A stretch of 64,000 nucleotides of DNA, from positions 410 through 64,409 of the forward strand of contig CAMYKS010000005.1 in NCBI GenBank assembly GCA_947259115.1. Direction: 5' to 3'. The DNA is from an uncultured Desulfobulbaceae bacterium. GTDB taxonomy: Bacteria; Desulfobacterota; Desulfobulbia; Desulfobulbales; BM004. Below the pieces are notes generated by a model. The model had not been told where the DNA came from and did not search any database. It saw only the letters and a list, made by a program, of their open reading frames with translations. Made by a program: the position numbers and the translations under genes. Below, piece after piece: positions 1 to 64,000 of the stretch; positions within the stretch are counted from its first letter, which is position 1, and each line of letters begins with the position of its first letter.

Positions 1-1
1 T

Positions 2-829
2 ACCATTACCGTTACTGTCGGTGACGGGACCACAACCACGGCAATAACCTTTGATGTTACCGTTAATGAAAAACAGATAAACCCCAACGAAATTATCGAT
101 GATACACCGGAACCCACTCTTGACAGCGAAACTGATAATCCAAGCGTCGATGATGATTCGGACAATACTCCGGCTGAAGATACAACTGAGCCGGAAGGTG
201 AAGAAGTAGAGCAAATTGCTGAGGAAACTTTTGATTCCAGGGATGAGGGTGATTCCAACGAAGTTGCCGCAGACCAGGAACAAACCGTTACGACCAGCCC
301 GTTGAAGTTGGGGCTGGCCACTTCTTCCATTACCTTCAGTCCCCTTGAAATAGCCAGTCTGAGCCCGGATTTTTTCAATGAAAGAAATGAAGCCCATCGT
401 ACTTTGGTGACTGAAAGGCTTCGCAGTTCTTCCACGGCCCAAAAAATTGCTTCCCAAAATGAAATTAACTGGGGTGTGGACTACAAAATGACCTCAATCC
501 TGCTGCAAACTACGTTTGATGCCATGGAACAGGAGACTGCCAGGGAAATCAAGCTTGAAAAAACTATTATCGGCTCCGCAATTGCCACAACCACGACTCT
601 TTCAGTCGGTTATGTCGTCTGGCTGGTCAGGAGCGGCATGCTCCTCAGCTCCCTGCTTTCTTCCCTGCCGGCCTGGCAGATAGCAGACCCCTTGCCGATC
701 CTTGCGAAGTTGAAGGACGACGAGGATAAGGATGACGAGTCCCTTGAAGAAATTGTCGGCGATGGTGATACAGAACAAGAGGAAGAAAGCATTAATGACA
801 CAAAAAAGGACACGCCGAACCTGTCATGA
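2..829 (+). CDS. C-terminal end of a large surface/adhesin-like protein (5' partial, runs off window start)
   Basis: Frame 2 is open from base 2 and continuous with listed ORF 302..829; the codon at 302 is an internal TTG. Translation begins TITVTVGDGTTTTAITFDVTVNE (end of a beta-rich Ig/cadherin-like repeat). A ~90-aa D/E/T/P-rich linker follows, then a hydrophobic segment IIGSAIATTTTLSVGYVVWLVRSGMLLSSLLSSL and an acidic tail. No family name recognised. Confidence 0.6.
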   Translation, partial: TITVTVGDGTTTTAITFDVTVNEKQINPNEIIDDTPEPTLDSETDNPSVDDDSDNTPAEDTTEPEGEEVEQIAEETFDSRDEGDSNEVAADQEQTVTTSPLKLGLATSSITFSPLEIASLSPDFFNERNEAHRTLVTERLRSSSTAQKIASQNEINWGVDYKMTSILLQTTFDAMEQETAREIKLEKTIIGSAIATTTTLSVGYVVWLVRSGMLLSSLLSSLPAWQIADPLPILAKLKDDEDKDDESLEEIVGDGDTEQEEESINDTKKDTPNLS

Positions 830-902
830 CACTTTGCACCAGCCTTCGGCAAAACAATAATACCTCAATATCCGGTGTCTCCGGACAAGGGCCCTCAAAC
901 GC

Positions 903-3767
903 ATGAGAATATTAAGCACGAAATTTCGCATCGTCATCGGACAGGTTGGATTGGTAACAAGCCTCGTGATGCTGGCGTTCTTTTTCAATATAGTACCCGA
1001 TGAGGCCAGTGCAATTCGCAAAGGTCGGGCGGCTCTGGCCGAGTCCATAGCCATATACAGCACCGAGATGGTGGTAATTGCCGACATTGAACGCATGGAG
1101 GGCGACTTTAATTTACTGGTTGAAAGGAACCCTGACCTGCTTTCACTTGCATTGCGCCGTGCAGATGAATTCTTTCTGGTAAAGACTGAGGGCCATGCTG
1201 ACAACTGGAAACCCATGTCTGGTGAATATTCAATGGCATCCCAGGTAAGGGTGCCCATATGGTCCGGTAACAGCAAGTGGGGCCAGCTGGAACTCCGCTA
1301 CGAACCCATCGTGAAAAAGGGGATCATGGGATATCTGCATTCACCTATGGTACAGTTAGTTGCCTTTTTAGGACTGGGATGTTTTGTGTTTTTTTATTTT
1401 TATCTAGGCAAAATGCTGCGTCACCTTGACCCTTCAAGCGCTATACCTGCCAGGGTAAGGTCGGCACTGGACACCATGGCCGAGGGTCTGCTTATCCTCG
1501 ACCGGAGTGAACAGATTGTGCTCGCCAACACCGCCTTTTCCACCATGCTCGACAAATCACCCGAAGAACTGCTCGGTCACCGCGCAAGCGCCCTGGAATG
1601 GTGTGACCCGGATGGAAGCATACTGGACAAAACCCAGCGCCCATGGATCAAAGCACTGCGGGAGGGATTGACGCAAAAAGACACAATTCTCAAATTGAAA
1701 TTTCCCAATAACTTCTGGAGGACATTCAAGACCAACTGCTCGCCGGTTCTCGGCTCGGCAGGCAAGTATGCGGGGGTCCTGGTCAGTTTTAACGATATCA
1801 CGCAGCTGCAGGAAAAGGAGGTTGAACTTCGCAAGTCGAAAGAGGTTGCAGAACATGCCAACAAGGCAAAAAGCACCTTCCTGGCAAATATGAGCCATGA
1901 CATCAGGACGCCGATGAACGCCATTCTCGGCTTTACCGAACTCCTCATGCGTGGGTATGTGAGAAACGAAAAAGACAGCATGAAGTATCTCGGCACCATC
2001 CACACCAGCGGTAAAAACCTCCTGGATTTGATCAATGACATCCTTGATCTTTCAAAAATCGAATCAGGCCGTCTTGAAGTTGAAAAGACCTGGATAGAGC
2101 CCTACAGCATTATCCAGGAGGTCATCCAGATGCTGTCCGTAAATGCCAGGGAGAAGGGCCTTGCTCTCAACTTTTCAGCAGCAGGTCCGGTGCCGCAGAA
2201 AATTGAAACTGACCCGGGCCGTTTGCGGCAGATTATTTTCAACCTGCTGGGCAATGCCATTAAATTTACCCAACAAGGCTCCATTACCATGATATGCAGT
2301 TACAGGAAAAGCCCTGAATCACTGCTGCAAATTGATATTATAGACACCGGGGTTGGCATTCCACACCACAGGCAGGAAAGCATCTTCAGCCCCTTTGAGC
2401 AGGCGGATTCATCCGTGACCCGCAAGTTCGGTGGAACCGGACTGGGACTTTCGATCAGCCGTGATTTTAGCAAGGCTCTTGGCGGCGACATTACACTGAC
2501 AAGCGTGGCCGGCAAGGGAAGCACCTTCAGCGTGACCCTGGCAACGGGCGACTTGCAGGAAGTGGTGTTCCTGGCACCGGAAGAAGTCTCCCTGCAGGAG
2601 AATATTTTAAGTGATTCTGCAGCAACCCGTTGGAAATTCCCGGAATCCCGTGTCCTTGTCGTGGATGATGGGGCGGAGAACCGTGAACTTGTCAGGCTTC
2701 TCCTTGCGGATGCCGGAGTGCAGGTGGTTGAGGCGGTTAACGGCCTTGAGGGTGTTGAAAAAGCCACTGCTGAACAGTTTGATATCATCCTGATGGACAT
2801 ACAGATGCCGGTGATGGACGGATTTACAGCTACAGCAGAACTGCGGGCTAAAGGGTTCACCCCTCCCATAATTGCATTGACCGCAAATGCCATGAAAGGG
2901 TTTGAAGAGGAATGCCTGGAAGCGGGATTTTCTGGCCTTTTCACCAAGCCCATCGTCATAGACCAGTTTATGGATGGCATGGTGAAACTTCTGGGAGGGG
3001 AGAGGCTGCAGGTTGAGACGACTCAATCCTCCCAGCCGGCCGGCCGGGAAGCTGCCGCCCCGGAAATGGCCGGTGGAGAAACTGCTCCAATAGTGTCAAC
3101 TCTGCCGGCTGATAGCGAGCAATTTCAAAGGATTATTGTTACCTTTTCCAACCGACTTAAAACACAGTTGGATGCCTTTGAACAGGCTGCTGCTGAGAAA
3201 AACTTTGCAGAGGTTGCCGCCCTGGCTCATTGGCTCAAAGGAACCGGGGGCACAATGGGTTTTGATGTTTTCAACGGACCTGCAGCCAGCCTGGAAAAAT
3301 ATGCCAATGAGCAGCGGGCATCCGAGGTGAACCAGGGCATAAAGGAACTGCGGGCTCTGGCCAAGCGCTTGTATATTCCTTCTGCCGGTGCTCCGGAACC
3401 GCCTGCGGCAGGACTCCAGGGCGAGCCCATGGCAGCGCCCGAGAAACCTCCGGCAGAGCAGGAACCTGTTATTTCAAGTCTGGCCTCCAATGATAAATTC
3501 AAACATATCGTACAGAAATTCGTCGACAAGCTCAAAGAGCAGGAGCATAAAATGGACAGGGCGCTGGAAAAAGACGACCTGGAAGAGTTTGCCGGTCTGG
3601 CCTTATGGCTCAAGGGTGAAGCAGGAACGGTCGGTTATGCCGATTTTACCGAGCCTGCTGAAGAGCTTTTTAACGCTGCAAAATCGGGGGTGACTGAACA
3701 GGCCAGGCAGAAGTACAGCCATATAAAAAGAATGATACAGGCTGTTGTACCACCGCCGTCCGGCTAA
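903..3767 (+). CDS. Hybrid sensor histidine kinase (membrane sensor region-PAS-HisKA-HATPase-REC-Hpt-Hpt-like)
   Basis: H-box FLANMSHDIRTPMNAILGF. N/G boxes LLGNAIKFT and DTGVGI...FGGTGLGLSI. Receiver RVLVVDDGAENREL...ILMDIQMPVMDG...ALTANAM. Two C-terminal Hpt-like repeats, LAHWLKGTGGTMGF and LALWLKGEAGTVGY. N-terminal hydrophobic segments are present. Confidence 0.9.
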   Translation: MRILSTKFRIVIGQVGLVTSLVMLAFFFNIVPDEASAIRKGRAALAESIAIYSTEMVVIADIERMEGDFNLLVERNPDLLSLALRRADEFFLVKTEGHADNWKPMSGEYSMASQVRVPIWSGNSKWGQLELRYEPIVKKGIMGYLHSPMVQLVAFLGLGCFVFFYFYLGKMLRHLDPSSAIPARVRSALDTMAEGLLILDRSEQIVLANTAFSTMLDKSPEELLGHRASALEWCDPDGSILDKTQRPWIKALREGLTQKDTILKLKFPNNFWRTFKTNCSPVLGSAGKYAGVLVSFNDITQLQEKEVELRKSKEVAEHANKAKSTFLANMSHDIRTPMNAILGFTELLMRGYVRNEKDSMKYLGTIHTSGKNLLDLINDILDLSKIESGRLEVEKTWIEPYSIIQEVIQMLSVNAREKGLALNFSAAGPVPQKIETDPGRLRQIIFNLLGNAIKFTQQGSITMICSYRKSPESLLQIDIIDTGVGIPHHRQESIFSPFEQADSSVTRKFGGTGLGLSISRDFSKALGGDITLTSVAGKGSTFSVTLATGDLQEVVFLAPEEVSLQENILSDSAATRWKFPESRVLVVDDGAENRELVRLLLADAGVQVVEAVNGLEGVEKATAEQFDIILMDIQMPVMDGFTATAELRAKGFTPPIIALTANAMKGFEEECLEAGFSGLFTKPIVIDQFMDGMVKLLGGERLQVETTQSSQPAGREAAAPEMAGGETAPIVSTLPADSEQFQRIIVTFSNRLKTQLDAFEQAAAEKNFAEVAALAHWLKGTGGTMGFDVFNGPAASLEKYANEQRASEVNQGIKELRALAKRLYIPSAGAPEPPAAGLQGEPMAAPEKPPAEQEPVISSLASNDKFKHIVQKFVDKLKEQEHKMDRALEKDDLEEFAGLALWLKGEAGTVGYADFTEPAEELFNAAKSGVTEQARQKYSHIKRMIQAVVPPPSG

Positions 3768-3997
3768 CACTCCAGAAATACTCAAGTTATTATTTAGCGT
3801 TTATTTCTTTTCATTAAGATGATAAATACCTAGCCAGGATTAAGGCTCAACGGCCAAGCACAAGAATGTGCATTTCACAACAGCAGGAAAAACATATAGT
3901 TTCATACGGCATACTGCTCTTCAGAAAAACCGTTGAAATCTCCTGTGAACAGAATTTTTCCATGGAAACAATATACCCTTTAGGAAACTAAATACAT

Positions 3998-5767
3998 ATG
4001 CAAGAAACAACTCAAGACAAATCCCAGGCAACCCTCGGCAACGTACGTGACCTGCAATATGCAAAAATCATGATAATTGACGATGAGCCCATCACCCTGG
4101 ATATGGTCCAGATTTATCTCGAGGAGGCAGGTTACAGCAATTTCGTCCTGGTCGAAAAATCCACTGAGGCAATGCAGCAGATCGAAGAGAACGGGCCGGA
4201 CATCCTGCTGCTCGACCTTATGATGCCCGAGGTATCCGGGTATGATATTCTGGCGCAAGTGCGCGAGCATCCTAAGCTGCGATACCTGCCTGTCATCGTC
4301 CTTACAGCGGCAACCGATACTGAGAGCAAACTGCGCGCCCTGGATCTCGGCGCCACGGACTTTCTGGCCAAACCTGTGGACCCCAGTGAATTGAGCCTGC
4401 GTGTGCGCAACACCATAGCGGCCAAGGCATATCTTGACCAGCTCGCCTATTACGATTCCGTCACCAGCCTGCCCAACAGAAAAATGTTTATTGAGCTTTT
4501 TGACAATGCCCTGAAAAAGGCCAAACGATTTACTGAAAAACTGGCCCTGCTGAATATCGAGTTGGATCATTTTGACCGTATTAACGACACCATGGGGATC
4601 AGTGCCGGGGATGAAGTGCTGCGCCAGATCACACACCGCATAGAAAATGCAGTCCGGGATGTTGACCTGCTGGGACCCTCCATTATCAAAGATGACACGC
4701 TTATCGACCTGTTCAGGATTGAAGGTCCCGTTTTTTCGCTGCTCCTGTACAGGATAAGTGAGGCGGGCAACGGCGCCAGTGTTTCGAACCGCTTACTGGA
4801 AGATATCCGCAAGCCTGTATCCGTTGCCGGCAACGATGTGTACGTTACGGCAAGCATCGGCATTACAACATATCCTGACGAGGGTAAAAGCACTGAAGAG
4901 CTGCTGCGCCTGGCTTCAAGTGCCAAGGATTTTGCAAAAAACAAGGGCGGCGACACATTCCAGTTTTCCTCCGCTGAAATCAACGCAACCTATGAAAAGC
5001 GGCACAGTATGGAATCCAGGCTCAGAAAGGCTTTAGCCCGGGAGGAACTCGTGCTGTTCTATCAACCGAAGGTGAATGTTGCCCATAACACCATTGATGG
5101 GGTTGAAGCGCTGGTCCGCTGGGACAGCAGCCAGGGACTTGTTTCGCCCTTGGATTTTATACCAATTGCCGAGGAAACCGGGCTCATTATTCCATTCGGT
5201 GAGTGGATTTTAACCGAAGCCTGCAGCCAGTTAAAAAAATGGCACCAGGAAGGTAAAAGCGGCATCACCATGGCCGTTAACTTATCAGCTAAACAGTTTG
5301 CAGACCCGGATTTTTTTACTACGGTGCAACGGATTGTATCCCAAAGCGGCATTGAGCCCCGGTTTTTGAAACTGGAACTGACCGAAAGCCTGTTGCTGGG
5401 CGACATCGAAAGCAAGATCATTATCCTGCAGGACCTGAAGGACATGGGCCTCAAGATTTCCGTTGATGATTTCGGCACCGGTTACTCTTCACTCAGTTAT
5501 CTCAGCAAGCTTCCGGTGGATGAGTTGAAGATCGATAAATCCTTTATCGATAATGTGTCTGATCAAGCGGACAGCCGTGCCATAGTATCCACCATAATAT
5601 ACCTGGCCCGCAACCTGGGGTTGCAGACCGTTGCCGAAGGCATAGAAACTACGGACCAGCTCAATTACCTGAAACAGGAGGGATGTGACCAGTACCAGGG
5701 ATACCTGTTCAGCAAGCCCGTTTCTAGCTCAGATTTCTCTGAACTTTTCGCTTCATTACAAAAATAA
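3998..5767 (+). CDS. Response regulator, REC - degenerate GGDEF - EAL (likely c-di-GMP phosphodiesterase)
   Basis: REC: IMIIDDEP...LLLDLMMPEVSG...VLTA...DFLAKP. GGDEF position reads FRIEGPVFSLLL (EGPVF instead of GGDEF). EAL signature residues are intact: EALVRW, NLSAKQ, ELTES, DDFGTGYSSL, KIDKSF, EGIET, QGYLFSKP. Confidence 0.9.
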   Translation: MQETTQDKSQATLGNVRDLQYAKIMIIDDEPITLDMVQIYLEEAGYSNFVLVEKSTEAMQQIEENGPDILLLDLMMPEVSGYDILAQVREHPKLRYLPVIVLTAATDTESKLRALDLGATDFLAKPVDPSELSLRVRNTIAAKAYLDQLAYYDSVTSLPNRKMFIELFDNALKKAKRFTEKLALLNIELDHFDRINDTMGISAGDEVLRQITHRIENAVRDVDLLGPSIIKDDTLIDLFRIEGPVFSLLLYRISEAGNGASVSNRLLEDIRKPVSVAGNDVYVTASIGITTYPDEGKSTEELLRLASSAKDFAKNKGGDTFQFSSAEINATYEKRHSMESRLRKALAREELVLFYQPKVNVAHNTIDGVEALVRWDSSQGLVSPLDFIPIAEETGLIIPFGEWILTEACSQLKKWHQEGKSGITMAVNLSAKQFADPDFFTTVQRIVSQSGIEPRFLKLELTESLLLGDIESKIIILQDLKDMGLKISVDDFGTGYSSLSYLSKLPVDELKIDKSFIDNVSDQADSRAIVSTIIYLARNLGLQTVAEGIETTDQLNYLKQEGCDQYQGYLFSKPVSSSDFSELFASLQK

Positions 5768-5785
5768 ACGCAGGAGAGAACAGAT

Positions 5786-7531
5786 TTGCAAAACATATCA
5801 GCAGGAAACAAAAACGGTCATGCTGTCTTGGCCCCTGTTATCATGTTGGTCGATGATGAAATCACAACCCTGGAGATGATAGAAGCCTATCTTGAGAATG
5901 CAGGCTACAGCGAATTGGTTCTGGTGAGTGATCCCACAGAGGCTATAGACGTCCTTGAAGAAAGAGACCCGGATATTCTCCTGCTCGACCTTATCATGCC
6001 CAGGGTATCAGGTCTTGATATTTTGGCTGCATTAAGAAAAAAACCGAAATTCAAGCATCTGCCCATCATTATTTTAACTGCTTCCTCAGACCCACAGGAT
6101 AAAATCAAGGCCCTGGACCTGGGCGCTACAGATTTTCTGGCCAAGCCGGTGGACCCGACAGAACTGGCATTGCGCATTCGTAATACTGCAGCTGCCAAGT
6201 CTTACCTGGATTACCTCGCATTTTATGACAGCCTCACCGACCTGCCAAACAAGTCCTTGTTCCTTGACAGTTTTGACTGGGCCCTCAGGAAAGCGAAACG
6301 CTACAATGAGAAATTGGCCGTTTTGAATATCTCTTTGGATGATTTTGATAAAATCAATGCAACGGCTGGAAACGCAGCAGCTGACCAAATCCTGCAGCAG
6401 GTTTCCCTCCGAATTAAACAGGCGGTCAGGGATACAGATGTGCTTGGACCATCCATTAAGGTTAAAGCTTTTAAGCAGATGAATCTTTTCCGCGTGGAGG
6501 GCAGCTCTTTTTCCCTGCTTCTGGATCGTATCCACGGTGCTGAAAATGCAGCAATTGTGGCCAACCGTATCATTATGGCAATAAGAGAGCCTTTCAGTGT
6601 TGATGACAAAAATATTCACGTCAGGGCAAGTATCGGCATTGCAAACTATCCGGAAGACAGTGAAGAGCGGGACACATTGATTCATCTTGTCTGGGGTGCC
6701 AGGGATTATATCAGGAAAAAAGGCGGTGACTGTTTCCAGTTTTCAAATAGGTCCATCAACGACACATATGACAAAGAGCGTAATATTGAAAACATGCTGA
6801 GTGACGCCCTTGAAAGAGATGAGTTTGCGCTCAACTATCAGCCAAAGGTTGATATTGACTCCGGCATAATTACAGGAGTTGAAGCCTTGTTGCGCTGGGA
6901 AAGGGATGGGCGTTTCGTGCCGCCCGAAGACTTTGTTTCGGTTGCGGAACGAACGGGATTGATCATTCCCATCGGGGAGTGGATACTGAAGAAGGCGTTC
7001 CGTCAGCTGGCAGATTGGCACAAAGAGGGCATCATGATAGGTATGAGTGTCAATTTATCTGCCAAGCAACTGCAAAGCAGTGAATTCCATGATATTGTTG
7101 AAGATATAGTAAAGCACAGCAGAGTTGATCCTTTATATTTGACACTGGAAATCACCGAATCTCTCTTAATGGAGGACATTGAGCAGACAACAACGCTTCT
7201 GGAACGTTTCAAGGTCATGGGCCTTAAAGTATCCATCGATGATTTCGGCACCGGCTATTCATCATTGAACTATCTCAATCTTCTCCCTGTTGACGAGCTG
7301 AAGATCGATAGGTCCTTTATTAGCGAAATACCAGATAATGCAAAAAGAAATGCCATCGTCTCCACCATAATTTTTCTTTCAGAAAGTCTGGGTATACAGA
7401 CGGTTGCCGAAGGGGTTGAAAATGACAAGCAACTTCAGTTTCTCAAAAAAAATCGCTGTCATCAATACCAGGGGTATCTTTTCAGCCAACCTCTGACAAA
7501 CACTGAACTGTTAAATCTGATGAATAAATAA
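5786..7531 (+). CDS. Response regulator, REC - degenerate GGDEF - EAL (tandem paralog of 3998..5767)
   Basis: Same architecture as the upstream gene. GGDEF position reads FRVEGSSFSLLL. EAL motifs: EALLRW, NLSAKQ, EITES, DDFGTGYSSL, KIDRSF, EGVEN, QGYLFSQP. The start is a TTG preceded by AGGAGAG about 7 nt upstream, so it is less certain than the end. Confidence 0.85.
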   Translation: MQNISAGNKNGHAVLAPVIMLVDDEITTLEMIEAYLENAGYSELVLVSDPTEAIDVLEERDPDILLLDLIMPRVSGLDILAALRKKPKFKHLPIIILTASSDPQDKIKALDLGATDFLAKPVDPTELALRIRNTAAAKSYLDYLAFYDSLTDLPNKSLFLDSFDWALRKAKRYNEKLAVLNISLDDFDKINATAGNAAADQILQQVSLRIKQAVRDTDVLGPSIKVKAFKQMNLFRVEGSSFSLLLDRIHGAENAAIVANRIIMAIREPFSVDDKNIHVRASIGIANYPEDSEERDTLIHLVWGARDYIRKKGGDCFQFSNRSINDTYDKERNIENMLSDALERDEFALNYQPKVDIDSGIITGVEALLRWERDGRFVPPEDFVSVAERTGLIIPIGEWILKKAFRQLADWHKEGIMIGMSVNLSAKQLQSSEFHDIVEDIVKHSRVDPLYLTLEITESLLMEDIEQTTTLLERFKVMGLKVSIDDFGTGYSSLNYLNLLPVDELKIDRSFISEIPDNAKRNAIVSTIIFLSESLGIQTVAEGVENDKQLQFLKKNRCHQYQGYLFSQPLTNTELLNLMNK

Positions 7532-7588
7532 CCCCCTGCTTCGAAACCGGATTACCGGCTTCTCATGACTGCCGTGCGTTTGCAATAA

Positions 7589-7931
7589 ATCGTGCAAATC
7601 TCCATTGGTCTGCCCGACCTCAACAACACTGCCGAATTTCCCCTTGAACTGTTTCACGTTGATATTGGCTGCTTTGCTTTGCTGGTCGGGCCGCTGCAAA
7701 GCCCTGATAAAGCAGAAGCCCTGGCCAATCTCATTGTCGAAGGAAATAAAAAAACCGCTGCAACTTAGTACCTGGAAAATCACCTTTACGGCAAGTATAG
7801 GAATTACCGTTTACCTCTCCAGCGCTACCGATCACGTAATGTTATGGCGCCAGGCATCAGGCTCTAAGAATCATGTAAAGAAGAATAATGGCGATAATTA
7901 CATTGTATACTCCCCTGAGAGCAGCGTTTAG
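7589..7931 (+). pseudogene. Frameshifted, internally deleted remnant of a GGDEF-type domain (decayed third paralog)
   Basis: One frame gives ...GLPDLNNTAEFPLELFHVDIGCFALLVGPLQSPDKAEALANLIVEGNKKTAAT-stop. Compare LTDLPNK... and LFRVEGSSFSLLL in the neighbours. After a +1 shift near 7765 the next frame gives ITFTASIGITVY...KKNNGDNYIVYSPE-stop (compare VTASIGITTYP...AKNKGGDTFQFSS). No REC or EAL part is present. Confidence 0.5.
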
Positions 7932-7957
7932 ATAATATGGAAGCTGATGGGGATGGT

Positions 7958-10036
7958 TCAATTTTTCTGCATGATCCCAAAATCCTCGAGGATCGTGCCT
8001 TTGGCCCATTTCAGTTTCAACATGGAGATGTTGTAGTTTGATATTGACCTGATATATGTGCGGTAGGCGAAGTAGTAATCATCCTGGGCGTCAAGAAGGG
8101 AATGGATATTTACCTGCCTGATCTCAAAACGGGATTTCTCCCTTGATAAAAGCCTGTGATTGGCTTGCCGCGAATTTCCCGTGGCCTCGATTTCTTTCGC
8201 CGACTGTTCAATTTCAGTGACTGAAGAATTTATCTGGAAGTTGATTTCCTCAGATATCTTGGCCAATGCCGCCTGTGACTGCTTTTCTTCATATACGACT
8301 TTCAGATAATCCGCTTCAGCTTTTCTCCCTCCGATGGGCCAGACAAACTCGAGACCAACCGCCCAGCTGTTATCATCACTGAAATATGTATCTTTAACAT
8401 CATCACTGAAATCTTCCCCCAGTGCATTGAAAGCATACATGGCCCTGGCATCAAGGGTCGGCAGCCTCATGTGCCTGGCAAGTTTCCTGTTTATTTCTGC
8501 TGCACTTACCCTGTTTTGGGCGATGCTATACTCCGGGCGCTTCAAAAGGGCTTCTTGCAGCAAGGCTGCCTTGTCCAATTCAACCTCTTTGCTGGACAAT
8601 CTCTCAGTCGGAATGATGGCAACATCCGCCCCGGCTGCCCCGGAGGCAAAGCCCAACAAGAGCTTTAACTGGTCCATTGCCAGTTTATAATCTGTGTTCG
8701 CTTTGATAAATATTGCTTTACGATCCTGCACGGAGGCAAGGGCCCGGTCGACATCCAGCAGGTCGGCAAGACCGCTTTCCTTGCGAAGGAGAAGTCTCTG
8801 GTAAATATCTTCCGCATCCTGCAGGTACTTGCGGCTGATACTTATCTGCTTGGCATAATAGACCAATCGCCAGTAATAGGTTCCCACTTCCCGCATGACG
8901 TTGGCCATGGTTTTGCGATATTCCATGCCGGAAACATTCAGGTTCAGGTCCGCAAGTTCCATGGCAGATCGATTAGTCGGATCGCCAAATTCCTTCAACA
9001 ATGCCTGCCGTAACTCCAGGGTAAGACGCGAGGTGTATTGTGGGTTAGGTATTACGAGATCACTGCTGCTATCCAGGTGGTCAACATCAAGGACGGAAAG
9101 CGATAATATGCCGCCGGTGGGCAACGGCTGTTTGATACCGGCCCGTGCGCCCCATCTATCTTCCACAAAACTGTCCGATTCCGTATCTCCCTCCCCAAGG
9201 TCAAGCTTGCTCTGTATGGGCCTGTCTGTTCTGGAAATATTACTTTCTGCAAAGAGAGAGGGGTCATAAACCGTGTGGGTTGATTTTTTTTCCTCTTCTG
9301 CAATTGGAGAAAGAAACGCTGCAACCTTGATATCAGGATTCTGATCAACAGCCACCCTGATCGCATCTTCAAGGCTTAATTTTATAGAGTTTCCGCCTGT
9401 TGGCAAAACATACACTTCAGTCATATCATCTTCATAAAGGCTTATACCTGCCTTTTGACCTGATACTTCTGCTGCAGCGGCCTCCTGCTGCTGAGACGCA
9501 GACACCACCTTCTCTGTTGCAACTTCTGCTGCATGCATTTGCTCTGCAGGTGCTGCAGCTTCTGTCTCAGGCCCCGTTTCCCGGCCCGGCTCTGCTGTCT
9601 GCAACATTTCAACGGCTGCATTATTAACTTTGTGGGGATCGGTCCTGACCTGTATAAAGTTGTACCCCCTGACTGCCAGCTTTTCCGTAATGGTTAGCAG
9701 ATCATCCCTGTTGGCTGCCCGTCCGAGACGCAGAGTATAGTAGCCGCTGTCTGTCTTGTAGACAAAAGCGTCCGGCTGCAGATCGCCGGGCAGGGCATCA
9801 TAAGCCCGCAGGGCTGCTGACTCGTAAACGTATGTATTAATCTGCAGGGAATACAGAACCGTCGGCAGTTCCGACCTGTCTGTCACATTGCTCTTTACTT
9901 CAGGCTGCCCGTATACACCGGCAAAACCAATTCCGGAATGGGCCAAAAGAAAAGCGGTCAGCAGGCAGTAAAAGAAAAAACGGGGGAATAACAGAGGTTT
10001 TTGCGACCTGCAGTTGCAGGTATTAATAAATTGCAT
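7958..10036 (-). CDS. TolC-family outer membrane channel with an N-terminal SPOR-like (peptidoglycan-binding) domain
   Basis: N-terminal signal-like hydrophobic region. Residues ~60-135, YSLQINTYVYESAALRAYDALPGDLQPDAFVYKTDSGYYTLRLGRAANRDDLLTITEKLAVRGYNFIQVRTD, fit the SPOR beta-alpha-beta-beta pattern (compare FtsN/DamX SPOR). An Ala/Glu linker follows, then ~470 aa typical of outer membrane efflux proteins (LSLEDAIRVAVDQNPDIKVA..., two coiled repeat halves). Confidence 0.75.
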   Translation of the reverse strand: MQFINTCNCRSQKPLLFPRFFFYCLLTAFLLAHSGIGFAGVYGQPEVKSNVTDRSELPTVLYSLQINTYVYESAALRAYDALPGDLQPDAFVYKTDSGYYTLRLGRAANRDDLLTITEKLAVRGYNFIQVRTDPHKVNNAAVEMLQTAEPGRETGPETEAAAPAEQMHAAEVATEKVVSASQQQEAAAAEVSGQKAGISLYEDDMTEVYVLPTGGNSIKLSLEDAIRVAVDQNPDIKVAAFLSPIAEEEKKSTHTVYDPSLFAESNISRTDRPIQSKLDLGEGDTESDSFVEDRWGARAGIKQPLPTGGILSLSVLDVDHLDSSSDLVIPNPQYTSRLTLELRQALLKEFGDPTNRSAMELADLNLNVSGMEYRKTMANVMREVGTYYWRLVYYAKQISISRKYLQDAEDIYQRLLLRKESGLADLLDVDRALASVQDRKAIFIKANTDYKLAMDQLKLLLGFASGAAGADVAIIPTERLSSKEVELDKAALLQEALLKRPEYSIAQNRVSAAEINRKLARHMRLPTLDARAMYAFNALGEDFSDDVKDTYFSDDNSWAVGLEFVWPIGGRKAEADYLKVVYEEKQSQAALAKISEEINFQINSSVTEIEQSAKEIEATGNSRQANHRLLSREKSRFEIRQVNIHSLLDAQDDYYFAYRTYIRSISNYNISMLKLKWAKGTILEDFGIMQKN

Positions 10037-10077
10037 TTTTGATACCCTACGTTTAGGAATGCCTTAAATTTTCTGTG

Positions 10078-10908
10078 TTACTCTTCTGACTTTTCCACAT
10101 CGGGAAAGGAAACGGTTACCCTCTCGCCGGCCGGCCGCTTGCCGGGGTTTGCTGCTATTACACTGATACGGAGTGTATTTGCTGCGGAATCCGCCACTGA
10201 CGCAATGTGGTCGATCTTTCCCTGCACCTCTTCTCCATCGGCAAATTTTATTACTGCTTGCTGGGTAACGGCCAATGATTTGGCATTGGATACCGGAACG
10301 GCAATATCGATCAGGAGCTCATTGATGTCAACTATGCGGATAACAGGCGCAAGGGCCTGTATGGATTCGCCTTTTTCAATTTTCACCTCTTCGACAATCC
10401 CATTGACAGGGCTCCTGATGTGAAGGTTGTTTAAAGCTGTTTTAAATTCCTTATGCTTCAACTGGTCCTGGGCGTGTTCAAACTCGGCCAGCTTTACCTC
10501 AAGCAGGGCGGTTTCGGCTGCCAGCCTTGCATGGTCAACCTCCCAGTCCGTAACAGCCCCGTTGCGATGGGCTTCCTCCATTTTCAGCAGGTCTTCTCTT
10601 TTCTGCAGGAATTCTGCCTGGCCTATCTTAATAATTGTCGTGTCATTGGCCTTGGCAGTTAACAACTGGTATTGAACCATTTCCACCTGCCCTTCCAAGC
10701 TGGCAAGTAGATCACCTACTGAGACGTGATGCCCTTCACTAACCGTCAATTTATCAACCTTGCCGTGCTGCACAAATGAAAGGCTGATATCCGCGCTGGG
10801 CTTGGTTATGGCTTCAACATCCAGCCCATGGGACAGGTGGGGTATGAAAAGAATGAACAACAGGGGGAGGGAAAAAATGGCAAGGTTTTTAAATGGGGCA
10901 GGCACCAT
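10078..10908 (-). CDS. Membrane-fusion protein / periplasmic adaptor (HlyD/RND-adaptor family)
   Basis: Start moved to the internal Met (MVPAPFKNLAIFSLPLLFILF), which has AAGGAA upstream. Contains a biotinyl/lipoyl-like hairpin (VSEGHHVSVGDLLASLE ... IRSPVNGIVEEVKIEKGESI), a coiled-coil and a beta-barrel. Lies 41 nt upstream of the TolC-like gene. Confidence 0.8.
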   Translation of the reverse strand: MVPAPFKNLAIFSLPLLFILFIPHLSHGLDVEAITKPSADISLSFVQHGKVDKLTVSEGHHVSVGDLLASLEGQVEMVQYQLLTAKANDTTIIKIGQAEFLQKREDLLKMEEAHRNGAVTDWEVDHARLAAETALLEVKLAEFEHAQDQLKHKEFKTALNNLHIRSPVNGIVEEVKIEKGESIQALAPVIRIVDINELLIDIAVPVSNAKSLAVTQQAVIKFADGEEVQGKIDHIASVADSAANTLRISVIAANPGKRPAGERVTVSFPDVEKSEE

Positions 10909-11175
10909 ATTATATTCCTTATTATATTGTTTTAATTGAAAATAGAGGACGATAACACTTTGAATCATTGAATAATTATGAGGATTTTTTCTGATTCCGA
11001 CCAATTTACAGAAATCTGATTTGCAGCCGGAAATTCATGGATCATGCAGCCAGATCAGCACATAAACACATTAAATATATAGTATTTTTGAAATAATTCC
11101 AACCATTAATATATAAATATTTCCTGCATGCTGCACTTTTCTGTCAGAAAAGGATGAATCTGATCAGCAAACGGG

Positions 11176-13167
11176 CTATTCGGATTTGCCTGAAAACGCC
11201 AGAGCGCTCTCCAGGGATTCATCAAGCTGCAGAAGCTCCTTGCGCATGCGGTAGTGTTTCCTTTCCAGGGAGCGCTGGGCCCGGCGCATTAAAAACCTGC
11301 AGAAGAGCAGATGAAGTTCACTGTTTCCACGGGCTGCCAGGCGCAGCAACATTCCGCCAAAGGTCTTTGCGAAAGGTTGCAATATCTCGTCATCCAGGGA
11401 TATATATGCTTCATGCGTGCCGGGATCGCCCTGGCGACCGCAGCGCCCGAAAAGCTGGCGGTCAATGCGCCTGGCGCTGTGCGGTTCCGTGCAAAGCACC
11501 TGCAGCCCACCCATATCTCTCACACCGGGTCCGAGCCTGATGTCCGTTCCCCGGCCGGCCATGTTGGTGGCAACGGTTATCTGTCCTTTGTCCCCTGCCC
11601 GGGCAATAACGGCGGCCTCATCTTTATCCTGCCGGGCATTCAGGACCTTATACTCCAGGCCGTTTTCGCTCAACAGACGGCTGATTTTCTCTGAAACGGT
11701 GACCGTTGGCGTGCCAATAAGCACGGGCCTGCCTTTACGGTTAAGTTCTTTAGCCCGCTGCACAACGGCGGACAATTTATTCTTCTCAGTCCTAAAATAG
11801 CGTTCGGGCAGTCCCCGGCGGATTAACGGCTTATTGGTCGGGATCCGGACAAATTTGAGGCCGTAAACCGTCCATAGTTCCCTAGCCACCTCACGTGCTG
11901 TGCCGGTCATTCCTGCCAGCATCTGATAACGCCTGAAAAAGCGCTGATAGCTTATCCTGGCAAGAGTTTCTTTCTGCGTAGAAATGGCGCAGTTCTCCTT
12001 GCACTCGATAAGCTGATGCAAACCCCTTTCCCATGAGCGGTCTGCCATGCGCCGCCCAGTGTATTCATCGATTATCTCAACCTTGTTGTCTTGCACCAGG
12101 TACTCTTTGTCTCTGTGAAAATGATGCAGAGCGACTAGTGCCATGTTTACCATTGCTTCACGCCGGCGCGAGGAAACCCAGAAGCCGCCGGCCGGGTTTG
12201 CCAGTGAGTCCAGGAAATCGCGACCTGCCTCGGTTAACTCAATGCTTTTGGCAGCCCTGTCGGAGCTGTAATGTTCAATGCTCTTGAGCTGTTTTGCAAA
12301 AGCCAGGGCCTGGACATAGGCCTTTTTTTCAAAGCTGCTGTCGCCTGCTCCGGAAATGATTAACGGGGTCCTGGCCTCATCTATCAGAACGGAGTCGGCC
12401 TCATCGATAATGGCAAAACAGAGCCCTCGCAGGATGAGGTCCTTCAAAGAACCGGCCGGGCCATAAAGTCTCTGCAACGAATAAGCAATGGGCCCGGGTT
12501 TCCGTCTGAGGCGCAGATGATCCTTCAGGTAATCAAAGACAATCTCTTTATTTGTGCAGTACACCACATCCTGCTGATACACTTTCCTCCGTTCAGCAGG
12601 AGACATATCATGGCGGATAACTCCAACACTTATACCCAGGGCTTCATAAATGGGCCCCATCCATGTTGCATCCCGCTCGGCAAGGTAATCGTTGACCGTA
12701 ATTATATGTACAGGTATGCCGGCAAGAGCGGCTGTACTGGCCGGCAATGTTGCGGTCAATGTCTTGCCCTCCCCGGTTTCCATCTCTGCAACCACACCAT
12801 TTAAGAGGGCATAGCCCCCGATGAGCTGCACATCATAATGCCTGGTGCCAAGGGTTCGTTCAGCCTGTTCGCTCACCAGAGCAAAGGCGCGGGCCGTGTT
12901 TGCAAGAGATATTCCTTCCTGCCGGAACTTTCTTCGCAACTCTGCGGCTTCGGTTTCCAATTGTCTCCCTTCGAATCTCCGGAATGCCGGGCTGAACTTA
13001 TTCACTTCTTCGATAATGGCATGAAAGCGCTCAAAGCTGGCGCCATAGCGGCTGAAAAGGTAGCCGGGATAATCATGCAGCAGGCTTTCAAATTGACTGC
13101 GAACCTCCGGGCTCCGCTCCGGATAAAAGCCGTATTTCTTTTCAAATAACATGGAATTACTAGACAT
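11176..13167 (-). CDS. SecA-like ATPase (motor domains retained, C-terminal third absent)
   Basis: Diagnostic SecA motifs: HYDVQLIGGYALLNGVVAEMETGEGKTLTATLPA, VHIITVNDYLAERDATWMGPIYEALGISVG, AIIDEADSVLIDEARTPLIISG, MLAGMTGTA, VATNMAGRGTDIRLG, GGLQVLCTEPHSARRIDRQLFGRCGRQGDPGTHEAYISLDDE. Only ~75 aa follow the last motif. The start is set at ATG 13167, which overlaps the upstream stop (ATGTCTAG); ATG 13152 is an alternative. Confidence 0.85.
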   Translation of the reverse strand: MSSNSMLFEKKYGFYPERSPEVRSQFESLLHDYPGYLFSRYGASFERFHAIIEEVNKFSPAFRRFEGRQLETEAAELRRKFRQEGISLANTARAFALVSEQAERTLGTRHYDVQLIGGYALLNGVVAEMETGEGKTLTATLPASTAALAGIPVHIITVNDYLAERDATWMGPIYEALGISVGVIRHDMSPAERRKVYQQDVVYCTNKEIVFDYLKDHLRLRRKPGPIAYSLQRLYGPAGSLKDLILRGLCFAIIDEADSVLIDEARTPLIISGAGDSSFEKKAYVQALAFAKQLKSIEHYSSDRAAKSIELTEAGRDFLDSLANPAGGFWVSSRRREAMVNMALVALHHFHRDKEYLVQDNKVEIIDEYTGRRMADRSWERGLHQLIECKENCAISTQKETLARISYQRFFRRYQMLAGMTGTAREVARELWTVYGLKFVRIPTNKPLIRRGLPERYFRTEKNKLSAVVQRAKELNRKGRPVLIGTPTVTVSEKISRLLSENGLEYKVLNARQDKDEAAVIARAGDKGQITVATNMAGRGTDIRLGPGVRDMGGLQVLCTEPHSARRIDRQLFGRCGRQGDPGTHEAYISLDDEILQPFAKTFGGMLLRLAARGNSELHLLFCRFLMRRAQRSLERKHYRMRKELLQLDESLESALAFSGKSE

Positions 13168-15307
13168 TAAAACGCTTGAGGAATAGTTGACGAACACTGC
13201 GATACCATTGAAATGCAAGGGGTTCATACCCATGGTCGAAGCGCACGTACACCCGGCTGCCGATATAGAACTTCTCCAATGGTTCGCCCATGGCTAAATC
13301 AAACTGGAAGTACCGTTCGAATGTTTTACTGCCGCTCCTGTCCAGGGGATCAACAGCGATACTGCCGCCGCCGGCAACCCCAAGGGCTGTACTTGGCAGG
13401 TGGTCAACCGCACCGGGAATTTCCCGCTCGACCTTTGCCGTATAGACCACATGCGGTTTCACTGAAAAACGTAATTCGACGCCCTCTGTTTTGCCCCGTA
13501 TCAAATCAATGTTTCTCTGCGGAACTACTACACGTATGATTGTTGCATCCTGTTTAAGGACATATCCCAGCAACTCTCCCTGTTCAATAAACCTGCCTTT
13601 CAGGTCAGCCGCCTGCGGCAGCACAAACATACCCTCTGCGGGACTTGTGATCAGCATCTCAGCAAGCCTTTCTTCGGCGCGGGACAGTCTCTCCCGGATG
13701 CCTATAATCTCTTCCTGCAGGATGGACGCCTGAACTTTATCCGTGGCGTATGCGGCATTATAGCGCAGCTCGTATTCCTTCAGCCGGGACTGGAAAATCT
13801 TTATCTGTGTGGACAGAAAGGGATCCCGGCACTCAATGAGAACTTCATTTTTTGCAACGTTACCATTTGCTTGCGCATGGATTTCTGCAACAATTCCGGC
13901 TGTGTTGGAGCGAACTTGCGCATCCTCGGGTACCCAGACAACCCCCTCGGTACGGGAATGATATGGGAACGGCAGCAGGAAGAGGAGCAGCAGCAGGCAG
14001 GTTATTACCGAGACAATAACCAGAATTATCCTGTTTCTGTTGGCCTGGTGAACAGGTGCGCTCAGCAGGGTCTGTATTTTTTTGTAAAGCGGCAGGATGA
14101 TGAACGAAAACCCTCCCCAAAGAGCCAAGAGTACTCCGAATATATAAAATTTACCGGCCACAAAGAGTATGATGGCCCCATAGATGAAAATCCGGTAGCA
14201 AAAGGAGGTAATTCCGTAAAAGAAGAGCCAGAAACGCTCCCCTGGGGCCATGTTGGGAGTTTCTATCCTGCTGTTCCCAAAGACATATCTGTTAATCAGA
14301 TAGCCGAGATATTGCATGCTGCGCTGGGCCAGGTTCGGGATATTCAGTAAATCGGCAAGAATATAATAGCCGTCATATCTGAGTAAAGGGTTGCCGTTGA
14401 AAAGCAGCGTGGAAACCCCGCCGATAAGAATGATGTTGTAGGCTGCTGCCCGCAGAAGACCGGGCTCCATGGAGAGCCAGATAAACATGGCAAATGACGC
14501 AAGCAGCATTTCAACAGCTATGCCGGCAGCGCCCACCGTTAGCCGCTGACGCCTCCGGGGAAAAACAGCTGATGAAGAGGCATCCACATAGGGAATCGGC
14601 ATAAAAACCAGAAACATGATCCCCATTTCATGCACTTCCCCGCCCCACCTCTTGACAGCATATCCGTGGCTTAATTCATGCAGGCCTTTGACGAAGGGAT
14701 ATATGATCAGCAATATGATAAGGTTGTCTTTAGCAAACACCCTGTCGGCCAGGTTTCTCGTCAGTTCATCCCAGTTGATCCCGGCCTGGACAAGCGCTGT
14801 CCCGATAATAAATACACAGAGCAGCAGGCCCGGCAAGGTATACACATACTTGACGTAACGCACTGTTCTTTCCAGAAACAGGTCGGGGTCAAGCAGAGGC
14901 AAACGGAAATAAAACGGGTTGGAAAATTTTACCTTCCTGGAGCTTTTTTCAGATTTTCGACTGCGCAACAGAAGCTCTCTGGTGTCGGGTTCCACATCGC
15001 ACAACAACACATCAGCCTCATAGAGGCGGCTGAGAAGCTGCACCATTTCCACCTGCGTGGGCGCATCATCGCTATACTCTTGCGAGACTTTCTCCCACAA
15101 CTTCTGGACGCTGTGCCTGCCGTTCATCATGCCGATCACCCTGTAGGCAATGGGGGTGAACCGAAAGACCTTGCCGGTGAGGTGGTCCTGCAGAACATAC
15201 CATAACTCGCCCCGGTATTGATGCCGGTGAATCTGTGCATGTACCTTGATCCGGGGTTTCAGGTGTGCGACTCTATACCATGAGGGACTGAATATCGTGT
15301 CTTGCAT
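13160..15307 (-). CDS. Polytopic membrane protein: M50/site-2-protease core fused to a C-terminal HlyD-type periplasmic adaptor domain
   Basis: HExxH in a TM helix (GLHELSHGYAVKRWGGEVHEMG) and the second S2P motif FNGNPLLRYDGYYILAD. About 8 hydrophobic helices lie between aa 165 and 445. The C-terminal ~270 aa have a lipoyl-like hairpin, coiled-coil and barrel (VRSNTAGIVAEIHAQANGNVAKNEVL...ITSPAEGMFV). The N-terminal ~110 aa are soluble. Confidence 0.8.
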   Translation of the reverse strand: MQDTIFSPSWYRVAHLKPRIKVHAQIHRHQYRGELWYVLQDHLTGKVFRFTPIAYRVIGMMNGRHSVQKLWEKVSQEYSDDAPTQVEMVQLLSRLYEADVLLCDVEPDTRELLLRSRKSEKSSRKVKFSNPFYFRLPLLDPDLFLERTVRYVKYVYTLPGLLLCVFIIGTALVQAGINWDELTRNLADRVFAKDNLIILLIIYPFVKGLHELSHGYAVKRWGGEVHEMGIMFLVFMPIPYVDASSSAVFPRRRQRLTVGAAGIAVEMLLASFAMFIWLSMEPGLLRAAAYNIILIGGVSTLLFNGNPLLRYDGYYILADLLNIPNLAQRSMQYLGYLINRYVFGNSRIETPNMAPGERFWLFFYGITSFCYRIFIYGAIILFVAGKFYIFGVLLALWGGFSFIILPLYKKIQTLLSAPVHQANRNRIILVIVSVITCLLLLLFLLPFPYHSRTEGVVWVPEDAQVRSNTAGIVAEIHAQANGNVAKNEVLIECRDPFLSTQIKIFQSRLKEYELRYNAAYATDKVQASILQEEIIGIRERLSRAEERLAEMLITSPAEGMFVLPQAADLKGRFIEQGELLGYVLKQDATIIRVVVPQRNIDLIRGKTEGVELRFSVKPHVVYTAKVEREIPGAVDHLPSTALGVAGGGSIAVDPLDRSGSKTFERYFQFDLAMGEPLEKFYIGSRVYVRFDHGYEPLAFQWYRSVRQLFLKRFNV

Positions 15308-15314
15308 CTTTGCT

Positions 15315-17183
15315 CTACGATATTTTTACCCAGAAACGGATGCGCATCCAATCAATAAGATCATGCATCCAGATCCAGATCAATTTACGGCGGGCCACAT
15401 GAATCTTTCCGTAGCCCTGCATTCCCGGCCTGAGCTTCTTTGAGTCCTGCAGGATACTGCCCTCCACAAGAAAGAAATTACTGCCCTCCCTGGTGGTTGT
15501 CACAGGTGTTATTTTTTCAACCGTAAAAGCATACGGACTGCCGGGCATGGCATTTAAAACAAGTTCTCCCTTCTGCCCAACTGCAACCTGATCAATGTCC
15601 CCCTCCGCAACTTCGAGCATGACCCTATAAGAGTCAAGCGGGGCAATCTGAAACAGGGTCTGCCCCCGCTCTATGGGAGCGCCGATGGATTGGCTCCAGT
15701 CGCCGCTGATAATTATGCCGTCAAAGGGTACGCTGATTTTGGCCCGGGCGATCTGCTCGTCCAGCAATGACACCTCGGATTCAGCCTGGCTCATCTGTTC
15801 CCGTATTATGTTGGACTCTGCGATCTCGTTCTTTGCCAGGGACTGGTTATATTCCAGGGCCAGCTGTTTTCGCTGGCTCGCCGACTTCAGACGCTTCAGC
15901 AGCAGGTCACGTGTATCCAGGCTGGCCAGAACTTGATCCTTGCTGACGATATCCCCAGCCCGGGCAGGGGCCTCATTGAGGTAACCGTCAAAAGGAGCAA
16001 TGACAGAACGCTGCACAGTGCCTTCCAGAACACTCGTTGCCGAAACCCGGTAATCGCCGCTGGCAACTGCAAAAAAAAGCAGCAGAGCGGCAAGGCAGCA
16101 GAACCCTAACTTCATAGCCGAATTTCCCGGACCGCAAAGCATGCGAAACCGCTCCGAGAGATGAAGCGCTGCTTTCCTGTAAAGGGGCAGATCATTCAAC
16201 TTTTTTGCTTTGAGGGTCGGACCGAGCAGGGCGGCAACCGCTTCACAGAGCAGAACCGTATTATTATCAAACGACTTCTCCGATATCCTTTCAAATGTAA
16301 GGGCCCCATAGCCTTCGTTGTCAACACCAAGAAAGGGGACCGTCAGAATGGACCGGGACCCGTGCATATTCTGCAGGACTCCATGGCAGCGTTGTATTGC
16401 ATCATCCTGTCCAGCAGCAGGGGGATACAGTATTGTTGTGCTCTGGTCAATGCTTTCATCCATGGCTTCCCCGATGGAACCGACCAGGTTCATTTTCCCG
16501 GCAAACTGGGCACTATGGGAAATGGCATCCACTTTGACCTGATTTTTTGCGCTGAATCCGATGCTGACACGTTCACACCCTAGACGGGTGGCAAGCTCGT
16601 TAACTGCAACTATTGCTGCGTCTTTAAACCTCTTCTCCTGGAGCACCGGAGCCATAACATCGAAAACCGTCATTAGGCGCTGTTGCAGCGTGTCGCCGGT
16701 CGCCCCCCCCTCAACACCATTGGTTTTATGTAAAAAAAGGCTCTCAAGCCATGCCGTACCCCACTGAATCTGGCCCATGGACATTTGCAGTTCCCGGTCA
16801 GAGGCTATCCGCAACTGAAAAACCACAACTCCCTGACGTTTTGTGCCGGCAGTGAACGGGCACCCGAGAAAAACAGATTTGCCTACATCTGCGCTGCAGT
16901 TTTTTATACCGGCTTCAAGCGAGGCAAAACATTTACCTTCCGACAGAACACGCAGAACAATTTCATCAAACCCGTCCAAGGGCTGGGGACTTTCCGGCCA
17001 GGAGGCGGCACGGGTGGGCCGGGAACCGGCTTTTGGGTCCAGATACACTGCAGCGCACTGGAGATCATGCATCATACTGCATTGAAGATTCAACCAGTTG
17101 CAGCAGAACTCCTCTTCCTTCCCAGAAGCATGAAGTTTTTGCCACATTGTCTTATTTGCAAATGAAAAATCGGCTGTATTCAT
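15315..17183 (-). CDS. GAF-like cytoplasmic domain(s) - TM - HlyD-family periplasmic adaptor fusion
   Basis: The N-terminal ~340 aa are soluble with GAF-like segments (my recognition, not verified). A single TM follows (LGFCCLAALLLFFAVASG). The HlyD-type adaptor comes next: VIAPFDGYLNEAPARAGDIVSKDQVLASLD, a coiled-coil, ISVPFDGIIISGDW, then a barrel. Its stop lies 7 nt from the start of the M50 fusion gene. Confidence 0.7.
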   Translation of the reverse strand: MNTADFSFANKTMWQKLHASGKEEEFCCNWLNLQCSMMHDLQCAAVYLDPKAGSRPTRAASWPESPQPLDGFDEIVLRVLSEGKCFASLEAGIKNCSADVGKSVFLGCPFTAGTKRQGVVVFQLRIASDRELQMSMGQIQWGTAWLESLFLHKTNGVEGGATGDTLQQRLMTVFDVMAPVLQEKRFKDAAIVAVNELATRLGCERVSIGFSAKNQVKVDAISHSAQFAGKMNLVGSIGEAMDESIDQSTTILYPPAAGQDDAIQRCHGVLQNMHGSRSILTVPFLGVDNEGYGALTFERISEKSFDNNTVLLCEAVAALLGPTLKAKKLNDLPLYRKAALHLSERFRMLCGPGNSAMKLGFCCLAALLLFFAVASGDYRVSATSVLEGTVQRSVIAPFDGYLNEAPARAGDIVSKDQVLASLDTRDLLLKRLKSASQRKQLALEYNQSLAKNEIAESNIIREQMSQAESEVSLLDEQIARAKISVPFDGIIISGDWSQSIGAPIERGQTLFQIAPLDSYRVMLEVAEGDIDQVAVGQKGELVLNAMPGSPYAFTVEKITPVTTTREGSNFFLVEGSILQDSKKLRPGMQGYGKIHVARRKLIWIWMHDLIDWMRIRFWVKIS

Positions 17184-17548
17184 CTTAAAAAAATTTTGCC
17201 CTGTAGGATTTTTCTATGACAGGCATAAGCAGTATTGTTGCAGGCCCAATAATTTTTTACTTCCAGTTCTGTAGATTCTGCTAGCGACACTCCCCTGGAA
17301 TCCATCCCCATATAACTTTTGGGGGAATATCACAAAGTTACAACAAAAAACAGCTTTTTGCTGCAATTCTGCAAAAACACTGCAAATTTTCTTATTTTCC
17401 CGGCACATAATATTGTCTAATCAAGCACTCATCATTAAAGAATATTCTTCATTTTTTCCATATACTCACTCCAACAGACATTTTTTTAATTTTTAATTAC
17501 ACAATTATATCAAATAGATAAATACAATTTATAGAAAAACCCTACAAA

Positions 17549-17564
17549 TGGCACACCCTTTGCT
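17549..17564 (+). promoter_or_regulatory. Sigma-54 (-24/-12) promoter
   Basis: TGGCACACCCTTTGCT matches the TGGCAC-N5-TTGCW consensus at every specified position. It lies 56 nt upstream of the ATG at 17620. Confidence 0.75.
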
Positions 17565-17619
17565 GAATACGCTATGGCAGTAGGGTTTACCTATCCAAAA
17601 CTTATAACTTAAAGAAGAG

Positions 17620-18438
17620 ATGAAAAACATGGATCTAAACAAAAAAACCATAGCAGTCTTGGGCTCATTGCTGATGAGCCTCGTTTTCGTTGTGCATGCC
17701 CACTCTGCAACTGTGCAGCGCTCAAATTTTATTGTGGCAAATCTTTCCTGCACTTCCTGCCTGGCGACTATAGAGACTGAGTTAAAAGGTATACCGGGCA
17801 CCCTGGGTATGGACGCCGACCTTCGCTCCGGCAGAGTAACCGTTGACCACCTGTCCTCTCTGGATTACGAAGAGATCGCTAAAACCATCAGCAATCTGGG
17901 CTATCCTGCCACTGCAGACTGGACTGCAACGGTCCCTGAACAGTCTACAAAGAAATTTGCCCCGCAAAGCCAATACCGCTCCGGTTGCTCCAGCGGAGGC
18001 TGCGGTAATGCAGGCGGCGACGGAGCAGGCCCGACGGCTTGGAAATCTCCCCCTGCCACCGGTACGGTCAACCGGACAACCATGCAGGTCAACAAACTTT
18101 CCTGTACGTCCTGCCTGAACAATATTGCTGCTGAACTGAGTAAACTCTCTGAAACTTATGGCATGAACGGCTATTTAAGCAGGGGAATTGTCCTGGTTGA
18201 CCATGAAGACTCACTGGAGAATAACAGGATCGCTGCAATCATCTCTGACCTCGGATATCCGGCAAGGGTTGTTTCAACCAACGAAATCCCGGCCCAAAAA
18301 GCTTTTACAAAAAACCCGCAGAGAGGTTCAGTAAAACAGCGAGGCAGGGGTTGCGGCTCCAAAGGCCCATGCAATGCAACATCAGCATCATGGCAGAAAT
18401 TATACAATCGTTACTTTACCCAGACAAATGCTAAATAG
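17620..18438 (+). CDS. Secreted protein with two HMA-like (heavy-metal-associated) domains and Cys-rich linkers
   Basis: Signal peptide MKNMDLNKKTIAVLGSLLMSLVFVVHAHSA. Two ~65-aa repeats each carry SCTSC (CxxC) at the HMA metal-loop position (VANLSCTSCLATIETELKGIPG; VNKLSCTSCLNNIAAELSKL), followed by ...GYPA. Linkers CSSGGCGNAGGDG and GRGCGSKGPCNA. Confidence 0.7.
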   Translation: MKNMDLNKKTIAVLGSLLMSLVFVVHAHSATVQRSNFIVANLSCTSCLATIETELKGIPGTLGMDADLRSGRVTVDHLSSLDYEEIAKTISNLGYPATADWTATVPEQSTKKFAPQSQYRSGCSSGGCGNAGGDGAGPTAWKSPPATGTVNRTTMQVNKLSCTSCLNNIAAELSKLSETYGMNGYLSRGIVLVDHEDSLENNRIAAIISDLGYPARVVSTNEIPAQKAFTKNPQRGSVKQRGRGCGSKGPCNATSASWQKLYNRYFTQTNAK

Positions 18439-18472
18439 ATATACAGCTCATAACCGATGGAGGTTTTTTAAG

Positions 18473-18964
18473 ATGGTAACTGTGAGAAAAAATTCATTTA
18501 AAATTACAATTTTTCTATTGTCCCTGGCAGCTTTAATTTTTAGTGGCTGTTCCAGTTCAACGGCCAGTAAAAGTGCTTTAACCGGCGGTCTCATCACACC
18601 GACCAACGGCAAGCTTGAAATCCCGGTTGCCGGTATCAGTGACGGTAAAGCCCATCATTTCCAGGTCAAGTCGGAGGACGGCTCCATGGTCACCTTTTTT
18701 GTACTCAAAAGTGCTGACGGTGTTCTCCGTGCTGCCATTGACGCCTGCGATGTCTGTTACCGCTCGGGTCTCGGATATTACCAGGAAGGGGACAAGATGG
18801 TCTGCAAGAACTGCGGTCAGAAATTTGCCTCCAACAAGATCAATGTCATCAAGGGCGGCTGTAACCCGGCCCCGCTGAACAGGGTTGTTGATGGTGACAC
18901 GTTGGTGATCCAGATGCGGGACATCAACATGAACAGCTGGTACATGAAATACCGCCAGTCTTAA
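18473..18964 (+). CDS. Lipoprotein with DUF2318-like Cys4 domain
   Basis: Start moved to MVTVRKNSFKITIFLLSLAALIFSGCSSS (lipobox FSGC, GGAGG upstream). Contains AAIDACDVCYRSGLGYYQEGDKMVCKNCGQKF...IKGGCNPAPL (CxxC...CxxC), which I recognise as the DUF2318-type pattern. Confidence 0.6.
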   Translation: MVTVRKNSFKITIFLLSLAALIFSGCSSSTASKSALTGGLITPTNGKLEIPVAGISDGKAHHFQVKSEDGSMVTFFVLKSADGVLRAAIDACDVCYRSGLGYYQEGDKMVCKNCGQKFASNKINVIKGGCNPAPLNRVVDGDTLVIQMRDINMNSWYMKYRQS

Positions 18965-19012
18965 TAGGATGCCTGAATAACAGACCGTTATAACGACATA
19001 AGGATCAGACTA

Positions 19013-19441
19013 ATGACCTACAATTTAGATAAATATAGGGATAAACGGGAAAAGGTGCTCGGGGTGAAAAAACGGGGCATCAGCTTCGGCACCATGGCCG
19101 GAATAGTCTCGCTGGTAATTATCCTTGGCTTAGGTGTTGTGGTGGTACCCAAGTCGATTGCCTACTTCAACACCAGGCACCTGGATGATGTCATTTATAA
19201 ACTGCAGAATGCCGAAAGCTGGACGCCGGAAACAATCACCGCCATCCAGCAGCTGGCAGGGGTTAAAAATGTTGAAACGGACAACAACAGCACAAGGATC
19301 ATTATTACCTTTGATAAATCAATAACCAATACCTATGACATTAACGCCTTCTTCAAACAGAGGGACATCCAGATAGTTCTGCTCAACCAGGTCGGTCATG
19401 CCCACAGGCTGCAGATCATGGAAAAAGAATCCAAGTTTTAA
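19013..19441 (+). CDS. Small membrane-anchored protein of unknown function (possible Cys-less HMA-like fold)
   Basis: One N-terminal TM (MAGIVSLVIILGLGVVVV). The C-terminal part, AGVKNVETDNNSTRIIITFDKSITNTYDINAFF, resembles a ferredoxin-like beta-alpha-beta domain without a CxxC. Packed tightly in the operon. Confidence 0.45.
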   Translation: MTYNLDKYRDKREKVLGVKKRGISFGTMAGIVSLVIILGLGVVVVPKSIAYFNTRHLDDVIYKLQNAESWTPETITAIQQLAGVKNVETDNNSTRIIITFDKSITNTYDINAFFKQRDIQIVLLNQVGHAHRLQIMEKESKF

Positions 19442-19451
19442 GGATAACACG

Positions 19452-20609
19452 ATGAAACTGCATAATATCTCATTCAATAACTTAAAGCGCCGCAAGGGCA
19501 AGATGATCTTTCTGGTCCTGGGGCTTTTTATCGGCATTGCCACCATCGTTACCCTGCTGTCGATCACCGAATCCATGAGTCGCGACATTGAAGACCGGCT
19601 TGACCAGTTCGGCGCCAACATTGTCATGGTTCCCAGAAGCGACAACCTGGCCCTCACCTACGGCGGTATCACCATGGGCGGTGTTAATTACCAGACGGTG
19701 GAGTTTTCCGAGGAGCGTATCCCTGAGATCAGGACCATAGAAAATTCCAAGAATCTTGGCCTTGTTGCAGCAAAAGTTCTCGGCGCCGCAAAGATCAAGA
19801 AAAGAGACGTGCTGCTCATGGGGGTTGAGTTTGAAACAGAATTGCAGCTGAAAAACTGGTGGCAGTTTGATGGCACACCACCGGCCGCGCCCCATGACCT
19901 GCTAATCGGCTCCCAGGCCGCGGCCACATTCGATGTGGTTGTCGGCGACAAGCTGGAAATTGGCGGCAGGGATTTTGTCGTTACTTCCATCCTGAAACCG
20001 ACCGGCACCTCGGAAGACGGCATCATCATCGGCGACCTGCATGCCTTCCAGAAGATACTGGGCAAAGAAGGCACGGTTTCGATGGTGGAAGTGCAGGCCT
20101 TCTGCCGAGACTGCCCCATAACGGAGATGGTGCTGCAGATAAGTGAGAAATTCCCTGAAGCAAAGGTGACCGGCCTGCGGCAGGCAATGATGTCGAAAAT
20201 GCAGACAGTTGAAATGTTTAAAACCTTCAGCTACGGTATTGCCATACTGGTAATTTTTATCGGTTCACTGCTGGTTTTTGTCACCATGATGGGATCTGTC
20301 AACGAACGGACCCGGGAGATCGGCATATTCCGCGCCATCGGCTTCCGCCGCGGCCATGTCATGCAGATCATCCTGCTGGAAGCCATGGTTGTGGGACTAA
20401 TAGGCGGTCTCCTCGGATACATAGGCGGTAACGGCATTGCCTGGGCGGCCTTGCCGCTGGTAGTCAAGAACGGTTCTTTTGCTGGATTAAATTATAACCT
20501 GGGAGGAGTGGCACTCCTGCTATCTGTTGCCCTAAGCCTGATTGCAAGCCTCTACCCTGCTCAGAAAGCAAGTAAGCTTGATCCAAGTGAAGCATTAAGG
20601 GCCCTGTAA
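19452..20609 (+). CDS. ABC transporter permease, FtsX/MacB type
   Basis: Start moved to MKLHNISFNNLKRRKGKMIFLVLGLFIGIATIV. Has the typical N-terminal TM, a ~230-aa periplasmic domain and a C-terminal FtsX 3-TM bundle (REIGIFRAIGFRRGHVMQIILLEAMVVGLIGG). Confidence 0.85.
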   Translation: MKLHNISFNNLKRRKGKMIFLVLGLFIGIATIVTLLSITESMSRDIEDRLDQFGANIVMVPRSDNLALTYGGITMGGVNYQTVEFSEERIPEIRTIENSKNLGLVAAKVLGAAKIKKRDVLLMGVEFETELQLKNWWQFDGTPPAAPHDLLIGSQAAATFDVVVGDKLEIGGRDFVVTSILKPTGTSEDGIIIGDLHAFQKILGKEGTVSMVEVQAFCRDCPITEMVLQISEKFPEAKVTGLRQAMMSKMQTVEMFKTFSYGIAILVIFIGSLLVFVTMMGSVNERTREIGIFRAIGFRRGHVMQIILLEAMVVGLIGGLLGYIGGNGIAWAALPLVVKNGSFAGLNYNLGGVALLLSVALSLIASLYPAQKASKLDPSEALRAL

Positions 20610-20640
20610 TGATTTTTATTCAATAAAATAGGATTGCACC

Positions 20641-21354
20641 ATGACAAACATGACCCATAATTCTGCTGTAGAAACAAACGTACAGCACCTTATTGAAATC
20701 CAGAATATCGGCAAGGACTACCAGGAAGGCGAGAGCACGGTTCAGGCCATAAGAGAGATGAGTTTTTTTATAGATGACGGTGAATTTGTCTCCATAATGG
20801 GGCAGTCAGGCTCTGGAAAATCCACCCTGCTTTCCATCCTGGGCGGGCTCAATCATCCGACCCGGGGACGAATACTTCTCGATACACTGGATATATACGA
20901 ACTCTCCAGCGAACAACGGGCTGATTTGAGAAGTGAATATATCGGGGTTATCTTTCAGTCCTTTCAGCTGATACCTTACCTGACTGTATTGGAAAACGTA
21001 AAACTGCCCATGGCGATTACCGGCAAAAAAGCCAAGGTGCAGGACAAGATGGCCCGCGATGTCCTCGACCGCGTTGGCCTGGCTAACAAGGCAGACCGGT
21101 TGCCTGACCAGCTGTCAGGCGGGGAACAGGAAAGGGTTGCCATTGCCAGGGCCATTGTCAATAAACCGCCAATTCTCCTAGCCGATGAGCCCACCGGCAG
21201 TCTGGACAGTAAGACTGCAGACGAAATCATGGCCCTGCTCAAAGAACTCAACAGTGAAGGCCAGACCATTATCATGGTTACCCACAACCCTGAAGCATGT
21301 AAACATACATCGAGAATCATTCAAGTCAGGGATGGTTCCTGTCATACGAATTAA
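20641..21354 (+). CDS. ABC transporter ATP-binding protein (MacB/LolD-like)
   Basis: Walker A GQSGSGKST, Q-loop, signature LSGGEQERVAIARA, Walker B ILLADEPTGSLD, H-loop VTHN. Confidence 0.9.
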   Translation: MTNMTHNSAVETNVQHLIEIQNIGKDYQEGESTVQAIREMSFFIDDGEFVSIMGQSGSGKSTLLSILGGLNHPTRGRILLDTLDIYELSSEQRADLRSEYIGVIFQSFQLIPYLTVLENVKLPMAITGKKAKVQDKMARDVLDRVGLANKADRLPDQLSGGEQERVAIARAIVNKPPILLADEPTGSLDSKTADEIMALLKELNSEGQTIIMVTHNPEACKHTSRIIQVRDGSCHTN

Positions 21355-21500
21355 AGTTATGATCATTCAAATATCTCTGCCCGGTGTGTGCCCTTTTCCC
21401 AACAGCCCTCCCAGGCTGAGGGGGCATCACATTCCCTCCTCTGGAGCCGGACTCCTGTTTTGACCTAGAGATTCGGCGACACACAACGCCCAAGCCCAGA

Positions 21501-21564
21501 GGGCCATTCGCTTGACAGCACGGGCAGAGATTAAATGCTGTTAAGAGGATGGCCCTCATTTTAT
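21501..21564 (+). terminator. Possible nested stem-loop / terminator downstream of the ABC operon
   Basis: GGGCCAT (21501-07) pairs with ATGGCCC (21549-55). An inner stem pairs ACAGCA (21515-20) with TGCTGT (21536-41). TCATTTTAT follows. The loop is long, so assignment as a terminator is weak. Confidence 0.3.
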
Positions 21565-21741
21565 GATACCCCCGCACCATTCCCCGGCACCACAACACCT
21601 CCTCTCCAGACAATACTAGTTTTTAGCTAGTATTGTACTATTATTCTTCTAATTTTAAATTATGGACAATGTAGGGTATTGTAGGCACAACTCCGGCACA
21701 CCTTGAGGTGTCAAGAAGCTCTTTACAAACTGGAGGCTTAT

Positions 21742-22995
21742 ATGGCTATCCCTAAAATTCTTGTTATTGATGATGAACCTGCCCTGCAAAAGGCCATTCA
21801 GAAGATCCTGAAAAATGAAAAGTATGATATTGCCTTTGCCGGCAACGGCATAGAAGGACTTGCACACCTGGAAAAAGAAAAGCCGGACCTGATATTCCTT
21901 GACCTGCGCATGCCGGGTCTTGACGGTTTCGGCTTTCTCGAAAAGATCAAGATTACTCCTGCTGACCCCTTTCATGTTGTAGTCATCACCGGCCATGGTG
22001 ATGACAAGGAAGTGCAGAGAAGCTTTGAACTGGGGGTAAACTTTTTCCTGCGCAAACCTTTGAGTCTCATTGAAGTGCGCTGCCTGACAAAACGTTGTCT
22101 TGAGATGAAGGCCAACGAAAGAGAACTGCGTGAACACCGCAACAGTTTAGAAAAACTTGTGGCTGCAAGAACTCTGGCTCTTGTAAATCAGGTCCGCTTC
22201 CAGCAGAACCTGATCGACTCCATTCCTGTGCCTGTCTATTTCAAGGATAATACCTTACTGTATCTTGGCTGCAACAAGGCTTTTGAGGATTCACTCGGGT
22301 ATGGCAGGGAAGATATTATAGGTAAAAGCGAGTATGCAATCATGAAGCGCAAACAAGCCAGAATCCACCATCACCAGGACATGCGTCTTATGGAAACGGG
22401 AGAAACCACTTCCTATGAAGTTTCTTGCCTCTACCCGGACGGCAGAGAGCATGAACTGCTTGTCTTCAAATCTCTGTTCTTTGATACGAAAGGGGCCATC
22501 GGTGGGCTTATAGGCGCCAACCTGGACATTACCGAACGGAACAGAGCCCAGGCCCGGGCGGAACAGCATGCCGAAGAACTCGAAAACACCAATACTGCTT
22601 TACGGGTTCTTCTGAAGCAGGTCAATGAAAATAAAACAGAGATGGAAAGCAAGGTTCTGGATAATTTTACCAGGCTGGTAAACCCTTATCTTGATCTGCT
22701 GGAAGAAAACCTGGCCAATACGCCCCAGCAGGAATATATCCATGTTATAAAAAAGAACATAAAAAAAATTACCTCTTCATTTTCCCTCAATCTCTCCTCA
22801 AGCTACCTTGGTTTAAGCCCCAGGGAGATACAGGTGGCAGACCTGGTACGCCAGGGAAGAGCGAACAAGGAAGCATCACGCATACTCAATATTTCCATTA
22901 ATGCGGTGGAATTTCACCGGAACAATCTGCGCAAAAAACTGGGTTTGCAGAACAAAAAGGTTAACCTGAGAACCTATCTGCTCTCCATGCAATAA
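21742..22995 (+). CDS. Response regulator REC-PAS-LuxR(HTH)
   Basis: Start moved to MAIPKILVIDDEP (GGAGG 6 nt upstream). REC: FLDLRMPGLDG...VITGHG. PAS-like: NLIDSIPVPVYFKDNTLLYLGCNKAFEDSLGY. C-terminal LSPREIQVADLVRQGRANKEASRILNISINAVEFHRNNLRKKLG. Confidence 0.85.
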   Translation: MAIPKILVIDDEPALQKAIQKILKNEKYDIAFAGNGIEGLAHLEKEKPDLIFLDLRMPGLDGFGFLEKIKITPADPFHVVVITGHGDDKEVQRSFELGVNFFLRKPLSLIEVRCLTKRCLEMKANERELREHRNSLEKLVAARTLALVNQVRFQQNLIDSIPVPVYFKDNTLLYLGCNKAFEDSLGYGREDIIGKSEYAIMKRKQARIHHHQDMRLMETGETTSYEVSCLYPDGREHELLVFKSLFFDTKGAIGGLIGANLDITERNRAQARAEQHAEELENTNTALRVLLKQVNENKTEMESKVLDNFTRLVNPYLDLLEENLANTPQQEYIHVIKKNIKKITSSFSLNLSSSYLGLSPREIQVADLVRQGRANKEASRILNISINAVEFHRNNLRKKLGLQNKKVNLRTYLLSMQ

Positions 22996-23104
22996 CTTTT
23001 TTTAAAACGAATTCTCTTTTACAGTCACTCCCTAACAAATAGTTCACGATCCCTTATTGAGATATATTCGGCTATTGATGCGAACCCTGATTGAATTAAA
23101 AAAA

Positions 23105-23128
23105 GGCAGGGCCGTTTCTGGCCCTGCC
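23105..23128. terminator. Bidirectional rho-independent terminator
   Basis: GGCAGGGCC-gtttct-GGCCCTGCC is a perfect 9-bp stem with an A-run upstream and a T-run downstream. It sits between convergent genes (22995 end on the plus strand, 23156 end on the minus strand). Confidence 0.8.
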
Positions 23129-23155
23129 AATTATATTTTTTATACAAAAAAAAAA

Positions 23156-23935
23156 TTACGCCTGGATTTTCCTTCTTCTTCTTCTAAAAGCTCCGGCAGC
23201 ACCGACCAGACCTGTTCCGAGGAGGAGCATGGAGGCAGGTTCGGGAGTAGGTGTAGGTGCCTCGCAGTCAGAATCACCAGGCAGACATATAGGATCAGGA
23301 TCATAAGGGACACTTATATAGCTGTCGCTGTCGCCTGCGTCCCCAATGCCCCCGATGTGCATACCAAGCCGCAAGTCGCCATCAGCAAGATCGCCCGCGA
23401 GAGCTGCCCAGTCATCATAAAGACCAAATTTTATTCCAAGAATGTCAGCGCCTGTATCAAGGTAATCATGCCTCCGCCCCTGAGAATCTGCAGAAAAAGT
23501 TGCTATTGCCACAAATTCAGGCGAAGCATTTTCTCCGCTGGGAAGGTTTCCGGGATTTGCCCCACCACCGGCATAATTGGTAGAACCGCCGATACTGTTT
23601 ATTGGCGCGGAAGGCCCTATGAGCGGCGCCCCATTTGCCAGGGCATCAAAATAAATTTCATGCACAGCGGCAGCATAGCCACCATCAACATCATTATTAA
23701 AGATAAAAACGACTTCATTGGCTCCAAGGCCTAAGCCGTATGGTTCATGTGCCGCATCCCACACAGTCACGTGAAGCTGAGAGGACAGGTCCTCAACATT
23801 GTTATTCGTCAGTCTTACAAAATCAATGTCAATAGAATTTGCATAGGCTATCCCTGCCAATAACATTCCTGTCAGTACAAGTGCTCCAATTCCACTTACG
23901 CTGAGTTTCAGTACGCGAAAAACCTTTTTGTTCAT
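23156..23935 (-). CDS. PEP-CTERM sorting-domain protein
   Basis: N-terminal signal peptide. The C-terminus PTPEPASMLLLGTGLVGAAGAFRRRRRKIQA has the PEP motif, a TM helix and an Arg cluster. The body was not recognised. Confidence 0.85.
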   Translation of the reverse strand: MNKKVFRVLKLSVSGIGALVLTGMLLAGIAYANSIDIDFVRLTNNNVEDLSSQLHVTVWDAAHEPYGLGLGANEVVFIFNNDVDGGYAAAVHEIYFDALANGAPLIGPSAPINSIGGSTNYAGGGANPGNLPSGENASPEFVAIATFSADSQGRRHDYLDTGADILGIKFGLYDDWAALAGDLADGDLRLGMHIGGIGDAGDSDSYISVPYDPDPICLPGDSDCEAPTPTPEPASMLLLGTGLVGAAGAFRRRRRKIQA

Positions 23936-24006
23936 TTTTTATTCCAATTTTTTAATGTATAAAAACAACTCTTCCATAAATGTATAACGTTGACTGCAAA
24001 CATAAA

Positions 24007-24022
24007 TGCAATGATCATACCA
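24007..24022 (-). promoter_or_regulatory. Sigma-54 promoter of PEP-CTERM gene 1
   Basis: The minus strand reads TGGTATGATCATTGCA (TGG-N9-TTGCA spacing correct). It lies 72-87 nt upstream of the ATG at 23935. Confidence 0.65.
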
Positions 24023-24103
24023 TTTACATAAAAAATATTTTCACTAATTCAATCAATTGTTTATGGTATTATCATGCGATATAGGAGCTCATTGGAAATT
24101 GTT

Positions 24104-24141
24104 TTTTCCGGAAAACTTTTCCGGATTCCTGGAATCCGGAA
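24104..24141. promoter_or_regulatory. Palindromic upstream site (candidate enhancer/activator binding site)
   Basis: TTTTCCGGAAAA (24104-15) is a 12-bp palindrome. TTCCGGATTCCTGGAATCCGGAA (24119-41) is a perfect 23-bp palindrome. The site begins 82 nt beyond the sigma-54 element. The intervening AT-rich DNA contains AATCAATTGTTTA, which fits the IHF pattern WATCAANNNNTTR. Confidence 0.6.
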
Positions 24142-24716
24142 AAATGGGCTAACCTTAAGTCGGTGGCAATTTGCCATGTCGCGCTTATGCATACTACAAA
24201 GGCGTTTTAAGATTCCGGAAAAACGGAAAACGGGAATGGCAATTGATTGCCGGCTGCCCCCACAGTCCGGGAAATGACAAGATATGCAACTTGAAGATGC
24301 GAACCCACTTATTAGTACTGCAGAAAAAAACGCGCACCAGGAGCTAAAAGGCTCAAAATAATAAGTACACCAGGCACATCATTCTGCGGGGTGATGTCAT
24401 AATCCGCAACGATAAAAGCTATGCGATGCGGTCGGAGGCGCTTGAATATTTTACGATTTATAAAACTCAGAACAAATTCAGCAGTTCATATTCAAGGAAG
24501 CGATATGAAACCAAGAAGCAGGCTTTTGCCCTATGATGCATTGACAGGACATATACAGCCTTGAAAAAAATGTTGCATGAATGTCTTTTGATTTCAGGGG
24601 CAGATTAATGACACGGAGAGCTATGATTATCAACACCGTAAACCCCTTACGCATAATGACACTGGAGGAATTATGCTTTCCAGATGAGAGACTGCAAAGA
24701 CTGCTAAACAAAAAAA

Positions 24717-24744
24717 GAGGCAGGGCCTTTTCCGACCCTGCCTC
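24717..24744. terminator. Rho-independent terminator after PEP-CTERM gene 2
   Basis: GAGGCAGGG-ccttttccga-CCCTGCCTC is a 9-bp stem flanked by A7 and T7 runs, 24 nt beyond the stop at 24768. Confidence 0.8.
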
Positions 24745-24767
24745 TTTTTTTGTTTTGTTAAGTAAAA

Positions 24768-25553
24768 TTACGCCCGATTTTTCCTTCTTCTTCTTAAAGC
24801 TCCGGCAGCACCGACCAGACCTGTTCCGAGCAGGAGCATGGTGGCAGGCTCGGGAATAGGATCAATAGGATCTGGGATATCGACTACGGTCACCGGTTCG
24901 CTGTCATAAAGTGTGAGATGTGACAAGTTCTTACCTGAAGGCGTTGTCCAGTCACCGGATGATACAACGAGTGCCTCGTCAAGGCAAGCGACATTAAAAG
25001 GATCTGACGGATCACAGGGGCCCATCATACCTATTAGATCAGCGTCCTCGACTTCCCAAAACAATTTAAAGCCGTTGCCTGCCTTTGCTGCCCAATATTT
25101 TACCCCGGGGTCATGCATAGCAGGATCAAATGTCTCGCCGTCACCCGGTGCTTCACCGGGCGTGGGTGTGTTGTGCCACGTGCCGCTGATATTTAAGTCC
25201 TGTTCCTCCCCAGGTTCGGGGGGAGGACCGTTGACAAGATCCGAGAAAGTAAATTCCGAACCATCGACCGCTCCGAAGTAGCCGTTTATTTCATTGACAC
25301 TCAAGTCTGTGTTAAATTTAATGATTACCGGCGACAGTTCGAGGGTCTGGCCATTATCAGGATCATCCCAAATCTGGCAGGAACCAAACCCCTGCCCGAA
25401 AAATCCAGAACAATCGTTTCCGGCCAAGTCTGCTATCATGATCGGATTTGCCGAAACCGATTGCGCGCTTAGTGCCAGAAACAAAATACTAAACGCGGCA
25501 ACGCCAATTGCCCTACATCTGTTTTTATGATGCATAGTGTTTTTCTTTTTCAT
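24768..25553 (-). CDS. PEP-CTERM sorting-domain protein
   Basis: Signal peptide (AFSILFLALSAQSVSA). C-terminus PIPEPATMLLLGTGLVGAAGALRRRRKNRA. The body is unrelated to gene 1. Confidence 0.85.
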   Translation of the reverse strand: MKKKNTMHHKNRCRAIGVAAFSILFLALSAQSVSANPIMIADLAGNDCSGFFGQGFGSCQIWDDPDNGQTLELSPVIIKFNTDLSVNEINGYFGAVDGSEFTFSDLVNGPPPEPGEEQDLNISGTWHNTPTPGEAPGDGETFDPAMHDPGVKYWAAKAGNGFKLFWEVEDADLIGMMGPCDPSDPFNVACLDEALVVSSGDWTTPSGKNLSHLTLYDSEPVTVVDIPDPIDPIPEPATMLLLGTGLVGAAGALRRRRKNRA

Positions 25554-25635
25554 AATTGGGGCCTCAATGTTAAAATTTCTAAATACACTAAATAGTAATT
25601 ATGTTTTCTTATCTTAAAATCTTTTATTATTTACA

Positions 25636-25651
25636 TGCAAAAATCACACCA
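25636..25651 (-). promoter_or_regulatory. Sigma-54 promoter of PEP-CTERM gene 2
   Basis: The minus strand reads TGGTGTGATTTTTGCA. It lies 83-98 nt upstream of the ATG at 25553. Confidence 0.65.
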
Positions 25652-25732
25652 TTTTCATACACTTTTTGCCCCTTAATGATAACAGGGACTTAAGGTGAGC
25701 CTCTATGCAACATGGGGATTACCAGGGGTGTA

Positions 25733-25771
25733 TTTTCCGGAAAAAAGTTTCCGGATTCCAGGAATCCGGAA
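25733..25771. promoter_or_regulatory. Palindromic upstream site, second copy
   Basis: TTTTCCGGAAAA (25733-44) and TTCCGGATTCCAGGAATCCGGAA (25749-71). As at gene 1, the site begins exactly 82 nt beyond the sigma-54 element. Confidence 0.6.
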
Positions 25772-25950
25772 GAAAAAAGGACAGCCTGCGACCTCTTCTG
25801 CTTGTTAGGAACACATCGCGTTCCAAATAACAATGCTGACTGTGTTAAAACGCAAGGGGGGGCTGCCCGACCCAGGAAAAATTAACACACATAGAGACAA
25901 GATAGATATTATTACACCAGGCCGAAACTATTTTCATGTAACAGTGCCAG

Positions 25951-25977
25951 AAAAAAGGGGGCAATAACCAGGCCCCC
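25951..25977 (-). terminator. Rho-independent terminator of the hemerythrin/DUF438 gene
   Basis: The minus-strand RNA reads GGGGGC-cugguuauu-GCCCCC followed by UUUUUU. Confidence 0.75.
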
Positions 25978-26001
25978 TTCCTGCTTCAAATATGAAAAAA
26001 A

Positions 26002-26961
26002 TCAGTAGAGCAACCTTTTTTCACCTTCAATCTTCTGGATGGCACCGATGGCCTGGGTCACCTCAAGGACCCCCATATATTCCCCGGCTTCACTGTAAAC
26101 GGGGTAATAGCGGATCAGGATCTTGTCATCCCGGAAGTCGATCCAGAATTCAGCATGGTCCATGGAACGGTCCTTGAATCCGGTCACGATCTGCTTCACC
26201 GTATCCACACTTTTTTCCGGGTGGCATTTTTCCACCTTGCGCCCGATAACAGAGCGGGTCCGTGGAAAAAGCTTGGTTTTGTCCAGCTTATTGAAATAGG
26301 CCACCGTGTCTTCCGCATCCACAAAGGTAACCTCAAAGGGCAGGGTCTCCATGATCGCATCGATCTGCTCATAGGACAGGTTGCGGATGAGACGCTTTTT
26401 GGCTTCGCTGTCTTTTTCGACCTCGGCCAGCATCTGGGCGTAGTGCTCTCTGGCTGTATCTCCATATGTCTGCCGGTCCAGGGTCTTAAAATCATGCAGG
26501 AGCGAGGCGTTCTCCTCATCGCTGAAAACCTTGCGGCCCATACCATACAGGACATCATTTTCCTTCCAGATATGCTCGGCCCGAATGGTAAGGTACTCGA
26601 ACCCTTCGGCAGCAAATTTCTGGCGCCCGGCAGCCGTTGCTTCAGCAAGATTTGGCAGCTCAGCCATCATCCTCTGCAGGAGTTTTCTTTCCGCATCATG
26701 CTCCATGAGCATGACACCTATGGGCCCGCCTTCCACGGGCAGCCCCTTTTGCCCCATGAGGGGAAAGAGGAATCTTTCCTCCTTGGTATTATGCATCTTA
26801 TCGCCGAACTCCATGAGAAAATCCAGAGCCCGCTGCATCTGCAAAGGGGCCTTGACAGCCTCGTCAATCTTTTCCAGGTTGCTTTTCAAAACAGCCATGG
26901 CCCGCTCGATCATCTCGTGCTCTGCCACCAGAAAATCATCCCATCTTGTGTAGTTTTCCAT
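26002..26961 (-). CDS. Hemerythrin-like / DUF438 / PAS-like protein
   Basis: Start moved to MENYTRWDDF. Hemerythrin-type His/Glu repeats (HEMIERAM, HNTKEERFLFP, MLMEHDAERKLL, RAEHIWKEND). The following segment, LPFEVTFVDAEDTVAYFNK...RSVIGRKVEKCHPEKSVDTV, I recognise as DUF438 plus a PAS-like end. Confidence 0.65.
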   Translation of the reverse strand: MENYTRWDDFLVAEHEMIERAMAVLKSNLEKIDEAVKAPLQMQRALDFLMEFGDKMHNTKEERFLFPLMGQKGLPVEGGPIGVMLMEHDAERKLLQRMMAELPNLAEATAAGRQKFAAEGFEYLTIRAEHIWKENDVLYGMGRKVFSDEENASLLHDFKTLDRQTYGDTAREHYAQMLAEVEKDSEAKKRLIRNLSYEQIDAIMETLPFEVTFVDAEDTVAYFNKLDKTKLFPRTRSVIGRKVEKCHPEKSVDTVKQIVTGFKDRSMDHAEFWIDFRDDKILIRYYPVYSEAGEYMGVLEVTQAIGAIQKIEGEKRLLY

Positions 26962-27187
26962 TATGCGCCTCCCGCAGGTTAAAATCTCATATAAAAAATA
27001 GAGCCACCCGGAATACACAGGTGCAGGTAATTACCTCAAAATAGCTTATAGCTACTTGTAAAAATTACATCCACTGGTATAGTTCCGGATGGATGCCGGC
27101 AAAGCCATTGGCCGGCCTTGCATTTTCTTTTATTATACAGGCCGCAGGCTACACAAATCCTTGACCTGGGTCAACCCGGCATACAAT

Positions 27188-27376
27188 TCATTCTTCTTCA
27201 TAGATGCAGGAAACTGGGCAGCTGTCAATGGCCTCCTCAATCAGGTCTTGCGGCCCGTCATCCGGCATGATGACCTTTGCCTTTTCTATATCGGCATTGA
27301 GTTTGAACACTTCAGGACAGATCTCTTCACAGGTTCCGCACCCGATACACTCATCCTCGTCAATACGTACAGACAT
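27188..27376 (-). CDS. Small ferredoxin (single [3Fe/4Fe-4S] type)
   Basis: MSVRIDEDECIGCGTCEEICPEVF...DSCPVSCIYEEE; GGGAGG lies upstream of the internal Met. Confidence 0.8.
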   Translation of the reverse strand: MSVRIDEDECIGCGTCEEICPEVFKLNADIEKAKVIMPDDGPQDLIEEAIDSCPVSCIYEEE

Positions 27377-27442
27377 AAACAAACCTCCCAATAAAATTAT
27401 TTATGTATGAATAAAAAAATATTCAAAACTTCATAAACCATT

Positions 27443-28411
27443 TCATGCCGAGAGAAAATAATAAAATATGGTGACCAGAATAATTGAGCCTGTACGGAAC
27501 GCCTGGTTATAGATTATCAGTTCTGCGGCCAGTTTGGGTTGAAAGACACCGGCATAAAAAGGGAACTGATGCCGCACGGCACGCATGGGAGACGACAGGA
27601 CATTGCCCACCATCAGGGCCAGAACAACCTGCCGGGCCTCCAGGCTGCCATTATCAAGCAAAGCGCCTGCAGCTGCAAGCCCGGCGCTAATTTCCGCCGT
27701 AAGCTGCAGGGCCACAACCCCCAGGCTTTCCGGATGCAGCCAGGCAAGAAGTCTTACATGACGGGCCAGCCATGTTTCCAAAAGATTGAACATGCCGAAA
27801 CGATTTAAGACGAAAACCGCAGTATAGATGGGGACGGTGATCACGAGTATGCGCCTGATCCTTTTGCGGAATCGCAACCAGGCCTTACCAAGGGCCTGCC
27901 CCAGAGAGTCGACCCTGTTTTCCTCAAGCCTGCAGCTGACACAATGCTCTTTATGGGCGGGAAGTACTACCCGGCCGACAAACAGAATACAGACCGTGCG
28001 CAGGAATGCGGCAAAAAGGGTCAGCCCCACGTAAATAAAGGCCACACCCTTTATCAGTGGCACTGCAAGAAAAAACATGGTTGGCAGATGCAGGAAATAG
28101 GTGGGCAGGCTGTTAAACAGGTTTGAGAAAATGAGTTCCTGCTTTGTAATTTCCTCCTGTTCATAGGCCTCGGAAAGCATGGTATTTGCCGTTACAGCTG
28201 AAAAAAAAGCCATGGAAAAACTGGCGCCGGTTATATCCGACAAATGGGCTATACGAACCAGCGGCGATGCCAGACGGGCCACACCATGGGTCCAGTTCAG
28301 GGACTCGATCAGGTTGCCGATCATCAGGCCGAGGGAGATAAAAAACACCAGCCTCAGGAGGGGCCAACCCAAGCCCTGCCACAGCATTATGAATAGTTCA
28401 GGCTGTTCCAT
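27443..28411 (-). CDS. Polytopic membrane protein, nucleoside-recognition (Gate) domain-like
   Basis: About 8 hydrophobic helices. The pattern resembles the Gate/FeoB-C-type duplicated membrane domain. Assignment is by resemblance only. Confidence 0.5.
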   Translation of the reverse strand: MEQPELFIMLWQGLGWPLLRLVFFISLGLMIGNLIESLNWTHGVARLASPLVRIAHLSDITGASFSMAFFSAVTANTMLSEAYEQEEITKQELIFSNLFNSLPTYFLHLPTMFFLAVPLIKGVAFIYVGLTLFAAFLRTVCILFVGRVVLPAHKEHCVSCRLEENRVDSLGQALGKAWLRFRKRIRRILVITVPIYTAVFVLNRFGMFNLLETWLARHVRLLAWLHPESLGVVALQLTAEISAGLAAAGALLDNGSLEARQVVLALMVGNVLSSPMRAVRHQFPFYAGVFQPKLAAELIIYNQAFRTGSIILVTIFYYFLSA

Positions 28412-28867
28412 TTTAATGCATCATGATAATCCATTGGACACAAAAGAATGCGCCCGGAGAGTTGCCTAGTTATCTTTCAACTGATACAACAGAGTAATCC
28501 CAAATTAGATGAAAATATATTATTTTTTCTCCCTGGCCGCAAAATAACAGTATGCCTTAATTGCTTGCCTTTATGGCACAACCCAACAAATGACATTACA
28601 TTGAAATAAATTGTCGGCCCCTTAATAAGTCCTGGACCAACAGGCACTATACACTTAATTAGCTGATATCATTAGGTCAGTTGCAGAGCGTGAGACTTTT
28701 CAAGGCAGCTGCAAAAGTTGCACAGAAATAAAGAACCTTGAATTCCCTGCCTCTTTTATGATAGCCTCTTGCACTTTTAAGACCGGGATATTCTTAAATT
28801 CACTGCAACTGAAAACAGAAAACAAAGAATACAGGTTACTTTTTTTCCTTGAAATGAGCATATTATA

Positions 28868-31141
28868 ATGTCGAAATCTCTTATTATAGTTGAATCGCCC
28901 GCTAAGGCGAGAACCCTGAAAAAATACCTGGGCAAGGATTATGATGTCAGGGCCTCGGTAGGTCATATACGGGATCTGCCGGTGAGCAAGCTGGGCGTTG
29001 ATGTAAAGAAGAAATTCTCCCCCCAGTATGTCACAATCAAAGGCAAAAGCAAAATCATCACCGACCTGAAAAAGGCTGCTGCCAAAGCTGATGAGATCTA
29101 TCTGGCGCCTGACCCTGATCGTGAAGGAGAAGCCATTGCCTGGCACATTGCCCATGTATTAAAATCTGCTGATAAACCGATCCATAGAGCCCTGTTCCAT
29201 GAGCTGACCCAGAAAGCCATACGCTCGGCAATTGATAACGCCACCAGCATCGACCAGAATAAGTTCCAGGCCCAGCAGGCCCGCCGCATTCTGGACAGGC
29301 TGGTGGGCTACCAGATATCACCGCTCCTTTGGGAAAAAGTACGAAGAGGCCTTTCTGCCGGCAGGGTACAGTCGGTTGCTGTCAGAATGATATGTGACCG
29401 CGAAAGTGCAATCGACAGCTTCACGCCTGTGGAATACTGGACCATCAGTGTCAAGCTTGAAGGCAAAAACCCCCCGGTATTCATTGCCAAGCTTGATAAG
29501 ATTTCCGGGCGCAAGGCCAAAGTGGATAATGGGGAACAGGCAGCGGCAATTGTCTCAACCCTGAAGAAAGCTGAACATACCGTCAGTGCAGTTGACAAGA
29601 AAGAACGCAAACGCCACGCAAGCCCGCCCTTTATTACCAGCACCCTGCAGCAGGATGCCAATAGAAAGTTGCGTTTCCCGGCCAAAAGGACAATGGGGCT
29701 GGCCCAGAAGCTTTATGAAGGGATCGAGTTGGGAGATAAAGGGCCTGTGGGTTTGATCACCTATATGCGTACCGATTCGACGCGTATCAACAATGAGGCT
29801 CTGACTGAAGTACGCGAGTTTATTAAAAAGGATTACGGGCCGGACCTTCTGCCTCCAAAACCGGTCTTCTATAAAAGCTCCAAGGCATCGCAGGATGCCC
29901 ATGAGGCCATCCGTCCCACCGATGTCACCCTGACACCTGAAAAGGTCGCTCCCTATCTTGACAAGGGGTTGCTGAACCTTTACACCCTGATCTGGAAACG
30001 CTTTGTTGCATCCCAGATGTGCCCTGCCATCTATGATCAAACCACCATCAGCATCAAAGCTGACAAATACCTGCTCAAGGCCCAGGGCGCCATTCTGCGC
30101 TTCAAGGGTTTCATGGCCCTCTATGTTGAATCCAGTGAAGAGAACGGTGATGGCAACGGCAAAGCGGAGGATACAGGTAAGGACAGCGCCATCATTGCAG
30201 ATGTGGCAACCGGAGAAACAGTTAAAGCCCTGAATGTTGACTCAAAACAGAACTTTACCAAACCACCGCCGCGCTATACGGAAGCGACCCTTGTCAAGGC
30301 CCTTGAAGAAAACGGGGTAGGCCGCCCCAGCACCTATGCCGCGATCATCTCCACCATCCAGGATAAGGAATACGTCATGCAGCAGCAGAGAAAATTTGCG
30401 CCGACTGACCTGGGAAAACTGGTCAATGAACTGCTGGTGGCCCATTTCCCTGATATACTGGATATAGAGTTCACCGCATCCATGGAAGAAAATCTGGACA
30501 AGGTTGAAGAGGGATCGAGCAATTGGGTCAACTTATTGCAGGCCTTTTACGACCCTTTTGAGAAAACCCTGTCTGCTGCCAAGCAGGAAATGAAATCTGT
30601 AAAAAAACAGGGCATTCCCACAGGAATTCCATGCAAGCTCTGCGACGGCAGCCTGGTAATCAAGTGGGGCAAAACCGGGGAATTTCTGGCCTGTGAAAAT
30701 TACCCCACCTGCAAGTATACCCAGAACTTCAAAAAAGACGAGAACGGCACAATCATACCCATAGAAAAAGAAGAGCCTGTTGACTCTGGAGAAAAATGTG
30801 AAAAATGCGGCAAGCCCATGGTTTACAAGCAAGGTCGCTTTGGCAGGTTCCTCGCCTGTTCAGGCTATCCGGAATGCAAGCATATCCGGGCCCAGACCAC
30901 CGGCGTTCTATGTCCTGAAGAAAACTGCACGGGTGAACTTGTACAGAAAGTATCCAAAAAAGGAAAAGTTTTCTTCAGCTGCAACATGTTTCCTAAATGC
31001 AAGTTTGCAACCTGGGACCGGCCTGTGCCCCAAAAATGTCCAAGCTGTGATAAGCCGTTTCTCCTTGAAAAAACGACAAAAAAGGGTACTCTTTTGCAAT
31101 GCATTGATAAAGAATGCGGCTATTCAGAGCCTTTGGCATAA
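28868..31141 (+). CDS. topA: DNA topoisomerase I
   Basis: Toprim start MSKSLIIVESPAKARTLKKYLG...VGHIRDLP. Active-site region ITYMRTDS. Several C-terminal Cys4 zinc ribbons (CKLCDGSL...C..C, CEKCGKPM..., CPEENCTG..., CPSCDKPF...). Confidence 0.97.
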   Translation: MSKSLIIVESPAKARTLKKYLGKDYDVRASVGHIRDLPVSKLGVDVKKKFSPQYVTIKGKSKIITDLKKAAAKADEIYLAPDPDREGEAIAWHIAHVLKSADKPIHRALFHELTQKAIRSAIDNATSIDQNKFQAQQARRILDRLVGYQISPLLWEKVRRGLSAGRVQSVAVRMICDRESAIDSFTPVEYWTISVKLEGKNPPVFIAKLDKISGRKAKVDNGEQAAAIVSTLKKAEHTVSAVDKKERKRHASPPFITSTLQQDANRKLRFPAKRTMGLAQKLYEGIELGDKGPVGLITYMRTDSTRINNEALTEVREFIKKDYGPDLLPPKPVFYKSSKASQDAHEAIRPTDVTLTPEKVAPYLDKGLLNLYTLIWKRFVASQMCPAIYDQTTISIKADKYLLKAQGAILRFKGFMALYVESSEENGDGNGKAEDTGKDSAIIADVATGETVKALNVDSKQNFTKPPPRYTEATLVKALEENGVGRPSTYAAIISTIQDKEYVMQQQRKFAPTDLGKLVNELLVAHFPDILDIEFTASMEENLDKVEEGSSNWVNLLQAFYDPFEKTLSAAKQEMKSVKKQGIPTGIPCKLCDGSLVIKWGKTGEFLACENYPTCKYTQNFKKDENGTIIPIEKEEPVDSGEKCEKCGKPMVYKQGRFGRFLACSGYPECKHIRAQTTGVLCPEENCTGELVQKVSKKGKVFFSCNMFPKCKFATWDRPVPQKCPSCDKPFLLEKTTKKGTLLQCIDKECGYSEPLA

Positions 31142-31207
31142 GCATATCACATGAGAAGAGTATTTGTTTCCACTCACCCTAACATAATCCTATACCAACG
31201 ATAAACC

Positions 31208-31582
31208 ATGCAGCAGGTAAAGAAAAAACACCGCAAAAAAAGCAGCAGGGAACTTGCCGAATTTTGTGCCCGGACAGCGTTAGCTAAAAAAGCTGAAGAC
31301 CCTGTCATTCTGGATGTCAGGAATATCTGCTCCTTCACGGATTTTTTCGTTATCATCAGCGGCAGGTCTACCCGTCATGTTCAAGGCCTTGCCGAGACAA
31401 TCGAAGCAGAGCTGCGGAGTAAGAGGCTGTCCACCACCGGTGCTGAGGGTCTTAGGGAAGGAACCTGGGTGCTGCTTGATTACAGCGATGTCGTGGTCCA
31501 CATCTTTTACTCCGAGACGAGAAAGTTTTTTGATATAGAGGGACTTTGGCATGATGCGCCCCGAATTTCCCTGGATGATTAA
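31208..31582 (+). CDS. rsfS: Ribosome silencing factor RsfS (iojap family)
   Basis: EDPVILDVRNICSFTDFFVIISGRSTRHVQG...WVLLDYSDVVVHIF...R.FFDIEGLW. Confidence 0.9.
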   Translation: MQQVKKKHRKKSSRELAEFCARTALAKKAEDPVILDVRNICSFTDFFVIISGRSTRHVQGLAETIEAELRSKRLSTTGAEGLREGTWVLLDYSDVVVHIFYSETRKFFDIEGLWHDAPRISLDD

Positions 31583-31596
31583 CCCATTGATCTGAA

Positions 31597-33147
31597 ATGA
31601 ATACCCCACCCCCCATATTACTGGCTATCCTTGACGGCTGGGGCGTAGGACCTCTGACCGAGGCCAATGCCATACATGTAGCCAGGACCCCGAATATGGA
31701 CCGCTGGCAGAAGAGTTATCCCTATACGACTTTAGTGGCCCATAACGGTGCAGTCGGACTGCCTGAAGGCCAGATGGGCAATTCCGAAGTGGGGCATCTT
31801 AACATCGGTGCAGGCCGCACAGTCTACCAGGACTTCACCCGTATCAATTACGCCATTGAAACTGGCAAGTTCTTTGATAATGATGTTCTCAGGAATACCT
31901 TTGCCAAGGCGGTGAAAAAAAATTCCGCCCTGCATCTCATGGGCCTCATCTCCGACGGCGGGGTCCATAGTCATATGAAACACCTATTTGCGCTGCTCAA
32001 AATGGCTGCCAGCCATGGTCTGACAGAAGTCTATATCCATGCCTTCATGGATGGCAGGGATACACCCCCCACCAGCGGTCTGGACTATATAAGCCAGTTG
32101 CAGCAGGAGCTGGCCGCAAACGGCACAGGCTGCCTGGCCACCATCTCAGGCCGCTACTATGCCATGGATCGTGATAAGCGCTGGGATAGAGTAAAAATTG
32201 CCTGGCGGGCCCTTGTTGACGGCCAGGGTGTTCCGGGACGCGACCCGGTGCAGGCTGTACATGACGCTTATCACCGGGGCGAGACCGATGAATTCATAAA
32301 ACCTGTTGTCCTGCTTGATGAAACCGGGGCTCCCGTTGCAACGGTCAGGGACAATGATGTTGTCCTGATGTTTAATTTCAGGGCCGACCGGGTCCGTGAA
32401 CTGACCCGCATATTTACAGATAAAGACTGGAATGAGTTCAGCCTAACCCACAGGCCTGCTCTGGCAGATTACGTTACCTTTACCCAGTACCACAAGCAGT
32501 TCACCCTGCCCGTTGTTTTTCCTCCTGTCACCATGGACCATATTCTGGCAGAGGAGATCAGCTCTGCCGGCCTCAAGCAACTCCGCATCGCGGAGACCGA
32601 AAAGTATGCCCATGTCACCTATTTTTTTAACGGCGGCCGGGAAGAACCTTTCCCCCTTGAGGACCGGGCCCTGATTCCCTCGCCCAAAGAGGTGGCGACC
32701 TACGACCTGAAACCGGAGATGAGCGCCTACCTGGTTACCGAGGAACTCTTGAGTCGCATGGACAGTGACTCATATTCTCTCATTGTTCTTAATTTTGCCA
32801 ACGGCGATATGGTTGGCCACAGCGGCATAATGAAGGCTGCGGTCCAGGCCTGTGAGGTTGTTGATTCCTGCCTGGGGAAAATAGTGGAAAAATTCACGGA
32901 CCGGGGCGGCATTGTTCTTATCACCGCAGACCACGGCAAAGTCGAGACCATGTGTGATTTGCTATCCCATTGCCCAATTACGGCCCATTCTTCCAATCCG
33001 GTGCCTTTTATCCTGATCAGCGAACAACACAAAGGCGCAAAATTACGCCAGGACGGTTCGCTGCGGGATATCGCCCCCACCATTCTCAGTCTGCAGAATC
33101 TGCCCGTACCGGAAGAGATGACGGGCAAAAGCCTGCTGCTGCCATAA
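31597..33147 (+). CDS. gpmI: 2,3-bisphosphoglycerate-independent phosphoglycerate mutase
   Basis: LLAILDGWG...GNSEVGHLNIGAGR...SDGGVHSH...TADHG; length 516 aa. Confidence 0.95.
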   Translation: MNTPPPILLAILDGWGVGPLTEANAIHVARTPNMDRWQKSYPYTTLVAHNGAVGLPEGQMGNSEVGHLNIGAGRTVYQDFTRINYAIETGKFFDNDVLRNTFAKAVKKNSALHLMGLISDGGVHSHMKHLFALLKMAASHGLTEVYIHAFMDGRDTPPTSGLDYISQLQQELAANGTGCLATISGRYYAMDRDKRWDRVKIAWRALVDGQGVPGRDPVQAVHDAYHRGETDEFIKPVVLLDETGAPVATVRDNDVVLMFNFRADRVRELTRIFTDKDWNEFSLTHRPALADYVTFTQYHKQFTLPVVFPPVTMDHILAEEISSAGLKQLRIAETEKYAHVTYFFNGGREEPFPLEDRALIPSPKEVATYDLKPEMSAYLVTEELLSRMDSDSYSLIVLNFANGDMVGHSGIMKAAVQACEVVDSCLGKIVEKFTDRGGIVLITADHGKVETMCDLLSHCPITAHSSNPVPFILISEQHKGAKLRQDGSLRDIAPTILSLQNLPVPEEMTGKSLLLP

Positions 33148-33340
33148 TCTATATTTTTCACCCTTTTTCAGCGTTTTACCGGACTGGTTATGAATTATCC
33201 GGGTTTAGAGCAACATTCATCGCTGCCTTAAGGGTTGCTTTTTACAGACAGATTCTGCTAAACAGAAACCGGTAGCAGTATTTCATACAGTACAGAACGC
33301 TTTTCTATACAGATTACTTTCACAGTATACCAAGAAAATC

Positions 33341-34738
33341 ATGCATTATATTAGCACCCGGGGTGGAATTTCCCCGATACCATTTAAGGAAGCAGTTATG
33401 ATGGGCCTGGCCAGGGACGGAGGTCTTCTGCTGCCGGAAATTCTGCCGCAGGTTGCCCCGGAAACTCTCAGCCGCTGGCACTCATGTTCCTTTCAGGAGC
33501 TGGCCTCGGAAATCTTCCGGCTCTTTATTACCGACATTGGAGCTGAACAACTCGATGAACTCATTACCAGGTCATACTCCACCTTCACTCACCCTGAAAT
33601 TACACCGGTGGTGAAAAAGGGTGAAATGTTTATCCTGGAGCTCTTCCATGGTCCCACCCTGGCCTTCAAGGATGTGGCTTTACAGTTTCTCGGCAATGTC
33701 TTTGAGTGTATTCTTGAAGAGACCGGCAGCAGGATGAACATAATCGGCGCCACTTCCGGTGATACCGGTTCAGCAGCGATTTATGGAGTACGCGGCAAAG
33801 AACGCATCAATATTTTTATCCTGCACCCCCATAAACGGGTGAGCCCCATCCAGGAACTCCAGATGACAACGGTCACTGACCCCAATGTCTTCAACCTTGC
33901 GATCAGGGGCACCTTTGACGACGGCCAGGCCATTGTCAAAGCCATTTTTAATGACATCCCCTTCAAAGACAAATATTCTCTGGGGGCGGTCAATTCCATC
34001 AACTGGGCCCGCATTCTGGCCCAGGTCGTCTACTATATATTTGCCTGGTGCACAATAAAGCAAAAAACCGGAAAGGAGTCCCTCGACTTTTCCGTGCCCA
34101 CGGGAAATTTCGGGGATATTTTTGCCGGCTATATTGCCAAGAATCTTCTGCCCCAGGGGGCAATTCGCAGGCTCATCCTGGCAACCAATGAAAATAATCT
34201 CCTGACCCGCTTCGTCACCCGCGGGGATTACTCCGTTTCCGAGGTTGTTGCCACCAGTAGTCCTTCCATGGATATCCAGGTGGCAAGTAATTTTGAGCGT
34301 TATCTTTATTATCTCTACGGTTGTGACCCAGTGAGGACCAGAGAGGATTTTGGGCTTTTTTCAAAAAGCGGCAAACTTCATTTTGATGCGGATCTCCTGG
34401 ACAAAGTTCAACAGGACTTTGCCTCAAAAAGTGTCACAGAGGCTGAAACCCTGGACACCATCAGGACGTTTTACAAGGACCATAATTATCTTCTCGATCC
34501 CCATACTGCGGTCGGAGTTAACGCTGCCCAGGCACGCACTTCCAATGATATCCCGGTTGTCTGTCTTGCCACTGCCCATCCGGCCAAGTTCGGGGCCGCG
34601 GTTACAAGGGCCATTGGTAAAGCACCGATACTGCCGCCGGGGCTGGATGGACTGGAAGACAAGGAAAGCAGGTGTGAAGTGTTGGATCCCGATGTCAGGG
34701 TGGTGCAGGAGTATATCGCCCGCCATGCACTTTTATAG
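33341..34738 (+). CDS. thrC: Threonine synthase
   Basis: MHYISTRGG..., FHGPTLAFKDVALQ (PLP lysine), ATSGDTGSAA; length 465 aa. Confidence 0.93.
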   Translation: MHYISTRGGISPIPFKEAVMMGLARDGGLLLPEILPQVAPETLSRWHSCSFQELASEIFRLFITDIGAEQLDELITRSYSTFTHPEITPVVKKGEMFILELFHGPTLAFKDVALQFLGNVFECILEETGSRMNIIGATSGDTGSAAIYGVRGKERINIFILHPHKRVSPIQELQMTTVTDPNVFNLAIRGTFDDGQAIVKAIFNDIPFKDKYSLGAVNSINWARILAQVVYYIFAWCTIKQKTGKESLDFSVPTGNFGDIFAGYIAKNLLPQGAIRRLILATNENNLLTRFVTRGDYSVSEVVATSSPSMDIQVASNFERYLYYLYGCDPVRTREDFGLFSKSGKLHFDADLLDKVQQDFASKSVTEAETLDTIRTFYKDHNYLLDPHTAVGVNAAQARTSNDIPVVCLATAHPAKFGAAVTRAIGKAPILPPGLDGLEDKESRCEVLDPDVRVVQEYIARHALL

Positions 34739-34786
34739 AAAACATGGCTGCAGATAAAATTCTTAGCCTGCTGTGGATGGGTAAAA

Positions 34787-35620
34787 ATGAGAGAGATGCC
34801 GGACTATAAAGCAAAGGTCGAAGATGCCGTCAGCTTCCTGAAGGGCAGAATCAAGAGGCCTCCTGCAGTGGTTATCATTCTTGGCACCGGCCTCGGTTCC
34901 CTTATTGACTCCATGGAAGTTGATGTACAGCTGCCCTACCAGGATATCCCACACTTTCCCCAATCCACTGTGCCAGGCCACCACGGCAATCTTGTTTTCG
35001 GCACCTTAAGCGGCCGGGATGTAGCAGTACTGCAGGGTCGTTTTCATTACTATGAGGGGTATTCAACCAGGGAACTCACTTTGCCGCTCAGGGTTTTATC
35101 CTTGCTGGGAGCGGATATCCTTGTGCTCACAAATGCCGCCGGTGGACTCAACCCCGATTACACTCCCGGTACCATCATGGTAATCCGTGATCATCTCAAC
35201 TTCATTGGTGAAAACCCGCTTCGAGGTGCCAATATTGAAGAATGGGGCCCGCGCTTTCCGGACCTCTCCGAACCCTATGACAGAGCGCTCATGGGTGCAG
35301 CAATGGGAAGTGCTGAAAAAATACATTTAACCAATGTTACTTCAGGGGTTTATGTGGCCATACCGGGTCCCAGCCTGGAAACTCCGGCTGAAACCAGGTT
35401 TCTCCGTTCAGCCGGCGCCGATGCCGTCGGCATGTCATCCGTACCTGAGGTCATTGTGGCCAAACATGCCGGCATGAGAGTCCTTGCCCTTTCAGCTATA
35501 GCCAATGTCAACGACCCGGATAACTTTGTCCCCATCATGCTGGATGATATTATCAGGGCTGCCGGTGAAATAGAGCCGCTTTTACAGGAGCTGGTAAGGG
35601 AAACCTTATTAATTATTTAG
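34787..35620 (+). CDS. punA: Purine nucleoside phosphorylase (PNP/PunA family)
   Basis: VIILGTGLGSL, VPGHHGNLVFGTLSGRDVAVLQGRFHYYEGY, TNAAGGLN, GVYVAIPGPSLETPAE, GADAVGMSSVPE. Confidence 0.85.
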   Translation: MREMPDYKAKVEDAVSFLKGRIKRPPAVVIILGTGLGSLIDSMEVDVQLPYQDIPHFPQSTVPGHHGNLVFGTLSGRDVAVLQGRFHYYEGYSTRELTLPLRVLSLLGADILVLTNAAGGLNPDYTPGTIMVIRDHLNFIGENPLRGANIEEWGPRFPDLSEPYDRALMGAAMGSAEKIHLTNVTSGVYVAIPGPSLETPAETRFLRSAGADAVGMSSVPEVIVAKHAGMRVLALSAIANVNDPDNFVPIMLDDIIRAAGEIEPLLQELVRETLLII

Positions 35621-35636
35621 TTGCAATGGAGTTATT

Positions 35637-36968
35637 ATGAACCAGACAGGACACACTGCTGATCTTCTGGTCACCGGCAGACATCTTTACACTCAGGATG
35701 AGAGTAAAACCATTATCACCGATGGTGGTGTTGCCATCCTGCAGGACACCATTGTCGAAACCGGCTCTGCCTCTGATCTGGCAGCCAAATATCCTGCCGC
35801 CGAGCGGCTTGCTACTGAACACGGGTTGATCCTGCCCGGCCTGATAAACACTCATACCCATGCAGCCATGGCCTGTTTCCGCGGCCTGGCCGACGACCTT
35901 CCCCTTATGCAATGGCTGCAAGAGTATATCTTCCCGGTTGAGGCAAAGCTGACCGGTGATATGGTCTACCAGGCCACTCTTCTTTCCCTGGCTGAAATGA
36001 TAAAATCCGGCACAACCAGTTTCTGCGACATGTATCTCTTTGCCAAGGATGTGGCCCGTGCCACTGAAGAATCAGGGATGCGGGCCTGGATTGGGGAAGT
36101 CCTCTATGATTTCCCTTCGCCGAATTACGGTGGAATAGCAGCCGGATTCGAGTATGTGGAAGAGCTTTTTGGTATGTATTCCGGGCATCCCCTCATCAAT
36201 ATCACTGTAGATCCCCATGCTGTTTATACCTGCTCCCCTGACCTATTGCAGAACCTGAAAAAAAAGGCTGACAAACACGATGCCCTTTACATAATCCACC
36301 TGTCAGAAAACGATGAAGAGGTAAAGGGGACTAAGGAACGGTATGGAGCAAGCCCGGTTATGCATCTTGAAAACCTGGGACTCCTGGATAGCAGGGTTGT
36401 GGCAGACCACTGCGTCATGCTGACCGAGGAGGAAATTGCACTCCTGGCACAAAGAGGAGTTACGGTGGCCCATTGTCCGGAGAGCAACATGAAGCTCGCC
36501 TCGGGCATAGCGCCGGTGCCTCGGATGCTTGCAGCAGGTATTTCCGTGGGACTCGGCACCGACGGCAGCGCCAGCAACAACAATGTGGACTTGTTCGGGG
36601 AAATGAATTCAGCCGCCAAACTGCATAAAGTGATGAGCTTGGACCCTACGACCATGCCTGCTGAAACCGTGCTTGCAATGGCAACAATCGGTGGCGCCAC
36701 CACCCTTGGCGCTGAGAATGCAATCGGCAGCTTGGAGCCGGGCAAAAAGGCCGATCTCATTGTCCTAAATATGAACCAGCCCCACCTGACACCACTTTAT
36801 AATATACCTTCCCATATGGTATACGCTGCTCGGGGAGCGGATGTGATCCACTCAGTCATCAACGGTCGCTTGGTCATGAAAAACCGAATCCTGACAACCC
36901 TTGATGAGAAAGAAATACTCTCTGAAGTAGAGGCATTGGGTGAGAAAATCAAAAACATGAGAGGATAA
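35637..36968 (+). CDS. mtaD: Amidohydrolase, 5'-methylthioadenosine/S-adenosylhomocysteine deaminase-like
   Basis: PGLINTHTHAAM...RGLADD, IHLSEN, VADHCV, LGTDGSASNN. The metal-ligand pattern matches the MtaD/SsnA group. Confidence 0.8.
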   Translation: MNQTGHTADLLVTGRHLYTQDESKTIITDGGVAILQDTIVETGSASDLAAKYPAAERLATEHGLILPGLINTHTHAAMACFRGLADDLPLMQWLQEYIFPVEAKLTGDMVYQATLLSLAEMIKSGTTSFCDMYLFAKDVARATEESGMRAWIGEVLYDFPSPNYGGIAAGFEYVEELFGMYSGHPLINITVDPHAVYTCSPDLLQNLKKKADKHDALYIIHLSENDEEVKGTKERYGASPVMHLENLGLLDSRVVADHCVMLTEEEIALLAQRGVTVAHCPESNMKLASGIAPVPRMLAAGISVGLGTDGSASNNNVDLFGEMNSAAKLHKVMSLDPTTMPAETVLAMATIGGATTLGAENAIGSLEPGKKADLIVLNMNQPHLTPLYNIPSHMVYAARGADVIHSVINGRLVMKNRILTTLDEKEILSEVEALGEKIKNMRG

Positions 36969-37101
36969 ATACATTTGCAAGCGGTTATTTTTGAGGTAAG
37001 CTATATTATTAATTTGAACAGCAGCGATGAAGTTTGAGTGTTACAGATACTCTCTCGCCACTCCTGCGCTGAACTTTTTTATCAATTTATGAGGTGCCTC
37101 C

Positions 37102-37278
37102 ATGTTCGGACTTGGCATGCCTGAACTAGTCATTATCCTGGTAATTATTGTTATAATCTTTGGCGCCGGAAAGCTCCCTGAAATCGGCAGCGGGATAGGC
37201 AAAGGCATCAAGAATTTCAAAAATGCCACCAAGGACGAGGATAAAGAAAAGATTGAAAAGAAGGAAGAGGACGAATAG
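37102..37278 (+). CDS. tatA: Twin-arginine translocase subunit TatA/E (58 aa, below the ORF-track cutoff)
   Basis: Translated by hand: [58 protein letters not shown]; GAGGTG lies upstream. Confidence 0.85.
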
Positions 37279-37338
37279 TCCTGGAAAATTAATTTTCAGA
37301 GCTATAGTTTTTTTATATTTAATAGCAAGGAGTCACAT

Positions 37339-37590
37339 ATGTTTGGCCTAGGAACACCTGAACTTATCGTAATTCTCGGCATTGCCTTTCTGGTATTCGG
37401 CGGCAAAAAACTTCCTGAGATCGGTGCCGGACTTGGAAAAGGCATCAGCTCATTCAAAAAAGGCATAAAAGACGTTGAGGATGCCGGCAAAAACCTGGTA
37501 GAGGACAATGTACCCGGCGTTAAAGAGGTAAACAGCCTCAAAGAAGAGGTGGACAAGGCCAAGGACATCGGCAGTGTCTTAAAATCTTAA
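37339..37590 (+). CDS. tatA: Twin-arginine translocase subunit TatA/E, second copy
   Basis: MFGLGTPELIVILGIAFLVFGGKKLPEIGAGLGKGISSFKKGIKD... Confidence 0.85.
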   Translation: MFGLGTPELIVILGIAFLVFGGKKLPEIGAGLGKGISSFKKGIKDVEDAGKNLVEDNVPGVKEVNSLKEEVDKAKDIGSVLKS

Positions 37591-37725
37591 AAAACATTGT
37601 CCTTCTGCTTTCATGCTGTGTTGTCTGACTTCTCAAAATGCACATGTACGTTCAAGTACATTGCACTTTTGCAAAACCCTCCGCCTGGCCTGAAACCAAA
37701 ATAATCAGTTTTTTTTTATAATTTA

Positions 37726-39027
37726 CTACAGTACCCGTTTATCAATAACCCGCTGTCCTTTACCCTCGAAGCGTTCGAGGTTTTTTTCCTCCACCAGTTT
37801 CACATCCACTGAGATTCCGAGCTCTGATGCCAGCCGTTTCTTTATGGTATCCACCAGCTTGCGCTGTTTCTTCATCTCGTCAAAGAAAATTGATTCCATG
37901 ACCTCCACGAGCACGGTGGCCTTATCCTGGTGATTCTCGCGTTCGATCTCGATACGGTAATGGGGTTCGGTCCCCTCAATTTCAAAAAGCACATTCTCTA
38001 TCTGGGTGGGGAAGACATTCACCCCTTTGATTATGAGCATATCATCGGTGCGCCCCAGGATCCTGGTCATACGGTAATTTGTCCTGCCGCAGGCACAGGG
38101 TTCGGTTATAAGCCTTGTCAGGTCGCGCGTCCTGTAGCGAATGACCGGAAAGGCCTCCTTGGTCAGGGTGGTAATAACCAGCTCCCCGACCTCTCCGGGT
38201 TGGACCGGCTCCAGTGTGTTGGGATTGATCACTTCAGCAAGGAAATGATCTTCGTTTATGTGCAGCCCTTTGCACTCCAAGCATTCTCCGGCAACACCCG
38301 GCCCCATCACCTCGCTCAAACCATAGTTGTCAGTAGCCTGAATATTGAGTTTATTATTGATCTCTGTGCGCATGGCCTCAGACCAGGGTTCAGCCCCGAA
38401 CAGTCCCCATTTCAAAGAAAGGCCGTTTACATTAATTCCCATGTCCAGCATGGTGTCGGCAATCATCAGGGCATAACTGGGGGTGCAGACCAGAGCCGTG
38501 GTTTTAAAATCCTGCATAATCTGGATCTGGCGCTTGGTGTTGCCGCTTGAAATAGGAATAACCGAGGCCCCTAAACGTTCTGCGCCGTAGTGGAGCCCAA
38601 AGCCACCGGTGAAAAGACCATAACCAAAGGCAATCTGGATGACATCATCTTTGCTTACCCCTGCTGCCGTAAGAATACGGGCAACCAGATCAGACCAGTT
38701 TTTGACATCATTCCGGGTATAGCCCACAACCGTTGCCATCCCCGTTGTTCCTGAGGATGAATGTATCCTGACAATATCACGCAGCGGCACTGCAAAAAGC
38801 CCGTATGGATAATTCCGGCGCAGGTCATCCTTAACGGTGAAAGGCAGGCTGCTTAATTCTTGCAGCGACCTGAATCCGTCAGGATCAAGGTTAATCTCCT
38901 TAAACCTGTTCCTGTAGAACGGCACATGGGTGGCCACGCGGTAAATGGTTGACTGCAGCCTCTCAAGCTGCAATTGCTCCAGATCTTCCCTTGCCATGCA
39001 CTCCCTGTCTTCTTCCCAGTACTTCAT
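37726..39027 (-). CDS. paaK: Phenylacetate-CoA ligase family (aryl/acyl-CoA ligase, PaaK-like)
   Basis: [50 protein letters not shown]...C.CGRT; 433 aa. Confidence 0.85.
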
Positions 39028-39095
39028 GATTTATCTCCTACAATTCTTTAAAAGCCGCCTGCCGTTTTACCGTTTTTGCAAGGTCTAGTGACCTG

Positions 39096-39204
39096 AAGTG
39101 CCTAAAGTGAGCTAAAGTTTAAAGTGACTAAAATTTTGAACCAGCCATATTGAATAATCGTCTTATCAACTTTAGGCACTTGCAACTTCTAACTTTAGTC
39201 ACTT
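39096..39204. repeat. Intercistronic inverted-repeat element built from AAGTGNCTAAAGT units
   Basis: AAGTGCCTAAAGT (39096-108) and AAGTGACTAAAAT (39122-134) face ACTTTAGGCACTT (39169-181, an exact complement of the first) and ACTTTAGTCACTT (39192-204). Related AAAGT(G/T) units lie between them. Confidence 0.6.
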
Positions 39205-39208
39205 CTTC

Positions 39209-39928
39209 TTAATCGGTTTCGCGGCCCAAATAGGCCCGCTGCACATCCCGGTTCTGCAGGAGGTCTTGAGCAGCTCCCTGCAGGATTATCTTACCTGTTT
39301 CCAAAACATAACCACGATCAGCTATACCAAGAGCCGCTTTAGCATTCTGCTCAACCAGCAGCACAGTGTTTCCCTCGTCCCGGAGCCTTAAGATTACCTT
39401 GAAAATATTTTTTACAATAAGCGGCGCCAGTCCGGTTGATGGTTCATCCATCATGATAAGTGAAGGTTTGGCCATCAGGGCCCGGCCCATGGCCAGCATC
39501 TGCTGTTCACCGCCTGATAGCGTACCGGCCAACTGCCTGTCCCGTTCTTTTAATACCGGGAACAGTTCATAGACCCTTGCAATTTCTGCATCAATGCCCC
39601 CCATGGTCTTTTTAGCCAGGACATAGCCGCCTAAAATCAGATTCTCCTCCACCGTCATAGTAGAAAAAACCTGCCTGCCTTCCGGAACAAGTGAGCAGCC
39701 TGATGCAACAATCTTTTCCGGTGCAATCCTGCCCAGATTATTGTCTTTAAAAAGAATCTCGCCGGAAGAGACTTTGACAAGACCGTTAATGGTGTGCAGC
39801 AGTGTGGTTTTACCGGCTCCGTTTGCCCCGATGATGGTGACAATCTCTCCAGGGTCCACATGCATGGAAATGCGTTTCAGCACCCGCAGTTTACCATAAC
39901 CGGCTTCAAGGTTTCTTACTTTCAGCAT
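39209..39928 (-). CDS. livF: Branched-chain amino acid ABC transporter ATP-binding protein (LivF-like)
   Basis: [38 protein letters not shown] end motif. Confidence 0.9.
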   Translation of the reverse strand: MLKVRNLEAGYGKLRVLKRISMHVDPGEIVTIIGANGAGKTTLLHTINGLVKVSSGEILFKDNNLGRIAPEKIVASGCSLVPEGRQVFSTMTVEENLILGGYVLAKKTMGGIDAEIARVYELFPVLKERDRQLAGTLSGGEQQMLAMGRALMAKPSLIMMDEPSTGLAPLIVKNIFKVILRLRDEGNTVLLVEQNAKAALGIADRGYVLETGKIILQGAAQDLLQNRDVQRAYLGRETD

Positions 39929-40104
39929 GGTGTTTATCTAGTTATTATTTAAAAAAGAATTTTGAATAAAGAACAAGGAATTCCGAAGTTTGAAGTTTTT
40001 GAATTTAATTCTGCAGTTCGACATTCGTTATTCGATATTCTGCTGTTCTCTTTTCCAATATTCTCTCTCTTTATTCTTCACTCTAAAATCTAAATTCTAA
40101 AACA

Positions 40105-40869
40105 CTAAACATCCTCATACCCTAGGTAGATGCGGATTACTTCCTCATTCTGCTGAATATTATGGGGCAGGTCTTCAGCAATCTTCTCTCCAAAGCTTAA
40201 AACTACGATCTCATCGGAGATATCCATGACCAGGGACATGTCATGCTCTACAAGCAGGATAGTTATGCCGCTTTCCCGGATTTTTGATATAAGGCGCCCG
40301 ATTTCAGCCGTTTCATAAATATTCAGGCCGGCTGCCGGTTCATCAAGCAGAAGCAGGGTCGGTTCTGTGGCAAGAGCCCGGGCAAACTCCACTCCGCGCT
40401 GCTGGCCGAATGCAAGGTTGCTGACCTCAATGTCCGCACAATCGGCCACCCCGAGAAGATCAAGATACTCCATGGATCTATCTTTAATCTGCTTCTCCTC
40501 AGGCCATGTCCAGGGAAGATTCAGCATTCCGGCCATGAACCCGGCTTTGCTTCTGATGTGTCTTCCGAGCATGACATTTTCCAGGGCGGTCATGCCATGA
40601 AAAAGTTTTATGTTCTGATAGGTTCTTGAAATCCCGAGCCTGGCAATCTGGTAAGGCTTGCGTCCGTTTATCTTCGTACTGTTAAAATTAACTGTTCCGG
40701 AGTTTGCGGGCAGATTTCCGGCAATCAGATTAAACAGCGTTGTCTTGCCGGCGCCGTTCGGTCCAATAACTGCCTTAATCATGCCCTGCTCCACACTGAA
40801 GCTGACATTGTTCACAGCATGCAGGCCACCGAAATGCCGATTCAGGTTATCTATTTCAAGAAGAGCCAC
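40105..40869 (-). CDS. livG: Branched-chain amino acid ABC transporter ATP-binding protein (LivG-like)
   Basis: [49 protein letters not shown]. Confidence 0.9.
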
Positions 40870-40953
40870 CTGCTATTATTCCTTGTCCGCTTTTTTAAAA
40901 TCATGCGACATTCCTGCATATTGCATATTATTCCGTTCCATAAAGCATCCTGC

Positions 40954-42048
40954 TCATTCTGTTGTATTTTCACCGGGCTTCGCTGCCAGGAGAGAGAATA
41001 ACGATTTTAGCCGCTGCCAGGGGTTGATATTCAAAATCCCCTCCGGGGCAAAAAGCATGATAACAATCAGAATAACCCCAAAAACAGCATCATCATAAGA
41101 GCCGAACACACCCCGCAGAGAGAGAAAGTTCAGTACTATTCCCATGATAAGCGCCCCCCAGAGATTGGCCATGCCGCCCACTGCAACAATGGCGACATAG
41201 CGAACCGACTTCATGACCCCTGCCTCAGAAGGTCCGATGCCGCCATTATAATGGGTGACAAGCACTCCGGCAAGGGCCGCGAATACAGCACTTAATACAA
41301 ATATATACAGCTTGTAGCGGGCCGTATTGACCCCCATGGCATTGGCAGCCTCCTCCGCACCGTGAATGGAGCGCAGAGCCCTGCCCACCCTGGAATGTAT
41401 GAGGTTGAGCAGCAGGATAATGCCCATGATAACTACCATCCAGGCTATATAATAATTTAACACCCGGGCTCCAAAACTGCCGCTTACTTCAAGGCCTGGC
41501 AGCAGCTTGAAACTGGGAACCCCGGAGATGCCGTCAGCCTCTCCGAAGTATGCGCTGGCAAGGGCAATACGAAAAATAATTATACCGAAACCCAGGGTTG
41601 CCATGGCAAGATAATGGCCTTTCAATTTCAATACAGGCCCGCCTATCGCCAAGGCAATGATGCCGGCGGTGAACACCGCAACAATACACGCCGCCCATGG
41701 CTCAACGGTCAGAAGGTCGCCACCGTAAAGATCCTTGCTGGCAACCAGCAGGCCGATTTTATGCAAAAATGCTACCAGCCCATGACTCTTAATTGGTAGC
41801 AGGCTATGGGTTGTCAGGGCCCCGGCCAGGTAGCCGCCAATGGCAAAAAAACCTGCATGCCCCAGTGATATCTGGCCGCCATAGCCCATGAGTACGCATA
41901 AACCGATGACCACAACCGAGTAATAAGCTGACATGGTCAACTGGGTCAGATAATAGCTCGTTTCCGTAAAATGGGTGATAAGCTGAACAGCTACCACCAG
42001 GGCCAGCAGAAAAAGAACCGGGATGTATCTTTTCCACAGATCCATCAA
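40954..42048 (-). CDS. livM: Branched-chain amino acid ABC transporter permease (LivM-like)
   Basis: Polytopic; [19 protein letters not shown] is typical of LivM. Overlaps livH by 4 nt. Confidence 0.85.
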
Positions 42049-42950
42049 AATTCCTTCAGGCCTGCTGCCTCACTGCTGCCGAACAGGCCGTGCGGCCTGA
42101 CAAACAGTATAAGGAGCAAAATGGAGGTGGCAATGGCGTCCTGAAATGCCAGGGGCAGTACAGAGACGGAAAAGGCTTCAATTATACCGAGCAGCAGACC
42201 GGCTGCAACTGCGGCCAGGCTGTTGCCCAAACCGCCCAGGATCGCAACGGTAAAGCCCTTGATTGCCAGGTTCGGTCCCATTTCATAGTCGGAATAGGTA
42301 ATGGGAGACATGACACAGCCCGCCACCGCCCCTATGCCTGCCGAGAGCACAAAGGACAGGGTAACCATGTTTTTCGCATTAATACCGCACAGTGTCGCTG
42401 CTCTCCTGTTAGCGGCACAGGCCCGCATCTCACGGCCCAGGGAGGTGAACTTGAAGAAAAGGCTCAGGCCTGCAACCATGAGGGAGCAGACACCGATGAC
42501 CCAAAGAACCTGGGGAGATATCTTCGCCCCCAGGATGGTGACCGATGTCACCTCGTTGCCGATGAAATAGGGCAGGGCCCGTACACTTTCACCCCAGGTA
42601 TGCAGTGCCGCTTCACGGGCCAGGATTGATATTCCGATGGTGATGATGATCATGCGCAGCACCGACGGACTCTCCAGCCAGCGGATAAAGACCATCTCTA
42701 TCAGCGCCCCGATTACCATGGTGATGAGTACGGCCACCGCAATCGCAAGAGGCATAGGCATAAAAGCGGTCATGGTTATGGCGGTCATGCCGCCAAGCAT
42801 GACAAACTCACCCTGGGCAAAATTAATGATACCCGTGGTGTTGTATATGATGTTAAAGCCGATGGCCACTATGGCATAGATAATGCCATAGGTGATGCCG
42901 GCAAACAGGTACTGTATGAAAAGTTCAGGAGTCATGCGCAGGTACTGCAT
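42045..42950 (-). CDS. livH: Branched-chain amino acid ABC transporter permease (LivH-like)
   Basis: IINFAQGEFVMLGG, LAIKGFTVAILGGLGN. Confidence 0.85.
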   Translation of the reverse strand: MQYLRMTPELFIQYLFAGITYGIIYAIVAIGFNIIYNTTGIINFAQGEFVMLGGMTAITMTAFMPMPLAIAVAVLITMVIGALIEMVFIRWLESPSVLRMIIITIGISILAREAALHTWGESVRALPYFIGNEVTSVTILGAKISPQVLWVIGVCSLMVAGLSLFFKFTSLGREMRACAANRRAATLCGINAKNMVTLSFVLSAGIGAVAGCVMSPITYSDYEMGPNLAIKGFTVAILGGLGNSLAAVAAGLLLGIIEAFSVSVLPLAFQDAIATSILLLILFVRPHGLFGSSEAAGLKEF

Positions 42951-42959
42951 ACAGGAAAA

Positions 42960-42989
42960 GGGGCGGAGATACGATATGTTCTCCGCCCC
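42960..42989 (-). terminator. Intercistronic hairpin / attenuator after the binding-protein gene
   Basis: GGGGCGGAGA (42960-69) pairs with TCTCCGCCCC (42980-89), a perfect 10-bp stem. On the minus-strand RNA it is followed by UUUUCCUGU. It lies between livK-like and livH. Confidence 0.65.
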
Positions 42990-43019
42990 TGCTGCTAGTT
43001 GATCAATAACTACTTTGAA

Positions 43020-44186
43020 TTACTTATGATAAATGGCAAACTTGCCGTCTTTTACCGTCAGCATCTCAAAGGAATTTATATCCAGGCCGTTATGATCTTG
43101 CGGTGAGAAATTGAAAACCCCGGCAGTACCGGCAACACCCTGCAGGTTTTCAATGGCATCCCGTACTTTCTCTTTATCAAGGCCGACCTTTTCAATGGCT
43201 GCAACAAGAATGGTGAGAGCATCATAGGCGTGGCCGCCGAAGGTGGAAACCTTATCCTCCGGATATTTTGTCTCATAGTCAATGAGATACCGAACCAGCA
43301 GCTGCTTCTGAGGATTATCCTCGGGCAGGCTGTTGGCGATGAGCAGACGACCGGCCGGGAAAATAATACCTTCTGCAGCGGCACCACCCACTTCAACATA
43401 TTTGATATTGCCGAAGCCGTGGCTCTGGAACAGGGGCACATCCCAACCTGCCTGCCTCATGTTCTTGGCCAGGATACCCTGAGCCGGAACAATCGACCAG
43501 TTAACCACGGCCTGGATGTCCTTGTTGGCCATGAGCTTTGCAACTACAGCCGAGAGGTCTGTGGCCTTTTTGTCATATACTTCTGAGGCCAGGATATCAA
43601 TACCGAATTCGGGAGCAATTTTTTCAAGCTGCCCCTTGCCTGCATTACCGAAACCGGTATTCCCTGTCAGGACTGCTATTTTACTGATACCCAGGTCTTT
43701 CATTGTACCGTAGATCTTCTGTACTGCATGGCTGTCCTTCTGCGGTGTCTTAAATACATATTTTGCCACTGGGTTGACGATCACCTCAGCAGCGGCGCAG
43801 GAAAGAAGGATCATTTTTGCTTCTTCGACGATATTTTTGATCTTCATGGTTTCGCCGCTGGTGGAAGGGCCGATGATTGCAAAAACCTTTTCTTCCTCAA
43901 TGAGCTGCTTGGTGAAAGAAATGGCCTTTTCCGGATTGGCCCCGGAATCCTTGATGATCAAATCTATTTTGTTGCCGTTGATGCCGCCTTTAGCATTGAT
44001 GGCTTCAACCATCATCTCCAGGGTCCTGGCCTCCGGGCCGCCCAGGAAAGAAGCGCCACCGGTAACAGCCAGAATGGCCCCCACCTTGATATTCTCTGCC
44101 TTGGCAGCTGACACTGGTGAAAAACCAGCCACCAGGCAAAACGAAATTACTACTGTTACTACTGAACTCAAAACTCGCTTCATCAC
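43020..44186 (-). CDS. ABC transporter periplasmic substrate-binding protein (Leu/Ile/Val-binding family)
   Basis: Signal peptide, then IKVGAILAVTGGASFLGGPEARTLEMMVEAINAKGGINGNKIDLIIKDSG, typical of the LivK/Peripla_BP_6 family. Confidence 0.85.
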   Translation of the reverse strand: MMKRVLSSVVTVVISFCLVAGFSPVSAAKAENIKVGAILAVTGGASFLGGPEARTLEMMVEAINAKGGINGNKIDLIIKDSGANPEKAISFTKQLIEEEKVFAIIGPSTSGETMKIKNIVEEAKMILLSCAAAEVIVNPVAKYVFKTPQKDSHAVQKIYGTMKDLGISKIAVLTGNTGFGNAGKGQLEKIAPEFGIDILASEVYDKKATDLSAVVAKLMANKDIQAVVNWSIVPAQGILAKNMRQAGWDVPLFQSHGFGNIKYVEVGGAAAEGIIFPAGRLLIANSLPEDNPQKQLLVRYLIDYETKYPEDKVSTFGGHAYDALTILVAAIEKVGLDKEKVRDAIENLQGVAGTAGVFNFSPQDHNGLDINSFEMLTVKDGKFAIYHK

Positions 44187-44264
44187 GTTTCAACCTCCTT
44201 ATTGGATTTAGCTTACAGGATTATTGTCCTTTCATAGAAAACAACACTCCCCCCTGTAAATAGC

Positions 44265-44696
44265 TTATATTGAACGAACTTCCTCACCGGTCAAAATCTT
44301 TATACCAGCATTCTGCAGAATTGTAATGGCCATATCAGGATCATCAAAGCGGAAAATGAGTACCGCATTCTCGCTGCTCTTTTCAACAAAGGCATACATG
44401 TATTCCACGTTTATCCCTGCCTCATGCAGTACAGCCAGCACCCTGCCGAGTCCGCCAGGCTTATCTGCCACCTCAACAGCAACCACATCTGTCTTGCCGA
44501 CCGTAAATCCCTCTTCCTTTAATACCCGTGTTGCCTTATCAGTGTCATCCACAATCAAACGCAGAATACCAAAATCAGCGGTATCTGCCACAGAAAGGGC
44601 CCGGATATTGATATTGTTGTCACTTAAGGCCTTGGTAATTGCAGCCAGACGTCCGGACTTATTCTCTAAAAATACGGCAATTTGATCAACTTTCAT
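44265..44696 (-). CDS. Tandem ACT-domain protein
   Basis: Two ~65-aa ACT repeats ([32 protein letters not shown]; [33 protein letters not shown]). Confidence 0.8.
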
Positions 44697-44784
44697 ATCC
44701 CACCTCTCGCTGGACTCGGATCAAAGGTTGGCAACACTGTTCTACCTGAAAATGGACAATTGCAAAACAGTATTGTTTTAAATA

Positions 44785-46086
44785 CTAAATTTTACGGTTG
44801 TCAATCACCCGTTTTGCCTTGCCTTCACTTCTCTGGATCGTCTTCGGTTCTACCAGGGTGATCTTGCAGGAGGAACCGATCAGGTCTTTTATCTCCACCT
44901 GGATGCGTTTACTTAATTTCTCCAGGTTCTTCACTTCATCGGAGAAAAGCTGCTCACTCACCTCAACCTGGACTTCCATGGTGTCCATGGAGCCTTCCCG
45001 GTTGACGATGATCTGGTAATGCGGCTCAACCCCCTCAATACCCATGAGCACATGCTCTACCTGGGTGGGGAAGACGTTGACGCCGCGGATAATCAGCATG
45101 TCGTCGGTGCGGCCGGTAATTTTTTCCATGCGCATAAATGTCCTGCCGCATATACAGGGTTCGGCAATAAGCCTGGTGATATCCTTAGTCCGGTAACGGA
45201 TAAGTGGGAAGGCCTGCTTGGTCAGGGTGGTGAACACAAGCTCGCCCTTCTCGCCCAGGGGCAGCACTTGGCCGCTATCCGGGTCAATGATCTCCGGCAT
45301 AAAGTGGTCCTCGAAAATATGCATGCCATGCTGCGCTTCAATACATTCCATGGAAACACCCGGCCCGATAATTTCACTCAGGCCGTAAATGTCAATGGCC
45401 TTCAAACCCAGCTTTTTTTCCACCTCTTCCCGCATGTTCTCGCTCCATGGTTCCGCCCCGAAAATACCGACCCGGAGGGAAAGCTTGGAGGAATCCACAC
45501 CCATGTCTTCCATGGTCTCAGCAATATTCAAGGCATAGGACGGGGTGGCCAGCAGGACATTGGAGCCGAAATCCTGCATGATCATAATCTGCCTCTTGGT
45601 CTGGCCGCCGGAGATCGGCACCACCGTGGCGCCCAGCTTCTCGGCTCCGTAGTGAGCCCCGAGACCGCCGGTGAAGAGGCCGTAGCCATAGGCATTATGC
45701 ACCACATCGCCCCGGTGTACACCGCCACAGGCCAGTGCCCGGGCCATGACCTCGGCCCATGTCTCAATATCCCTTTTGGTGTAACCGACCACCGTTGGTT
45801 TGCCCGTGGTCCCTGATGAGGCATGCACCCGGACAACCTGATCCAGGGGCAGGGTGAAAAGTCCGAAGGGATAATTGTCCCGCAAAAAATCCTTGGTGGT
45901 AAAAGGCAGCTTCTGCAGATCTGCCAGAGATCTAATATGCTCCGGCTTTATGCCAGCTTCATCCATTTTATCACGGTAAGGCTTTACCCGGTAATAACTG
46001 CGCTGCACCAGGTCTTTCAGCCTTTTGAGCTGCAGGATTTCCAGCTCCTCACGTGGCAGTGTTTCAAACTCTTCGTTCCAAATCAT
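44785..46086 (-). CDS. paaK: Phenylacetate-CoA ligase family (PaaK-like), second copy
   Basis: [50 protein letters not shown]...C.CGRT; 433 aa. Confidence 0.85.
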
Positions 46087-46096
46087 CCCTGTCTCC

Positions 46097-46687
46097 TCAG
46101 CCGGTTTGCGCTGCTATCTTTCTGCCTTCCTGAAAGGCCTTGATATTGACATCCCGGAACCGTTCAGGAATCCGTTCATGCATAACATCCACATATACCT
46201 GCTCGTCAACGGGCAGATAGGTGGAAAGTACGCCGACCATGACAATATTGACCGCCCGCACTTCACCGACATTACTGGCAATTTCAAAGGCGTCAAGCTC
46301 TTTGACATGGATATTCCGGCTGGTCAGTTCGGCAAGCACATTTTCCGGGTAGCCCATCTTACCCGTGGCAACGGCCGGCGGATAAATTTTATGGGTGTTT
46401 ACTATAACCTTGGTGTCATTATGCATAAATGGCAGGTAACGCACTGCTTCCATCATTTCAAAGGAAACTACTATATCCGCTTCACCCGCACTGATCAACG
46501 GCGAGTAAACCTCTGTGCCATAGCGCAGATTTGCAGTTACCGAACCGCCGCGTTGGGCCATGCCGTGCACCTCGCTCTTCCGGACCTCCTTGCCTGCAGC
46601 CAGCAAGCTGTAGGCCGTCACCTCGCTGGCCAGCAGAATGCCCTGGCCGCCGACGCCGCAAAAGAGAATATTTCCCTGTTCACCCAT
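46097..46687 (-). CDS. iorB: Indolepyruvate:ferredoxin oxidoreductase subunit beta
   Basis: [16 protein letters not shown]...[10 protein letters not shown]. The start overlaps the iorA stop (TAATG). Confidence 0.85.
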
Positions 46688-48495
46688 TACCTGCCCTCCT
46701 CTTTACCTATGGCGTCAAACTTGCAAAGTTCAGCACATTGTCCGCAGCCGTTGCACAACTCGACACTGATCTCTGAGTAACCTTTTTGTTTTTCCTTGAA
46801 ACCCAGCTTGGCTCCTTCCTCCTGAGTTACCGGCACCCAGTGGATGGCCGGACAACCCAGGCCGAGGCAGGCCTTGCAGCCGGTACAGTTTTCGATCGCT
46901 GTCCGATACGGCACTTTTTCCCGCTTCTTTTCAGAAGGTATCAGGACACAGGGTGCCCGGCTGATCACCACCGAGGGCTCTTCGCGGTTAATTTCCTCTT
47001 TCAGAACCTTTTTGGTTGCATCTATCTCATGGGGATTAACCGTAACCACATTTTTCACACCTATGGCCCTGCAGAGTTCTTCAAAGTTGAGCATCTGTGC
47101 GGGTTCGCCCTTGATAGTGGTGCCCGAGGCAGGATTGGGTTGCTGGCCGGTCATGGCCGTAATGCGGTTATCAACAATAATAACAGTGGAATAGCTGTTA
47201 TTATATACAATATTAATCAAGCCCGTGATGCCCGAGTGGACGAAGGTTGAGTCGCCGATAACCGCGACCTCTTTACCCATGCCCTCTTCGCCCAGGGCCT
47301 TGGCCATACCGTGCACTCCCGAGACCCCGGCGCCCATGCAGACACATGAATCCATGGAGGATAAAGGCGGCAGAAACCCCAGGGTATAGCAGCCAATATC
47401 ACCGGCAACAAAGACCTTTTGTTTTGACAGCGCGTAAAAAAGGCCACGGTGCGGACATCCGGGGCACATATTCGGTGGCCGGGGCGGCAATGCAACCGGG
47501 GCAAATTTGGCTGAATCTTCACCGGTGATTGCTTTTTTGATAATACCCGGGTTCAATTCGCCTTCGGCAGGTATTAGGTCCTTGCCGTGGCACCTGATAC
47601 CCATGGCCTTGATATGCAGCTCAAGGAAGGGATCAAGCTCCTCCACAATAAAAAGTTCATCCACCTGTTCGGCAAAACTTCTGATCATCTTCTCCGGCAG
47701 AGGCCATACCATGCCCAGTTTCAAAACCGAGGCATCGGGAAAGGCCTCCTTGACATACATATAGGAAATGCCGCTGGTAATAAACCCCCTAGTACCGTCT
47801 CCCCATTCGATCCGGTTTTCCGGAAAACTCTCGGCAAAGTCTTTGAGTCGCTGCATGCGTTCCGTAACAAACTTGCGCCTGTTTCTGGCATTGGCCGGCA
47901 GCATGACAAACTTGGCAGCATCCTTGACTATTTCCGCCTTCACGGACGAACCTGTTTTTTCGCCGGGCGCCACCTGTCCCTTGACATGGGCAATGCGGGT
48001 CGTTGTCCGCACTATGACCGGGGTGTCATATCCTTCGCTTATCCAAAAGGCTGTCTTCAGAAACTCCTTGGCCTCTTCCGGGTCGCAGGGTTCCAGCATG
48101 GGCAGCTTGGCTGCAAAGGCATAGTTGCGGTTGTCCTGCTCGTTCTGGGAGCTGTGCATCTCGGGGTCGTCGGCATTGATAATGACCAGGCCACCCCGGA
48201 TGCCGGTGTAAGAAGAAGTGAAAAGCGGATCGGCCGCCACGTTCATGCCCACATGTTTCATGGTGGCCAGGGCTCTGACCCCTACAAAAGAAGCGCCCAG
48301 GGCGACTTCCAATCCCACTTTTTCATTGGGGGCCCACTCCGTATACACTCCTTCATATTTTGAGAGATTTTCCATAATCTCGGTGGAGGGCGTTCCCGGG
48401 TAGCCTGAGGCAACTTTGACCCCAGCCTCATAGGCTCCAAGGGCCAGGGCTTCATTGCCGGAAAGCCAGAGTTTATCAGTAGATTTTGCTGTCAC
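46687..48495 (-). CDS. iorA: Indolepyruvate:ferredoxin oxidoreductase subunit alpha
   Basis: LSGNEALALGAYEAGVKVASGYPGTPS, TPP region GDSTFVHSG, two ferredoxin motifs CTGCKACLGLGCP and CNGCGQCAELC. The start is set at GTG 48495 because AGGAGG lies 7 nt upstream; the listed ORF extends to 48552. Confidence 0.88.
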   Translation of the reverse strand: MTAKSTDKLWLSGNEALALGAYEAGVKVASGYPGTPSTEIMENLSKYEGVYTEWAPNEKVGLEVALGASFVGVRALATMKHVGMNVAADPLFTSSYTGIRGGLVIINADDPEMHSSQNEQDNRNYAFAAKLPMLEPCDPEEAKEFLKTAFWISEGYDTPVIVRTTTRIAHVKGQVAPGEKTGSSVKAEIVKDAAKFVMLPANARNRRKFVTERMQRLKDFAESFPENRIEWGDGTRGFITSGISYMYVKEAFPDASVLKLGMVWPLPEKMIRSFAEQVDELFIVEELDPFLELHIKAMGIRCHGKDLIPAEGELNPGIIKKAITGEDSAKFAPVALPPRPPNMCPGCPHRGLFYALSKQKVFVAGDIGCYTLGFLPPLSSMDSCVCMGAGVSGVHGMAKALGEEGMGKEVAVIGDSTFVHSGITGLINIVYNNSYSTVIIVDNRITAMTGQQPNPASGTTIKGEPAQMLNFEELCRAIGVKNVVTVNPHEIDATKKVLKEEINREEPSVVISRAPCVLIPSEKKREKVPYRTAIENCTGCKACLGLGCPAIHWVPVTQEEGAKLGFKEKQKGYSEISVELCNGCGQCAELCKFDAIGKEEGR

Positions 48496-48712
48496 GTTTA
48501 ACCTCCTGTGAGTCATAAAAAAGATGAAACCATACTCTGATCTCATCACCATTTCTTAATAGATAGGATTAACTAGGTGAAAATACCCAAAGCACTTGGA
48601 ATGGGCAAGTGTTTTTTATCTATTTATAAGGACGAACTGAGGCTTTCCTGATCGGACGCATGAACAAAATTCGGTTGAAGTTTGTCAGGCAGTGGATTAA
48701 TTATGTCACATC

Positions 48713-48788
48713 GGGCGATTAACTCAGTGGTAAGAGTGCCACCTTCACACGGTGGAAGTCACAGGTTCGAATCCCGTATCGCCCACCA
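48713..48788 (+). tRNA. tRNA-Val (anticodon CAC)
   Basis: GGGCGAT acceptor pairs with ATCGCCC, followed by A-CCA. D-arm AACTCAGTGGTAAGAG. Anticodon stem CCACC/GGTGG with loop TTCACAC. T-arm CAGGTTCGAATCCCG. Length 76 nt with encoded CCA. Confidence 0.9.
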
Positions 48789-48800
48789 GAAGCTAAAGAA

Positions 48801-48831
48801 AAGGGTTGCGCTTTGGGTCGCAACCCTTTTT
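48801..48831 (+). terminator. Rho-independent terminator after the tRNA
   Basis: AAGGGTTGCG-ctttgggt-CGCAACCCTT followed by TTT. Confidence 0.75.
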
Positions 48832-48857
48832 ACAGAACTATCCTGCCAGGAAAAACC

Positions 48858-49535
48858 ATGTGCGGCCGTTTCGCTCTGAAAGCTCCTCCCCGGTCCATTC
48901 AGGAACACTTTCACATTCCTGAAACTGTTGTCCTTTCTCCCAGATACAATATAGCTCCTTCACAGGAGGTCGCTGTTGTCAGGCACCTGCAGGGGAATAA
49001 TTCACGCCAACTGGATATGTTGCGCTGGGGACTTATCCCCGACTGGGCAAAAGACATGAAGATCGGTTACAAAATGATCAATGGACGGGCTGAAACCCTG
49101 GCACAGAAACCCTCTTTTCGGGTAGCCTTCAAAAAAAGACGCTGCTTGATTGCGGCCGACGGCTTTTACGAGTGGCAGCATAAAGGCAAAGCGAGACAAC
49201 CCTTTTTTGTGCAGTTGAAAACAGGGGTTGTTTTCGGTTTTGCCGGGCTCTGGGAGTCCTGGCGCAGCCCGGATGGAAGCACGGTGGAATCATGCACTAT
49301 TATCACCACCTCACCCAACAAACTCTTACGGGAGATTCACGACCGTATGCCTGTCATCATTCCTCCCGAACATTATGAAACCTGGCTGCAGAGCACCACC
49401 CGGGAGCAGACTTTGCAGGAGCTTCTCGCACCCTATCCTGCAGAAAAAATGGAGACATACCGGGTCAGTTCAGAAGTAAACAACCCGAAGAATGATACGC
49501 CGGAATGTATAGAGCCAACTCAATTTATGATCTAA
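48858..49535 (+). CDS. SOS-response-associated peptidase (SRAP/YedK family, abasic-site processing)
   Basis: Start moved to MCGRFAL (the catalytic Cys2 hallmark). RYNIAPSQ, MLRWGLIPDW, NGRAETL, ADGFYEW, RMPVII. Confidence 0.85.
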   Translation: MCGRFALKAPPRSIQEHFHIPETVVLSPRYNIAPSQEVAVVRHLQGNNSRQLDMLRWGLIPDWAKDMKIGYKMINGRAETLAQKPSFRVAFKKRRCLIAADGFYEWQHKGKARQPFFVQLKTGVVFGFAGLWESWRSPDGSTVESCTIITTSPNKLLREIHDRMPVIIPPEHYETWLQSTTREQTLQELLAPYPAEKMETYRVSSEVNNPKNDTPECIEPTQFMI

Positions 49536-49861
49536 AGGTTTTGTATCTGATTTGGGCTTCCGTGAAGTTGCATCTTAGGCGCAGCATTTGAATACTTTTT
49601 ATTAAACTCAAGATAATGTGCAGCGTAATATTTCAATGAAATATAGCGTAACATGCCGTAGAATTCAAAAAAGTTTGAAGCTCCCCGCAGCAAACTGCGG
49701 GTAAGCTTCTTGCGTAAGGAACAATACTTTATCAAATTCGCTCGCTAAACTACGGCAAGCCGCAATAAATACGCTCGCTGATCGTGTTCAACCAGCAAGG
49801 AAAAGAAGCAACACGGCATGTAATCATACATGGATAAAAATACTAAATATCCTTTTAGAAC

Positions 49862-50707
49862 ATGAAAGACGACGCCTGCATATGTTTTCTGCAATGGGCC
49901 CTGCCGCTCCTGCACATGCGCTGGCCCGGCTTCCGCAAGGTGCGCGGCCAGGTGTGCAAACGTCTGGCCCGCAGGCTTGAAGAACTGCAGCTCGCCAACC
50001 TGAAAGACTACCGCTCCCACCTGCTGGACAATCCCTTGGAATGGCATATCCTTGACTCCATGTGCCGTATTACCATCTCCAGATTTTATCGTGACAGGGG
50101 GGTCTATAACAATCTGCAATCACAGATTTTCCCCGAACTCATTGACAATGCGAAGCTCAGAGGAGACAAAAACCTTTCCTGCTGGTGCATCGGCGGAGCC
50201 TCCGGCGAAGAGCCTTACTCCGTCAGTTTGTTATGGGAACTTTCGGGACTGGAAAGGAAGGGCATTGATTTAAAAATCCTGGCCACGGAAGTTGATCAAG
50301 CTATGATCAACCGGGCCAGGGTCGGCTGCTATCCAGCGAGCTCCATCCGTGAACTTCCCGCTCTCATGATGGGTCGGGCATTTTCACTACAGGGTGGCCG
50401 CCTCTGTTTAAAAGAAAAATACAAGGAGCGGGTACATTTCCTGCAGCAGGATATCAGGAACGAACAGCCCGCTGCAACCTTTGATCTCATCCTCTGCCGC
50501 AACCTGGTGTTCACCTATTTTTCCGAGGAGCTGCAGGAAGAAATCGGACAGGAAATCATCGAGCGTTTAACACCGGGGGGCTTCCTGGTCCTCGGCACTC
50601 ACGAAAGGTTTCCAAAAACATTGAAGGACCTAACTCAATGTCTGCAGGGACAGTCAATTATAAAAAAAGAAGGTGGTAAAATTTCGAGGGATAAGCAAAC
50701 AAGGTAG
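49862..50707 (+). CDS. CheR-type SAM-dependent methyltransferase
   Basis: ISRFYRD, CWCIGGASGEEPYSVSLLW, ILATEVDQAMINRARVGCY, FDLILCRNLVFTYF, LTPGGFLVLG. Confidence 0.75.
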   Translation: MKDDACICFLQWALPLLHMRWPGFRKVRGQVCKRLARRLEELQLANLKDYRSHLLDNPLEWHILDSMCRITISRFYRDRGVYNNLQSQIFPELIDNAKLRGDKNLSCWCIGGASGEEPYSVSLLWELSGLERKGIDLKILATEVDQAMINRARVGCYPASSIRELPALMMGRAFSLQGGRLCLKEKYKERVHFLQQDIRNEQPAATFDLILCRNLVFTYFSEELQEEIGQEIIERLTPGGFLVLGTHERFPKTLKDLTQCLQGQSIIKKEGGKISRDKQTR

Positions 50708-50876
50708 CCCTGGAACAAATCAATCAAAAGTGTCAATGATAAAGATTTGCTCCCCTTGCAGGGCATCTTTCTTAAGATGGGCATTGCCGAAGAAAGGGGA
50801 TGCGATAACGGCGGGTGATACGTCAATTTTCAGACAGGGGAGAAAAACTTCGGTAGCTGATTGCTCTGGGGATGAA

Positions 50877-51251
50877 CTATTGAGGTTTAAAGGGTATATA
50901 CGATTGTACCTTGTTGAGGAACTCAGAGTCACTACTGGATTTCATTATGTATCCATCTGCACCGCACTCATTAACCAGTTCCCGTAGTTCATTTCTATCT
51001 TTTACAGAATATAAAACGATCTTGGTTGCTAGATTACTCTCCCGTACTATTTTTGCGATACTATTTCCCGTCAGACCCGGCATTGAGACATCAAGCAGCA
51101 CACAATCAGGTTTAACTCTCATGATTTCCGATGTGGTACCCAAAGGCCTGGACCTTGTAATAACTTCATACCCTGCTTCTTCGAGTTTAATCCTTGTAAC
51201 GTCCAGGGTAATTGCGCAGTCATCGACCACCATAATTATGGGTTTTTTCAT
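50877..51251 (-). CDS. Single-domain response regulator (receiver only)
   Basis: Start moved to MKKPIIMVVDD (GGGGA upstream). VLLDVSMPGLTG, VLYS, GADGYIMK. Confidence 0.85.
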   Translation of the reverse strand: MKKPIIMVVDDCAITLDVTRIKLEEAGYEVITRSRPLGTTSEIMRVKPDCVLLDVSMPGLTGNSIAKIVRESNLATKIVLYSVKDRNELRELVNECGADGYIMKSSSDSEFLNKVQSYIPFKPQ

Positions 51252-51576
51252 GTTGTCCCCTTCTGTTGAAACCAACTCATAAAAGTTAGGCGCGTACACA
51301 TACAATCAACCAAACCACAAAGACACTTTAAAATATTCCGCAGATATATCAACTAAATAGAAGATTTGACATGGATAGAAGGTACTCCTTTTTATCTCCG
51401 ACGTTGATAAACGGGCGGTCATCTCACCGCACTCCGATTCATGTCACAAATAAAACCGAAAATAAGGTATAAAGATGGCGCCCATGTTGGATGTTAAGCG
51501 ATTGCTGATCTTATGGCAACTAATCCTGCCATTAAATTTAAGTTGACATTGACATATTTTTTACCAATATGGGCCA

Positions 51577-53022
51577 ATGTCAAAAGCAGCCCCTCAAACA
51601 CTTCCCACGACCCGGAACTGGCTCATTTTTTTCATGGTTGCCATCGGCATCTTCATGGCAACCCTGGACGGTTCCATAGTTAATATAGCCCTGCCTTCCA
51701 TCATGGCTGATTTCGGGGTTCCCCTTGCAGTCATCCAGTGGGTTGTCATGGTATACCTTTTAACCGTTACCTCATTGTTATTATCCTTTGGCAGACTGAG
51801 TGACATTAAAGGCCGACGCATCGTCTACAGTTCAGGCCTCCTCCTCTTTTCCCTGGGCTCACTTTTCTGCGCCCTGGCACCTTCCGCCCATTGGCTCATC
51901 GCGTCCCGTTTTTTCCAGGGGCTTGGTGCTGCAATGACCATGGCCTGTACTCCGGCCCTCATCGTTGACACCTTTCCAGAGGCCGAACGCGGCAGGGCCA
52001 TAGGTATGATGGGTTCAGTCGTGGCCATAGGCCTGACCGCAGGCCCTGCCCTGGGTGGCATCTTGACCCATTACTTTTCCTGGCGCGCCATTTTCTACAT
52101 TAATATCCCAATCGGCTTCCTTACCGCTGCCGGAGTTTTTTTTCTCCTCAAGGGCTCCAAGGCGGATATTACCAGGCCGGAGGAAACCTTTGACTGGCCC
52201 GGAGCAGTTATTCTGGCCGTGCTCTTGGGCACTCTGCTCATGGCCATCACCCATGCCTATGACTGGGGCTATTTTTCCGTTCCCACCATTTCTTTACTGA
52301 CCATTGCAATGATGGCTGCAGTCTCTCTTCTTTATGTTGAAACCAGAGTCCGGCACCCAATACTTTCACGTTCCCTATTTGCGATCAGACTCTTTTCCAT
52401 GCCCATCCTGGCAGCGGTCATCCTCTTTGTCTGTCTCTTTACCCTTGTTTTCCTCATGCCGTTTTATCTGATTCATCCGGGCGGTTACCCGGTCAATGTC
52501 GTGGGCGGTATCATGGCCTGCATTTTTGTTGCTCTCTTTGTTGTTTCTCCGTTTTCAGGGGCACTTTTTGACCGAATCGGTTCACGTTTTCTCTGCACTC
52601 TGGCCATGGGTCTTGTTGCCTGCTCACTTTTCTCCCTTGCCACCATCCCTGCCAAGGCCTCCATTTTCTCCATAATCTGGCGTCTTTCCCTGGCCGGCAT
52701 CGGCACCGCTGTTTTCCTGCCGCCCAACAGCGCTGCGGCTTTCAGCGCCGTGGCACCAAAAAACCGCGGTGTGGCTTCTGCAACTGTCGCTGCCGCCCGC
52801 AACCTTGGAATGGTCCTGGGAGTTGCCATAGGCGGCGCAATCTTTAACAGTGTTTTTTTCAAGTTAAGCAACGGCTTAAGTTTGCAGGAGTACCAACCGC
52901 CCCTGGAAGGAATCTTCATGGACAGCTTTCATTATGTCATGCTGGGAGGAGGCATTATCGCTGTCCTTGGCATGGTCATTGCCTATCTGCGCGGCCCGGA
53001 GAAGACAAACAGCGGGCGCTGA
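51577..53022 (+). CDS. MFS transporter, DHA2 (EmrB/QacA, 14-TMS) type
   Basis: LDGSIVNIALPSI, GRLSDIKGRR; ~14 hydrophobic segments; 481 aa. Confidence 0.85.
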   Translation: MSKAAPQTLPTTRNWLIFFMVAIGIFMATLDGSIVNIALPSIMADFGVPLAVIQWVVMVYLLTVTSLLLSFGRLSDIKGRRIVYSSGLLLFSLGSLFCALAPSAHWLIASRFFQGLGAAMTMACTPALIVDTFPEAERGRAIGMMGSVVAIGLTAGPALGGILTHYFSWRAIFYINIPIGFLTAAGVFFLLKGSKADITRPEETFDWPGAVILAVLLGTLLMAITHAYDWGYFSVPTISLLTIAMMAAVSLLYVETRVRHPILSRSLFAIRLFSMPILAAVILFVCLFTLVFLMPFYLIHPGGYPVNVVGGIMACIFVALFVVSPFSGALFDRIGSRFLCTLAMGLVACSLFSLATIPAKASIFSIIWRLSLAGIGTAVFLPPNSAAAFSAVAPKNRGVASATVAAARNLGMVLGVAIGGAIFNSVFFKLSNGLSLQEYQPPLEGIFMDSFHYVMLGGGIIAVLGMVIAYLRGPEKTNSGR

Positions 53023-53218
53023 AATTAGAGACTGAAGCAACTATGAAAATATGCATCCTGCCCTTCGGTCCGATCTGGGCCAACATATATTCTTTCTGCA
53101 TTACTGTCCCAAATAGCCGTTGCCCGTTTTTTTGCAGTTGCATACTCATCATCGATACGGGTAAGTAATAGCTGACTGTAAAATATCTTCAGGGTTCGGG
53201 GAACGAGGGAGAAACTTT

Positions 53219-54766
53219 ATGATACTAGAGAATCATACGGGGCGGATTGGATTTCAACTTACACCAGTCGTTATTTTCATATTATTTCTGCTTGTTCCGC
53301 AACAGGTCATGGCTGTTGCTGATGCTGATGTCCGGGCCATAAAAGCGGCAAGACAGGGCATGATAGCGGTTGTTTCCTATATGCCTTCAAGGGCTGATAT
53401 TTTTCCTCCGGTTAAAACAAAAGAAAAGAGAATTTTAAGCCGGGCCCAGCGGCAGACAGCCCTGCTTACCTGGAAGAGGTTCATGGACCAGGTACTGGCC
53501 CTGGACCTGTTTGCCGGGAACTATGCGCAAGAATATGAAAACACAGAAGGTGAAACCAAAAAACAGGCCTTTGATCTTTTCTATGGTGCTTTTGTGGCCC
53601 AGTATCTCTATGCCATGGATTTTATCAGCCTGGCAGAGAACAACCCGGCCCTGCATATCGTCTTTAATGAACCTGTGCCGGAAATCGGCCTGCCGGAGAA
53701 CACCTACGCGGATTTGAAATTCCGCTTTCTGAATGTTATGCGCGGCGCTGAATTTGCGCGGCTGCATCTCATATACGCCTACTACAGCGGGGACAGGCAA
53801 CCACTGCTTGCAGAAGAAATTGGTGCAGACAGCCAGGCCATCTGGAAGGCGGGCCAGGGCAGAGGCCCGCAAATGACCCTGGAAAATGCCATGCAGATCG
53901 TGCAGGATACAGGCTTTACCGCCTGGTTCCCCCTGCAGAAGCAGGTATCTGAAATGATGGGTGATACCAAGGTGTGGCGGCCTGGAAAAACGCTGATAAG
54001 CAAAAAACAGATCAGTGATATGATAAAAAGTCTGGAGCCTGGAGATGTGCTCCTGGAAAGACGGGAATGGTATCTTTCAAATATCGGCATGCCGGGTTTC
54101 TGGCCCCATGTTGCTCTGTATATCGGCACGCCGGCACAGAGAAAAGAGTACTTTGACACGGCTGAAGTGAAGCAATGGCTGCAGGGACTGGGACATGAAA
54201 ACGCCAGTCTTGAGGAGTACCTGCAGGCCGTCTACCCTGAAGCCTACCGGCTCTCAGAAGCAAAACAGAACGACGCTGGACAGGTAAGGGTCATAGAAGC
54301 AAAAGGCGAAGGGGTTATCTTCACTTCCCTGGAATATTCCGCCGGGGCCGATTCAGTTGCCGCTATACGACCCAGGCTTTCTAAAGTTGCCAAGGCAAGG
54401 GCCATAATCAGGGCCTTTCATTACAGCGGCAGACCCTATGATTTTAACTTTGACTTTCTCACCGATGCGGAGCTTGTCTGTACGGAGCTTGTCTATAAGG
54501 CCTATGAGAGCTCAAAAGATATCAAAGGGCTGCACCTGCCTGTTGCTACAATAGTGGGGCGTGAGGTGACACCGGCAAATTATTTCGCCAAGCTCTTTGA
54601 CGAGGAATTCACCACCCATAGCAGGCAGTTTGATTTTGTCCTTTTTTATGATGCCGATGAAAGGGAGCAGAAAGCCTTTGCTGCAGACGCCGATGCTTTC
54701 CGGCAAAGCTGGAAAAGGCCCAAGTGGCACATTCTGGTTAAAGACACTGAAGATGGAGGCAACTGA
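53219..54766 (+). CDS. Secreted protein with C-terminal permuted-papain (YiiX/NlpC-P60 superfamily) hydrolase-like domain
   Basis: Signal-like N-terminus (VVIFILFLLVPQQVMAVA). C-terminal LEPGDVLLERREWYLSNIGMPGFWPHVALYIG ... YDFNFDFLTDAELVCTELVYKAY gives His-then-Cys order, as in permuted NlpC/P60/YiiX. The N-terminal ~250 aa were not recognised. Confidence 0.5.
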   Translation: MILENHTGRIGFQLTPVVIFILFLLVPQQVMAVADADVRAIKAARQGMIAVVSYMPSRADIFPPVKTKEKRILSRAQRQTALLTWKRFMDQVLALDLFAGNYAQEYENTEGETKKQAFDLFYGAFVAQYLYAMDFISLAENNPALHIVFNEPVPEIGLPENTYADLKFRFLNVMRGAEFARLHLIYAYYSGDRQPLLAEEIGADSQAIWKAGQGRGPQMTLENAMQIVQDTGFTAWFPLQKQVSEMMGDTKVWRPGKTLISKKQISDMIKSLEPGDVLLERREWYLSNIGMPGFWPHVALYIGTPAQRKEYFDTAEVKQWLQGLGHENASLEEYLQAVYPEAYRLSEAKQNDAGQVRVIEAKGEGVIFTSLEYSAGADSVAAIRPRLSKVAKARAIIRAFHYSGRPYDFNFDFLTDAELVCTELVYKAYESSKDIKGLHLPVATIVGREVTPANYFAKLFDEEFTTHSRQFDFVLFYDADEREQKAFAADADAFRQSWKRPKWHILVKDTEDGGN

Positions 54767-54774
54767 GACAGGTT

Positions 54775-55854
54775 ATGGCAATGATAGTTTACGGCGTATC
54801 AGGTGAAGGCTCAGGCCATTCATCACGGGCCAGGGAGATAATTCGCCATCTGCAGGATAAGGGTCATAGGGTGAAGGTGGTTACCTATGACCGGGGTGTG
54901 AAAAATCTGCAGAATGATTTTGATGTTTTCGAAACCGAGGGTTTGCATATCAACAGTTCGGACAACAAGGTGTCCGTGGTAAGAACCTTTACCGACAATA
55001 TCCGCAAATTGCCCCGGGGGCATAAAAAGTTGCGGGCCCTGCGATATGACATATTCAAGAAACTGCAGCCGGAATGCGTCATCACAGACTTTGAGCCCTT
55101 GACCGCCTATCTGGCAAATCACTATGATATTCCCCTTATTACCGTAGACAACCAGCATCGCATGCGTTATATGCAATACCCTTGCCCTCCAAAACTGCAG
55201 AAGGACCGGCTGCTGACGGAAAATATTATCCGGGCCATGGTGCCGAAACCTGATGTTTCTCTGATCACGACTTTTTACTTCGGGCCCGTTAAAAATAAAC
55301 GGACCTTCTGTTTCCCGCCTATTTTGCGGAGCGAAGTTTTGTCTCTGGAGCCGAAAAAAAATGCACATATCCTGGTTTATCTCACAGGGGGCTTTGAAAC
55401 CTTTATCGACAAGCTTGAGGATTTCAAGCGGGAGCAGTTCATTGTATACGGGCATAATAAAGTGGAGAGCAAAGTTAACCTTGTCTTTAAACCTCCAAGC
55501 CGGGAAGGTTTTCTGCAGGACCTGGCGGGCTGCAAGGCTGTAATTGCTACTGCCGGGTTTACGCTTATGACAGAAGCCCTGCATCTGCGAAAGCCCTACC
55601 TGGCCTTGCCCATGCGGGGACAGTTTGAACAGGAATTGAACGGTTACCTCCTGGCCCGGCTTGGCTATGGGGCCAGCGTAAGAAAGGTCAGCAACATGGC
55701 GCTGAGCAGCTTTCTCTACCATCTGCAGGACTTTGGGAAAGCACTGCAGAGTTACCCTGCCACAGACAACAGTGGGATTACGGAAAAGCTTGACACGCTA
55801 CTGGCTGATAATTGTGCTTTGCTAAAGGATTACCACCGCAGGCGTTCTGCATAA
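54775..55854 (+). CDS. Glycosyltransferase, GT-B fold (GT28/MJ1255-like)
   Basis: MAMIVYGVSGEGSGHSSRAREIIRHLQDKGH is the MurG/MGT-like N-terminal G-rich loop. The C-terminal half ATAGFTLMTEALHLRKPYLALP..QFEQ..N is a nucleotide-sugar binding pattern. Confidence 0.65.
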   Translation: MAMIVYGVSGEGSGHSSRAREIIRHLQDKGHRVKVVTYDRGVKNLQNDFDVFETEGLHINSSDNKVSVVRTFTDNIRKLPRGHKKLRALRYDIFKKLQPECVITDFEPLTAYLANHYDIPLITVDNQHRMRYMQYPCPPKLQKDRLLTENIIRAMVPKPDVSLITTFYFGPVKNKRTFCFPPILRSEVLSLEPKKNAHILVYLTGGFETFIDKLEDFKREQFIVYGHNKVESKVNLVFKPPSREGFLQDLAGCKAVIATAGFTLMTEALHLRKPYLALPMRGQFEQELNGYLLARLGYGASVRKVSNMALSSFLYHLQDFGKALQSYPATDNSGITEKLDTLLADNCALLKDYHRRRSA

Positions 55855-55862
55855 AAGCGGCT

Positions 55863-57776
55863 TCACAGCAGGGGTGTGAGAAAATCACCAAACGTTTTGA
55901 ATATCATGGCGCCGAATATTTTATCGCTGCGTTCGGCGGAAACCTCGGGAAAACTGCCGACGCTTCTGTAGTTATTATAAAAATCTGCATGCTGGGGTGG
56001 GACGGGATCGCGGCCCTCAAGCAATTCAAAGGCACTGGCATAGCGTATGGGCCAGGGATCGATGGGCATGATACGTGAGATTCGGACCAGGGTTGCATTA
56101 ACTTCGTCCAGACTGAGCGGGATTTTGCGTTTTGCTATAACCCAGGAATTCCGGGGTTCCATGTCTTTGGCAATTGCAGCTTGAAGCCGGGAGGCAAAAT
56201 GGCTGTCGCGGATCACAATGCCAACTTCGGTATTCAGATTTTCGCTGCGGGGATCCAGGTTGTAAGAACCGATAAAGGCAACTTCACCATCGAGCACCAT
56301 GGATTTTGAATGCAGGCAGAAGTAAGGTTTTCCTTTGCTCTCCTCCTTTTTCATACTGCTGCTCTTTATCTCACTGGTATCGTTCGTATCGCTTATGCCG
56401 ACCGGATCCATATATCCATCCCAGATGGTCTGCCGCGGTTGGTATTTTTCTCTTTCAGAGGGAGTCAGTTCCCGGCTGAGCAACTTTGCATAGGTAGGCA
56501 TAAAGAGCTCCATGTCATCGGGATGGGGTTTGACTTCATAGAGCAGAAAGCCCAGCTCGGCGAGGTAAAGCTGTTTTTGTTTAAATGAAGCGGCATAGGT
56601 AAACCAGCTGTCAGTGGCAGCCAGACTGTTGGTTACGACCCGGATATCAAGTTTTGGCCGTTCTGCGAGCAATTTTTTAAAAAGTTTTACCGCCGGATCG
56701 CTGAGGACCAGGTAAGGGGTCTGAATGATAACCTGTTCTTTTGCCTTTCCGACCAGTTCAGCAAGTTCGAGGGTGATGCGGCCGGCCCCTTTGAAGCGCC
56801 CAAACCATTTTTTATTGTTTTTACCGGGTGCATCATCAATAAATACGGCATGGTCCACTTCCTGAAGATTGTCGGTGAAGTGCTGCTTCAGATAATCATA
56901 CTCTGAAGCCCTTGCTTCAATATCCGTAAAAAGTTCATGCAGCCGGAAGCCCCGGCGACTCGACCAGATTCTGAAATCCCCCTGTTGCCGGCTCTTCCTG
57001 ACATCGAACAGGTCCTGCAATAAATAGGCATGCCGGTATTTCCAGTATTTATTGAAACTGGCCGACATCTCATTAACCACCGGCCCCATAATAAGAATAT
57101 CCCTGTCCTTGTAATTGAGCCCTCTGGCCTGGTCAAAATAGGCATTTTCATAATTTCTGCCGCCGGTAATGCCGATGATATTATCAATAAGAAAAACCTT
57201 GTTATGCATACGCTGATTGAGCTGATTAAAGCCTGTGACAAGGGAATACAGTTTTTCCATCAGGGTCGGCTTAATTTTTTTCTTCAGGAGGGCGGGACCT
57301 ATTGGGTTATAAATTTTAATTTGCAGGTTCGGGTGCACGGAAGCCAGAAAGGTTGATAATTCAAGGTTTTTCTCCGATGCCACATGGTCGATAAGCACCT
57401 GCACCTTTACACCGCGTTTAGCAGCCTGGATCAATTCATACATCATGAGCCGTCCCACCTCATCATTGGACCAGATAAGGGTCTGGATTGAAATGGATCT
57501 TCGTGCTGCCCTGATCAGATGAATTCGTGCCAAAAGAGCCTCGGAACCAATATCAAGCATAAAGACATGATTTTTAGAATCCGAAAGTTGAAGAGAGTCA
57601 GCCCGCTCGATAAATGGCGAGCGGACTGCGTTATGGAATTCCGTCTCAGAGCCTGGGTCAGGGTCATCCGGGATAGTTGAATCAATACAGAAAGATGGAG
57701 AGGCATGGCCCGCCAGAAAAGCAAACAGGAAGATGAGCTGAAAGCAATACTTTGGTATAGGGAACGTTTTATTCAT
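55863..57776 (-). CDS. Phospholipase D / transphosphatidylase family protein (two HKD motifs), secreted
   Basis: Signal-like N-terminus. HKD1 MHNKVFLIDNIIGITGGRN. HKD2 LHSKSMVLDGEVAFIGSYNLDPRS. Its ATG overlaps the stop of the upstream EBP gene (ATGA). Confidence 0.85.
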   Translation of the reverse strand: MNKTFPIPKYCFQLIFLFAFLAGHASPSFCIDSTIPDDPDPGSETEFHNAVRSPFIERADSLQLSDSKNHVFMLDIGSEALLARIHLIRAARRSISIQTLIWSNDEVGRLMMYELIQAAKRGVKVQVLIDHVASEKNLELSTFLASVHPNLQIKIYNPIGPALLKKKIKPTLMEKLYSLVTGFNQLNQRMHNKVFLIDNIIGITGGRNYENAYFDQARGLNYKDRDILIMGPVVNEMSASFNKYWKYRHAYLLQDLFDVRKSRQQGDFRIWSSRRGFRLHELFTDIEARASEYDYLKQHFTDNLQEVDHAVFIDDAPGKNNKKWFGRFKGAGRITLELAELVGKAKEQVIIQTPYLVLSDPAVKLFKKLLAERPKLDIRVVTNSLAATDSWFTYAASFKQKQLYLAELGFLLYEVKPHPDDMELFMPTYAKLLSRELTPSEREKYQPRQTIWDGYMDPVGISDTNDTSEIKSSSMKKEESKGKPYFCLHSKSMVLDGEVAFIGSYNLDPRSENLNTEVGIVIRDSHFASRLQAAIAKDMEPRNSWVIAKRKIPLSLDEVNATLVRISRIMPIDPWPIRYASAFELLEGRDPVPPQHADFYNNYRSVGSFPEVSAERSDKIFGAMIFKTFGDFLTPLL

Positions 57777-59254
57777 ACCGGTTTCTCCAGCCAGTATTCT
57801 ATATGTTTTTTGACAGTGCGCCGGTCGAGGCTGATTTGCCTGGCAACAGATTCATATGACCCCAATCGGTCATAAAGGAGTTTACAGTAGCAGGCCAGCA
57901 ACTCCTGGGCACTCATGGAACCGCTGTTGATGGCTTCCTGGAGCAGGTCACCGGTGTGGGGAGATGCTGTGACTGTGATTTCATAACTCCCCTTGAGCAG
58001 CAGGCGCCTGACACACTGTTCCAGCTCACGGACATTGCCGCTCCACTGGTAGTCCGATGGCAGATATTTTTTAATTTTTAAGGCGATATCGGCCGCAAGT
58101 TCTGGTGAAGAATAGCCTATAATGCGCCTTATTGTATGCTCCAGCAGGTCTGTCATCTCATCTGGGTCTTCCTGTAATCGCTGACGCAGCGGCGGAATGG
58201 AGATTATGTCCGAACAAAGCCGATAGTAAAAGTCATAACGGAATCGGCCCTCTGTGAGGAGTGCATCGAGGGTCCGGTTGGCGGCTCCAATGACCCGTCC
58301 TTTAAATCGCTGTTTTTCATGACTGCCGACAGCGGAATAGCTTCTTTCCTGCAGGACCTGGAGCAGTTTGACCTGAATGGGAAGGGAGACTTCTCCTATT
58401 TCATCAAGAAAGATAGCTCCATGGGGGCTACACCTGGAAAAAATACCCCTGTGGGCTTCAATTGCTCCGGTAAAGGCACCTTTTCTATGCCCGAAAAGTT
58501 CAGATTCAATAAGCTGTTCAGAGTAATGTGAGAGGGTAATCGAGATGAAAGCCCTGGTAAAACTCTCGGTAAAAATTCCTTTACGTTCATTAAAGGGAAT
58601 ATATCCGGACCTGCCTATGGCTGCTGCCGCCGTTCCCTTGCCAGTGCCTGTTTCACCGAGGAGAAGCGTGGAAAAATCCTCCATGCGGTTCCAAAGATGT
58701 TGCGTGTAGAGTCTGATGTCATTGGTGATTACGTTGCTCCACAGGCTTTGACGCAGGGCTCTCATGCTCCGGCTGCGGCCAACTAAGCCTTTTCTTATGA
58801 AATAATAGGCCCGCCGCATTTGATAAAACAGGGCAAAATACCTGACAGCCTCCTGGGATGAAAAACCGCTGCCGGTAAGCAGTGCCAGGGCTTCCTTCGC
58901 AAAACCAACGCTTACGGGAGAGTCTTCCTTTGCAATTTGTTCCTTTATTAATCCATCAAAAGCATCGGAGAAAAGGTGAAAAGCATGATAGAGATATGCA
59001 TTTTCAACCAGATAACGGTCATTGCCGGAAAAACGGGTAATGTCATTTCTGCCTGACTCCTTGAGCTGCTGCAAGCGGCTGGTGACTATTTGTTTTGATC
59101 GCTTGTGGAGTTCATAGGCTGATAGTTTTGAGGACAAGCCACATATCTCAAATTCAACCCGTTTGCGTTCGTTACTAAAGGGGTTGACCAGGATCGCCCT
59201 GGTAACAAGATGAAAAAAATCACGCTCTGAAGCTGCAAGGGAAAATTTAGCCAT
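57773..59254 (-). CDS. Sigma-54-dependent transcriptional activator (bEBP) with a non-receiver N-terminal domain
   Basis: Start moved to MAKFSLAASERDFF. AAA+ core LLGETGTGKGTAA, ESELFGHRKGAFTGA (GAFTGA), GAIFLDEIGE, WSGNVRELE. C-terminal HTH SYESVARQISLDRRTVKKHI. The N-terminal ~190 aa have no REC Asp pocket that I can see. Confidence 0.85.
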   Translation of the reverse strand: MAKFSLAASERDFFHLVTRAILVNPFSNERKRVEFEICGLSSKLSAYELHKRSKQIVTSRLQQLKESGRNDITRFSGNDRYLVENAYLYHAFHLFSDAFDGLIKEQIAKEDSPVSVGFAKEALALLTGSGFSSQEAVRYFALFYQMRRAYYFIRKGLVGRSRSMRALRQSLWSNVITNDIRLYTQHLWNRMEDFSTLLLGETGTGKGTAAAAIGRSGYIPFNERKGIFTESFTRAFISITLSHYSEQLIESELFGHRKGAFTGAIEAHRGIFSRCSPHGAIFLDEIGEVSLPIQVKLLQVLQERSYSAVGSHEKQRFKGRVIGAANRTLDALLTEGRFRYDFYYRLCSDIISIPPLRQRLQEDPDEMTDLLEHTIRRIIGYSSPELAADIALKIKKYLPSDYQWSGNVRELEQCVRRLLLKGSYEITVTASPHTGDLLQEAINSGSMSAQELLACYCKLLYDRLGSYESVARQISLDRRTVKKHIEYWLEKPV

Positions 59255-59398
59255 AGTACATATTATGTACAATGCATAGACATAAAATAGCAAGCGGCCA
59301 AAAAAATTAATTTGGGGTGCTTTTCACCCGGGGACTCAGTTCCTAAGGTAAAATATAACAAACATCAGCAAGCCGGCTACTCCTCAGAGAGGATGTGG

Positions 59399-60046
59399 TT
59401 AGTTCTTAATGGGTAGCATTCCAATGACAGCTCCGACCAATGCTCCTCCCAGGTGCGCCATGGGAACCGGGATAAAAAGGTCTGCAGAAGGGACAAACAA
59501 GGTCTGGGCGGTTTTGAGCTCAAAAACTGATTTGCCAATAAAAAAAAGGCCAAGCAGCAGATAGGGGCTTTTGTGCACTAAGCTTTTCCCGGTTGCATTC
59601 CTGCGGTAGAGCAATATCAACAGCAGCATGAACAACCCGGAGTCAATACCTGAGAGGCCCCGGTAATATATCATTTCCGGCAGCAGAGCAAAAACAAGCA
59701 GTGAAATAACCAGGGAACCGGTTGCGAAACAAGCCAGCAACCGACGCCTGCTGAACCATTCTATTGTTCCTGCCAAGACAAGAAACACCAGGATGTCCCA
59801 GAAAAAATGTGCCGCAGACCAATGTGTTAAGTGCCCCGTTACAGTCCGCCATACCTCACCTTGTTGGAGGGCCTCCCTGTCAAATTGAAACCAGGACGTC
59901 ATTTGCGGTGATATGGAGACAGCCAGGGCTATCAACCCGAAGACTAGAGTAATAAATGGGAAATTACGTTGGCCCTGGAATAAACTGTCCTGCTTTTCCA
60001 TGGGACTTTTATGGCCTGAAGGAGTTATTTGGAATGCGCGCTGCAT
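59399..60046 (-). CDS. Rhomboid-family intramembrane serine protease, rhombosortase-like
   Basis: GEVWRTVTGHLTHWSAAHFFWDILVFLVLAG. Catalytic-Ser helix YRGLSGIDSGLF (GxSG). Catalytic-His helix AHLGGALVGAVIG. About 6 TM helices and ~200 aa. It sits next to a GlyGly-CTERM-like protein. The start may be the internal Met at 60001. Confidence 0.7.
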   Translation of the reverse strand: MQRAFQITPSGHKSPMEKQDSLFQGQRNFPFITLVFGLIALAVSISPQMTSWFQFDREALQQGEVWRTVTGHLTHWSAAHFFWDILVFLVLAGTIEWFSRRRLLACFATGSLVISLLVFALLPEMIYYRGLSGIDSGLFMLLLILLYRRNATGKSLVHKSPYLLLGLFFIGKSVFELKTAQTLFVPSADLFIPVPMAHLGGALVGAVIGMLPIKN

Positions 60047-60096
60047 GGCTATTTTCTCCTGTCTTTGATTTACCCTGTGCGGCTGAATGCCCGAAA

Positions 60097-60118
60097 GCGG
60101 CCGGAATGACCCGGCCGC
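60097..60118 (-). terminator. GC-rich hairpin between the VIT-vWA gene and the rhombosortase gene (attenuator?)
   Basis: GCGGCCGG-aatgac-CCGGCCGC is a perfect 8-bp stem. The minus-strand RNA continues UUUCGGGCAUUC. Confidence 0.5.
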
Positions 60119-60143
60119 CTCCGGGGGATGAGTTCAAAACCGG

Positions 60144-62273
60144 TTATTTTTTTCTGTTGCGGGTTACCAGTAGAGAACCTGCAAGGGCTAAGGCAATAAG
60201 TGCTGTGCCAGGGTCTAAGGCCCCACCGCCACCAAAGCCCGGCAGGTTAACGCTGCGCCGAGAATTATTTGCAGGGTTGGCAGGTGTGGGTCGGTTGCCT
60301 GCATTTTTTGGTGCCTGCCGGCTTCCTGCCTGCTGGTTTGGCTGAGTAGCTGAGGCAAGCTGTAACTGCTGCTGCCCTTTTTCCACCGGACCAAGGTCAA
60401 CCATTGCCTGATTACGGATATTTTCAAGCATTTCCTGCCGCTGGTTCTGGGCCCTGCGGTCCCGCTTCATTCGATCAGCGTTGCGCTGCTCAATTTTCCA
60501 ACGCTTGTATTCCTGATTATTTTCCAGGACGAGAAACGAGGTGTATTCACTGGCAATTGAGTATGTCTCACCAAGTTGAATGATTTCTGCAACAGCACCC
60601 TTTGAGCCGGTCATGTCTATTTGTTCCTGCAGCTTCTGCAGCCGCTGCCAGGCCCACATGCGTTCTATTTCAGGGTTGCTTGCATCAATGGCCGGGAAAT
60701 CCAGACTGGCCGTAGTTTTAAAGGGGCGGCCGTTAACTTTTCCATTCATGAGTATGGTAGCCTGTCCGCTTTTTGTATAACGGCCATAAAGCCTGACCGG
60801 GACACCGTGATAGAGGTTTGGCAGTTTTTCCGGCACCAGGTCATAGACTTTCACACCGTCCACTGAGATGGCCAGGTCCACAGCAACCGGGTGCATAAGC
60901 TTGCGCCGGAAGGCTTTGGCCTGACGTTTAAAATCATCACCCTGTGAGATAAAGGCAGCCAGGCCGCCGGCATCCTCTGCTATCTGCTTCAGCAGGGGGC
61001 GGTTAACCTCGTTGCCCACACCAATGCAAAATACCCGGACATTTGCGGGCCTTGAACCGATCAGGCTGATAAGCTGTTGACGTTCTGCCTGCTCGGTCAT
61101 GCCGTCACTTAAAATAACTGCATTCAAAGTTCTGTCAGGATTGCCATATTTATAGGCTGTTGTCAGGGCTGGTCTGAGGTGGGTGCCGCCGCGGGCCTCC
61201 TGGGAAGTAAGATAATTTGCAGCCTGCTCAAGATTAACCGAGTCGGCATTTTGCAAGGTATTGAACAGGGTGTTGACCTGCCTGTTGAAGGTAATGATCT
61301 CGAATCGATCTTCCGGGCTCAAGGCCTTAACAAAGGCGTCAACCGAACTTGTGGAGGTTTCAAGCTTTGCCTCGTTCTGCATGGAGCCGGACACATCGAG
61401 AATAAAAACATAATCCGAACCGGTCTGCACTTTTTCCAGTTCATCTCCTGCGGTGAGTGTGAGACTGAAGTAACCGTCCTCCCCCCGCTCTTTGGAGGTG
61501 ATAAGGTCAAGGCCGGTCTGGGGTCTTGAAACCTGAAAGGCAAGAACAAGATCACGGCCCAGATCCCCGTCCCTGTTCTCCAGGCTCGCTTCGTAGTAGT
61601 TATCTGAATGCTTTACAACCAGGAAGTCCTGTTTATGGCTCGGACTTTCCAAGGCAACTATGGGAATGGCTGATTTAATGTCAAGGGATGCTGCAAATCT
61701 GCCCTGAACCTTGGAATCTATGCTGGGCCTGGTTGCAGTGGCAAGGGGATAGACAAATGTTGTCCAGTCGTTGTCAAAGTCAAGTTCCTGGTAGTAGGCA
61801 ATCTGCACGCGCTGTTCAGCTCCTGCGGCAATGGGGAAGATCCTCATCTCAAAAGTTTTGTAATCGGTCTGTTCAAGCAGTCCTGGATCGCGTCTTCTTT
61901 GTTTGTAGCTGTTATAAATTTCCCGGGCCCTTTCCTTTTCCAGGACTTCGCCGATCATTTCCTGACCATTGATCCACATGCTGAAGTTTGAGACTGAGGC
62001 TCCTTTTGGTACGGGAAAAGTATAAAGCGCCTCGACCTGTCTGTTCTCGGTATTTCGGAATACCTGGGTAACTTCTGTGACCGCTACCCCATTATTGATG
62101 GTGACGCTGACATCATGCTCAATGATTTCCAGCACCCCTCCAAAGCCCCCTTCTGCTATGAGGAGTCCGGCTGCCTTTGCTTTCGGCACTGGCGCAAGTG
62201 ACATAATTAAAAATAACGTAATAAATCCAAGGATTGCTAAACATCTGTTTCGGTCAAATATTCGGGTTTTCAT
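60144..62273 (-). CDS. VIT + von Willebrand factor A domain protein with GlyGly-CTERM-like sorting tail
   Basis: Signal peptide. VIT region (VSVTINNGVAVTEVTQVFRNTENRQVEALYTFPVPKGASVSNFSMWINGQ). vWA MIDAS YVFILDVSGSM. C-terminus PGFGGGGALDPGTALIALALAGSLLVTRNRKK has a Gly run, a TM helix and a basic cluster. Confidence 0.8.
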   Translation of the reverse strand: MKTRIFDRNRCLAILGFITLFLIMSLAPVPKAKAAGLLIAEGGFGGVLEIIEHDVSVTINNGVAVTEVTQVFRNTENRQVEALYTFPVPKGASVSNFSMWINGQEMIGEVLEKERAREIYNSYKQRRRDPGLLEQTDYKTFEMRIFPIAAGAEQRVQIAYYQELDFDNDWTTFVYPLATATRPSIDSKVQGRFAASLDIKSAIPIVALESPSHKQDFLVVKHSDNYYEASLENRDGDLGRDLVLAFQVSRPQTGLDLITSKERGEDGYFSLTLTAGDELEKVQTGSDYVFILDVSGSMQNEAKLETSTSSVDAFVKALSPEDRFEIITFNRQVNTLFNTLQNADSVNLEQAANYLTSQEARGGTHLRPALTTAYKYGNPDRTLNAVILSDGMTEQAERQQLISLIGSRPANVRVFCIGVGNEVNRPLLKQIAEDAGGLAAFISQGDDFKRQAKAFRRKLMHPVAVDLAISVDGVKVYDLVPEKLPNLYHGVPVRLYGRYTKSGQATILMNGKVNGRPFKTTASLDFPAIDASNPEIERMWAWQRLQKLQEQIDMTGSKGAVAEIIQLGETYSIASEYTSFLVLENNQEYKRWKIEQRNADRMKRDRRAQNQRQEMLENIRNQAMVDLGPVEKGQQQLQLASATQPNQQAGSRQAPKNAGNRPTPANPANNSRRSVNLPGFGGGGALDPGTALIALALAGSLLVTRNRKK

Positions 62274-62336
62274 AGTTAATCCCTCCTAGAGGTTTGTTTT
62301 CTTGCTTTCGGTTTATGTTGATCTCGCTGAAGCTAT

Positions 62337-62352
62337 AGCGAAACCTGTGCCA
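62337..62352 (-). promoter_or_regulatory. Sigma-54 promoter of the VIT-vWA/rhombosortase operon
   Basis: The minus strand reads TGGCACAGGTTTCGCT (TGGCAC-N5-TCGC, one mismatch in the -12 element). It lies 64-79 nt upstream of the ATG at 62273. Confidence 0.6.
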
Positions 62353-62627
62353 AAAACACAAAAACATACAAATACTTGATTTTAATATAAAAAATAAAAA
62401 AACTTCCCTGGAGCTGTTTTCATTTATATTGGCCTGACATACACATAATGAACAGTATGCATACAAAATATGCTTATCATGCCCGCCCGGTTATGAAAAA
62501 AATGAACAATGCGCTTGATTTTATCGTTGCAGGAAATGAAGTGGCAATGGCTGTCCATTTGATGTATATGGAATTTTCGGCGAAAGTCATTACTTGGAGG
62601 AATGCAGCTCAATTATTCAAGAACCAT

Positions 62628-64000
62628 ATGAAAGAAACACCTCACGAACATTCAATGATCAATATTCTGCATAAAAAAGGCCGGGGGTTTCTGCTGGGCC
62701 TGGCAATCATTGCCATCGGTTCACTTGTCGGCGTTGGGTGGTATAACGTCTATAAACCTTTGCCCGCTGGAATTTCCTTTGCGGGCCGGGTATGGCCTGT
62801 AAAGGAAATCTCCTTCTACCGGGACCTGACGTGGGTTGATGCTGAAGGAGTGCGTCAATCCCAGCAGGAGATTTTTGACAAGGTTCTCAAAATGATTGAT
62901 GGAGCCAGGCAAGTTATTGTGCTTGACATGTTTCTTTTCAACGATTTTATGGGCAGGGACCAAGCACCTTACAGGAGGCTTGCCCGGGAAATTACAGATG
63001 CCCTTGTGGCCCGTAAAAAAAAATATCCCGAAATGCTGATAGTGGTAATCACAGACCCGGTAAACACGGTCTATGGAGGCATGGAAAACCCCTATTTTGA
63101 AAGGATGGCAGCTGAAAACATCCAGGTGATTTTTACAAAACTTGAGCGTTTGCGCGATAGTAATCCTGCCTATTCTGCTTTTTGGCGTCTCTTTGTTAAG
63201 CCTTTTGGTAACAACCCCAGTTCACTGGTACCAAATCCGTTTGGAAGCGGCCGTGTTTCCCTGCGCAGTTATCTGGCAATGTTTAATTTCAAGGCCAATC
63301 ATCGCAAACTCATAATTTGTGATGCTGAAGACAGCTACGCAGCCCTTGTAACCTCTGCAAACCCCCATGACGGAAGCAGTGCCCACGGCAATGTGGCCTT
63401 TTACTTTAAAGGCCCCCCGGTGCAAGACCTCCTGGAGAGCGAAAAGGCGGTACTTGATTTTTCAAAGGGAGCCGCTTTACCTTCTTTTGTTCCAGAAATA
63501 ATGGAAAGCAGTGATAGCGAAACCACTGTGCAGGTATTAAGCGAAAGCAAAATTAAGGACGTTCTGCTAACTGCCATAGAACAGGCAGGAGCAGGAGACA
63601 GGCTGGCAATGGTGGCATTCTACATGGCAGACAGGGAAATTGTCAGTGCCCTGAAGAAGGCCCACAGCCGCGGTGCAGCAGTCCGGGTTCTTCTTGACCC
63701 AAACAAGGATGCTTTTGGCAGGGAGAAAAACGGCATCCCCAACAGGCAAGTGGCTGCCGAACTGGTGAAGAATGGCATTTCTGTCAGGTGGAGTAATACC
63801 CATGGTGAGCAATTACATACCAAAATGCTTCTGGGGGAATATAAACTGGGCAAAAACATTGTTATTGCGGGATCGGCAAATTTTACCAGAAGAAACTTGG
63901 ATAATCTGAACCTGGAAACAGATATTGCGGTACACGGCTCTAAGGACATACCTTTGTTTGTGGATGTTAGAGAGTATATCGATTTGTTGTGGCACAACAG
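62628..64000 (+). CDS. Phospholipase D-like (HKD) membrane-anchored protein, 3' partial (runs off window end; absent from the ORF track)
   Basis: Translated by hand: MKETPHEHSMINILHKKGRGFLLGLAIIAIGSLVGVGWY (TM) ... ANHRKLIICDAEDSYAALVTSANPHDGSSAHGN (HKD1) ... LHTKMLLGEYKLGKNIVIAGSANFTRRN (HKD2-like). The frame is open to base 64000. The start is uncertain: in-frame ATGs also occur at 62493 and 62655. Confidence 0.75.
   Translation, partial: MKETPHEHSMINILHKKGRGFLLGLAIIAIGSLVGVGWYNVYKPLPAGISFAGRVWPVKEISFYRDLTWVDAEGVRQSQQEIFDKVLKMIDGARQVIVLDMFLFNDFMGRDQAPYRRLAREITDALVARKKKYPEMLIVVITDPVNTVYGGMENPYFERMAAENIQVIFTKLERLRDSNPAYSAFWRLFVKPFGNNPSSLVPNPFGSGRVSLRSYLAMFNFKANHRKLIICDAEDSYAALVTSANPHDGSSAHGNVAFYFKGPPVQDLLESEKAVLDFSKGAALPSFVPEIMESSDSETTVQVLSESKIKDVLLTAIEQAGAGDRLAMVAFYMADREIVSALKKAHSRGAAVRVLLDPNKDAFGREKNGIPNRQVAAELVKNGISVRWSNTHGEQLHTKMLLGEYKLGKNIVIAGSANFTRRNLDNLNLETDIAVHGSKDIPLFVDVREYIDLLWHN

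Follow-up and report, generated by a model that had tools for sequence, protein, structure and literature searches.

A widespread Desulfobacterota operon with a predicted sigma-54 promoter, a variant of the FetABCD-type module, and its possible role in periplasmic metal handling

Genes and features of the operon

The window, a stretch of 64 kb from an uncultured Desulfobulbaceae bacterium, carries five co-directional genes on the + strand behind a -24/-12 element, with intergene gaps of 10 to 48 nt. The promoter and the five genes of the original prediction were all recovered, and the five-gene operon is real and widespread in sulfate-reducer relatives. The features are as follows:

17404-17419, + strand: possible degenerate second site CACATAATATTGTCTA, a weak palindrome match, tentative
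17436-17451, + strand: putative palindromic upstream activator site TAAAGAATATTCTTCA (family consensus TGnAGAATATTCTnCA)
17549-17564, + strand: sigma-54 type -24/-12 promoter TGGCACACCCTTTGCT, exact consensus
17620-18438, + strand: HMA protein gene (272 aa, Sec-type signal peptide, Pfam HMA)
18473-18964, + strand: DUF2318/FtrD-like lipoprotein gene (163 aa, PF10080)
19013-19441, + strand: single-pass inner-membrane protein gene (142 aa, one TM helix)
19452-20609, + strand: MacB/FtsX-type permease gene (MacB_PCD and FtsX domains)
20641-21354, + strand: ABC ATPase gene of MacB/LolD/FtsE type (ABC_tran)
21372-21565, + strand: conserved structured RNA, GAGGGCCAT...ATGGCCCTC plus T-run, ending in an intrinsic terminator
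21745-22995, + strand: REC-PAS-LuxR(GerE) response regulator (Pfam domains)

The first product is, as predicted, exported and equipped with two HMA domains with CTSC loops, which is supported by Pfam, BLASTP and the Sec-type signal peptide. Pfam matches domain 1 with an E value of 1.5e-12 and domain 2 alone weakly (E 0.039), and a 100-residue BLASTP alignment that takes in the Cys linker shows the two to be 43% identical (E 8e-22), with LSCTSC present in both. The protein is composed of two units of an HMA domain plus a Cys-containing tail, and its C-terminal motif C-x5-C-NATSASWQKLYNRYF is kept in Desulfobulbales-type relatives, including ones without an HMA domain. The best NCBIfam match is CopZ (E 1e-12), followed by MerTP/MerP, all under the curated cut-offs (48 against 91 bits for CopZ and 26 against 92.55 for MerP). 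The beta-alpha-beta-beta-alpha-beta domain with a CxxC loop following strand 1 is common to CopZ, MerP and the window protein, whereas the latter is exported and tandemly duplicated, has Gly linkers rich in Cys, ends in a conserved ...C-NATSASW-x-x-L-Y tail, and stays below the equivalog cut-offs.

The second product was expected to have a CxxC...CxxC DUF2318-type domain, and it matches PF10080 (DUF2318, renamed FtrD-like) with an E value of 4e-31; the Pfam profile search, run as a check, found the HMA and DUF2318 assignments to be correct. The lipoprotein has the lipobox LIFSGC and the motif CxxC-x15-CxxC-x15-C with five conserved Cys, and the closest of its 3037 relatives are all 160 to 167 aa long. 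Both exported proteins have signal peptides that, as read from the sequence, are Sec-type and not twin-arginine, so that any cofactor would be acquired in the periplasm. The AF2 model (mean pLDDT 70.5) gives weak matches to Rieske-ferredoxin-like folds (E ~5e-3, TM 0.34/0.48). This resemblance, together with the NCBI label "Fe-S-containing protein" on relatives, the relay of reducing power proposed in the Fet model (PMC10783030), and a thioredoxin-DUF2318 fusion in an Anaerolineae genome, would fit a periplasmic thiol-redox or electron-transfer device, with DUF2318 as a ferredoxin-like, rubredoxin-like or dithiol-disulfide centre and redox chemistry, not metal carriage, as the task of the CxxC motifs. 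We consider such a device improbable, as the fold match is weak, export of a pre-assembled Fe-S protein fits poorly with the Sec-type signal peptide and lipobox, and the recurrent HMA, YHS and CsoR contexts are of the metal trafficking type.

The third product has no Pfam family match, one TM helix and no Cys. A basic, conserved cytoplasmic N-terminus and the TM helix are followed by a periplasmic domain of about 85 aa, for which the low-confidence AF2 model (pLDDT 58) predicts an HMA-like beta-alpha-beta-beta-alpha-beta order. Foldseek ranks HMA domains at the top (TM about 0.55 to 0.6 on target), with a weak NCBIfam match to MerP and a weak hhalign match to HMA (E 0.034), and a Cys-less HMA-like domain in this anchor protein is probable. 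Some anchor homologues bear the JGI label CopZ. The anchor and DUF2318 models are of low to moderate confidence, a point against the copper reading.

The permease matches MacB_PCD (E 9e-15) and FtsX (E 6e-21), and its four hydrophobic segments are read as four TM helices plus a periplasmic core domain. Its PDB relatives are MacB, Spr0694-0695, YtrF and LolC/E. The ATPase matches ABC_tran (E 8e-35), with LolD- and MacB-type NCBIfam matches below the cut-offs. The operon shares with the MacB/type VII systems (MacAB-TolC, LolCDE, FtsEX) a four-TM permease whose periplasmic core domain lies between TM1 and TM2, and an ATPase of LolD/MacB/FtsE type, separate or fused. The partners in the window operon, however, are small metal-binding proteins, and the window proteins are far under the cut-offs of all family-specific NCBIfam models. 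No membrane-fusion, TolC or other outer-membrane partner is conserved with the operon, and extrusion out of the cell, which had been considered, is therefore unsupported.

Conservation and genomic neighbourhood

Conservation was counted over 80 species-level Desulfobacterota loci, with denominators that differ by item. The anchor gene follows DUF2318 in 66/72 loci, and next in order are FtsX (61/61) and ABC (56/56). The DUF2318-anchor-FtsX-ABC core is conserved across Desulfobacterota, so that the expected neighbourhood of HMA, DUF2318 and FtsX is kept as far as the DUF2318-FtsX-ABC part is concerned. The tandem HMA, however, is confined to one clade, the remaining clades having one HMA domain or none, and an HMA-type CxxC gene is found upstream of the core in 43/60 loci. 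In some clades, the first gene codes for no more than a small exported Cys-containing protein with a conserved tail. Judged by these sequences, the persistent feature across clades is the Cys-rich C-terminal tail and not the double HMA.

The RNA element downstream of the ABC gene spans about 190 nt, and its terminator is the first intrinsic one after this gene. Besides the terminator, it contains three hairpins and an invariant 23-mer, with 94.7% of cells paired (35-46% in slid controls) and 12 pairs changed on both sides, compared with 5.8 +/- 1.6 in shuffles, where 0/500 reach 12. The Rfam search of the element gave no family at E <= 1. It is probably the end of the operon transcript and/or the leader of the next gene. 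That gene, the REC-PAS-LuxR regulator, is found downstream in the closest clade (4/47 species-level loci overall) and keeps company with the RNA element even beside a different upstream ABC gene (L111). The regulator is a clade-specific neighbour, and its membership of the system is uncertain.

A module with proteins orthologous to those of the window is found on the Pelobacter propionicus plasmid pPRO1 in the order HMA-DUF2318-FtsX-ABC-M23-kinase-sigma-54 regulator, the permease being 51% and the ATPase 59% identical. It lies between CsoR/P-type ATPase genes and TolC-MFP-CusA/CzcA genes, in a gene block adjoining a Tn3-family transposase. Metal-resistance genes are adjacent to the module on this plasmid only; in the window and 84 related loci, a P-type ATPase is nearby in a single locus (L058). 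Other lineages have a short DUF2318 protein paired with FtsX and ABC genes, without Ftr1 or P19, including one locus with an HMA-SurA_N protein beside DUF2318-FtsX-ABC (L093) and one with a neighbour protein that weakly matches Cu-oxidase (L090).

Promoter, upstream site and regulators

The predicted consensus -24/-12 promoter ahead of the genes is an exact match and is conserved in relatives. TGGCACACCCTTTGCT is the sole exact TGGCAC-N5-TTGCW match in 64 kb, with 0.10 expected from shuffles (>=1 match in 10/100), and is located 55 nt before the ATG at 17620 inside a 436-bp intergenic region, on the + strand of which a simple scan listed no sigma-70-like site. The window match alone is modestly beyond chance; at <=1 mismatch, 34/66 related loci contain the promoter, where 0.015 would be expected per 1.5 kb, and this conservation makes the promoter call convincing as a sequence-based assignment.

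The palindrome TAAAGAATATTCTTCA precedes the -24 element by 113 bp and is the only window match at <=1 mismatch (0.02 expected). Every clade has it ahead of the operon, frequently duplicated at a spacing of 22-23 bp, and the closest relatives (L005, L007, L010-L013) show a CAATATTGT-like motif at the position of the tentative second site. TGGCAY-N5-TTG, with a relaxed -12, lies 99-179 bp downstream of TGnAGAATATTCTnCA in 60/64 sources (background 0.01 per 220 nt). Standalone DUF2318 paralogues have the same palindrome and promoter upstream, indicating a regulon.

An NtrC-type regulator is encoded directly upstream in 34/49 of the relatives' loci and a histidine kinase in 33/49, while in three loci an Rrf2-like regulator, judged by eye from sequence, replaces the pair. 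Enhancer-dependent control, as originally predicted, is strongly backed by this comparison of promoter, palindrome and NtrC-type regulator. The activator had been called unknown; by inference from most relatives it would be an NtrC-type response regulator with a histidine kinase partner, although the pair is absent both directly upstream and from the 64-kb window. The pair being outside the window, sigma-54 dependence in this genome is read from the promoter and the upstream site.

The relatives' kinase lacks a periplasmic domain; it has three or four membrane helices and a short loop that bears His. The pair matches ZraS/ZraR and AtoS/AtoC models with scores below the cut-offs. In ZraSR-ZraP and other sigma-54-dependent envelope metal-stress systems, a kinase and an NtrC-family regulator activate a sigma-54 promoter. 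ZraSR-ZraP shares with the operon this regulator pair and a sigma-54 promoter ahead of periplasmic metal-stress genes, but here the relatives' kinase is without a periplasmic sensor domain, the target genes are unrelated to zraP, and the pair is missing from the window. Kinases lacking a sensor domain are also paired with FtsX-family transporters in Bce-type systems, and the operon could accordingly work like a Bce system, giving export of, or immunity to, a secreted Cys-rich peptide or an external antimicrobial, with the ABC proteins as sensor and pump and the HMA domains incidental. The small exported first protein of some clades would suit this role, as would ATPase matches to bacteriocin- and darobactin-export models, which are below cut-offs. 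However, the permease has the short MacB architecture of four TM helices and differs from 10-TM BceB, the regulator belongs to the NtrC and not the OmpR type, and the strictly conserved DUF2318 partner and frequent HMA domains would be left without a role, making this explanation very improbable.

Relation to FetABCD, the metal and a proposed mechanism

The originally stated association of DUF2318 and FtsX-type ABC components with P19/Ftr1 loci is accurate, the locus being fetMP-fetABCDEF, also on an E. coli plasmid (PMC10783030, PMC6083913). FetABCD is part of this iron-uptake cluster in Campylobacter jejuni, with homologues on E. coli IncF plasmids (PMC10783030, PMC6083913), and each FetABCD gene is needed for low-iron growth of C. 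jejuni (PMC10783030). Residues 242-393 of E. coli plasmid FetA share 30% identity with the DUF2318 lipoprotein (E 6.5e-17); the ATPase is 45% identical to FetD, and the permease 22-23% to FetC and FetB over the full length. Both systems have a periplasm-facing DUF2318 domain (CxxC...CxxC...C) beside genes for an FtsX-type permease and an ABC ATPase. The window DUF2318 protein is a 163-aa lipoprotein, whereas Fet has its domain inside a polytopic protein of 459 aa that also includes a YHS domain; the window operon has one permease gene instead of two, adds the HMA protein and the anchored HMA-like protein, and is predicted to be under sigma-54 and a two-component system where Fet is under Fur. 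We call the operon a variant of the FetABCD-type module.

FetABCD proteins are the only characterised relatives and serve iron uptake, which counts against a copper reading. With the same core and the homologies above, the operon could be an iron-uptake accessory aiding a permease encoded elsewhere, for example by periplasmic iron reduction or hand-over. However, as had been noted for P19 and Ftr1, homologues of Ftr1 (FetM), P19 (FetP) and the thioredoxins FetE/F are absent from the 64-kb window, and also from within ~8 kb in 84 related loci. No known system uses HMA domains or Cys-rich tails as iron ligands, the predicted regulation is by a kinase, an NtrC-type regulator and sigma-54 and not by the Fur box of fetMP, and the Pelobacter context is one of copper and heavy-metal resistance. 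We therefore regard an iron role as rather unlikely.

Of the metals originally suggested (Cu, Fe and perhaps Ni), copper or another soft metal is favoured indirectly by the Pelobacter plasmid context, by the CopZ models as best HMA matches, and by the inferred copper-responsive CsoR meta-regulon of gut Firmicutes, which includes DUF2318 proteins and HMA-DsbD_2-DUF2318 fusions (PMC4938975). The HMA CxxC does not discriminate Cu, Zn, Cd and Hg, and every match to the CopZ and MerP equivalog models falls far short of its cut-off; both points count against naming a metal. A role with another soft metal (Zn, Cd, Hg, Ni or Co) is an unlikely but sizeable alternative: Zn/Cd/Hg systems also contain HMA CxxC domains, and weak matches are given by MerP, MerTP and ZntA models. 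The operon may then also serve scavenging instead of detoxification, where high-affinity thiolate carriers and ATP-driven release could recover metals locked as sulfides in sulfidic habitats. The carriers are anaerobic Desulfobacterota from sediments, most chromosomal loci are without resistance genes nearby, and a dedicated two-component switch fits scarcity or excess. On the other hand, the sole metal-informative contexts, the Pelobacter block and the CsoR meta-regulon, point to copper resistance, and MacB-type (type VII) ABC systems are not known to act as importers.

Our preferred, still tentative reading is an enhancer-dependent operon for periplasmic handling of a thiophilic metal, with Cu(I) as the most likely one; we infer this function, along with the metal, the transfer direction and the contacts between proteins. 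The NtrC-type regulator, encoded with its kinase outside the window in this genome, would bind the TGnAGAATATTCTnCA palindrome ~113 bp upstream and be needed for sigma-54 transcription. All products except the ATPase would face the periplasm, where the soluble protein with its two CxxC HMA domains and Cys-rich tails may bind the metal, the five-Cys DUF2318 lipoprotein may offer a second thiolate site, and the membrane-tethered Cys-less HMA-like domain may act as a docking partner.

MacB-type ABC systems perform mechanical work in the periplasm and do not carry substrates across the inner membrane, and the mechanotransmission proposed here is borrowed from this MacB/type VII family. NosDFY-NosL, the copper delivery machinery for nitrous oxide reductase, offers an analogy only, in that an ABC motor, a lipoprotein metal chaperone and a periplasmic acceptor move Cu(I); the families are unrelated, NosY not being of FtsX type and NosL not being a DUF2318 protein, and no NosZ-like client is linked to the window operon. 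In the copper reading, a MacB-type permease dimer would work with the ATPase, and ATP hydrolysis would drive the transfer or release of metal between the periplasmic carriers, for sequestration or removal.

Gene content and conservation of the operon

As in the original prediction, five co-directional genes follow a perfect -24/-12 element. They are preceded by a 436-bp intergenic region and separated by gaps of 10 to 48 nt.

17620-18438, plus strand: gene 1, 272-aa protein with a Sec-type signal peptide and HMA domains
18473-18964, plus strand: gene 2, DUF2318 lipoprotein of 163 aa (start 18473 backed by homologues)
19013-19441, plus strand: gene 3, the anchor, a basic N-terminus followed by one hydrophobic segment
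19452-20609, plus strand: gene 4, permease with MacB_PCD and FtsX domains and four TM segments
20641-21354, plus strand: gene 5, ABC ATPase, adjoining the permease gene

Profile searches bear out the HMA and DUF2318 assignments made earlier, and the interpretation as a whole is supported. In the gene 1 protein, the only HMA domain detected by Pfam spans residues 37-95 (E 1.5e-12) and exceeds the gathering threshold with 48.1 versus 24.8 bits, the second HMA domain alone staying under it (14.8 bits, E 0.039). The second half of the protein is 43% identical to the first over 100 residues including the Cys-containing linker (E 8e-22), and the protein is therefore a tandem duplication of one unit composed of an HMA domain and a Cys tail. 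Both units carry LSCTSC, and the beta-alpha-beta-beta-alpha-beta HMA domain has its CxxC in the first loop. In NCBIfam the protein comes closest to CopZ, MerTP, and MerP, scoring far under the curated cut-off of each. Equivalog-level identity to CopZ or MerP would name the metal, and the gene 1 protein reaches neither (48.1 bits against a cut-off of 91 for CopZ, 26 against 92.55 for MerP).

The gene 2 protein matches DUF2318 (Pfam ID PF10080, now called FtrD-like; E 4e-31) and, weakly, the NCBIfam model of the selenoprotein MbdU (E 0.005). A lipobox and the motif CxxC-x15-CxxC-x15-C are present, and the signal peptide is the sole hydrophobic segment. A PDB sequence search gave 0 matches at an E value of 10 or below, and the structure model (pLDDT 70.5) shows consistent though weak matches to Rieske-type ferredoxins, which a rubredoxin- or Rieske-like metal knuckle would fit. 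The same matches could be read as pointing to a redox device; the Sec-type signal peptides on both exported proteins argue against the export of a pre-assembled Fe-S cluster.

No Pfam family covers the anchor, a single-pass membrane protein. Its AF2 model has low confidence (pLDDT 58), with a periplasmic part running beta-alpha-beta-beta-alpha-beta, and the Foldseek matches are mostly HMA domains, ATP7B, MerP, and CopZ among them (target TM near 0.55-0.6, rmsd near 3.2 Å across some 70 residues, E 1.6e-3 at best). The anchor also matches the MerP profile weakly, and CopZ is the JGI label on some anchor homologues. Aligned by hhalign with the HMA domains of the operon itself, the anchor family is in register, but the match is weak (E 0.034, probability 1.5%) and by itself does not count as independent evidence; a PDB sequence search with the anchor gave two matches, both at chance level. 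The family has no conserved Cys, and its basic cytoplasmic N-terminus is highly conserved. We tentatively read the anchor as a tethered, Cys-less HMA-like domain.

The gene 4 permease carries MacB_PCD at residues 21-214 and FtsX at residues 263-378, with hydrophobic segments at 15-43, 252-285, 301-326, and 346-371. Together with gene 5 it has the MacB or type VII architecture of four TM segments, a large periplasmic core between TM1 and TM2, and a cognate cytoplasmic ATPase. A peptide export or sensing module is among the rival readings of the system. No gene for a membrane-fusion protein or an outer-membrane channel lies within the operon, the HlyD and OEP genes upstream in the window being on the opposite strand. 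These genes belong to a separate cluster.

7958-17183, minus strand: divergent upstream cluster of secretion-type genes

The cluster encodes a TolC-like OEP protein (692 aa, weak SPOR match), an HlyD protein (308 aa), a SecA-like ATPase (685 aa) with an at most marginal wing/scaffold match (SecA_SW E 0.06, under threshold), a 715-aa protein that combines an HlyD part with PqqD-like and M50 peptidase-like parts narrowly missing the Pfam thresholds, and, as last member, a 622-aa GAF-HlyD protein. The cluster resembles a secretion or peptide-export system of an unusual kind, and it is not conserved beside the operon in relatives. Elsewhere in the window, two secreted proteins (23156-23935 and 24768-25553, minus strand) end in the PEP-CTERM-type signals …PEPASMLLLGTGLVGAAGAFRRRRRK and …PEPATMLLLGTGLVGAAGALRRRRK.

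The DUF2318 lipoprotein has 3037 relatives in a 90%-clustered collection, the closest all being 160-167 aa long and coming from Desulfobulbaceae and Desulfobacterales. One scan of one-genome-per-species contigs gave 100 loci with a DUF2318 relative, of which the best 80 were kept, and about a hundred Desulfobacterota species have a close relative of the window's protein. All 80 loci are from Desulfobacterota, namely Desulfobulbales, Desulfobacterales (including Desulfobacula and Desulfobacter), and Syntrophales, with a single cultured strain, Hydrosulfovibrio ferrireducens. The full operon is present in most of them. Counting only loci whose contig reaches far enough, the anchor gene follows DUF2318 in 66 of 72, FtsX comes next in 61/61, ABC next in 56/56, and an HMA-type CxxC gene lies upstream of DUF2318 in 43 of 60, so the neighbourhood conservation across Desulfobacterota that the original prediction had proposed as a check is found. 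Apart from the best 80 loci, an exhaustive search of 50%-identity representatives yields 1626 DUF2318 relatives at an E value of 0.001 or below, and nearly all of the best 150 of these are short (100-260 aa).

The first gene varies most between clades. The double HMA protein is present in the window as predicted but is not general, two HMA domains being found only in the window's own clade; in most other clades, one HMA domain is followed by Gly/Cys-rich tails with CC pairs. The first gene of the Hydrosulfovibrio/Desulfurivibrio clade has no HMA domain and encodes a small exported protein with C-x2-C-x4-C followed by PATAASW-x-x-L-F-R-K, a tail family to which the C-terminus of the window's gene 1 protein (GCGSKGPCNATSASWQKLYNRYF) also belongs. 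The Cys-rich tail thus outlives the HMA domain in Desulfobulbales-type clades and, judged by this retention, may be the part recognised by the rest of the machine.

Six of the fetched related loci (L-numbers) have a standalone DUF2318 paralogue in housekeeping surroundings, with no adjacent anchor, FtsX, or ABC gene.

L016 ~5646, L019 ~3746, L021 ~3791, L022 ~2311, L023 ~7932, L026 ~8001: standalone DUF2318 paralogues, 59-67% identity

The gene contexts of the standalone paralogues in L017 and L023 were dropped as a guide to function, consisting of housekeeping genes only.

Promoter, regulators and a candidate structured RNA

The sequence TGGCACACCCTTTGCT at 17549-17564 is the window's only exact match to the sigma-54 consensus (shuffles expect 0.10), and its -24 GG and -12 GC stand at the correct spacing before the first gene. 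At one mismatch the pattern is not enriched in the window (3 found versus 3.5 expected), and the promoter sequence alone is therefore no more than suggestive of sigma-54 control. A simple scan found no sigma-70-like site on the plus strand of the operon's intergenic region. The -24/-12 element is conserved across relatives, with TTGA or TTGT, not TTGC, as the -12 element in Desulfobacula-type clades and Pelobacter.

Directly upstream of the operon in the Hydrosulfovibrio (L029) and Desulfobacula (L062) loci, two genes encode a histidine kinase and a response regulator with REC, sigma-54-AAA, and HTH_8 domains. Of the 49 loci whose upstream sequence is long enough, 34 have the regulator orthologue upstream and 33 the kinase; among the loci with the pair are the closest relatives of the window (L005, L007, L009-L013). 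The relatives' kinase has three or four N-terminal membrane helices without a periplasmic domain, conserved His residues in a short loop, and an N-terminal region that matches no family in a Pfam search; the profile matches of kinase and regulator stop at the generic AtoS/ZraS and AtoC/NtrC/ZraR classes.

The stretch from the regulator gene to the operon contains a palindrome, TGnAGAATATTCTnCA, a candidate upstream activator site that all clades share and that is often present twice, at a distance of 22-23 bp. Of the 64 sources with the palindrome, 60 have TGGCAY-N5-TTG 99-179 bp downstream of it, against a background of 0.01 per 220 nt. The window has its own copy.

17436-17451: palindrome copy with one mismatch (0.02 expected by chance), 113 bp before the -24 element

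The standalone DUF2318 paralogues share the palindrome and the TGGCAY-N5-TTG promoter, about 100-140 bp apart, and so are predicted to belong to the operon's regulon.

The kinase-regulator pair is absent from the 64-kb window, where the operon's upstream neighbour is the divergent GAF-HlyD gene. The window encodes a single sigma-54 activator (57773-59293, minus strand), whose similarity to the family regulator is confined to the AAA domain (35%). The gene for the cognate activator is therefore likely to lie in another part of the genome. The original prediction had called it unknown; none is adjacent in the window, and the search is now narrowed to a defined regulator family with a predicted binding site.

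The window and the related loci contain other sites and regulators of related type. The window's sigma-54 activator has no detected REC or HTH domain and lies downstream of a VIT-VWA gene.

55863-62352, minus strand: a VIT-VWA gene and, after it, a small ORF, the sigma-54 activator 57773-59293, and a PLD-family gene

A second sigma-54-like element, TGGCACAGGTTTCGCT (62337-62352, 1 mismatch), is 64 nt upstream of the VIT-VWA gene (60144-62273), and a weak palindrome copy with 3 mismatches is at 62656. In three related loci, a gene that by eye resembles an Rrf2 regulator, with the usual Cys cluster ligands, replaces the kinase and NtrC-type pair directly upstream of DUF2318-anchor-FtsX-ABC.

L048 7289-7684: Rrf2-like gene
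L064 1149-1568: Rrf2-like gene
L083 7025-7444: Rrf2-like gene

The 350-bp spacer after the ABC gene contains a further conserved element.

21372-21565, plus strand: RNA element of about 190 nt with long invariant runs

It includes the invariant 23-mer AACGCCCAAGCCCAGAGGGCCAT and is predicted to fold into three hairpins and a GC-rich terminator with a T-run. Paired cells make up 94.7%, versus 35-46% in slid controls, and 12 pairs change on both sides versus 5.8 +/- 1.6 in shuffles, none of 500 reaching the observed value. Two alternative pairings are possible by complementarity, a pseudoknot between the 5' TCTCTGCCC and the loop GGGCAGAGA and an antiterminator in which CCTCTGG would pair with the terminator's 5' arm; the bases of both pairings hardly vary. 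No Rfam family matches the element.

The RNA element is found in all loci that also have a downstream REC-PAS-LuxR gene, and only in the ABC-to-regulator spacer; of 30 metagenome matches to its 22-nt core, 27 represent the element. In L111, the upstream ABC gene is a different one, yet the element is still with the regulator gene. The three core matches not accepted are L101 and L104, where the other conserved segments are missing, and L109, where the flanking genes are missing and the locus ends at the contig end. Between the element and the REC-PAS-LuxR gene, the palindrome ACAATACTAG-N7-CTAGTATTGT (21610-21636, plus strand), with the core TACTAG-N7-CTAGTA conserved in L005, L006, L007, L011, and L013, is a possible operator of the LuxR-type regulator.

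Relation to the Fet system

In the literature, DUF2318 is described only in FetA of the fetMP-fetABCDEF iron-uptake cluster, where fetA-D are each required at low iron and the biochemical role of the DUF2318 and ABC parts is unexplained (PMC10783030). DUF2318 genes are reported to map "almost always" to FetMP-type clusters (PMC6083913). E. coli IncF plasmids carry the full cluster, composed of FTR1, P19, a 459-aa "Fe-S-containing protein," two permeases, an ATPase, and TlpA.

A Fet-like iron accessory is a rival explanation with homology on its side. The window's DUF2318 aligns to residues 242-393 of the E. coli plasmid FetA (30%, E 6.5e-17) and likewise faces the periplasm, the FtsX permease is 22-23% identical over its full length to FetC (E 6e-23) and FetB (E 4e-21), and the ABC ATPase is 45% identical to FetD (E 2e-64). 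In contrast, the operon has one permease gene where Fet has two, the Cys spacing differs slightly (CxxC-x(13)-CxxC-x(14,15)-C in Fet, CxxC-x15-CxxC-x15-C in the window), and DUF2318 sits on a 163-aa lipoprotein instead of a polytopic membrane protein with a YHS domain. A tblastn search with the E. coli plasmid FetM (Ftr1) and FetP (P19) found no match in the window or any of 84 loci, which agrees with the original prediction that P19 and Ftr1 are missing here, and no thioredoxin-like FetE/F homologue is present in the same set. Because Ftr1/P19, a polytopic YHS-bearing FetA, and the thioredoxins were all looked for and are absent, the system is judged from its sequence not to be a member of the FetMP system.

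In the other lineages sampled, FtsX and ABC genes again accompany a short DUF2318 protein, Ftr1 and P19 are absent, and the settings vary.

L093 6001-9467: DUF2318-FtsX-ABC, then an HMA-SurA_N protein and an OEP-OmpA protein
L090 4459-9992: 575-aa protein bearing four DUF2318 repeats, with two FtsX genes, an ABC ATPase, and another DUF2318 gene around it
L088 7001-7888: thioredoxin-DUF2318 fusion in an Anaerolineae genome, standing alone

The L090 module adjoins a large protein with a weak Cu-oxidase match. The Fet homology and these modules without Ftr1/P19 therefore indicate that the conserved unit is DUF2318-FtsX-ABC, with FetMP as one partner and not the defining context. Our literature searches found no description of this DUF2318-HMA-FtsX-ABC system, which is best classed with the FetABCD-type DUF2318/FtsX/ABC module, as a new, free-standing variant of it.

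Candidate metal and proposed function

Copper or a similar soft metal is suggested by three indirect lines of evidence. Firstly, the operon's HMA domains match CopZ best in NCBIfam. Secondly, an orthologous module is found on the Pelobacter propionicus plasmid pPRO1.

L085/L087, record 15696-21561: Pelobacter pPRO1 module with HMA, DUF2318, FtsX, ABC, M23 peptidase, kinase, and sigma-54 regulator

Its identities to the window or the Hydrosulfovibrio locus are 51% for FtsX, 59% for ABC, 37% for the kinase, and 49% for the regulator. CsoR, P-type ATPase, and heavy-metal-binding genes flank it on one side and TolC-MFP-CusA/CzcA genes on the other, the gene block adjoining a Tn3-family transposase. 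The M23 peptidase gene is inserted between the ABC ATPase and kinase genes, the anchor gene is missing, and the DUF2318 protein is TM-anchored, not lipidated; the annotated HMA gene start is preceded, at a distance of about 290 bp, by a degenerate palindrome and TGGCACGGCATTTG. Thirdly, DUF2318 membrane proteins, and also HMA-DsbD_2-DUF2318 fusions, are in the inferred (metagenomic) copper-responsive CsoR regulon of gut Firmicutes (PMC4938975).

Another metal, or scavenging, is a rival reading. The metal-resistance neighbours of the plasmid module are not general: tblastn with the Pelobacter CsoR, P-type ATPase, HMB, TolC, MFP, CusA, and YHS against the window and 84 loci gave one P-type ATPase match (L058), the Pelobacter queries gave one M23 match over the related loci, and the TolC and MFP queries matched none of them. 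That chromosomal loci rarely adjoin resistance genes argues against a general resistance role.

The following model builds on what was observed of gene content, domains, conservation, and regulatory architecture. The kinase and NtrC-type regulator would respond to an envelope metal signal, the regulator acting at the palindrome to activate the sigma-54 promoter. The thiophilic metal would have two binding partners, the exported HMA/Cys-tail protein and the DUF2318 lipoprotein. Type VII ABC systems of the MacB type are established to perform mechanical work in the periplasm, and the permease dimer might here drive ATP-dependent metal transfer or release between periplasmic carriers, with the anchored HMA-like protein as a putative docking or coupling subunit. 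Since no membrane-fusion or TolC partner is conserved, we consider it more likely that the metal is sequestered or handed over inside the periplasm than that it is expelled from the cell.

A bolder and, by our own estimate, unlikely generalisation is that DUF2318-FtsX-ABC is a general ATP-driven periplasmic metal-transfer machine that loads Cu(I) onto carriers or strips it from them, of which the Desulfobacterota operon would be the free-standing form with HMA-type clients. Such a machine would be alike in working mode to NosDFY-NosL and built from unrelated parts. If true, a Cu(I) loading activity, for example the copper loading of P19, would explain the need for FetABCD in FetMP iron uptake, a requirement without explanation so far.

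In the Desulfobacterota loci of the large free-standing DUF2318 subfamily described here, the module has HMA-type partners and its own two-component sigma-54 switch, and it lacks an iron permease. This sets the DUF2318-FtsX-ABC core apart from iron uptake and offers a simpler system for learning its role. A candidate new structured RNA adjoins the operon, and the palindrome, the promoter, and a named regulator family make up a regulon that can be tested in anaerobes otherwise difficult to work with.

Follow-up and report, generated by a model that had tools for sequence, protein, structure and literature searches.

Does an enzyme of the phospholipase D (PLD) family take part in anchoring a protein that is sorted by a rhombosortase? 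This question is raised by a locus in the 64-kb stretch of DNA from an uncultured Desulfobulbaceae bacterium analyzed here (the window), in which a cargo with a GlyGly-CTERM-like tail, a rhombosortase and a sigma-54 activator are flanked by two proteins with HKD motifs. A first-pass annotation had proposed from this linkage that a PLD-family enzyme participates in the lipid attachment of the sorted protein or remodels it, and all features that it listed were found in the window at the positions given. The locus was compared with 80 species-representative rhombosortase loci and their 10-kb neighbourhoods; 59 of these loci were evaluable for the activator.

Cargo and rhombosortase

The cargo gene (60144..62273, minus strand) encodes a secreted VIT-vWA protein of 709 aa with a signal peptide, the Pfam domains VIT (112.8 bits) and VWA_3 (77.3 bits) and the MIDAS motif DVSGS. 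Its C-terminus, ...GFGGGGALDPGTALIALALAGSLLVTRNRKK, carries a GlyGly-CTERM sorting signal (60147..60236, minus strand), read from the sequence as GGGGALDP followed by a hydrophobic helix and RNRKK. This tail, GGGGALDPGTALIALALAGSLLVTRNRKK, has the layout of GlyGly-CTERM signals in that a Gly/Ser-rich motif, a hydrophobic helix (transmembrane segment at residues 685-703) and a basic cluster stand at the extreme C-terminus and a rhombosortase gene is adjacent. The GlyGly-CTERM model TIGR03501 was absent from the NCBIfam scan at E <= 0.01, although it comprises only 22 residues and short matches are easily filtered. Judged by eye, the same pattern, G(n)-A-x-D-P / hydrophobic / R-K-rich, recurs in approximately 60 of 65 cargo orthologues. 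Among the 164 open reading frames of 80 aa or longer in the window, only the cargo ends in such a tail, and to this extent the description as a single cargo holds.

Directly downstream lies the gene for a rhombosortase of 215 aa (59399..60046, minus strand), which scores 109.1 bits with NCBIfam model TIGR03902 (cut-off 84) and whose catalytic serine S132 (GLSG; GxSG motif) and H198 show no variation among 24 relatives. The same model is passed by the enzymes of loci L012 (115.7), L123 (95.9) and L133 (94.8); a rhomboid near a PLD in L090 stays below the cut-off with 41.4. In 71 of the 80 loci a cargo orthologue is located directly upstream of the rhombosortase on the same strand; the 40 highest-scoring of these orthologues have 53-66% identity. 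The annotation as a dedicated rhombosortase operon, whose neighbouring cargo is a VIT-vWA protein with a GlyGly-CTERM tail, is supported. Cargo and rhombosortase form a pair of an already published kind (Haft and Varghese, 2011; PMC3237569).

Cleavage of a GlyGly-CTERM protein and a lipid-linked C-terminus are known only for VesB of Vibrio cholerae, in which Gly383 bears an addition of +43 Da (ethanolamine) or +197 Da (glycerophosphoethanolamine) and is reported to be joined through an amide bond to the nitrogen of ethanolamine (Gadwal et al., 2018; PMC6219818). The first-pass annotation had described this modification correctly. Phosphatidylethanolamine (PE) is the suspected lipid, transamidation by the rhombosortase was proposed and a second enzyme was not excluded; for the +43 Da species the authors consider fragmentation or hydrolysis as source (PMC6219818).

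A sigma-54 activator as partner of the sorting pair

The promoter of the cargo-rhombosortase operon, TGGCACaggttTCGCT (62337..62352, minus strand), was read directly and is a -24/-12 element with one mismatch to TGGCAC-N5-TTGCW, 64 nt from the ATG of the cargo gene. Sites with up to two mismatches are not above chance in the 64-kb window (36 observed vs 44.6 expected); only three have at most one mismatch, the cargo promoter among them. The site is invariant in two relatives, L082 and L087, which have TGGCACGGGTTTCGCT at the equivalent position, and TGGCACGGCTCTGGCT precedes the cargo gene in L105, L122, L123, L138 and L140. On the sense strand, sigma-54 motifs were found upstream of the cargo gene in 15 of 36 loci with the activator vs 2 of 29 without it, and on the antisense strand in 1 of 65 loci. 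Further upstream, 84-128 nt before the -24 element, alignment of the window with L082 and L087 revealed a partly conserved block (62436..62480, minus strand), tentatively a region of activator binding. Relatives carry pairs of ATGTNCAT-like palindromes at similar positions, but exact copies of ATGTNCAT are absent from the block in the window. This candidate binding motif is suggestive only and weak in the window itself.

Between the cargo and rhombosortase genes, fold computation predicts a GC stem-loop (60090..60125, minus strand) of 16 bp without a U-tract, with -40.3 kcal/mol for the 97-nt spacer and z = -3.4. It is kept in L082 and L087 with a changed upper stem, and L133 has a different, unrelated GC hairpin in the same intercistronic position. 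Both the promoter and the hairpin had been correctly recognized in the first reading of the sequence.

The activator itself (57773..59254, minus strand; 493 aa; Pfam Sigma54_activat PF00158, 140.8 bits) consists of an all-alpha N-terminal domain (residues 1-200), an AAA+ domain with an intact GAFTGA motif (...FGHRKGAFTGA...) and a C-terminal HTH-like segment, and lacks a receiver domain. Its start was moved from TTG 59293 to ATG 59254, matching the NCBI gene call. The C-terminus gave no Pfam HTH match at E <= 0.01; a Fis-like segment is seen there by eye. Named activators, among them PrsR (TIGR02915), NifA, NorR and NtrC, were rejected as identities (best scores 148-174 bits vs cut-offs of 443-795), and their matches are restricted to the AAA+ core. 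The all-helical N-terminal domain, previously undescribed, was modelled with a pLDDT of 90.5, and the model had no match in the PDB. The activator is represented by 650 cluster representatives among 1.84 billion proteins.

A full-length orthologue with 35-42% identity is encoded beside the cargo gene in 28 of the 59 evaluable loci, and activator-bearing loci occur in Verrucomicrobiota, Planctomycetota, Acidobacteriota and one gammaproteobacterium. Because of this proximity and because the promoter motifs track the activator, we count it as a genuine conserved partner of the module, in line with its initial designation as a dedicated sigma-54 activator.

Lipid enzymes near the module

Convergent with the gene for the first PLD-family protein (PLD1) lies a gene for an exported C92/YiiX-like permuted-papain enzyme of 515 aa (53219..54766, plus strand; Peptidase_C92 PF05708, 46.8 bits vs 27), which has a signal peptide. 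In the permuted order, H297 precedes C421, and both residues are invariant. The enzyme is not an equivalog of E. coli YiiX (NF007458, 22.4 vs a cut-off of 216), and its match to PDB entry 2if6 covers residues 391-432 only (E = 0.0095). Permuted NlpC/P60 enzymes are described in the literature to act on lipid acyl chains. The gene is directly followed by that of a GT-B glycosyltransferase (54775..55854, plus strand; PF13528, 389.8 bits), which resembles MJ1255/VC2487 and narrowly misses the model of this subfamily (TIGR00661, 188.3 vs 195.9).

The C92-glycosyltransferase pair is kept in L093, L094, L096 and L134, and the convergent arrangement of the window is also present in L093. Across several lineages, C92 genes adjoin the gene of the rhombosortase or that of the activator, in five or more different arrangements: a PlsC-C92 fusion immediately follows the rhombosortase in L003, L012, L034 and L041, the activator is followed by C92 in L105, L122, L123, L138, L140 and L146, and L133 has the order cargo, rhombosortase, C92. 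Acyltransferases of the Aas/LplT type are located near the module in L123, L008 and L046, and in L122 and L123 a second sigma-54 promoter precedes an Aas-like gene. The same activator family also adjoins C92/Aas/glycosyltransferase operons that have no cargo gene (L124, L141, L175). C92, to which the first-pass annotation had given only brief mention, is the recurrent lipid-enzyme neighbour of the module. Of the lipid and envelope theme that the first-pass annotation had extended to these genes, the part concerning C92 stands, and the part that made PLD a general partner does not.

No gene for a lipid enzyme lies within 10 kb in approximately 73 of the 80 rhombosortase loci, which implies that any role of such enzymes is either dispensable or supplied in trans. 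Conversely, roughly 70 of 80 C92 loci lack the module and have genes for glycolipid and phosphatidate enzymes as company, so that the set may have a general function in membrane lipid metabolism.

Two PLD-family proteins

PLD1 (55863..57776, minus strand) is an exported two-HKD enzyme with a signal-peptide-like N-terminus and two PLDc_2 domains, and its ATG overlaps the stop codon of the activator gene as ATGA, indicating translational coupling. Both HKD motifs are intact; their residues (H191/K193/D198 and H489/K491/D496) are invariant. The predicted model (pLDDT 83) has a two-lobed fold matching PssA and PLD (E ~1e-17), the nearest solved folds being those of PssA and of bacterial, human and Streptomyces PLD, and in this respect PLD1 resembles phospholipid head-group enzymes. 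Assignment as cardiolipin synthase (TIGR04265, 105 vs a cut-off of 290), ClsB (NF008427, 98 vs 281) or PssA (NF006946, 48 vs 314) was rejected; PLD1 belongs to a separate exported family of approximately 600 aa with more than 1300 homologues.

The coupling of PLD1 to the activator is conserved within the clade of the window (L082-86, L093, L178) and confined to it, PLD1 is absent from all 80 other rhombosortase loci, and four homologues with 50-55% identity all lie in unrelated contexts. In a second clade, the module is adjoined by a sister subfamily of exported PLDs that is 33% identical to PLD1; with exported PLDs beside the module in two related clades only, the number of independent events is small. 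Signal peptides are predicted for both exported PLD types, as they are for C92.

PLD2 (62628..64000, plus strand) runs off the end of the window and is, as annotated, membrane-anchored, with a transmembrane helix at residues 20-38 and one visible PLDc_2 domain (314-439). None of the approximately 175 fetched loci contains a homologue, and its place upstream is taken by a cadherin-like giant protein in L082-86 and by the activator in L087. PLD2 is therefore probably outside the system.

The first-pass annotation had stated that its proposal would be contradicted if rhombosortase and HKD genes were not statistically linked in other genomes. An HKD gene was found within 10 kb of the rhombosortase in one of the 80 loci, which is about background, and the encoded protein has no signal peptide. 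Taken together with the location of PLD1 homologues elsewhere and the lack of conservation of PLD2, this means that the attachment chemistry cannot depend on a PLD, and the proposal is not supported as a general rule. A direct role of PLD on the anchor is possible but unproven.

Interpretation

With moderate confidence, we favour a conserved three-gene module of cargo, rhombosortase and activator that is accompanied by an optional, probably co-regulated lipid-processing set. The cargo driven by the sigma-54 promoter, the rhombosortase directly downstream behind the stem-loop and the cognate activator constitute the conserved core, to which PLD1, C92 and the glycosyltransferase do not belong. 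A glycerolipid-remodelling set of C92, PlsC/Aas acyltransferases, exported PLD and lipid glycosyltransferases joins the module or the activator family optionally and repeatedly. By analogy with VesB, the activator would turn on the operon, the exported cargo would be retained by its C-terminal helix, and the rhombosortase would cut past the glycines and join the resulting C-terminus to a phosphoethanolamine lipid through an amide. The stem-loop probably keeps the cargo-to-protease ratio high. Gene positions and motifs suggest that the lipid enzymes belong to the same regulon as the cargo, and they may act after attachment, either on the anchor or on membrane by-products. Since this places them behind the attachment step, PLD would not catalyse the attachment; any action of PLD on the anchor would most likely be to clip it, freeing the cargo as a C-terminal ethanolamide.

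A rather less probable alternative is that PLD1, C92 and the glycosyltransferase form an independent island that converts phospholipid to phosphatidate, diacylglycerol and glycolipid without acting on the cargo, as in general membrane remodelling, for instance under phosphate limitation, and that its adjacency to the module reflects lineage history or shared regulation. Indeed, the genes most often found near C92 encode lipid enzymes, namely MGDG-synthase-like glycosyltransferases (10-12 loci), APP1 phosphatidate phosphatase (6-7 loci), PF13528 glycosyltransferases, PLD and Aas; most C92 loci are without the module, and in L131 and L147 C92 and PLD occur together without it. However, in three phyla without the other lipid genes, C92 directly follows the rhombosortase as a same-strand gene or as a PlsC fusion, and in three clades genes of the specialised activator family share an operon with these lipid genes or diverge from them. 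Moreover, C92 within 10 kb of the module is expected at random in less than 1% of genomes and was observed in 4/80 and 6/80.

It is less probable still that C92 is the real second enzyme and remodels the acyl chains on the PE-linked cargo, in the manner of LnsA with lipoproteins, with Aas/LplT recycling lyso-PE and PLD acting as sheddase. Besides its recurrence next to the rhombosortase, the co-occurrence of PlsC/Aas enzymes with C92 is consistent with such a function, as are literature reports of a fatty acid in the YiiX pocket, of lipoprotein N-acylation by LnsA and of PLAAT enzymes that make N-acyl-PE, which NAPE-PLD cleaves. The +43 Da ethanolamide on VesB would be the expected remnant of a PE-linked protein cleaved by PLD, but in V. 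cholerae the species is seen although no linked PLD is known there, and fragmentation or hydrolysis is considered as its source; the reading is purely inferential, and most rhombosortase loci have no C92 nearby. A correspondingly speculative extension of the preferred module would be an accessory arm for anchor processing under the same sigma-54 activator, comprising rhombosortase, C92, Aas/LplT and, in the window's lineage, PLD. The rhombosortase would amide-link the C-terminal glycine of the cargo to PE, chemically yielding an N-acyl-PE, the exported C92/YiiX-like enzyme would re-tailor the acyl chains of this anchor, lyso-PE would be recycled by Aas/LplT, and in the window's lineage the exported HKD PLD would cut the phosphodiester and shed the cargo as ethanolamide, corresponding to the +43 Da species of VesB. 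If true, this arm would parallel the PLAAT/NAPE-PLD pathway in bacteria and at the level of proteins.

The initial idea that rhombosortase sorting generally includes an HKD enzyme, which takes part in attachment by transphosphatidylation, is very improbable, and the neighbourhood test already largely refutes it: the idea draws on the tight coupling of PLD1 to the activator in the window's clade, its export and resemblance to lipid-acting PLDs and the room for a second enzyme left by Gadwal et al. (PMC6219818), but faces the near-background frequency of HKD genes, PLD1 homologues elsewhere, an unconserved PLD2 and an amide bond to the ethanolamine nitrogen of VesB that is not a transphosphatidylation product.

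Comparison with known systems

Three systems resemble the accessory enzymes by analogy only. These are LnsA/LnsB, Lnt with LplT-Aas, and PLAAT with NAPE-PLD, among which a YiiX/LRAT-like permuted papain enzyme shifts acyl chains on PE or on lipid-anchored proteins, Aas re-acylates lyso-PE, and a phosphodiesterase turns N-acyl-PE into an N-acyl-ethanolamine. However, LnsA is about 18% identical to YiiX, and NAPE-PLD is not an HKD enzyme.

Among sorting systems, the Gram-negative, marine proteobacterial sortase target family (TIGR03788) likewise pairs a VIT-vWA body one-to-one with a sorting enzyme; the cargo of the window, however, scores 270.5 bits and thus below the cut-off of 551.65, its tail is GlyGly-CTERM and not LPXTG, and its enzyme is a rhomboid and not a sortase. 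The PEP-CTERM/exosortase system with PrsK/PrsR (TIGR02915) likewise sorts proteins by their C-terminus and has a sigma-54-dependent activator of its own, but the activator of the window reaches 148 bits vs a cut-off of 502, has no receiver domain and contains a different, all-helical N-terminal domain. RssP and VesB of V. cholerae would share with the window the cut after the GlyGly motif, which in VesB leaves a new C-terminal glycine that bears a glycerophosphoethanolamine-containing group, and differ in that many dispersed targets are served by one enzyme, surface display needs the type II secretion system, and a linked activator or lipid enzymes are not described (PMC6219818).

Closest are the systems of Haft and Varghese (2011; PMC3237569), in which one rhombosortase adjoins a single GlyGly-CTERM target. 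The vault/VIT-vWA family was shown there with GlyGly-CTERM, PEP-CTERM or LPXTG tails, and the listed genomes include Geobacter, Desulfuromonas, Syntrophobacter, Opitutus and Rhodopirellula, whereas a sigma-54 regulator and a phospholipase are not mentioned. The activator as partner and the C92, acyltransferase and PLD neighbours are additions to the published rhombosortase systems.

Results

Gene anatomy and conservation of the module

The first-pass annotation had proposed a dedicated rhombosortase operon, and its whole gene anatomy was confirmed by ORF listing and family scans. On the minus strand, a secreted VIT-vWA protein of 709 aa (60144-62273), the cargo, ends in the tail ...GFGGGGALDPGTALIALALAGSLLVTRNRKK and is followed by the gene for a rhomboid of 215 aa (59399-60046, minus strand), which passed the rhombosortase model TIGR03902 with 109.1 bits (cut-off 84). 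The cargo is the sole ORF inside the window with a GlyGly-CTERM-like tail, and within these bounds the description as a single-cargo system was upheld. To collect relatives, 24 rhombosortases were aligned and one genome per species was scanned; the best 80 of 368 relatives, each with 10-kb flanks, constitute the rhombosortase-centred set (loci are given L-numbers, followed where needed by positions within the locus). The closest rhombosortase in the species-representative collection is 46% identical to that of the window. In 71 of the 80 loci, a cargo orthologue is encoded directly upstream of the rhombosortase on the same strand, and in seven of the nine loci lacking it the sequence ends less than 1.3 kb upstream of the rhombosortase. 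The 40 top-scoring orthologues are 53-66% identical to the window cargo, and approximately 60 of 65 orthologues end with a glycine run, A-x-D-P, a hydrophobic helix and an arginine/lysine cluster.

The neighboring gene for a sigma-54 activator of 493 aa with a GAFTGA motif (57773-59254, minus strand, with the same start, ATG 59254, as in the public gene call) had been annotated as dedicated to the operon, and this assignment stood. In 28 of the 59 loci that could be evaluated, a full-length orthologue (35-42% identical, N-terminal domain included) lies upstream of the cargo gene in divergent orientation; these loci belong to Verrucomicrobiota, Planctomycetota, Acidobacteriota and one gammaproteobacterium. 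The activator is a conserved third gene beside cargo and rhombosortase. Its placement varies from downstream of the rhombosortase (window, L082) to upstream on the same strand (L087) and divergent (most loci). The activator family is small: a collection of 1.84 billion proteins contains about 650 of its cluster representatives. Residues 1-200 were modelled as an N-terminal domain of nine helices (pLDDT 90.5), for which Foldseek returned no match in the PDB. This domain has no Pfam or NCBIfam model, no NCBIfam model names the window activator, and a sequence search of solved structures gave nothing informative for the N-terminal domain or for C92, the YiiX-like enzyme described below. A member of the family precedes the gene for a PAP2 lipid phosphatase in L174, and another is found in the classical divergent arrangement in L176. 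Further genes seen beside the module or activator are a CDP-alcohol phosphatidyltransferase with a radical-SAM gene (L082:11975-13980), an MBL-fold protein with the PAP2 phosphatase (L174:10560-12241), a patatin-like phospholipase (L176:15404-17185) and a prepilin peptidase (L178:2830-3618).

Promoters and other non-coding features

The sigma-54 promoter of the cargo, TGGCACaggttTCGCT (62352-62337, minus strand), is located 64 nt from the cargo ATG, with a strong AGGAGG between promoter and start. Loose sigma-54 matches are not enriched in the window (36 found versus 44.6 expected from shuffles), and the cargo promoter is one of just three sites there with at most one mismatch. A nearly identical sequence, TGGCACGGGTTTCGCT, is the cargo promoter in L082 and L087, and a sense-strand -24/-12 motif upstream of the cargo was detected in 15 of 36 loci with the activator versus 2 of 29 without it (antisense control, 1 of 65 loci). 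By its close match, its conservation and the way in which the motif tracks the activator, the promoter was borne out. One perfect consensus, TGGCACACCCTTTGCT at 17549-17564 (plus strand), is unrelated to the module; it precedes, by 56 nt, an operon for an HMA-domain protein, an FtrD-like protein and a MacB-type ABC transporter, with a GAF-HlyD protein encoded divergently.

Equally, the GC hairpin noted between cargo and rhombosortase (60090-60125, minus strand) proved to be a 16-bp stem with a fold z-score of -3.4, which is kept with upper-stem changes in L082 and L087, while L133 carries an unrelated GC hairpin in its place. Pairs of ATGTNCAT, a putative activator-binding motif, occur ahead of promoters (L087, L123) and ahead of the activator gene (L082, L093); with no exact copies found at the window cargo promoter, they are only a lead. 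Similar palindromes directly upstream of the activator start codon (window 59257-59290, L082:8255-8273, L093:436-454) may be a mark of autoregulation, although the motif is short and AT-rich. Scans of 53000-62700 for sigma-70 promoters and terminators gave no more matches than shuffled sequence and identified no promoter for the pair of activator and following phospholipase gene, which may either have a promoter of its own or be transcribed by read-through from the sigma-54 promoter. Rfam found no family over 50000-64000.

C92 and other lipid enzymes beside the module

Family scans agreed with the earlier assignment of a YiiX-like hydrolase and a GT-B glycosyltransferase next to the operon: the exported YiiX-like permuted-papain enzyme C92 is encoded at 53219-54766 and a PF13528 glycosyltransferase at 54775-55854, both on the plus strand. 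Just upstream and co-directional is a gene for a DHA2-family MFS transporter (51577-53022, plus strand), and just past it (49862-51305) are genes for a CheR-like methyltransferase and an orphan receiver-domain protein, for which we saw no link to the module. As a sigma-54 site for the C92-glycosyltransferase pair we found just TGGCATGGTCATTGCC (52968-52983), which has two mismatches, lies inside the 3' end of the MFS gene, 236 nt before the C92 start, and is not convincing.

In four of the 80 rhombosortase loci, from Planctomycetaceae and Vicinamibacterales, the rhombosortase gene is immediately followed on the same strand by a gene for a PlsC-C92 fusion of about 1030 aa (L003:3470-6556, L012:10719-13817, L034:2837-5782, L041:10713-13814). 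From N- to C-terminus, each fusion comprises a PlsC acyltransferase, a group of three hydrophobic helices and a C92/YiiX-like domain that is 30-35% identical to the window C92 over about 420 residues. Because three helices separate the two halves, the C92 domain would be placed outside the cytoplasm, in agreement with the signal peptides of stand-alone C92 proteins.

A second, C92-centred set of 80 loci was obtained from a metagenome scan (L094-L173). Six of them contain the cargo; in five, the rhombosortase was also detected by tblastn (L105, L122, L123, L138, L140), and in the sixth, L133, cargo, rhombosortase (94.8 bits) and C92 follow each other. In the main layout, one strand encodes an Aas-like protein, the rhombosortase and the cargo, the opposite strand encodes the activator and C92, and a phospholipase D (PLD) gene is convergent. 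Acyl-ACP-phospholipid acyltransferases of the Aas/LplT type adjoin the module in L123, L008 and L046. In L122 and L123, the gene just downstream of the rhombosortase encodes an Aas/LplT-like protein of 1286 aa with MFS, PlsC, ACP and AMP-binding domains, and a second sigma-54 promoter, TGGCACGCCCCGTGCT, precedes it (L123:4959-4974, L122:64-79, minus strand), with two ATGTACAT palindromes approximately 115 nt further upstream.

The activator family also adjoins lipid operons with no cargo within reach. In L124 (1-12687) and L141 (2171-13407), a full-length activator orthologue (51-54% identical) is divergent from an operon for an amidohydrolase-like protein, Aas/LplT, C92 (two copies in L141) and an MGDG-synthase-like glycosyltransferase, and neither cargo nor rhombosortase was found in the fetched DNA; L175 is similar. 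The Aas protein of L141 passes NF006386 (1531.8 bits, cut-off 1221). Most C92 loci of L094-L173 are flanked by glycerolipid enzymes, among them MGDG-synthase-like and PF13528 glycosyltransferases, APP1 phosphatidate phosphatase, PLD and Aas, which suggests an undescribed lipid-remodelling gene set.

Phospholipase D genes

Tight linkage of PLD genes to the rhombosortase had led to the proposal that a PLD takes part in lipid attachment or remodels it. PLD1, an exported enzyme of 637 aa with two HKD motifs (55863-57776, minus strand), starts with an ATG that, as annotated, overlaps the activator stop as ATGA. This coupling was retained just in close relatives (L082-86, L093, L178), and tblastn found neither PLD1 nor PLD2, the membrane-anchored protein encoded divergently from 62628 (plus strand, running past the window end), in the 80 rhombosortase loci with their 10-kb flanks. 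PLD2 was rejected as a system component, its homologue occurring in no fetched locus and its position being taken by other genes even in close relatives. In these same 10-kb neighborhoods, a strict HKD regular expression and an HMM derived from PLDs detected one HKD gene (L003), which is roughly chance for a family of a few copies per genome; lacking a signal peptide and being remotely related to PLD1, it is probably coincidental. PLD1 belongs to a large family of exported proteins with more than 1300 homologues, of which four at 50-55% identity sit in unrelated contexts. One of these four, in L090, has a rhomboid 5 kb away, which was rejected as a rhombosortase (41.4 bits, cut-off 84).

The exported PLD of C92-centred loci with the module is of a sister subfamily (about 500 aa, 33% identical to PLD1). 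Considering the C92 loci for which 1.5 kb or more of downstream sequence was available, PLD was present in four of five with the module versus 2 of 45 without; since the module-bearing loci form one clade, this represents few independent events. PLD is limited to the broader lineage of the window. Two ORFs stand in place of a single PLD gene in one sample per clade (L083:10226-11574, L140:7880-9366), which may reflect a frameshift, a pseudogene or faulty assembly; a genuine split would mean that PLD is dispensable. In fold, the structural model of PLD1 (pLDDT 83) is like PssA and PLDs from bacteria, human and Streptomyces rather than like nucleases, and PLD1 is predicted to be a phospholipid head-group enzyme.

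Discussion

Activator, cargo and rhombosortase form a conserved module. Exported or membrane lipid enzymes are optional additions to it, arranged in several ways and found in several phyla, and C92 is the one that recurs most. Of the earlier reading, the operon with its dedicated activator is upheld, and so is the lipid theme, through C92 beside the module; a general part for PLD in attachment is not. Whatever goes beyond gene content we infer here from position and motifs.

How rhombosortase substrates gain, keep and lose their lipid is the question that these data address. On Gly383 of Vibrio cholerae VesB, mass additions of +43 Da (ethanolamine) or +197 Da (glycerophosphoethanolamine) are found, in agreement with the modification named in the first-pass annotation; phosphatidylethanolamine (PE) is the suspected lipid, transamidation by rhombosortase was proposed, and the authors explicitly did not exclude a second enzyme (Gadwal et al., 2018; PMC6219818). 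With PLD removed as a general candidate for the latter, and PLD1 not needed for making the amide bond to ethanolamine, the candidates are exported C92, PlsC/Aas acyltransferases and, in some lineages, exported PLD, all of which travel with the simplest, one-cargo systems.

The lipid genes may be co-regulated without acting on the anchor, or may have an independent lipid-remodelling role, which we consider less likely than not. Direct action of the lipid enzymes on the cargo anchor appears improbable to us. About 73 of the 80 rhombosortase loci have no lipid gene within 10 kb, and loci that bear PLD cluster in the phylogeny. Permuted NlpC/P60 enzymes act on acyl chains of lipids. YiiX crystallized with a fatty acid in its pocket, LnsA N-acylates lipoproteins, HRASLS/PLAAT enzymes make N-acyl-PE, and Tox-Act1 cuts PG and PE; NAPE-PLD converts N-acyl-PE to N-acyl-ethanolamine. 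A protein amide-linked to PE would chemically be an N-acyl-PE, and therefore an exported PLD could release the cargo as the ethanolamide (+43 Da), while C92 might re-tailor the acyl chains of the anchor and Aas/LplT might recycle the resulting lyso-PE.

Dedicated systems with a rhombosortase beside a single GlyGly-CTERM target were described by Haft and Varghese (2011; PMC3237569), whose table includes Geobacter, Desulfuromonas, Syntrophobacter, Opitutus and Rhodopirellula, and who reported that vault/VIT-vWA proteins carry GlyGly-CTERM, PEP-CTERM or LPXTG tails depending on the genome. Unlike the locus described here, their account mentions neither sigma-54 nor phospholipase, and our literature search returned no paper linking rhombosortase to sigma-54, PLD or acyltransferases. 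Even if the lipid genes are unrelated, the 2011 bioinformatic description gains a regulator and a conserved promoter, and the small activator family, with a sensor domain lacking a solved relative, offers an experimental handle for switching the system on. The dedicated sorting pair was known before; what is new is that a sigma-54 activator of its own and an optional arm of lipid enzymes go with it.
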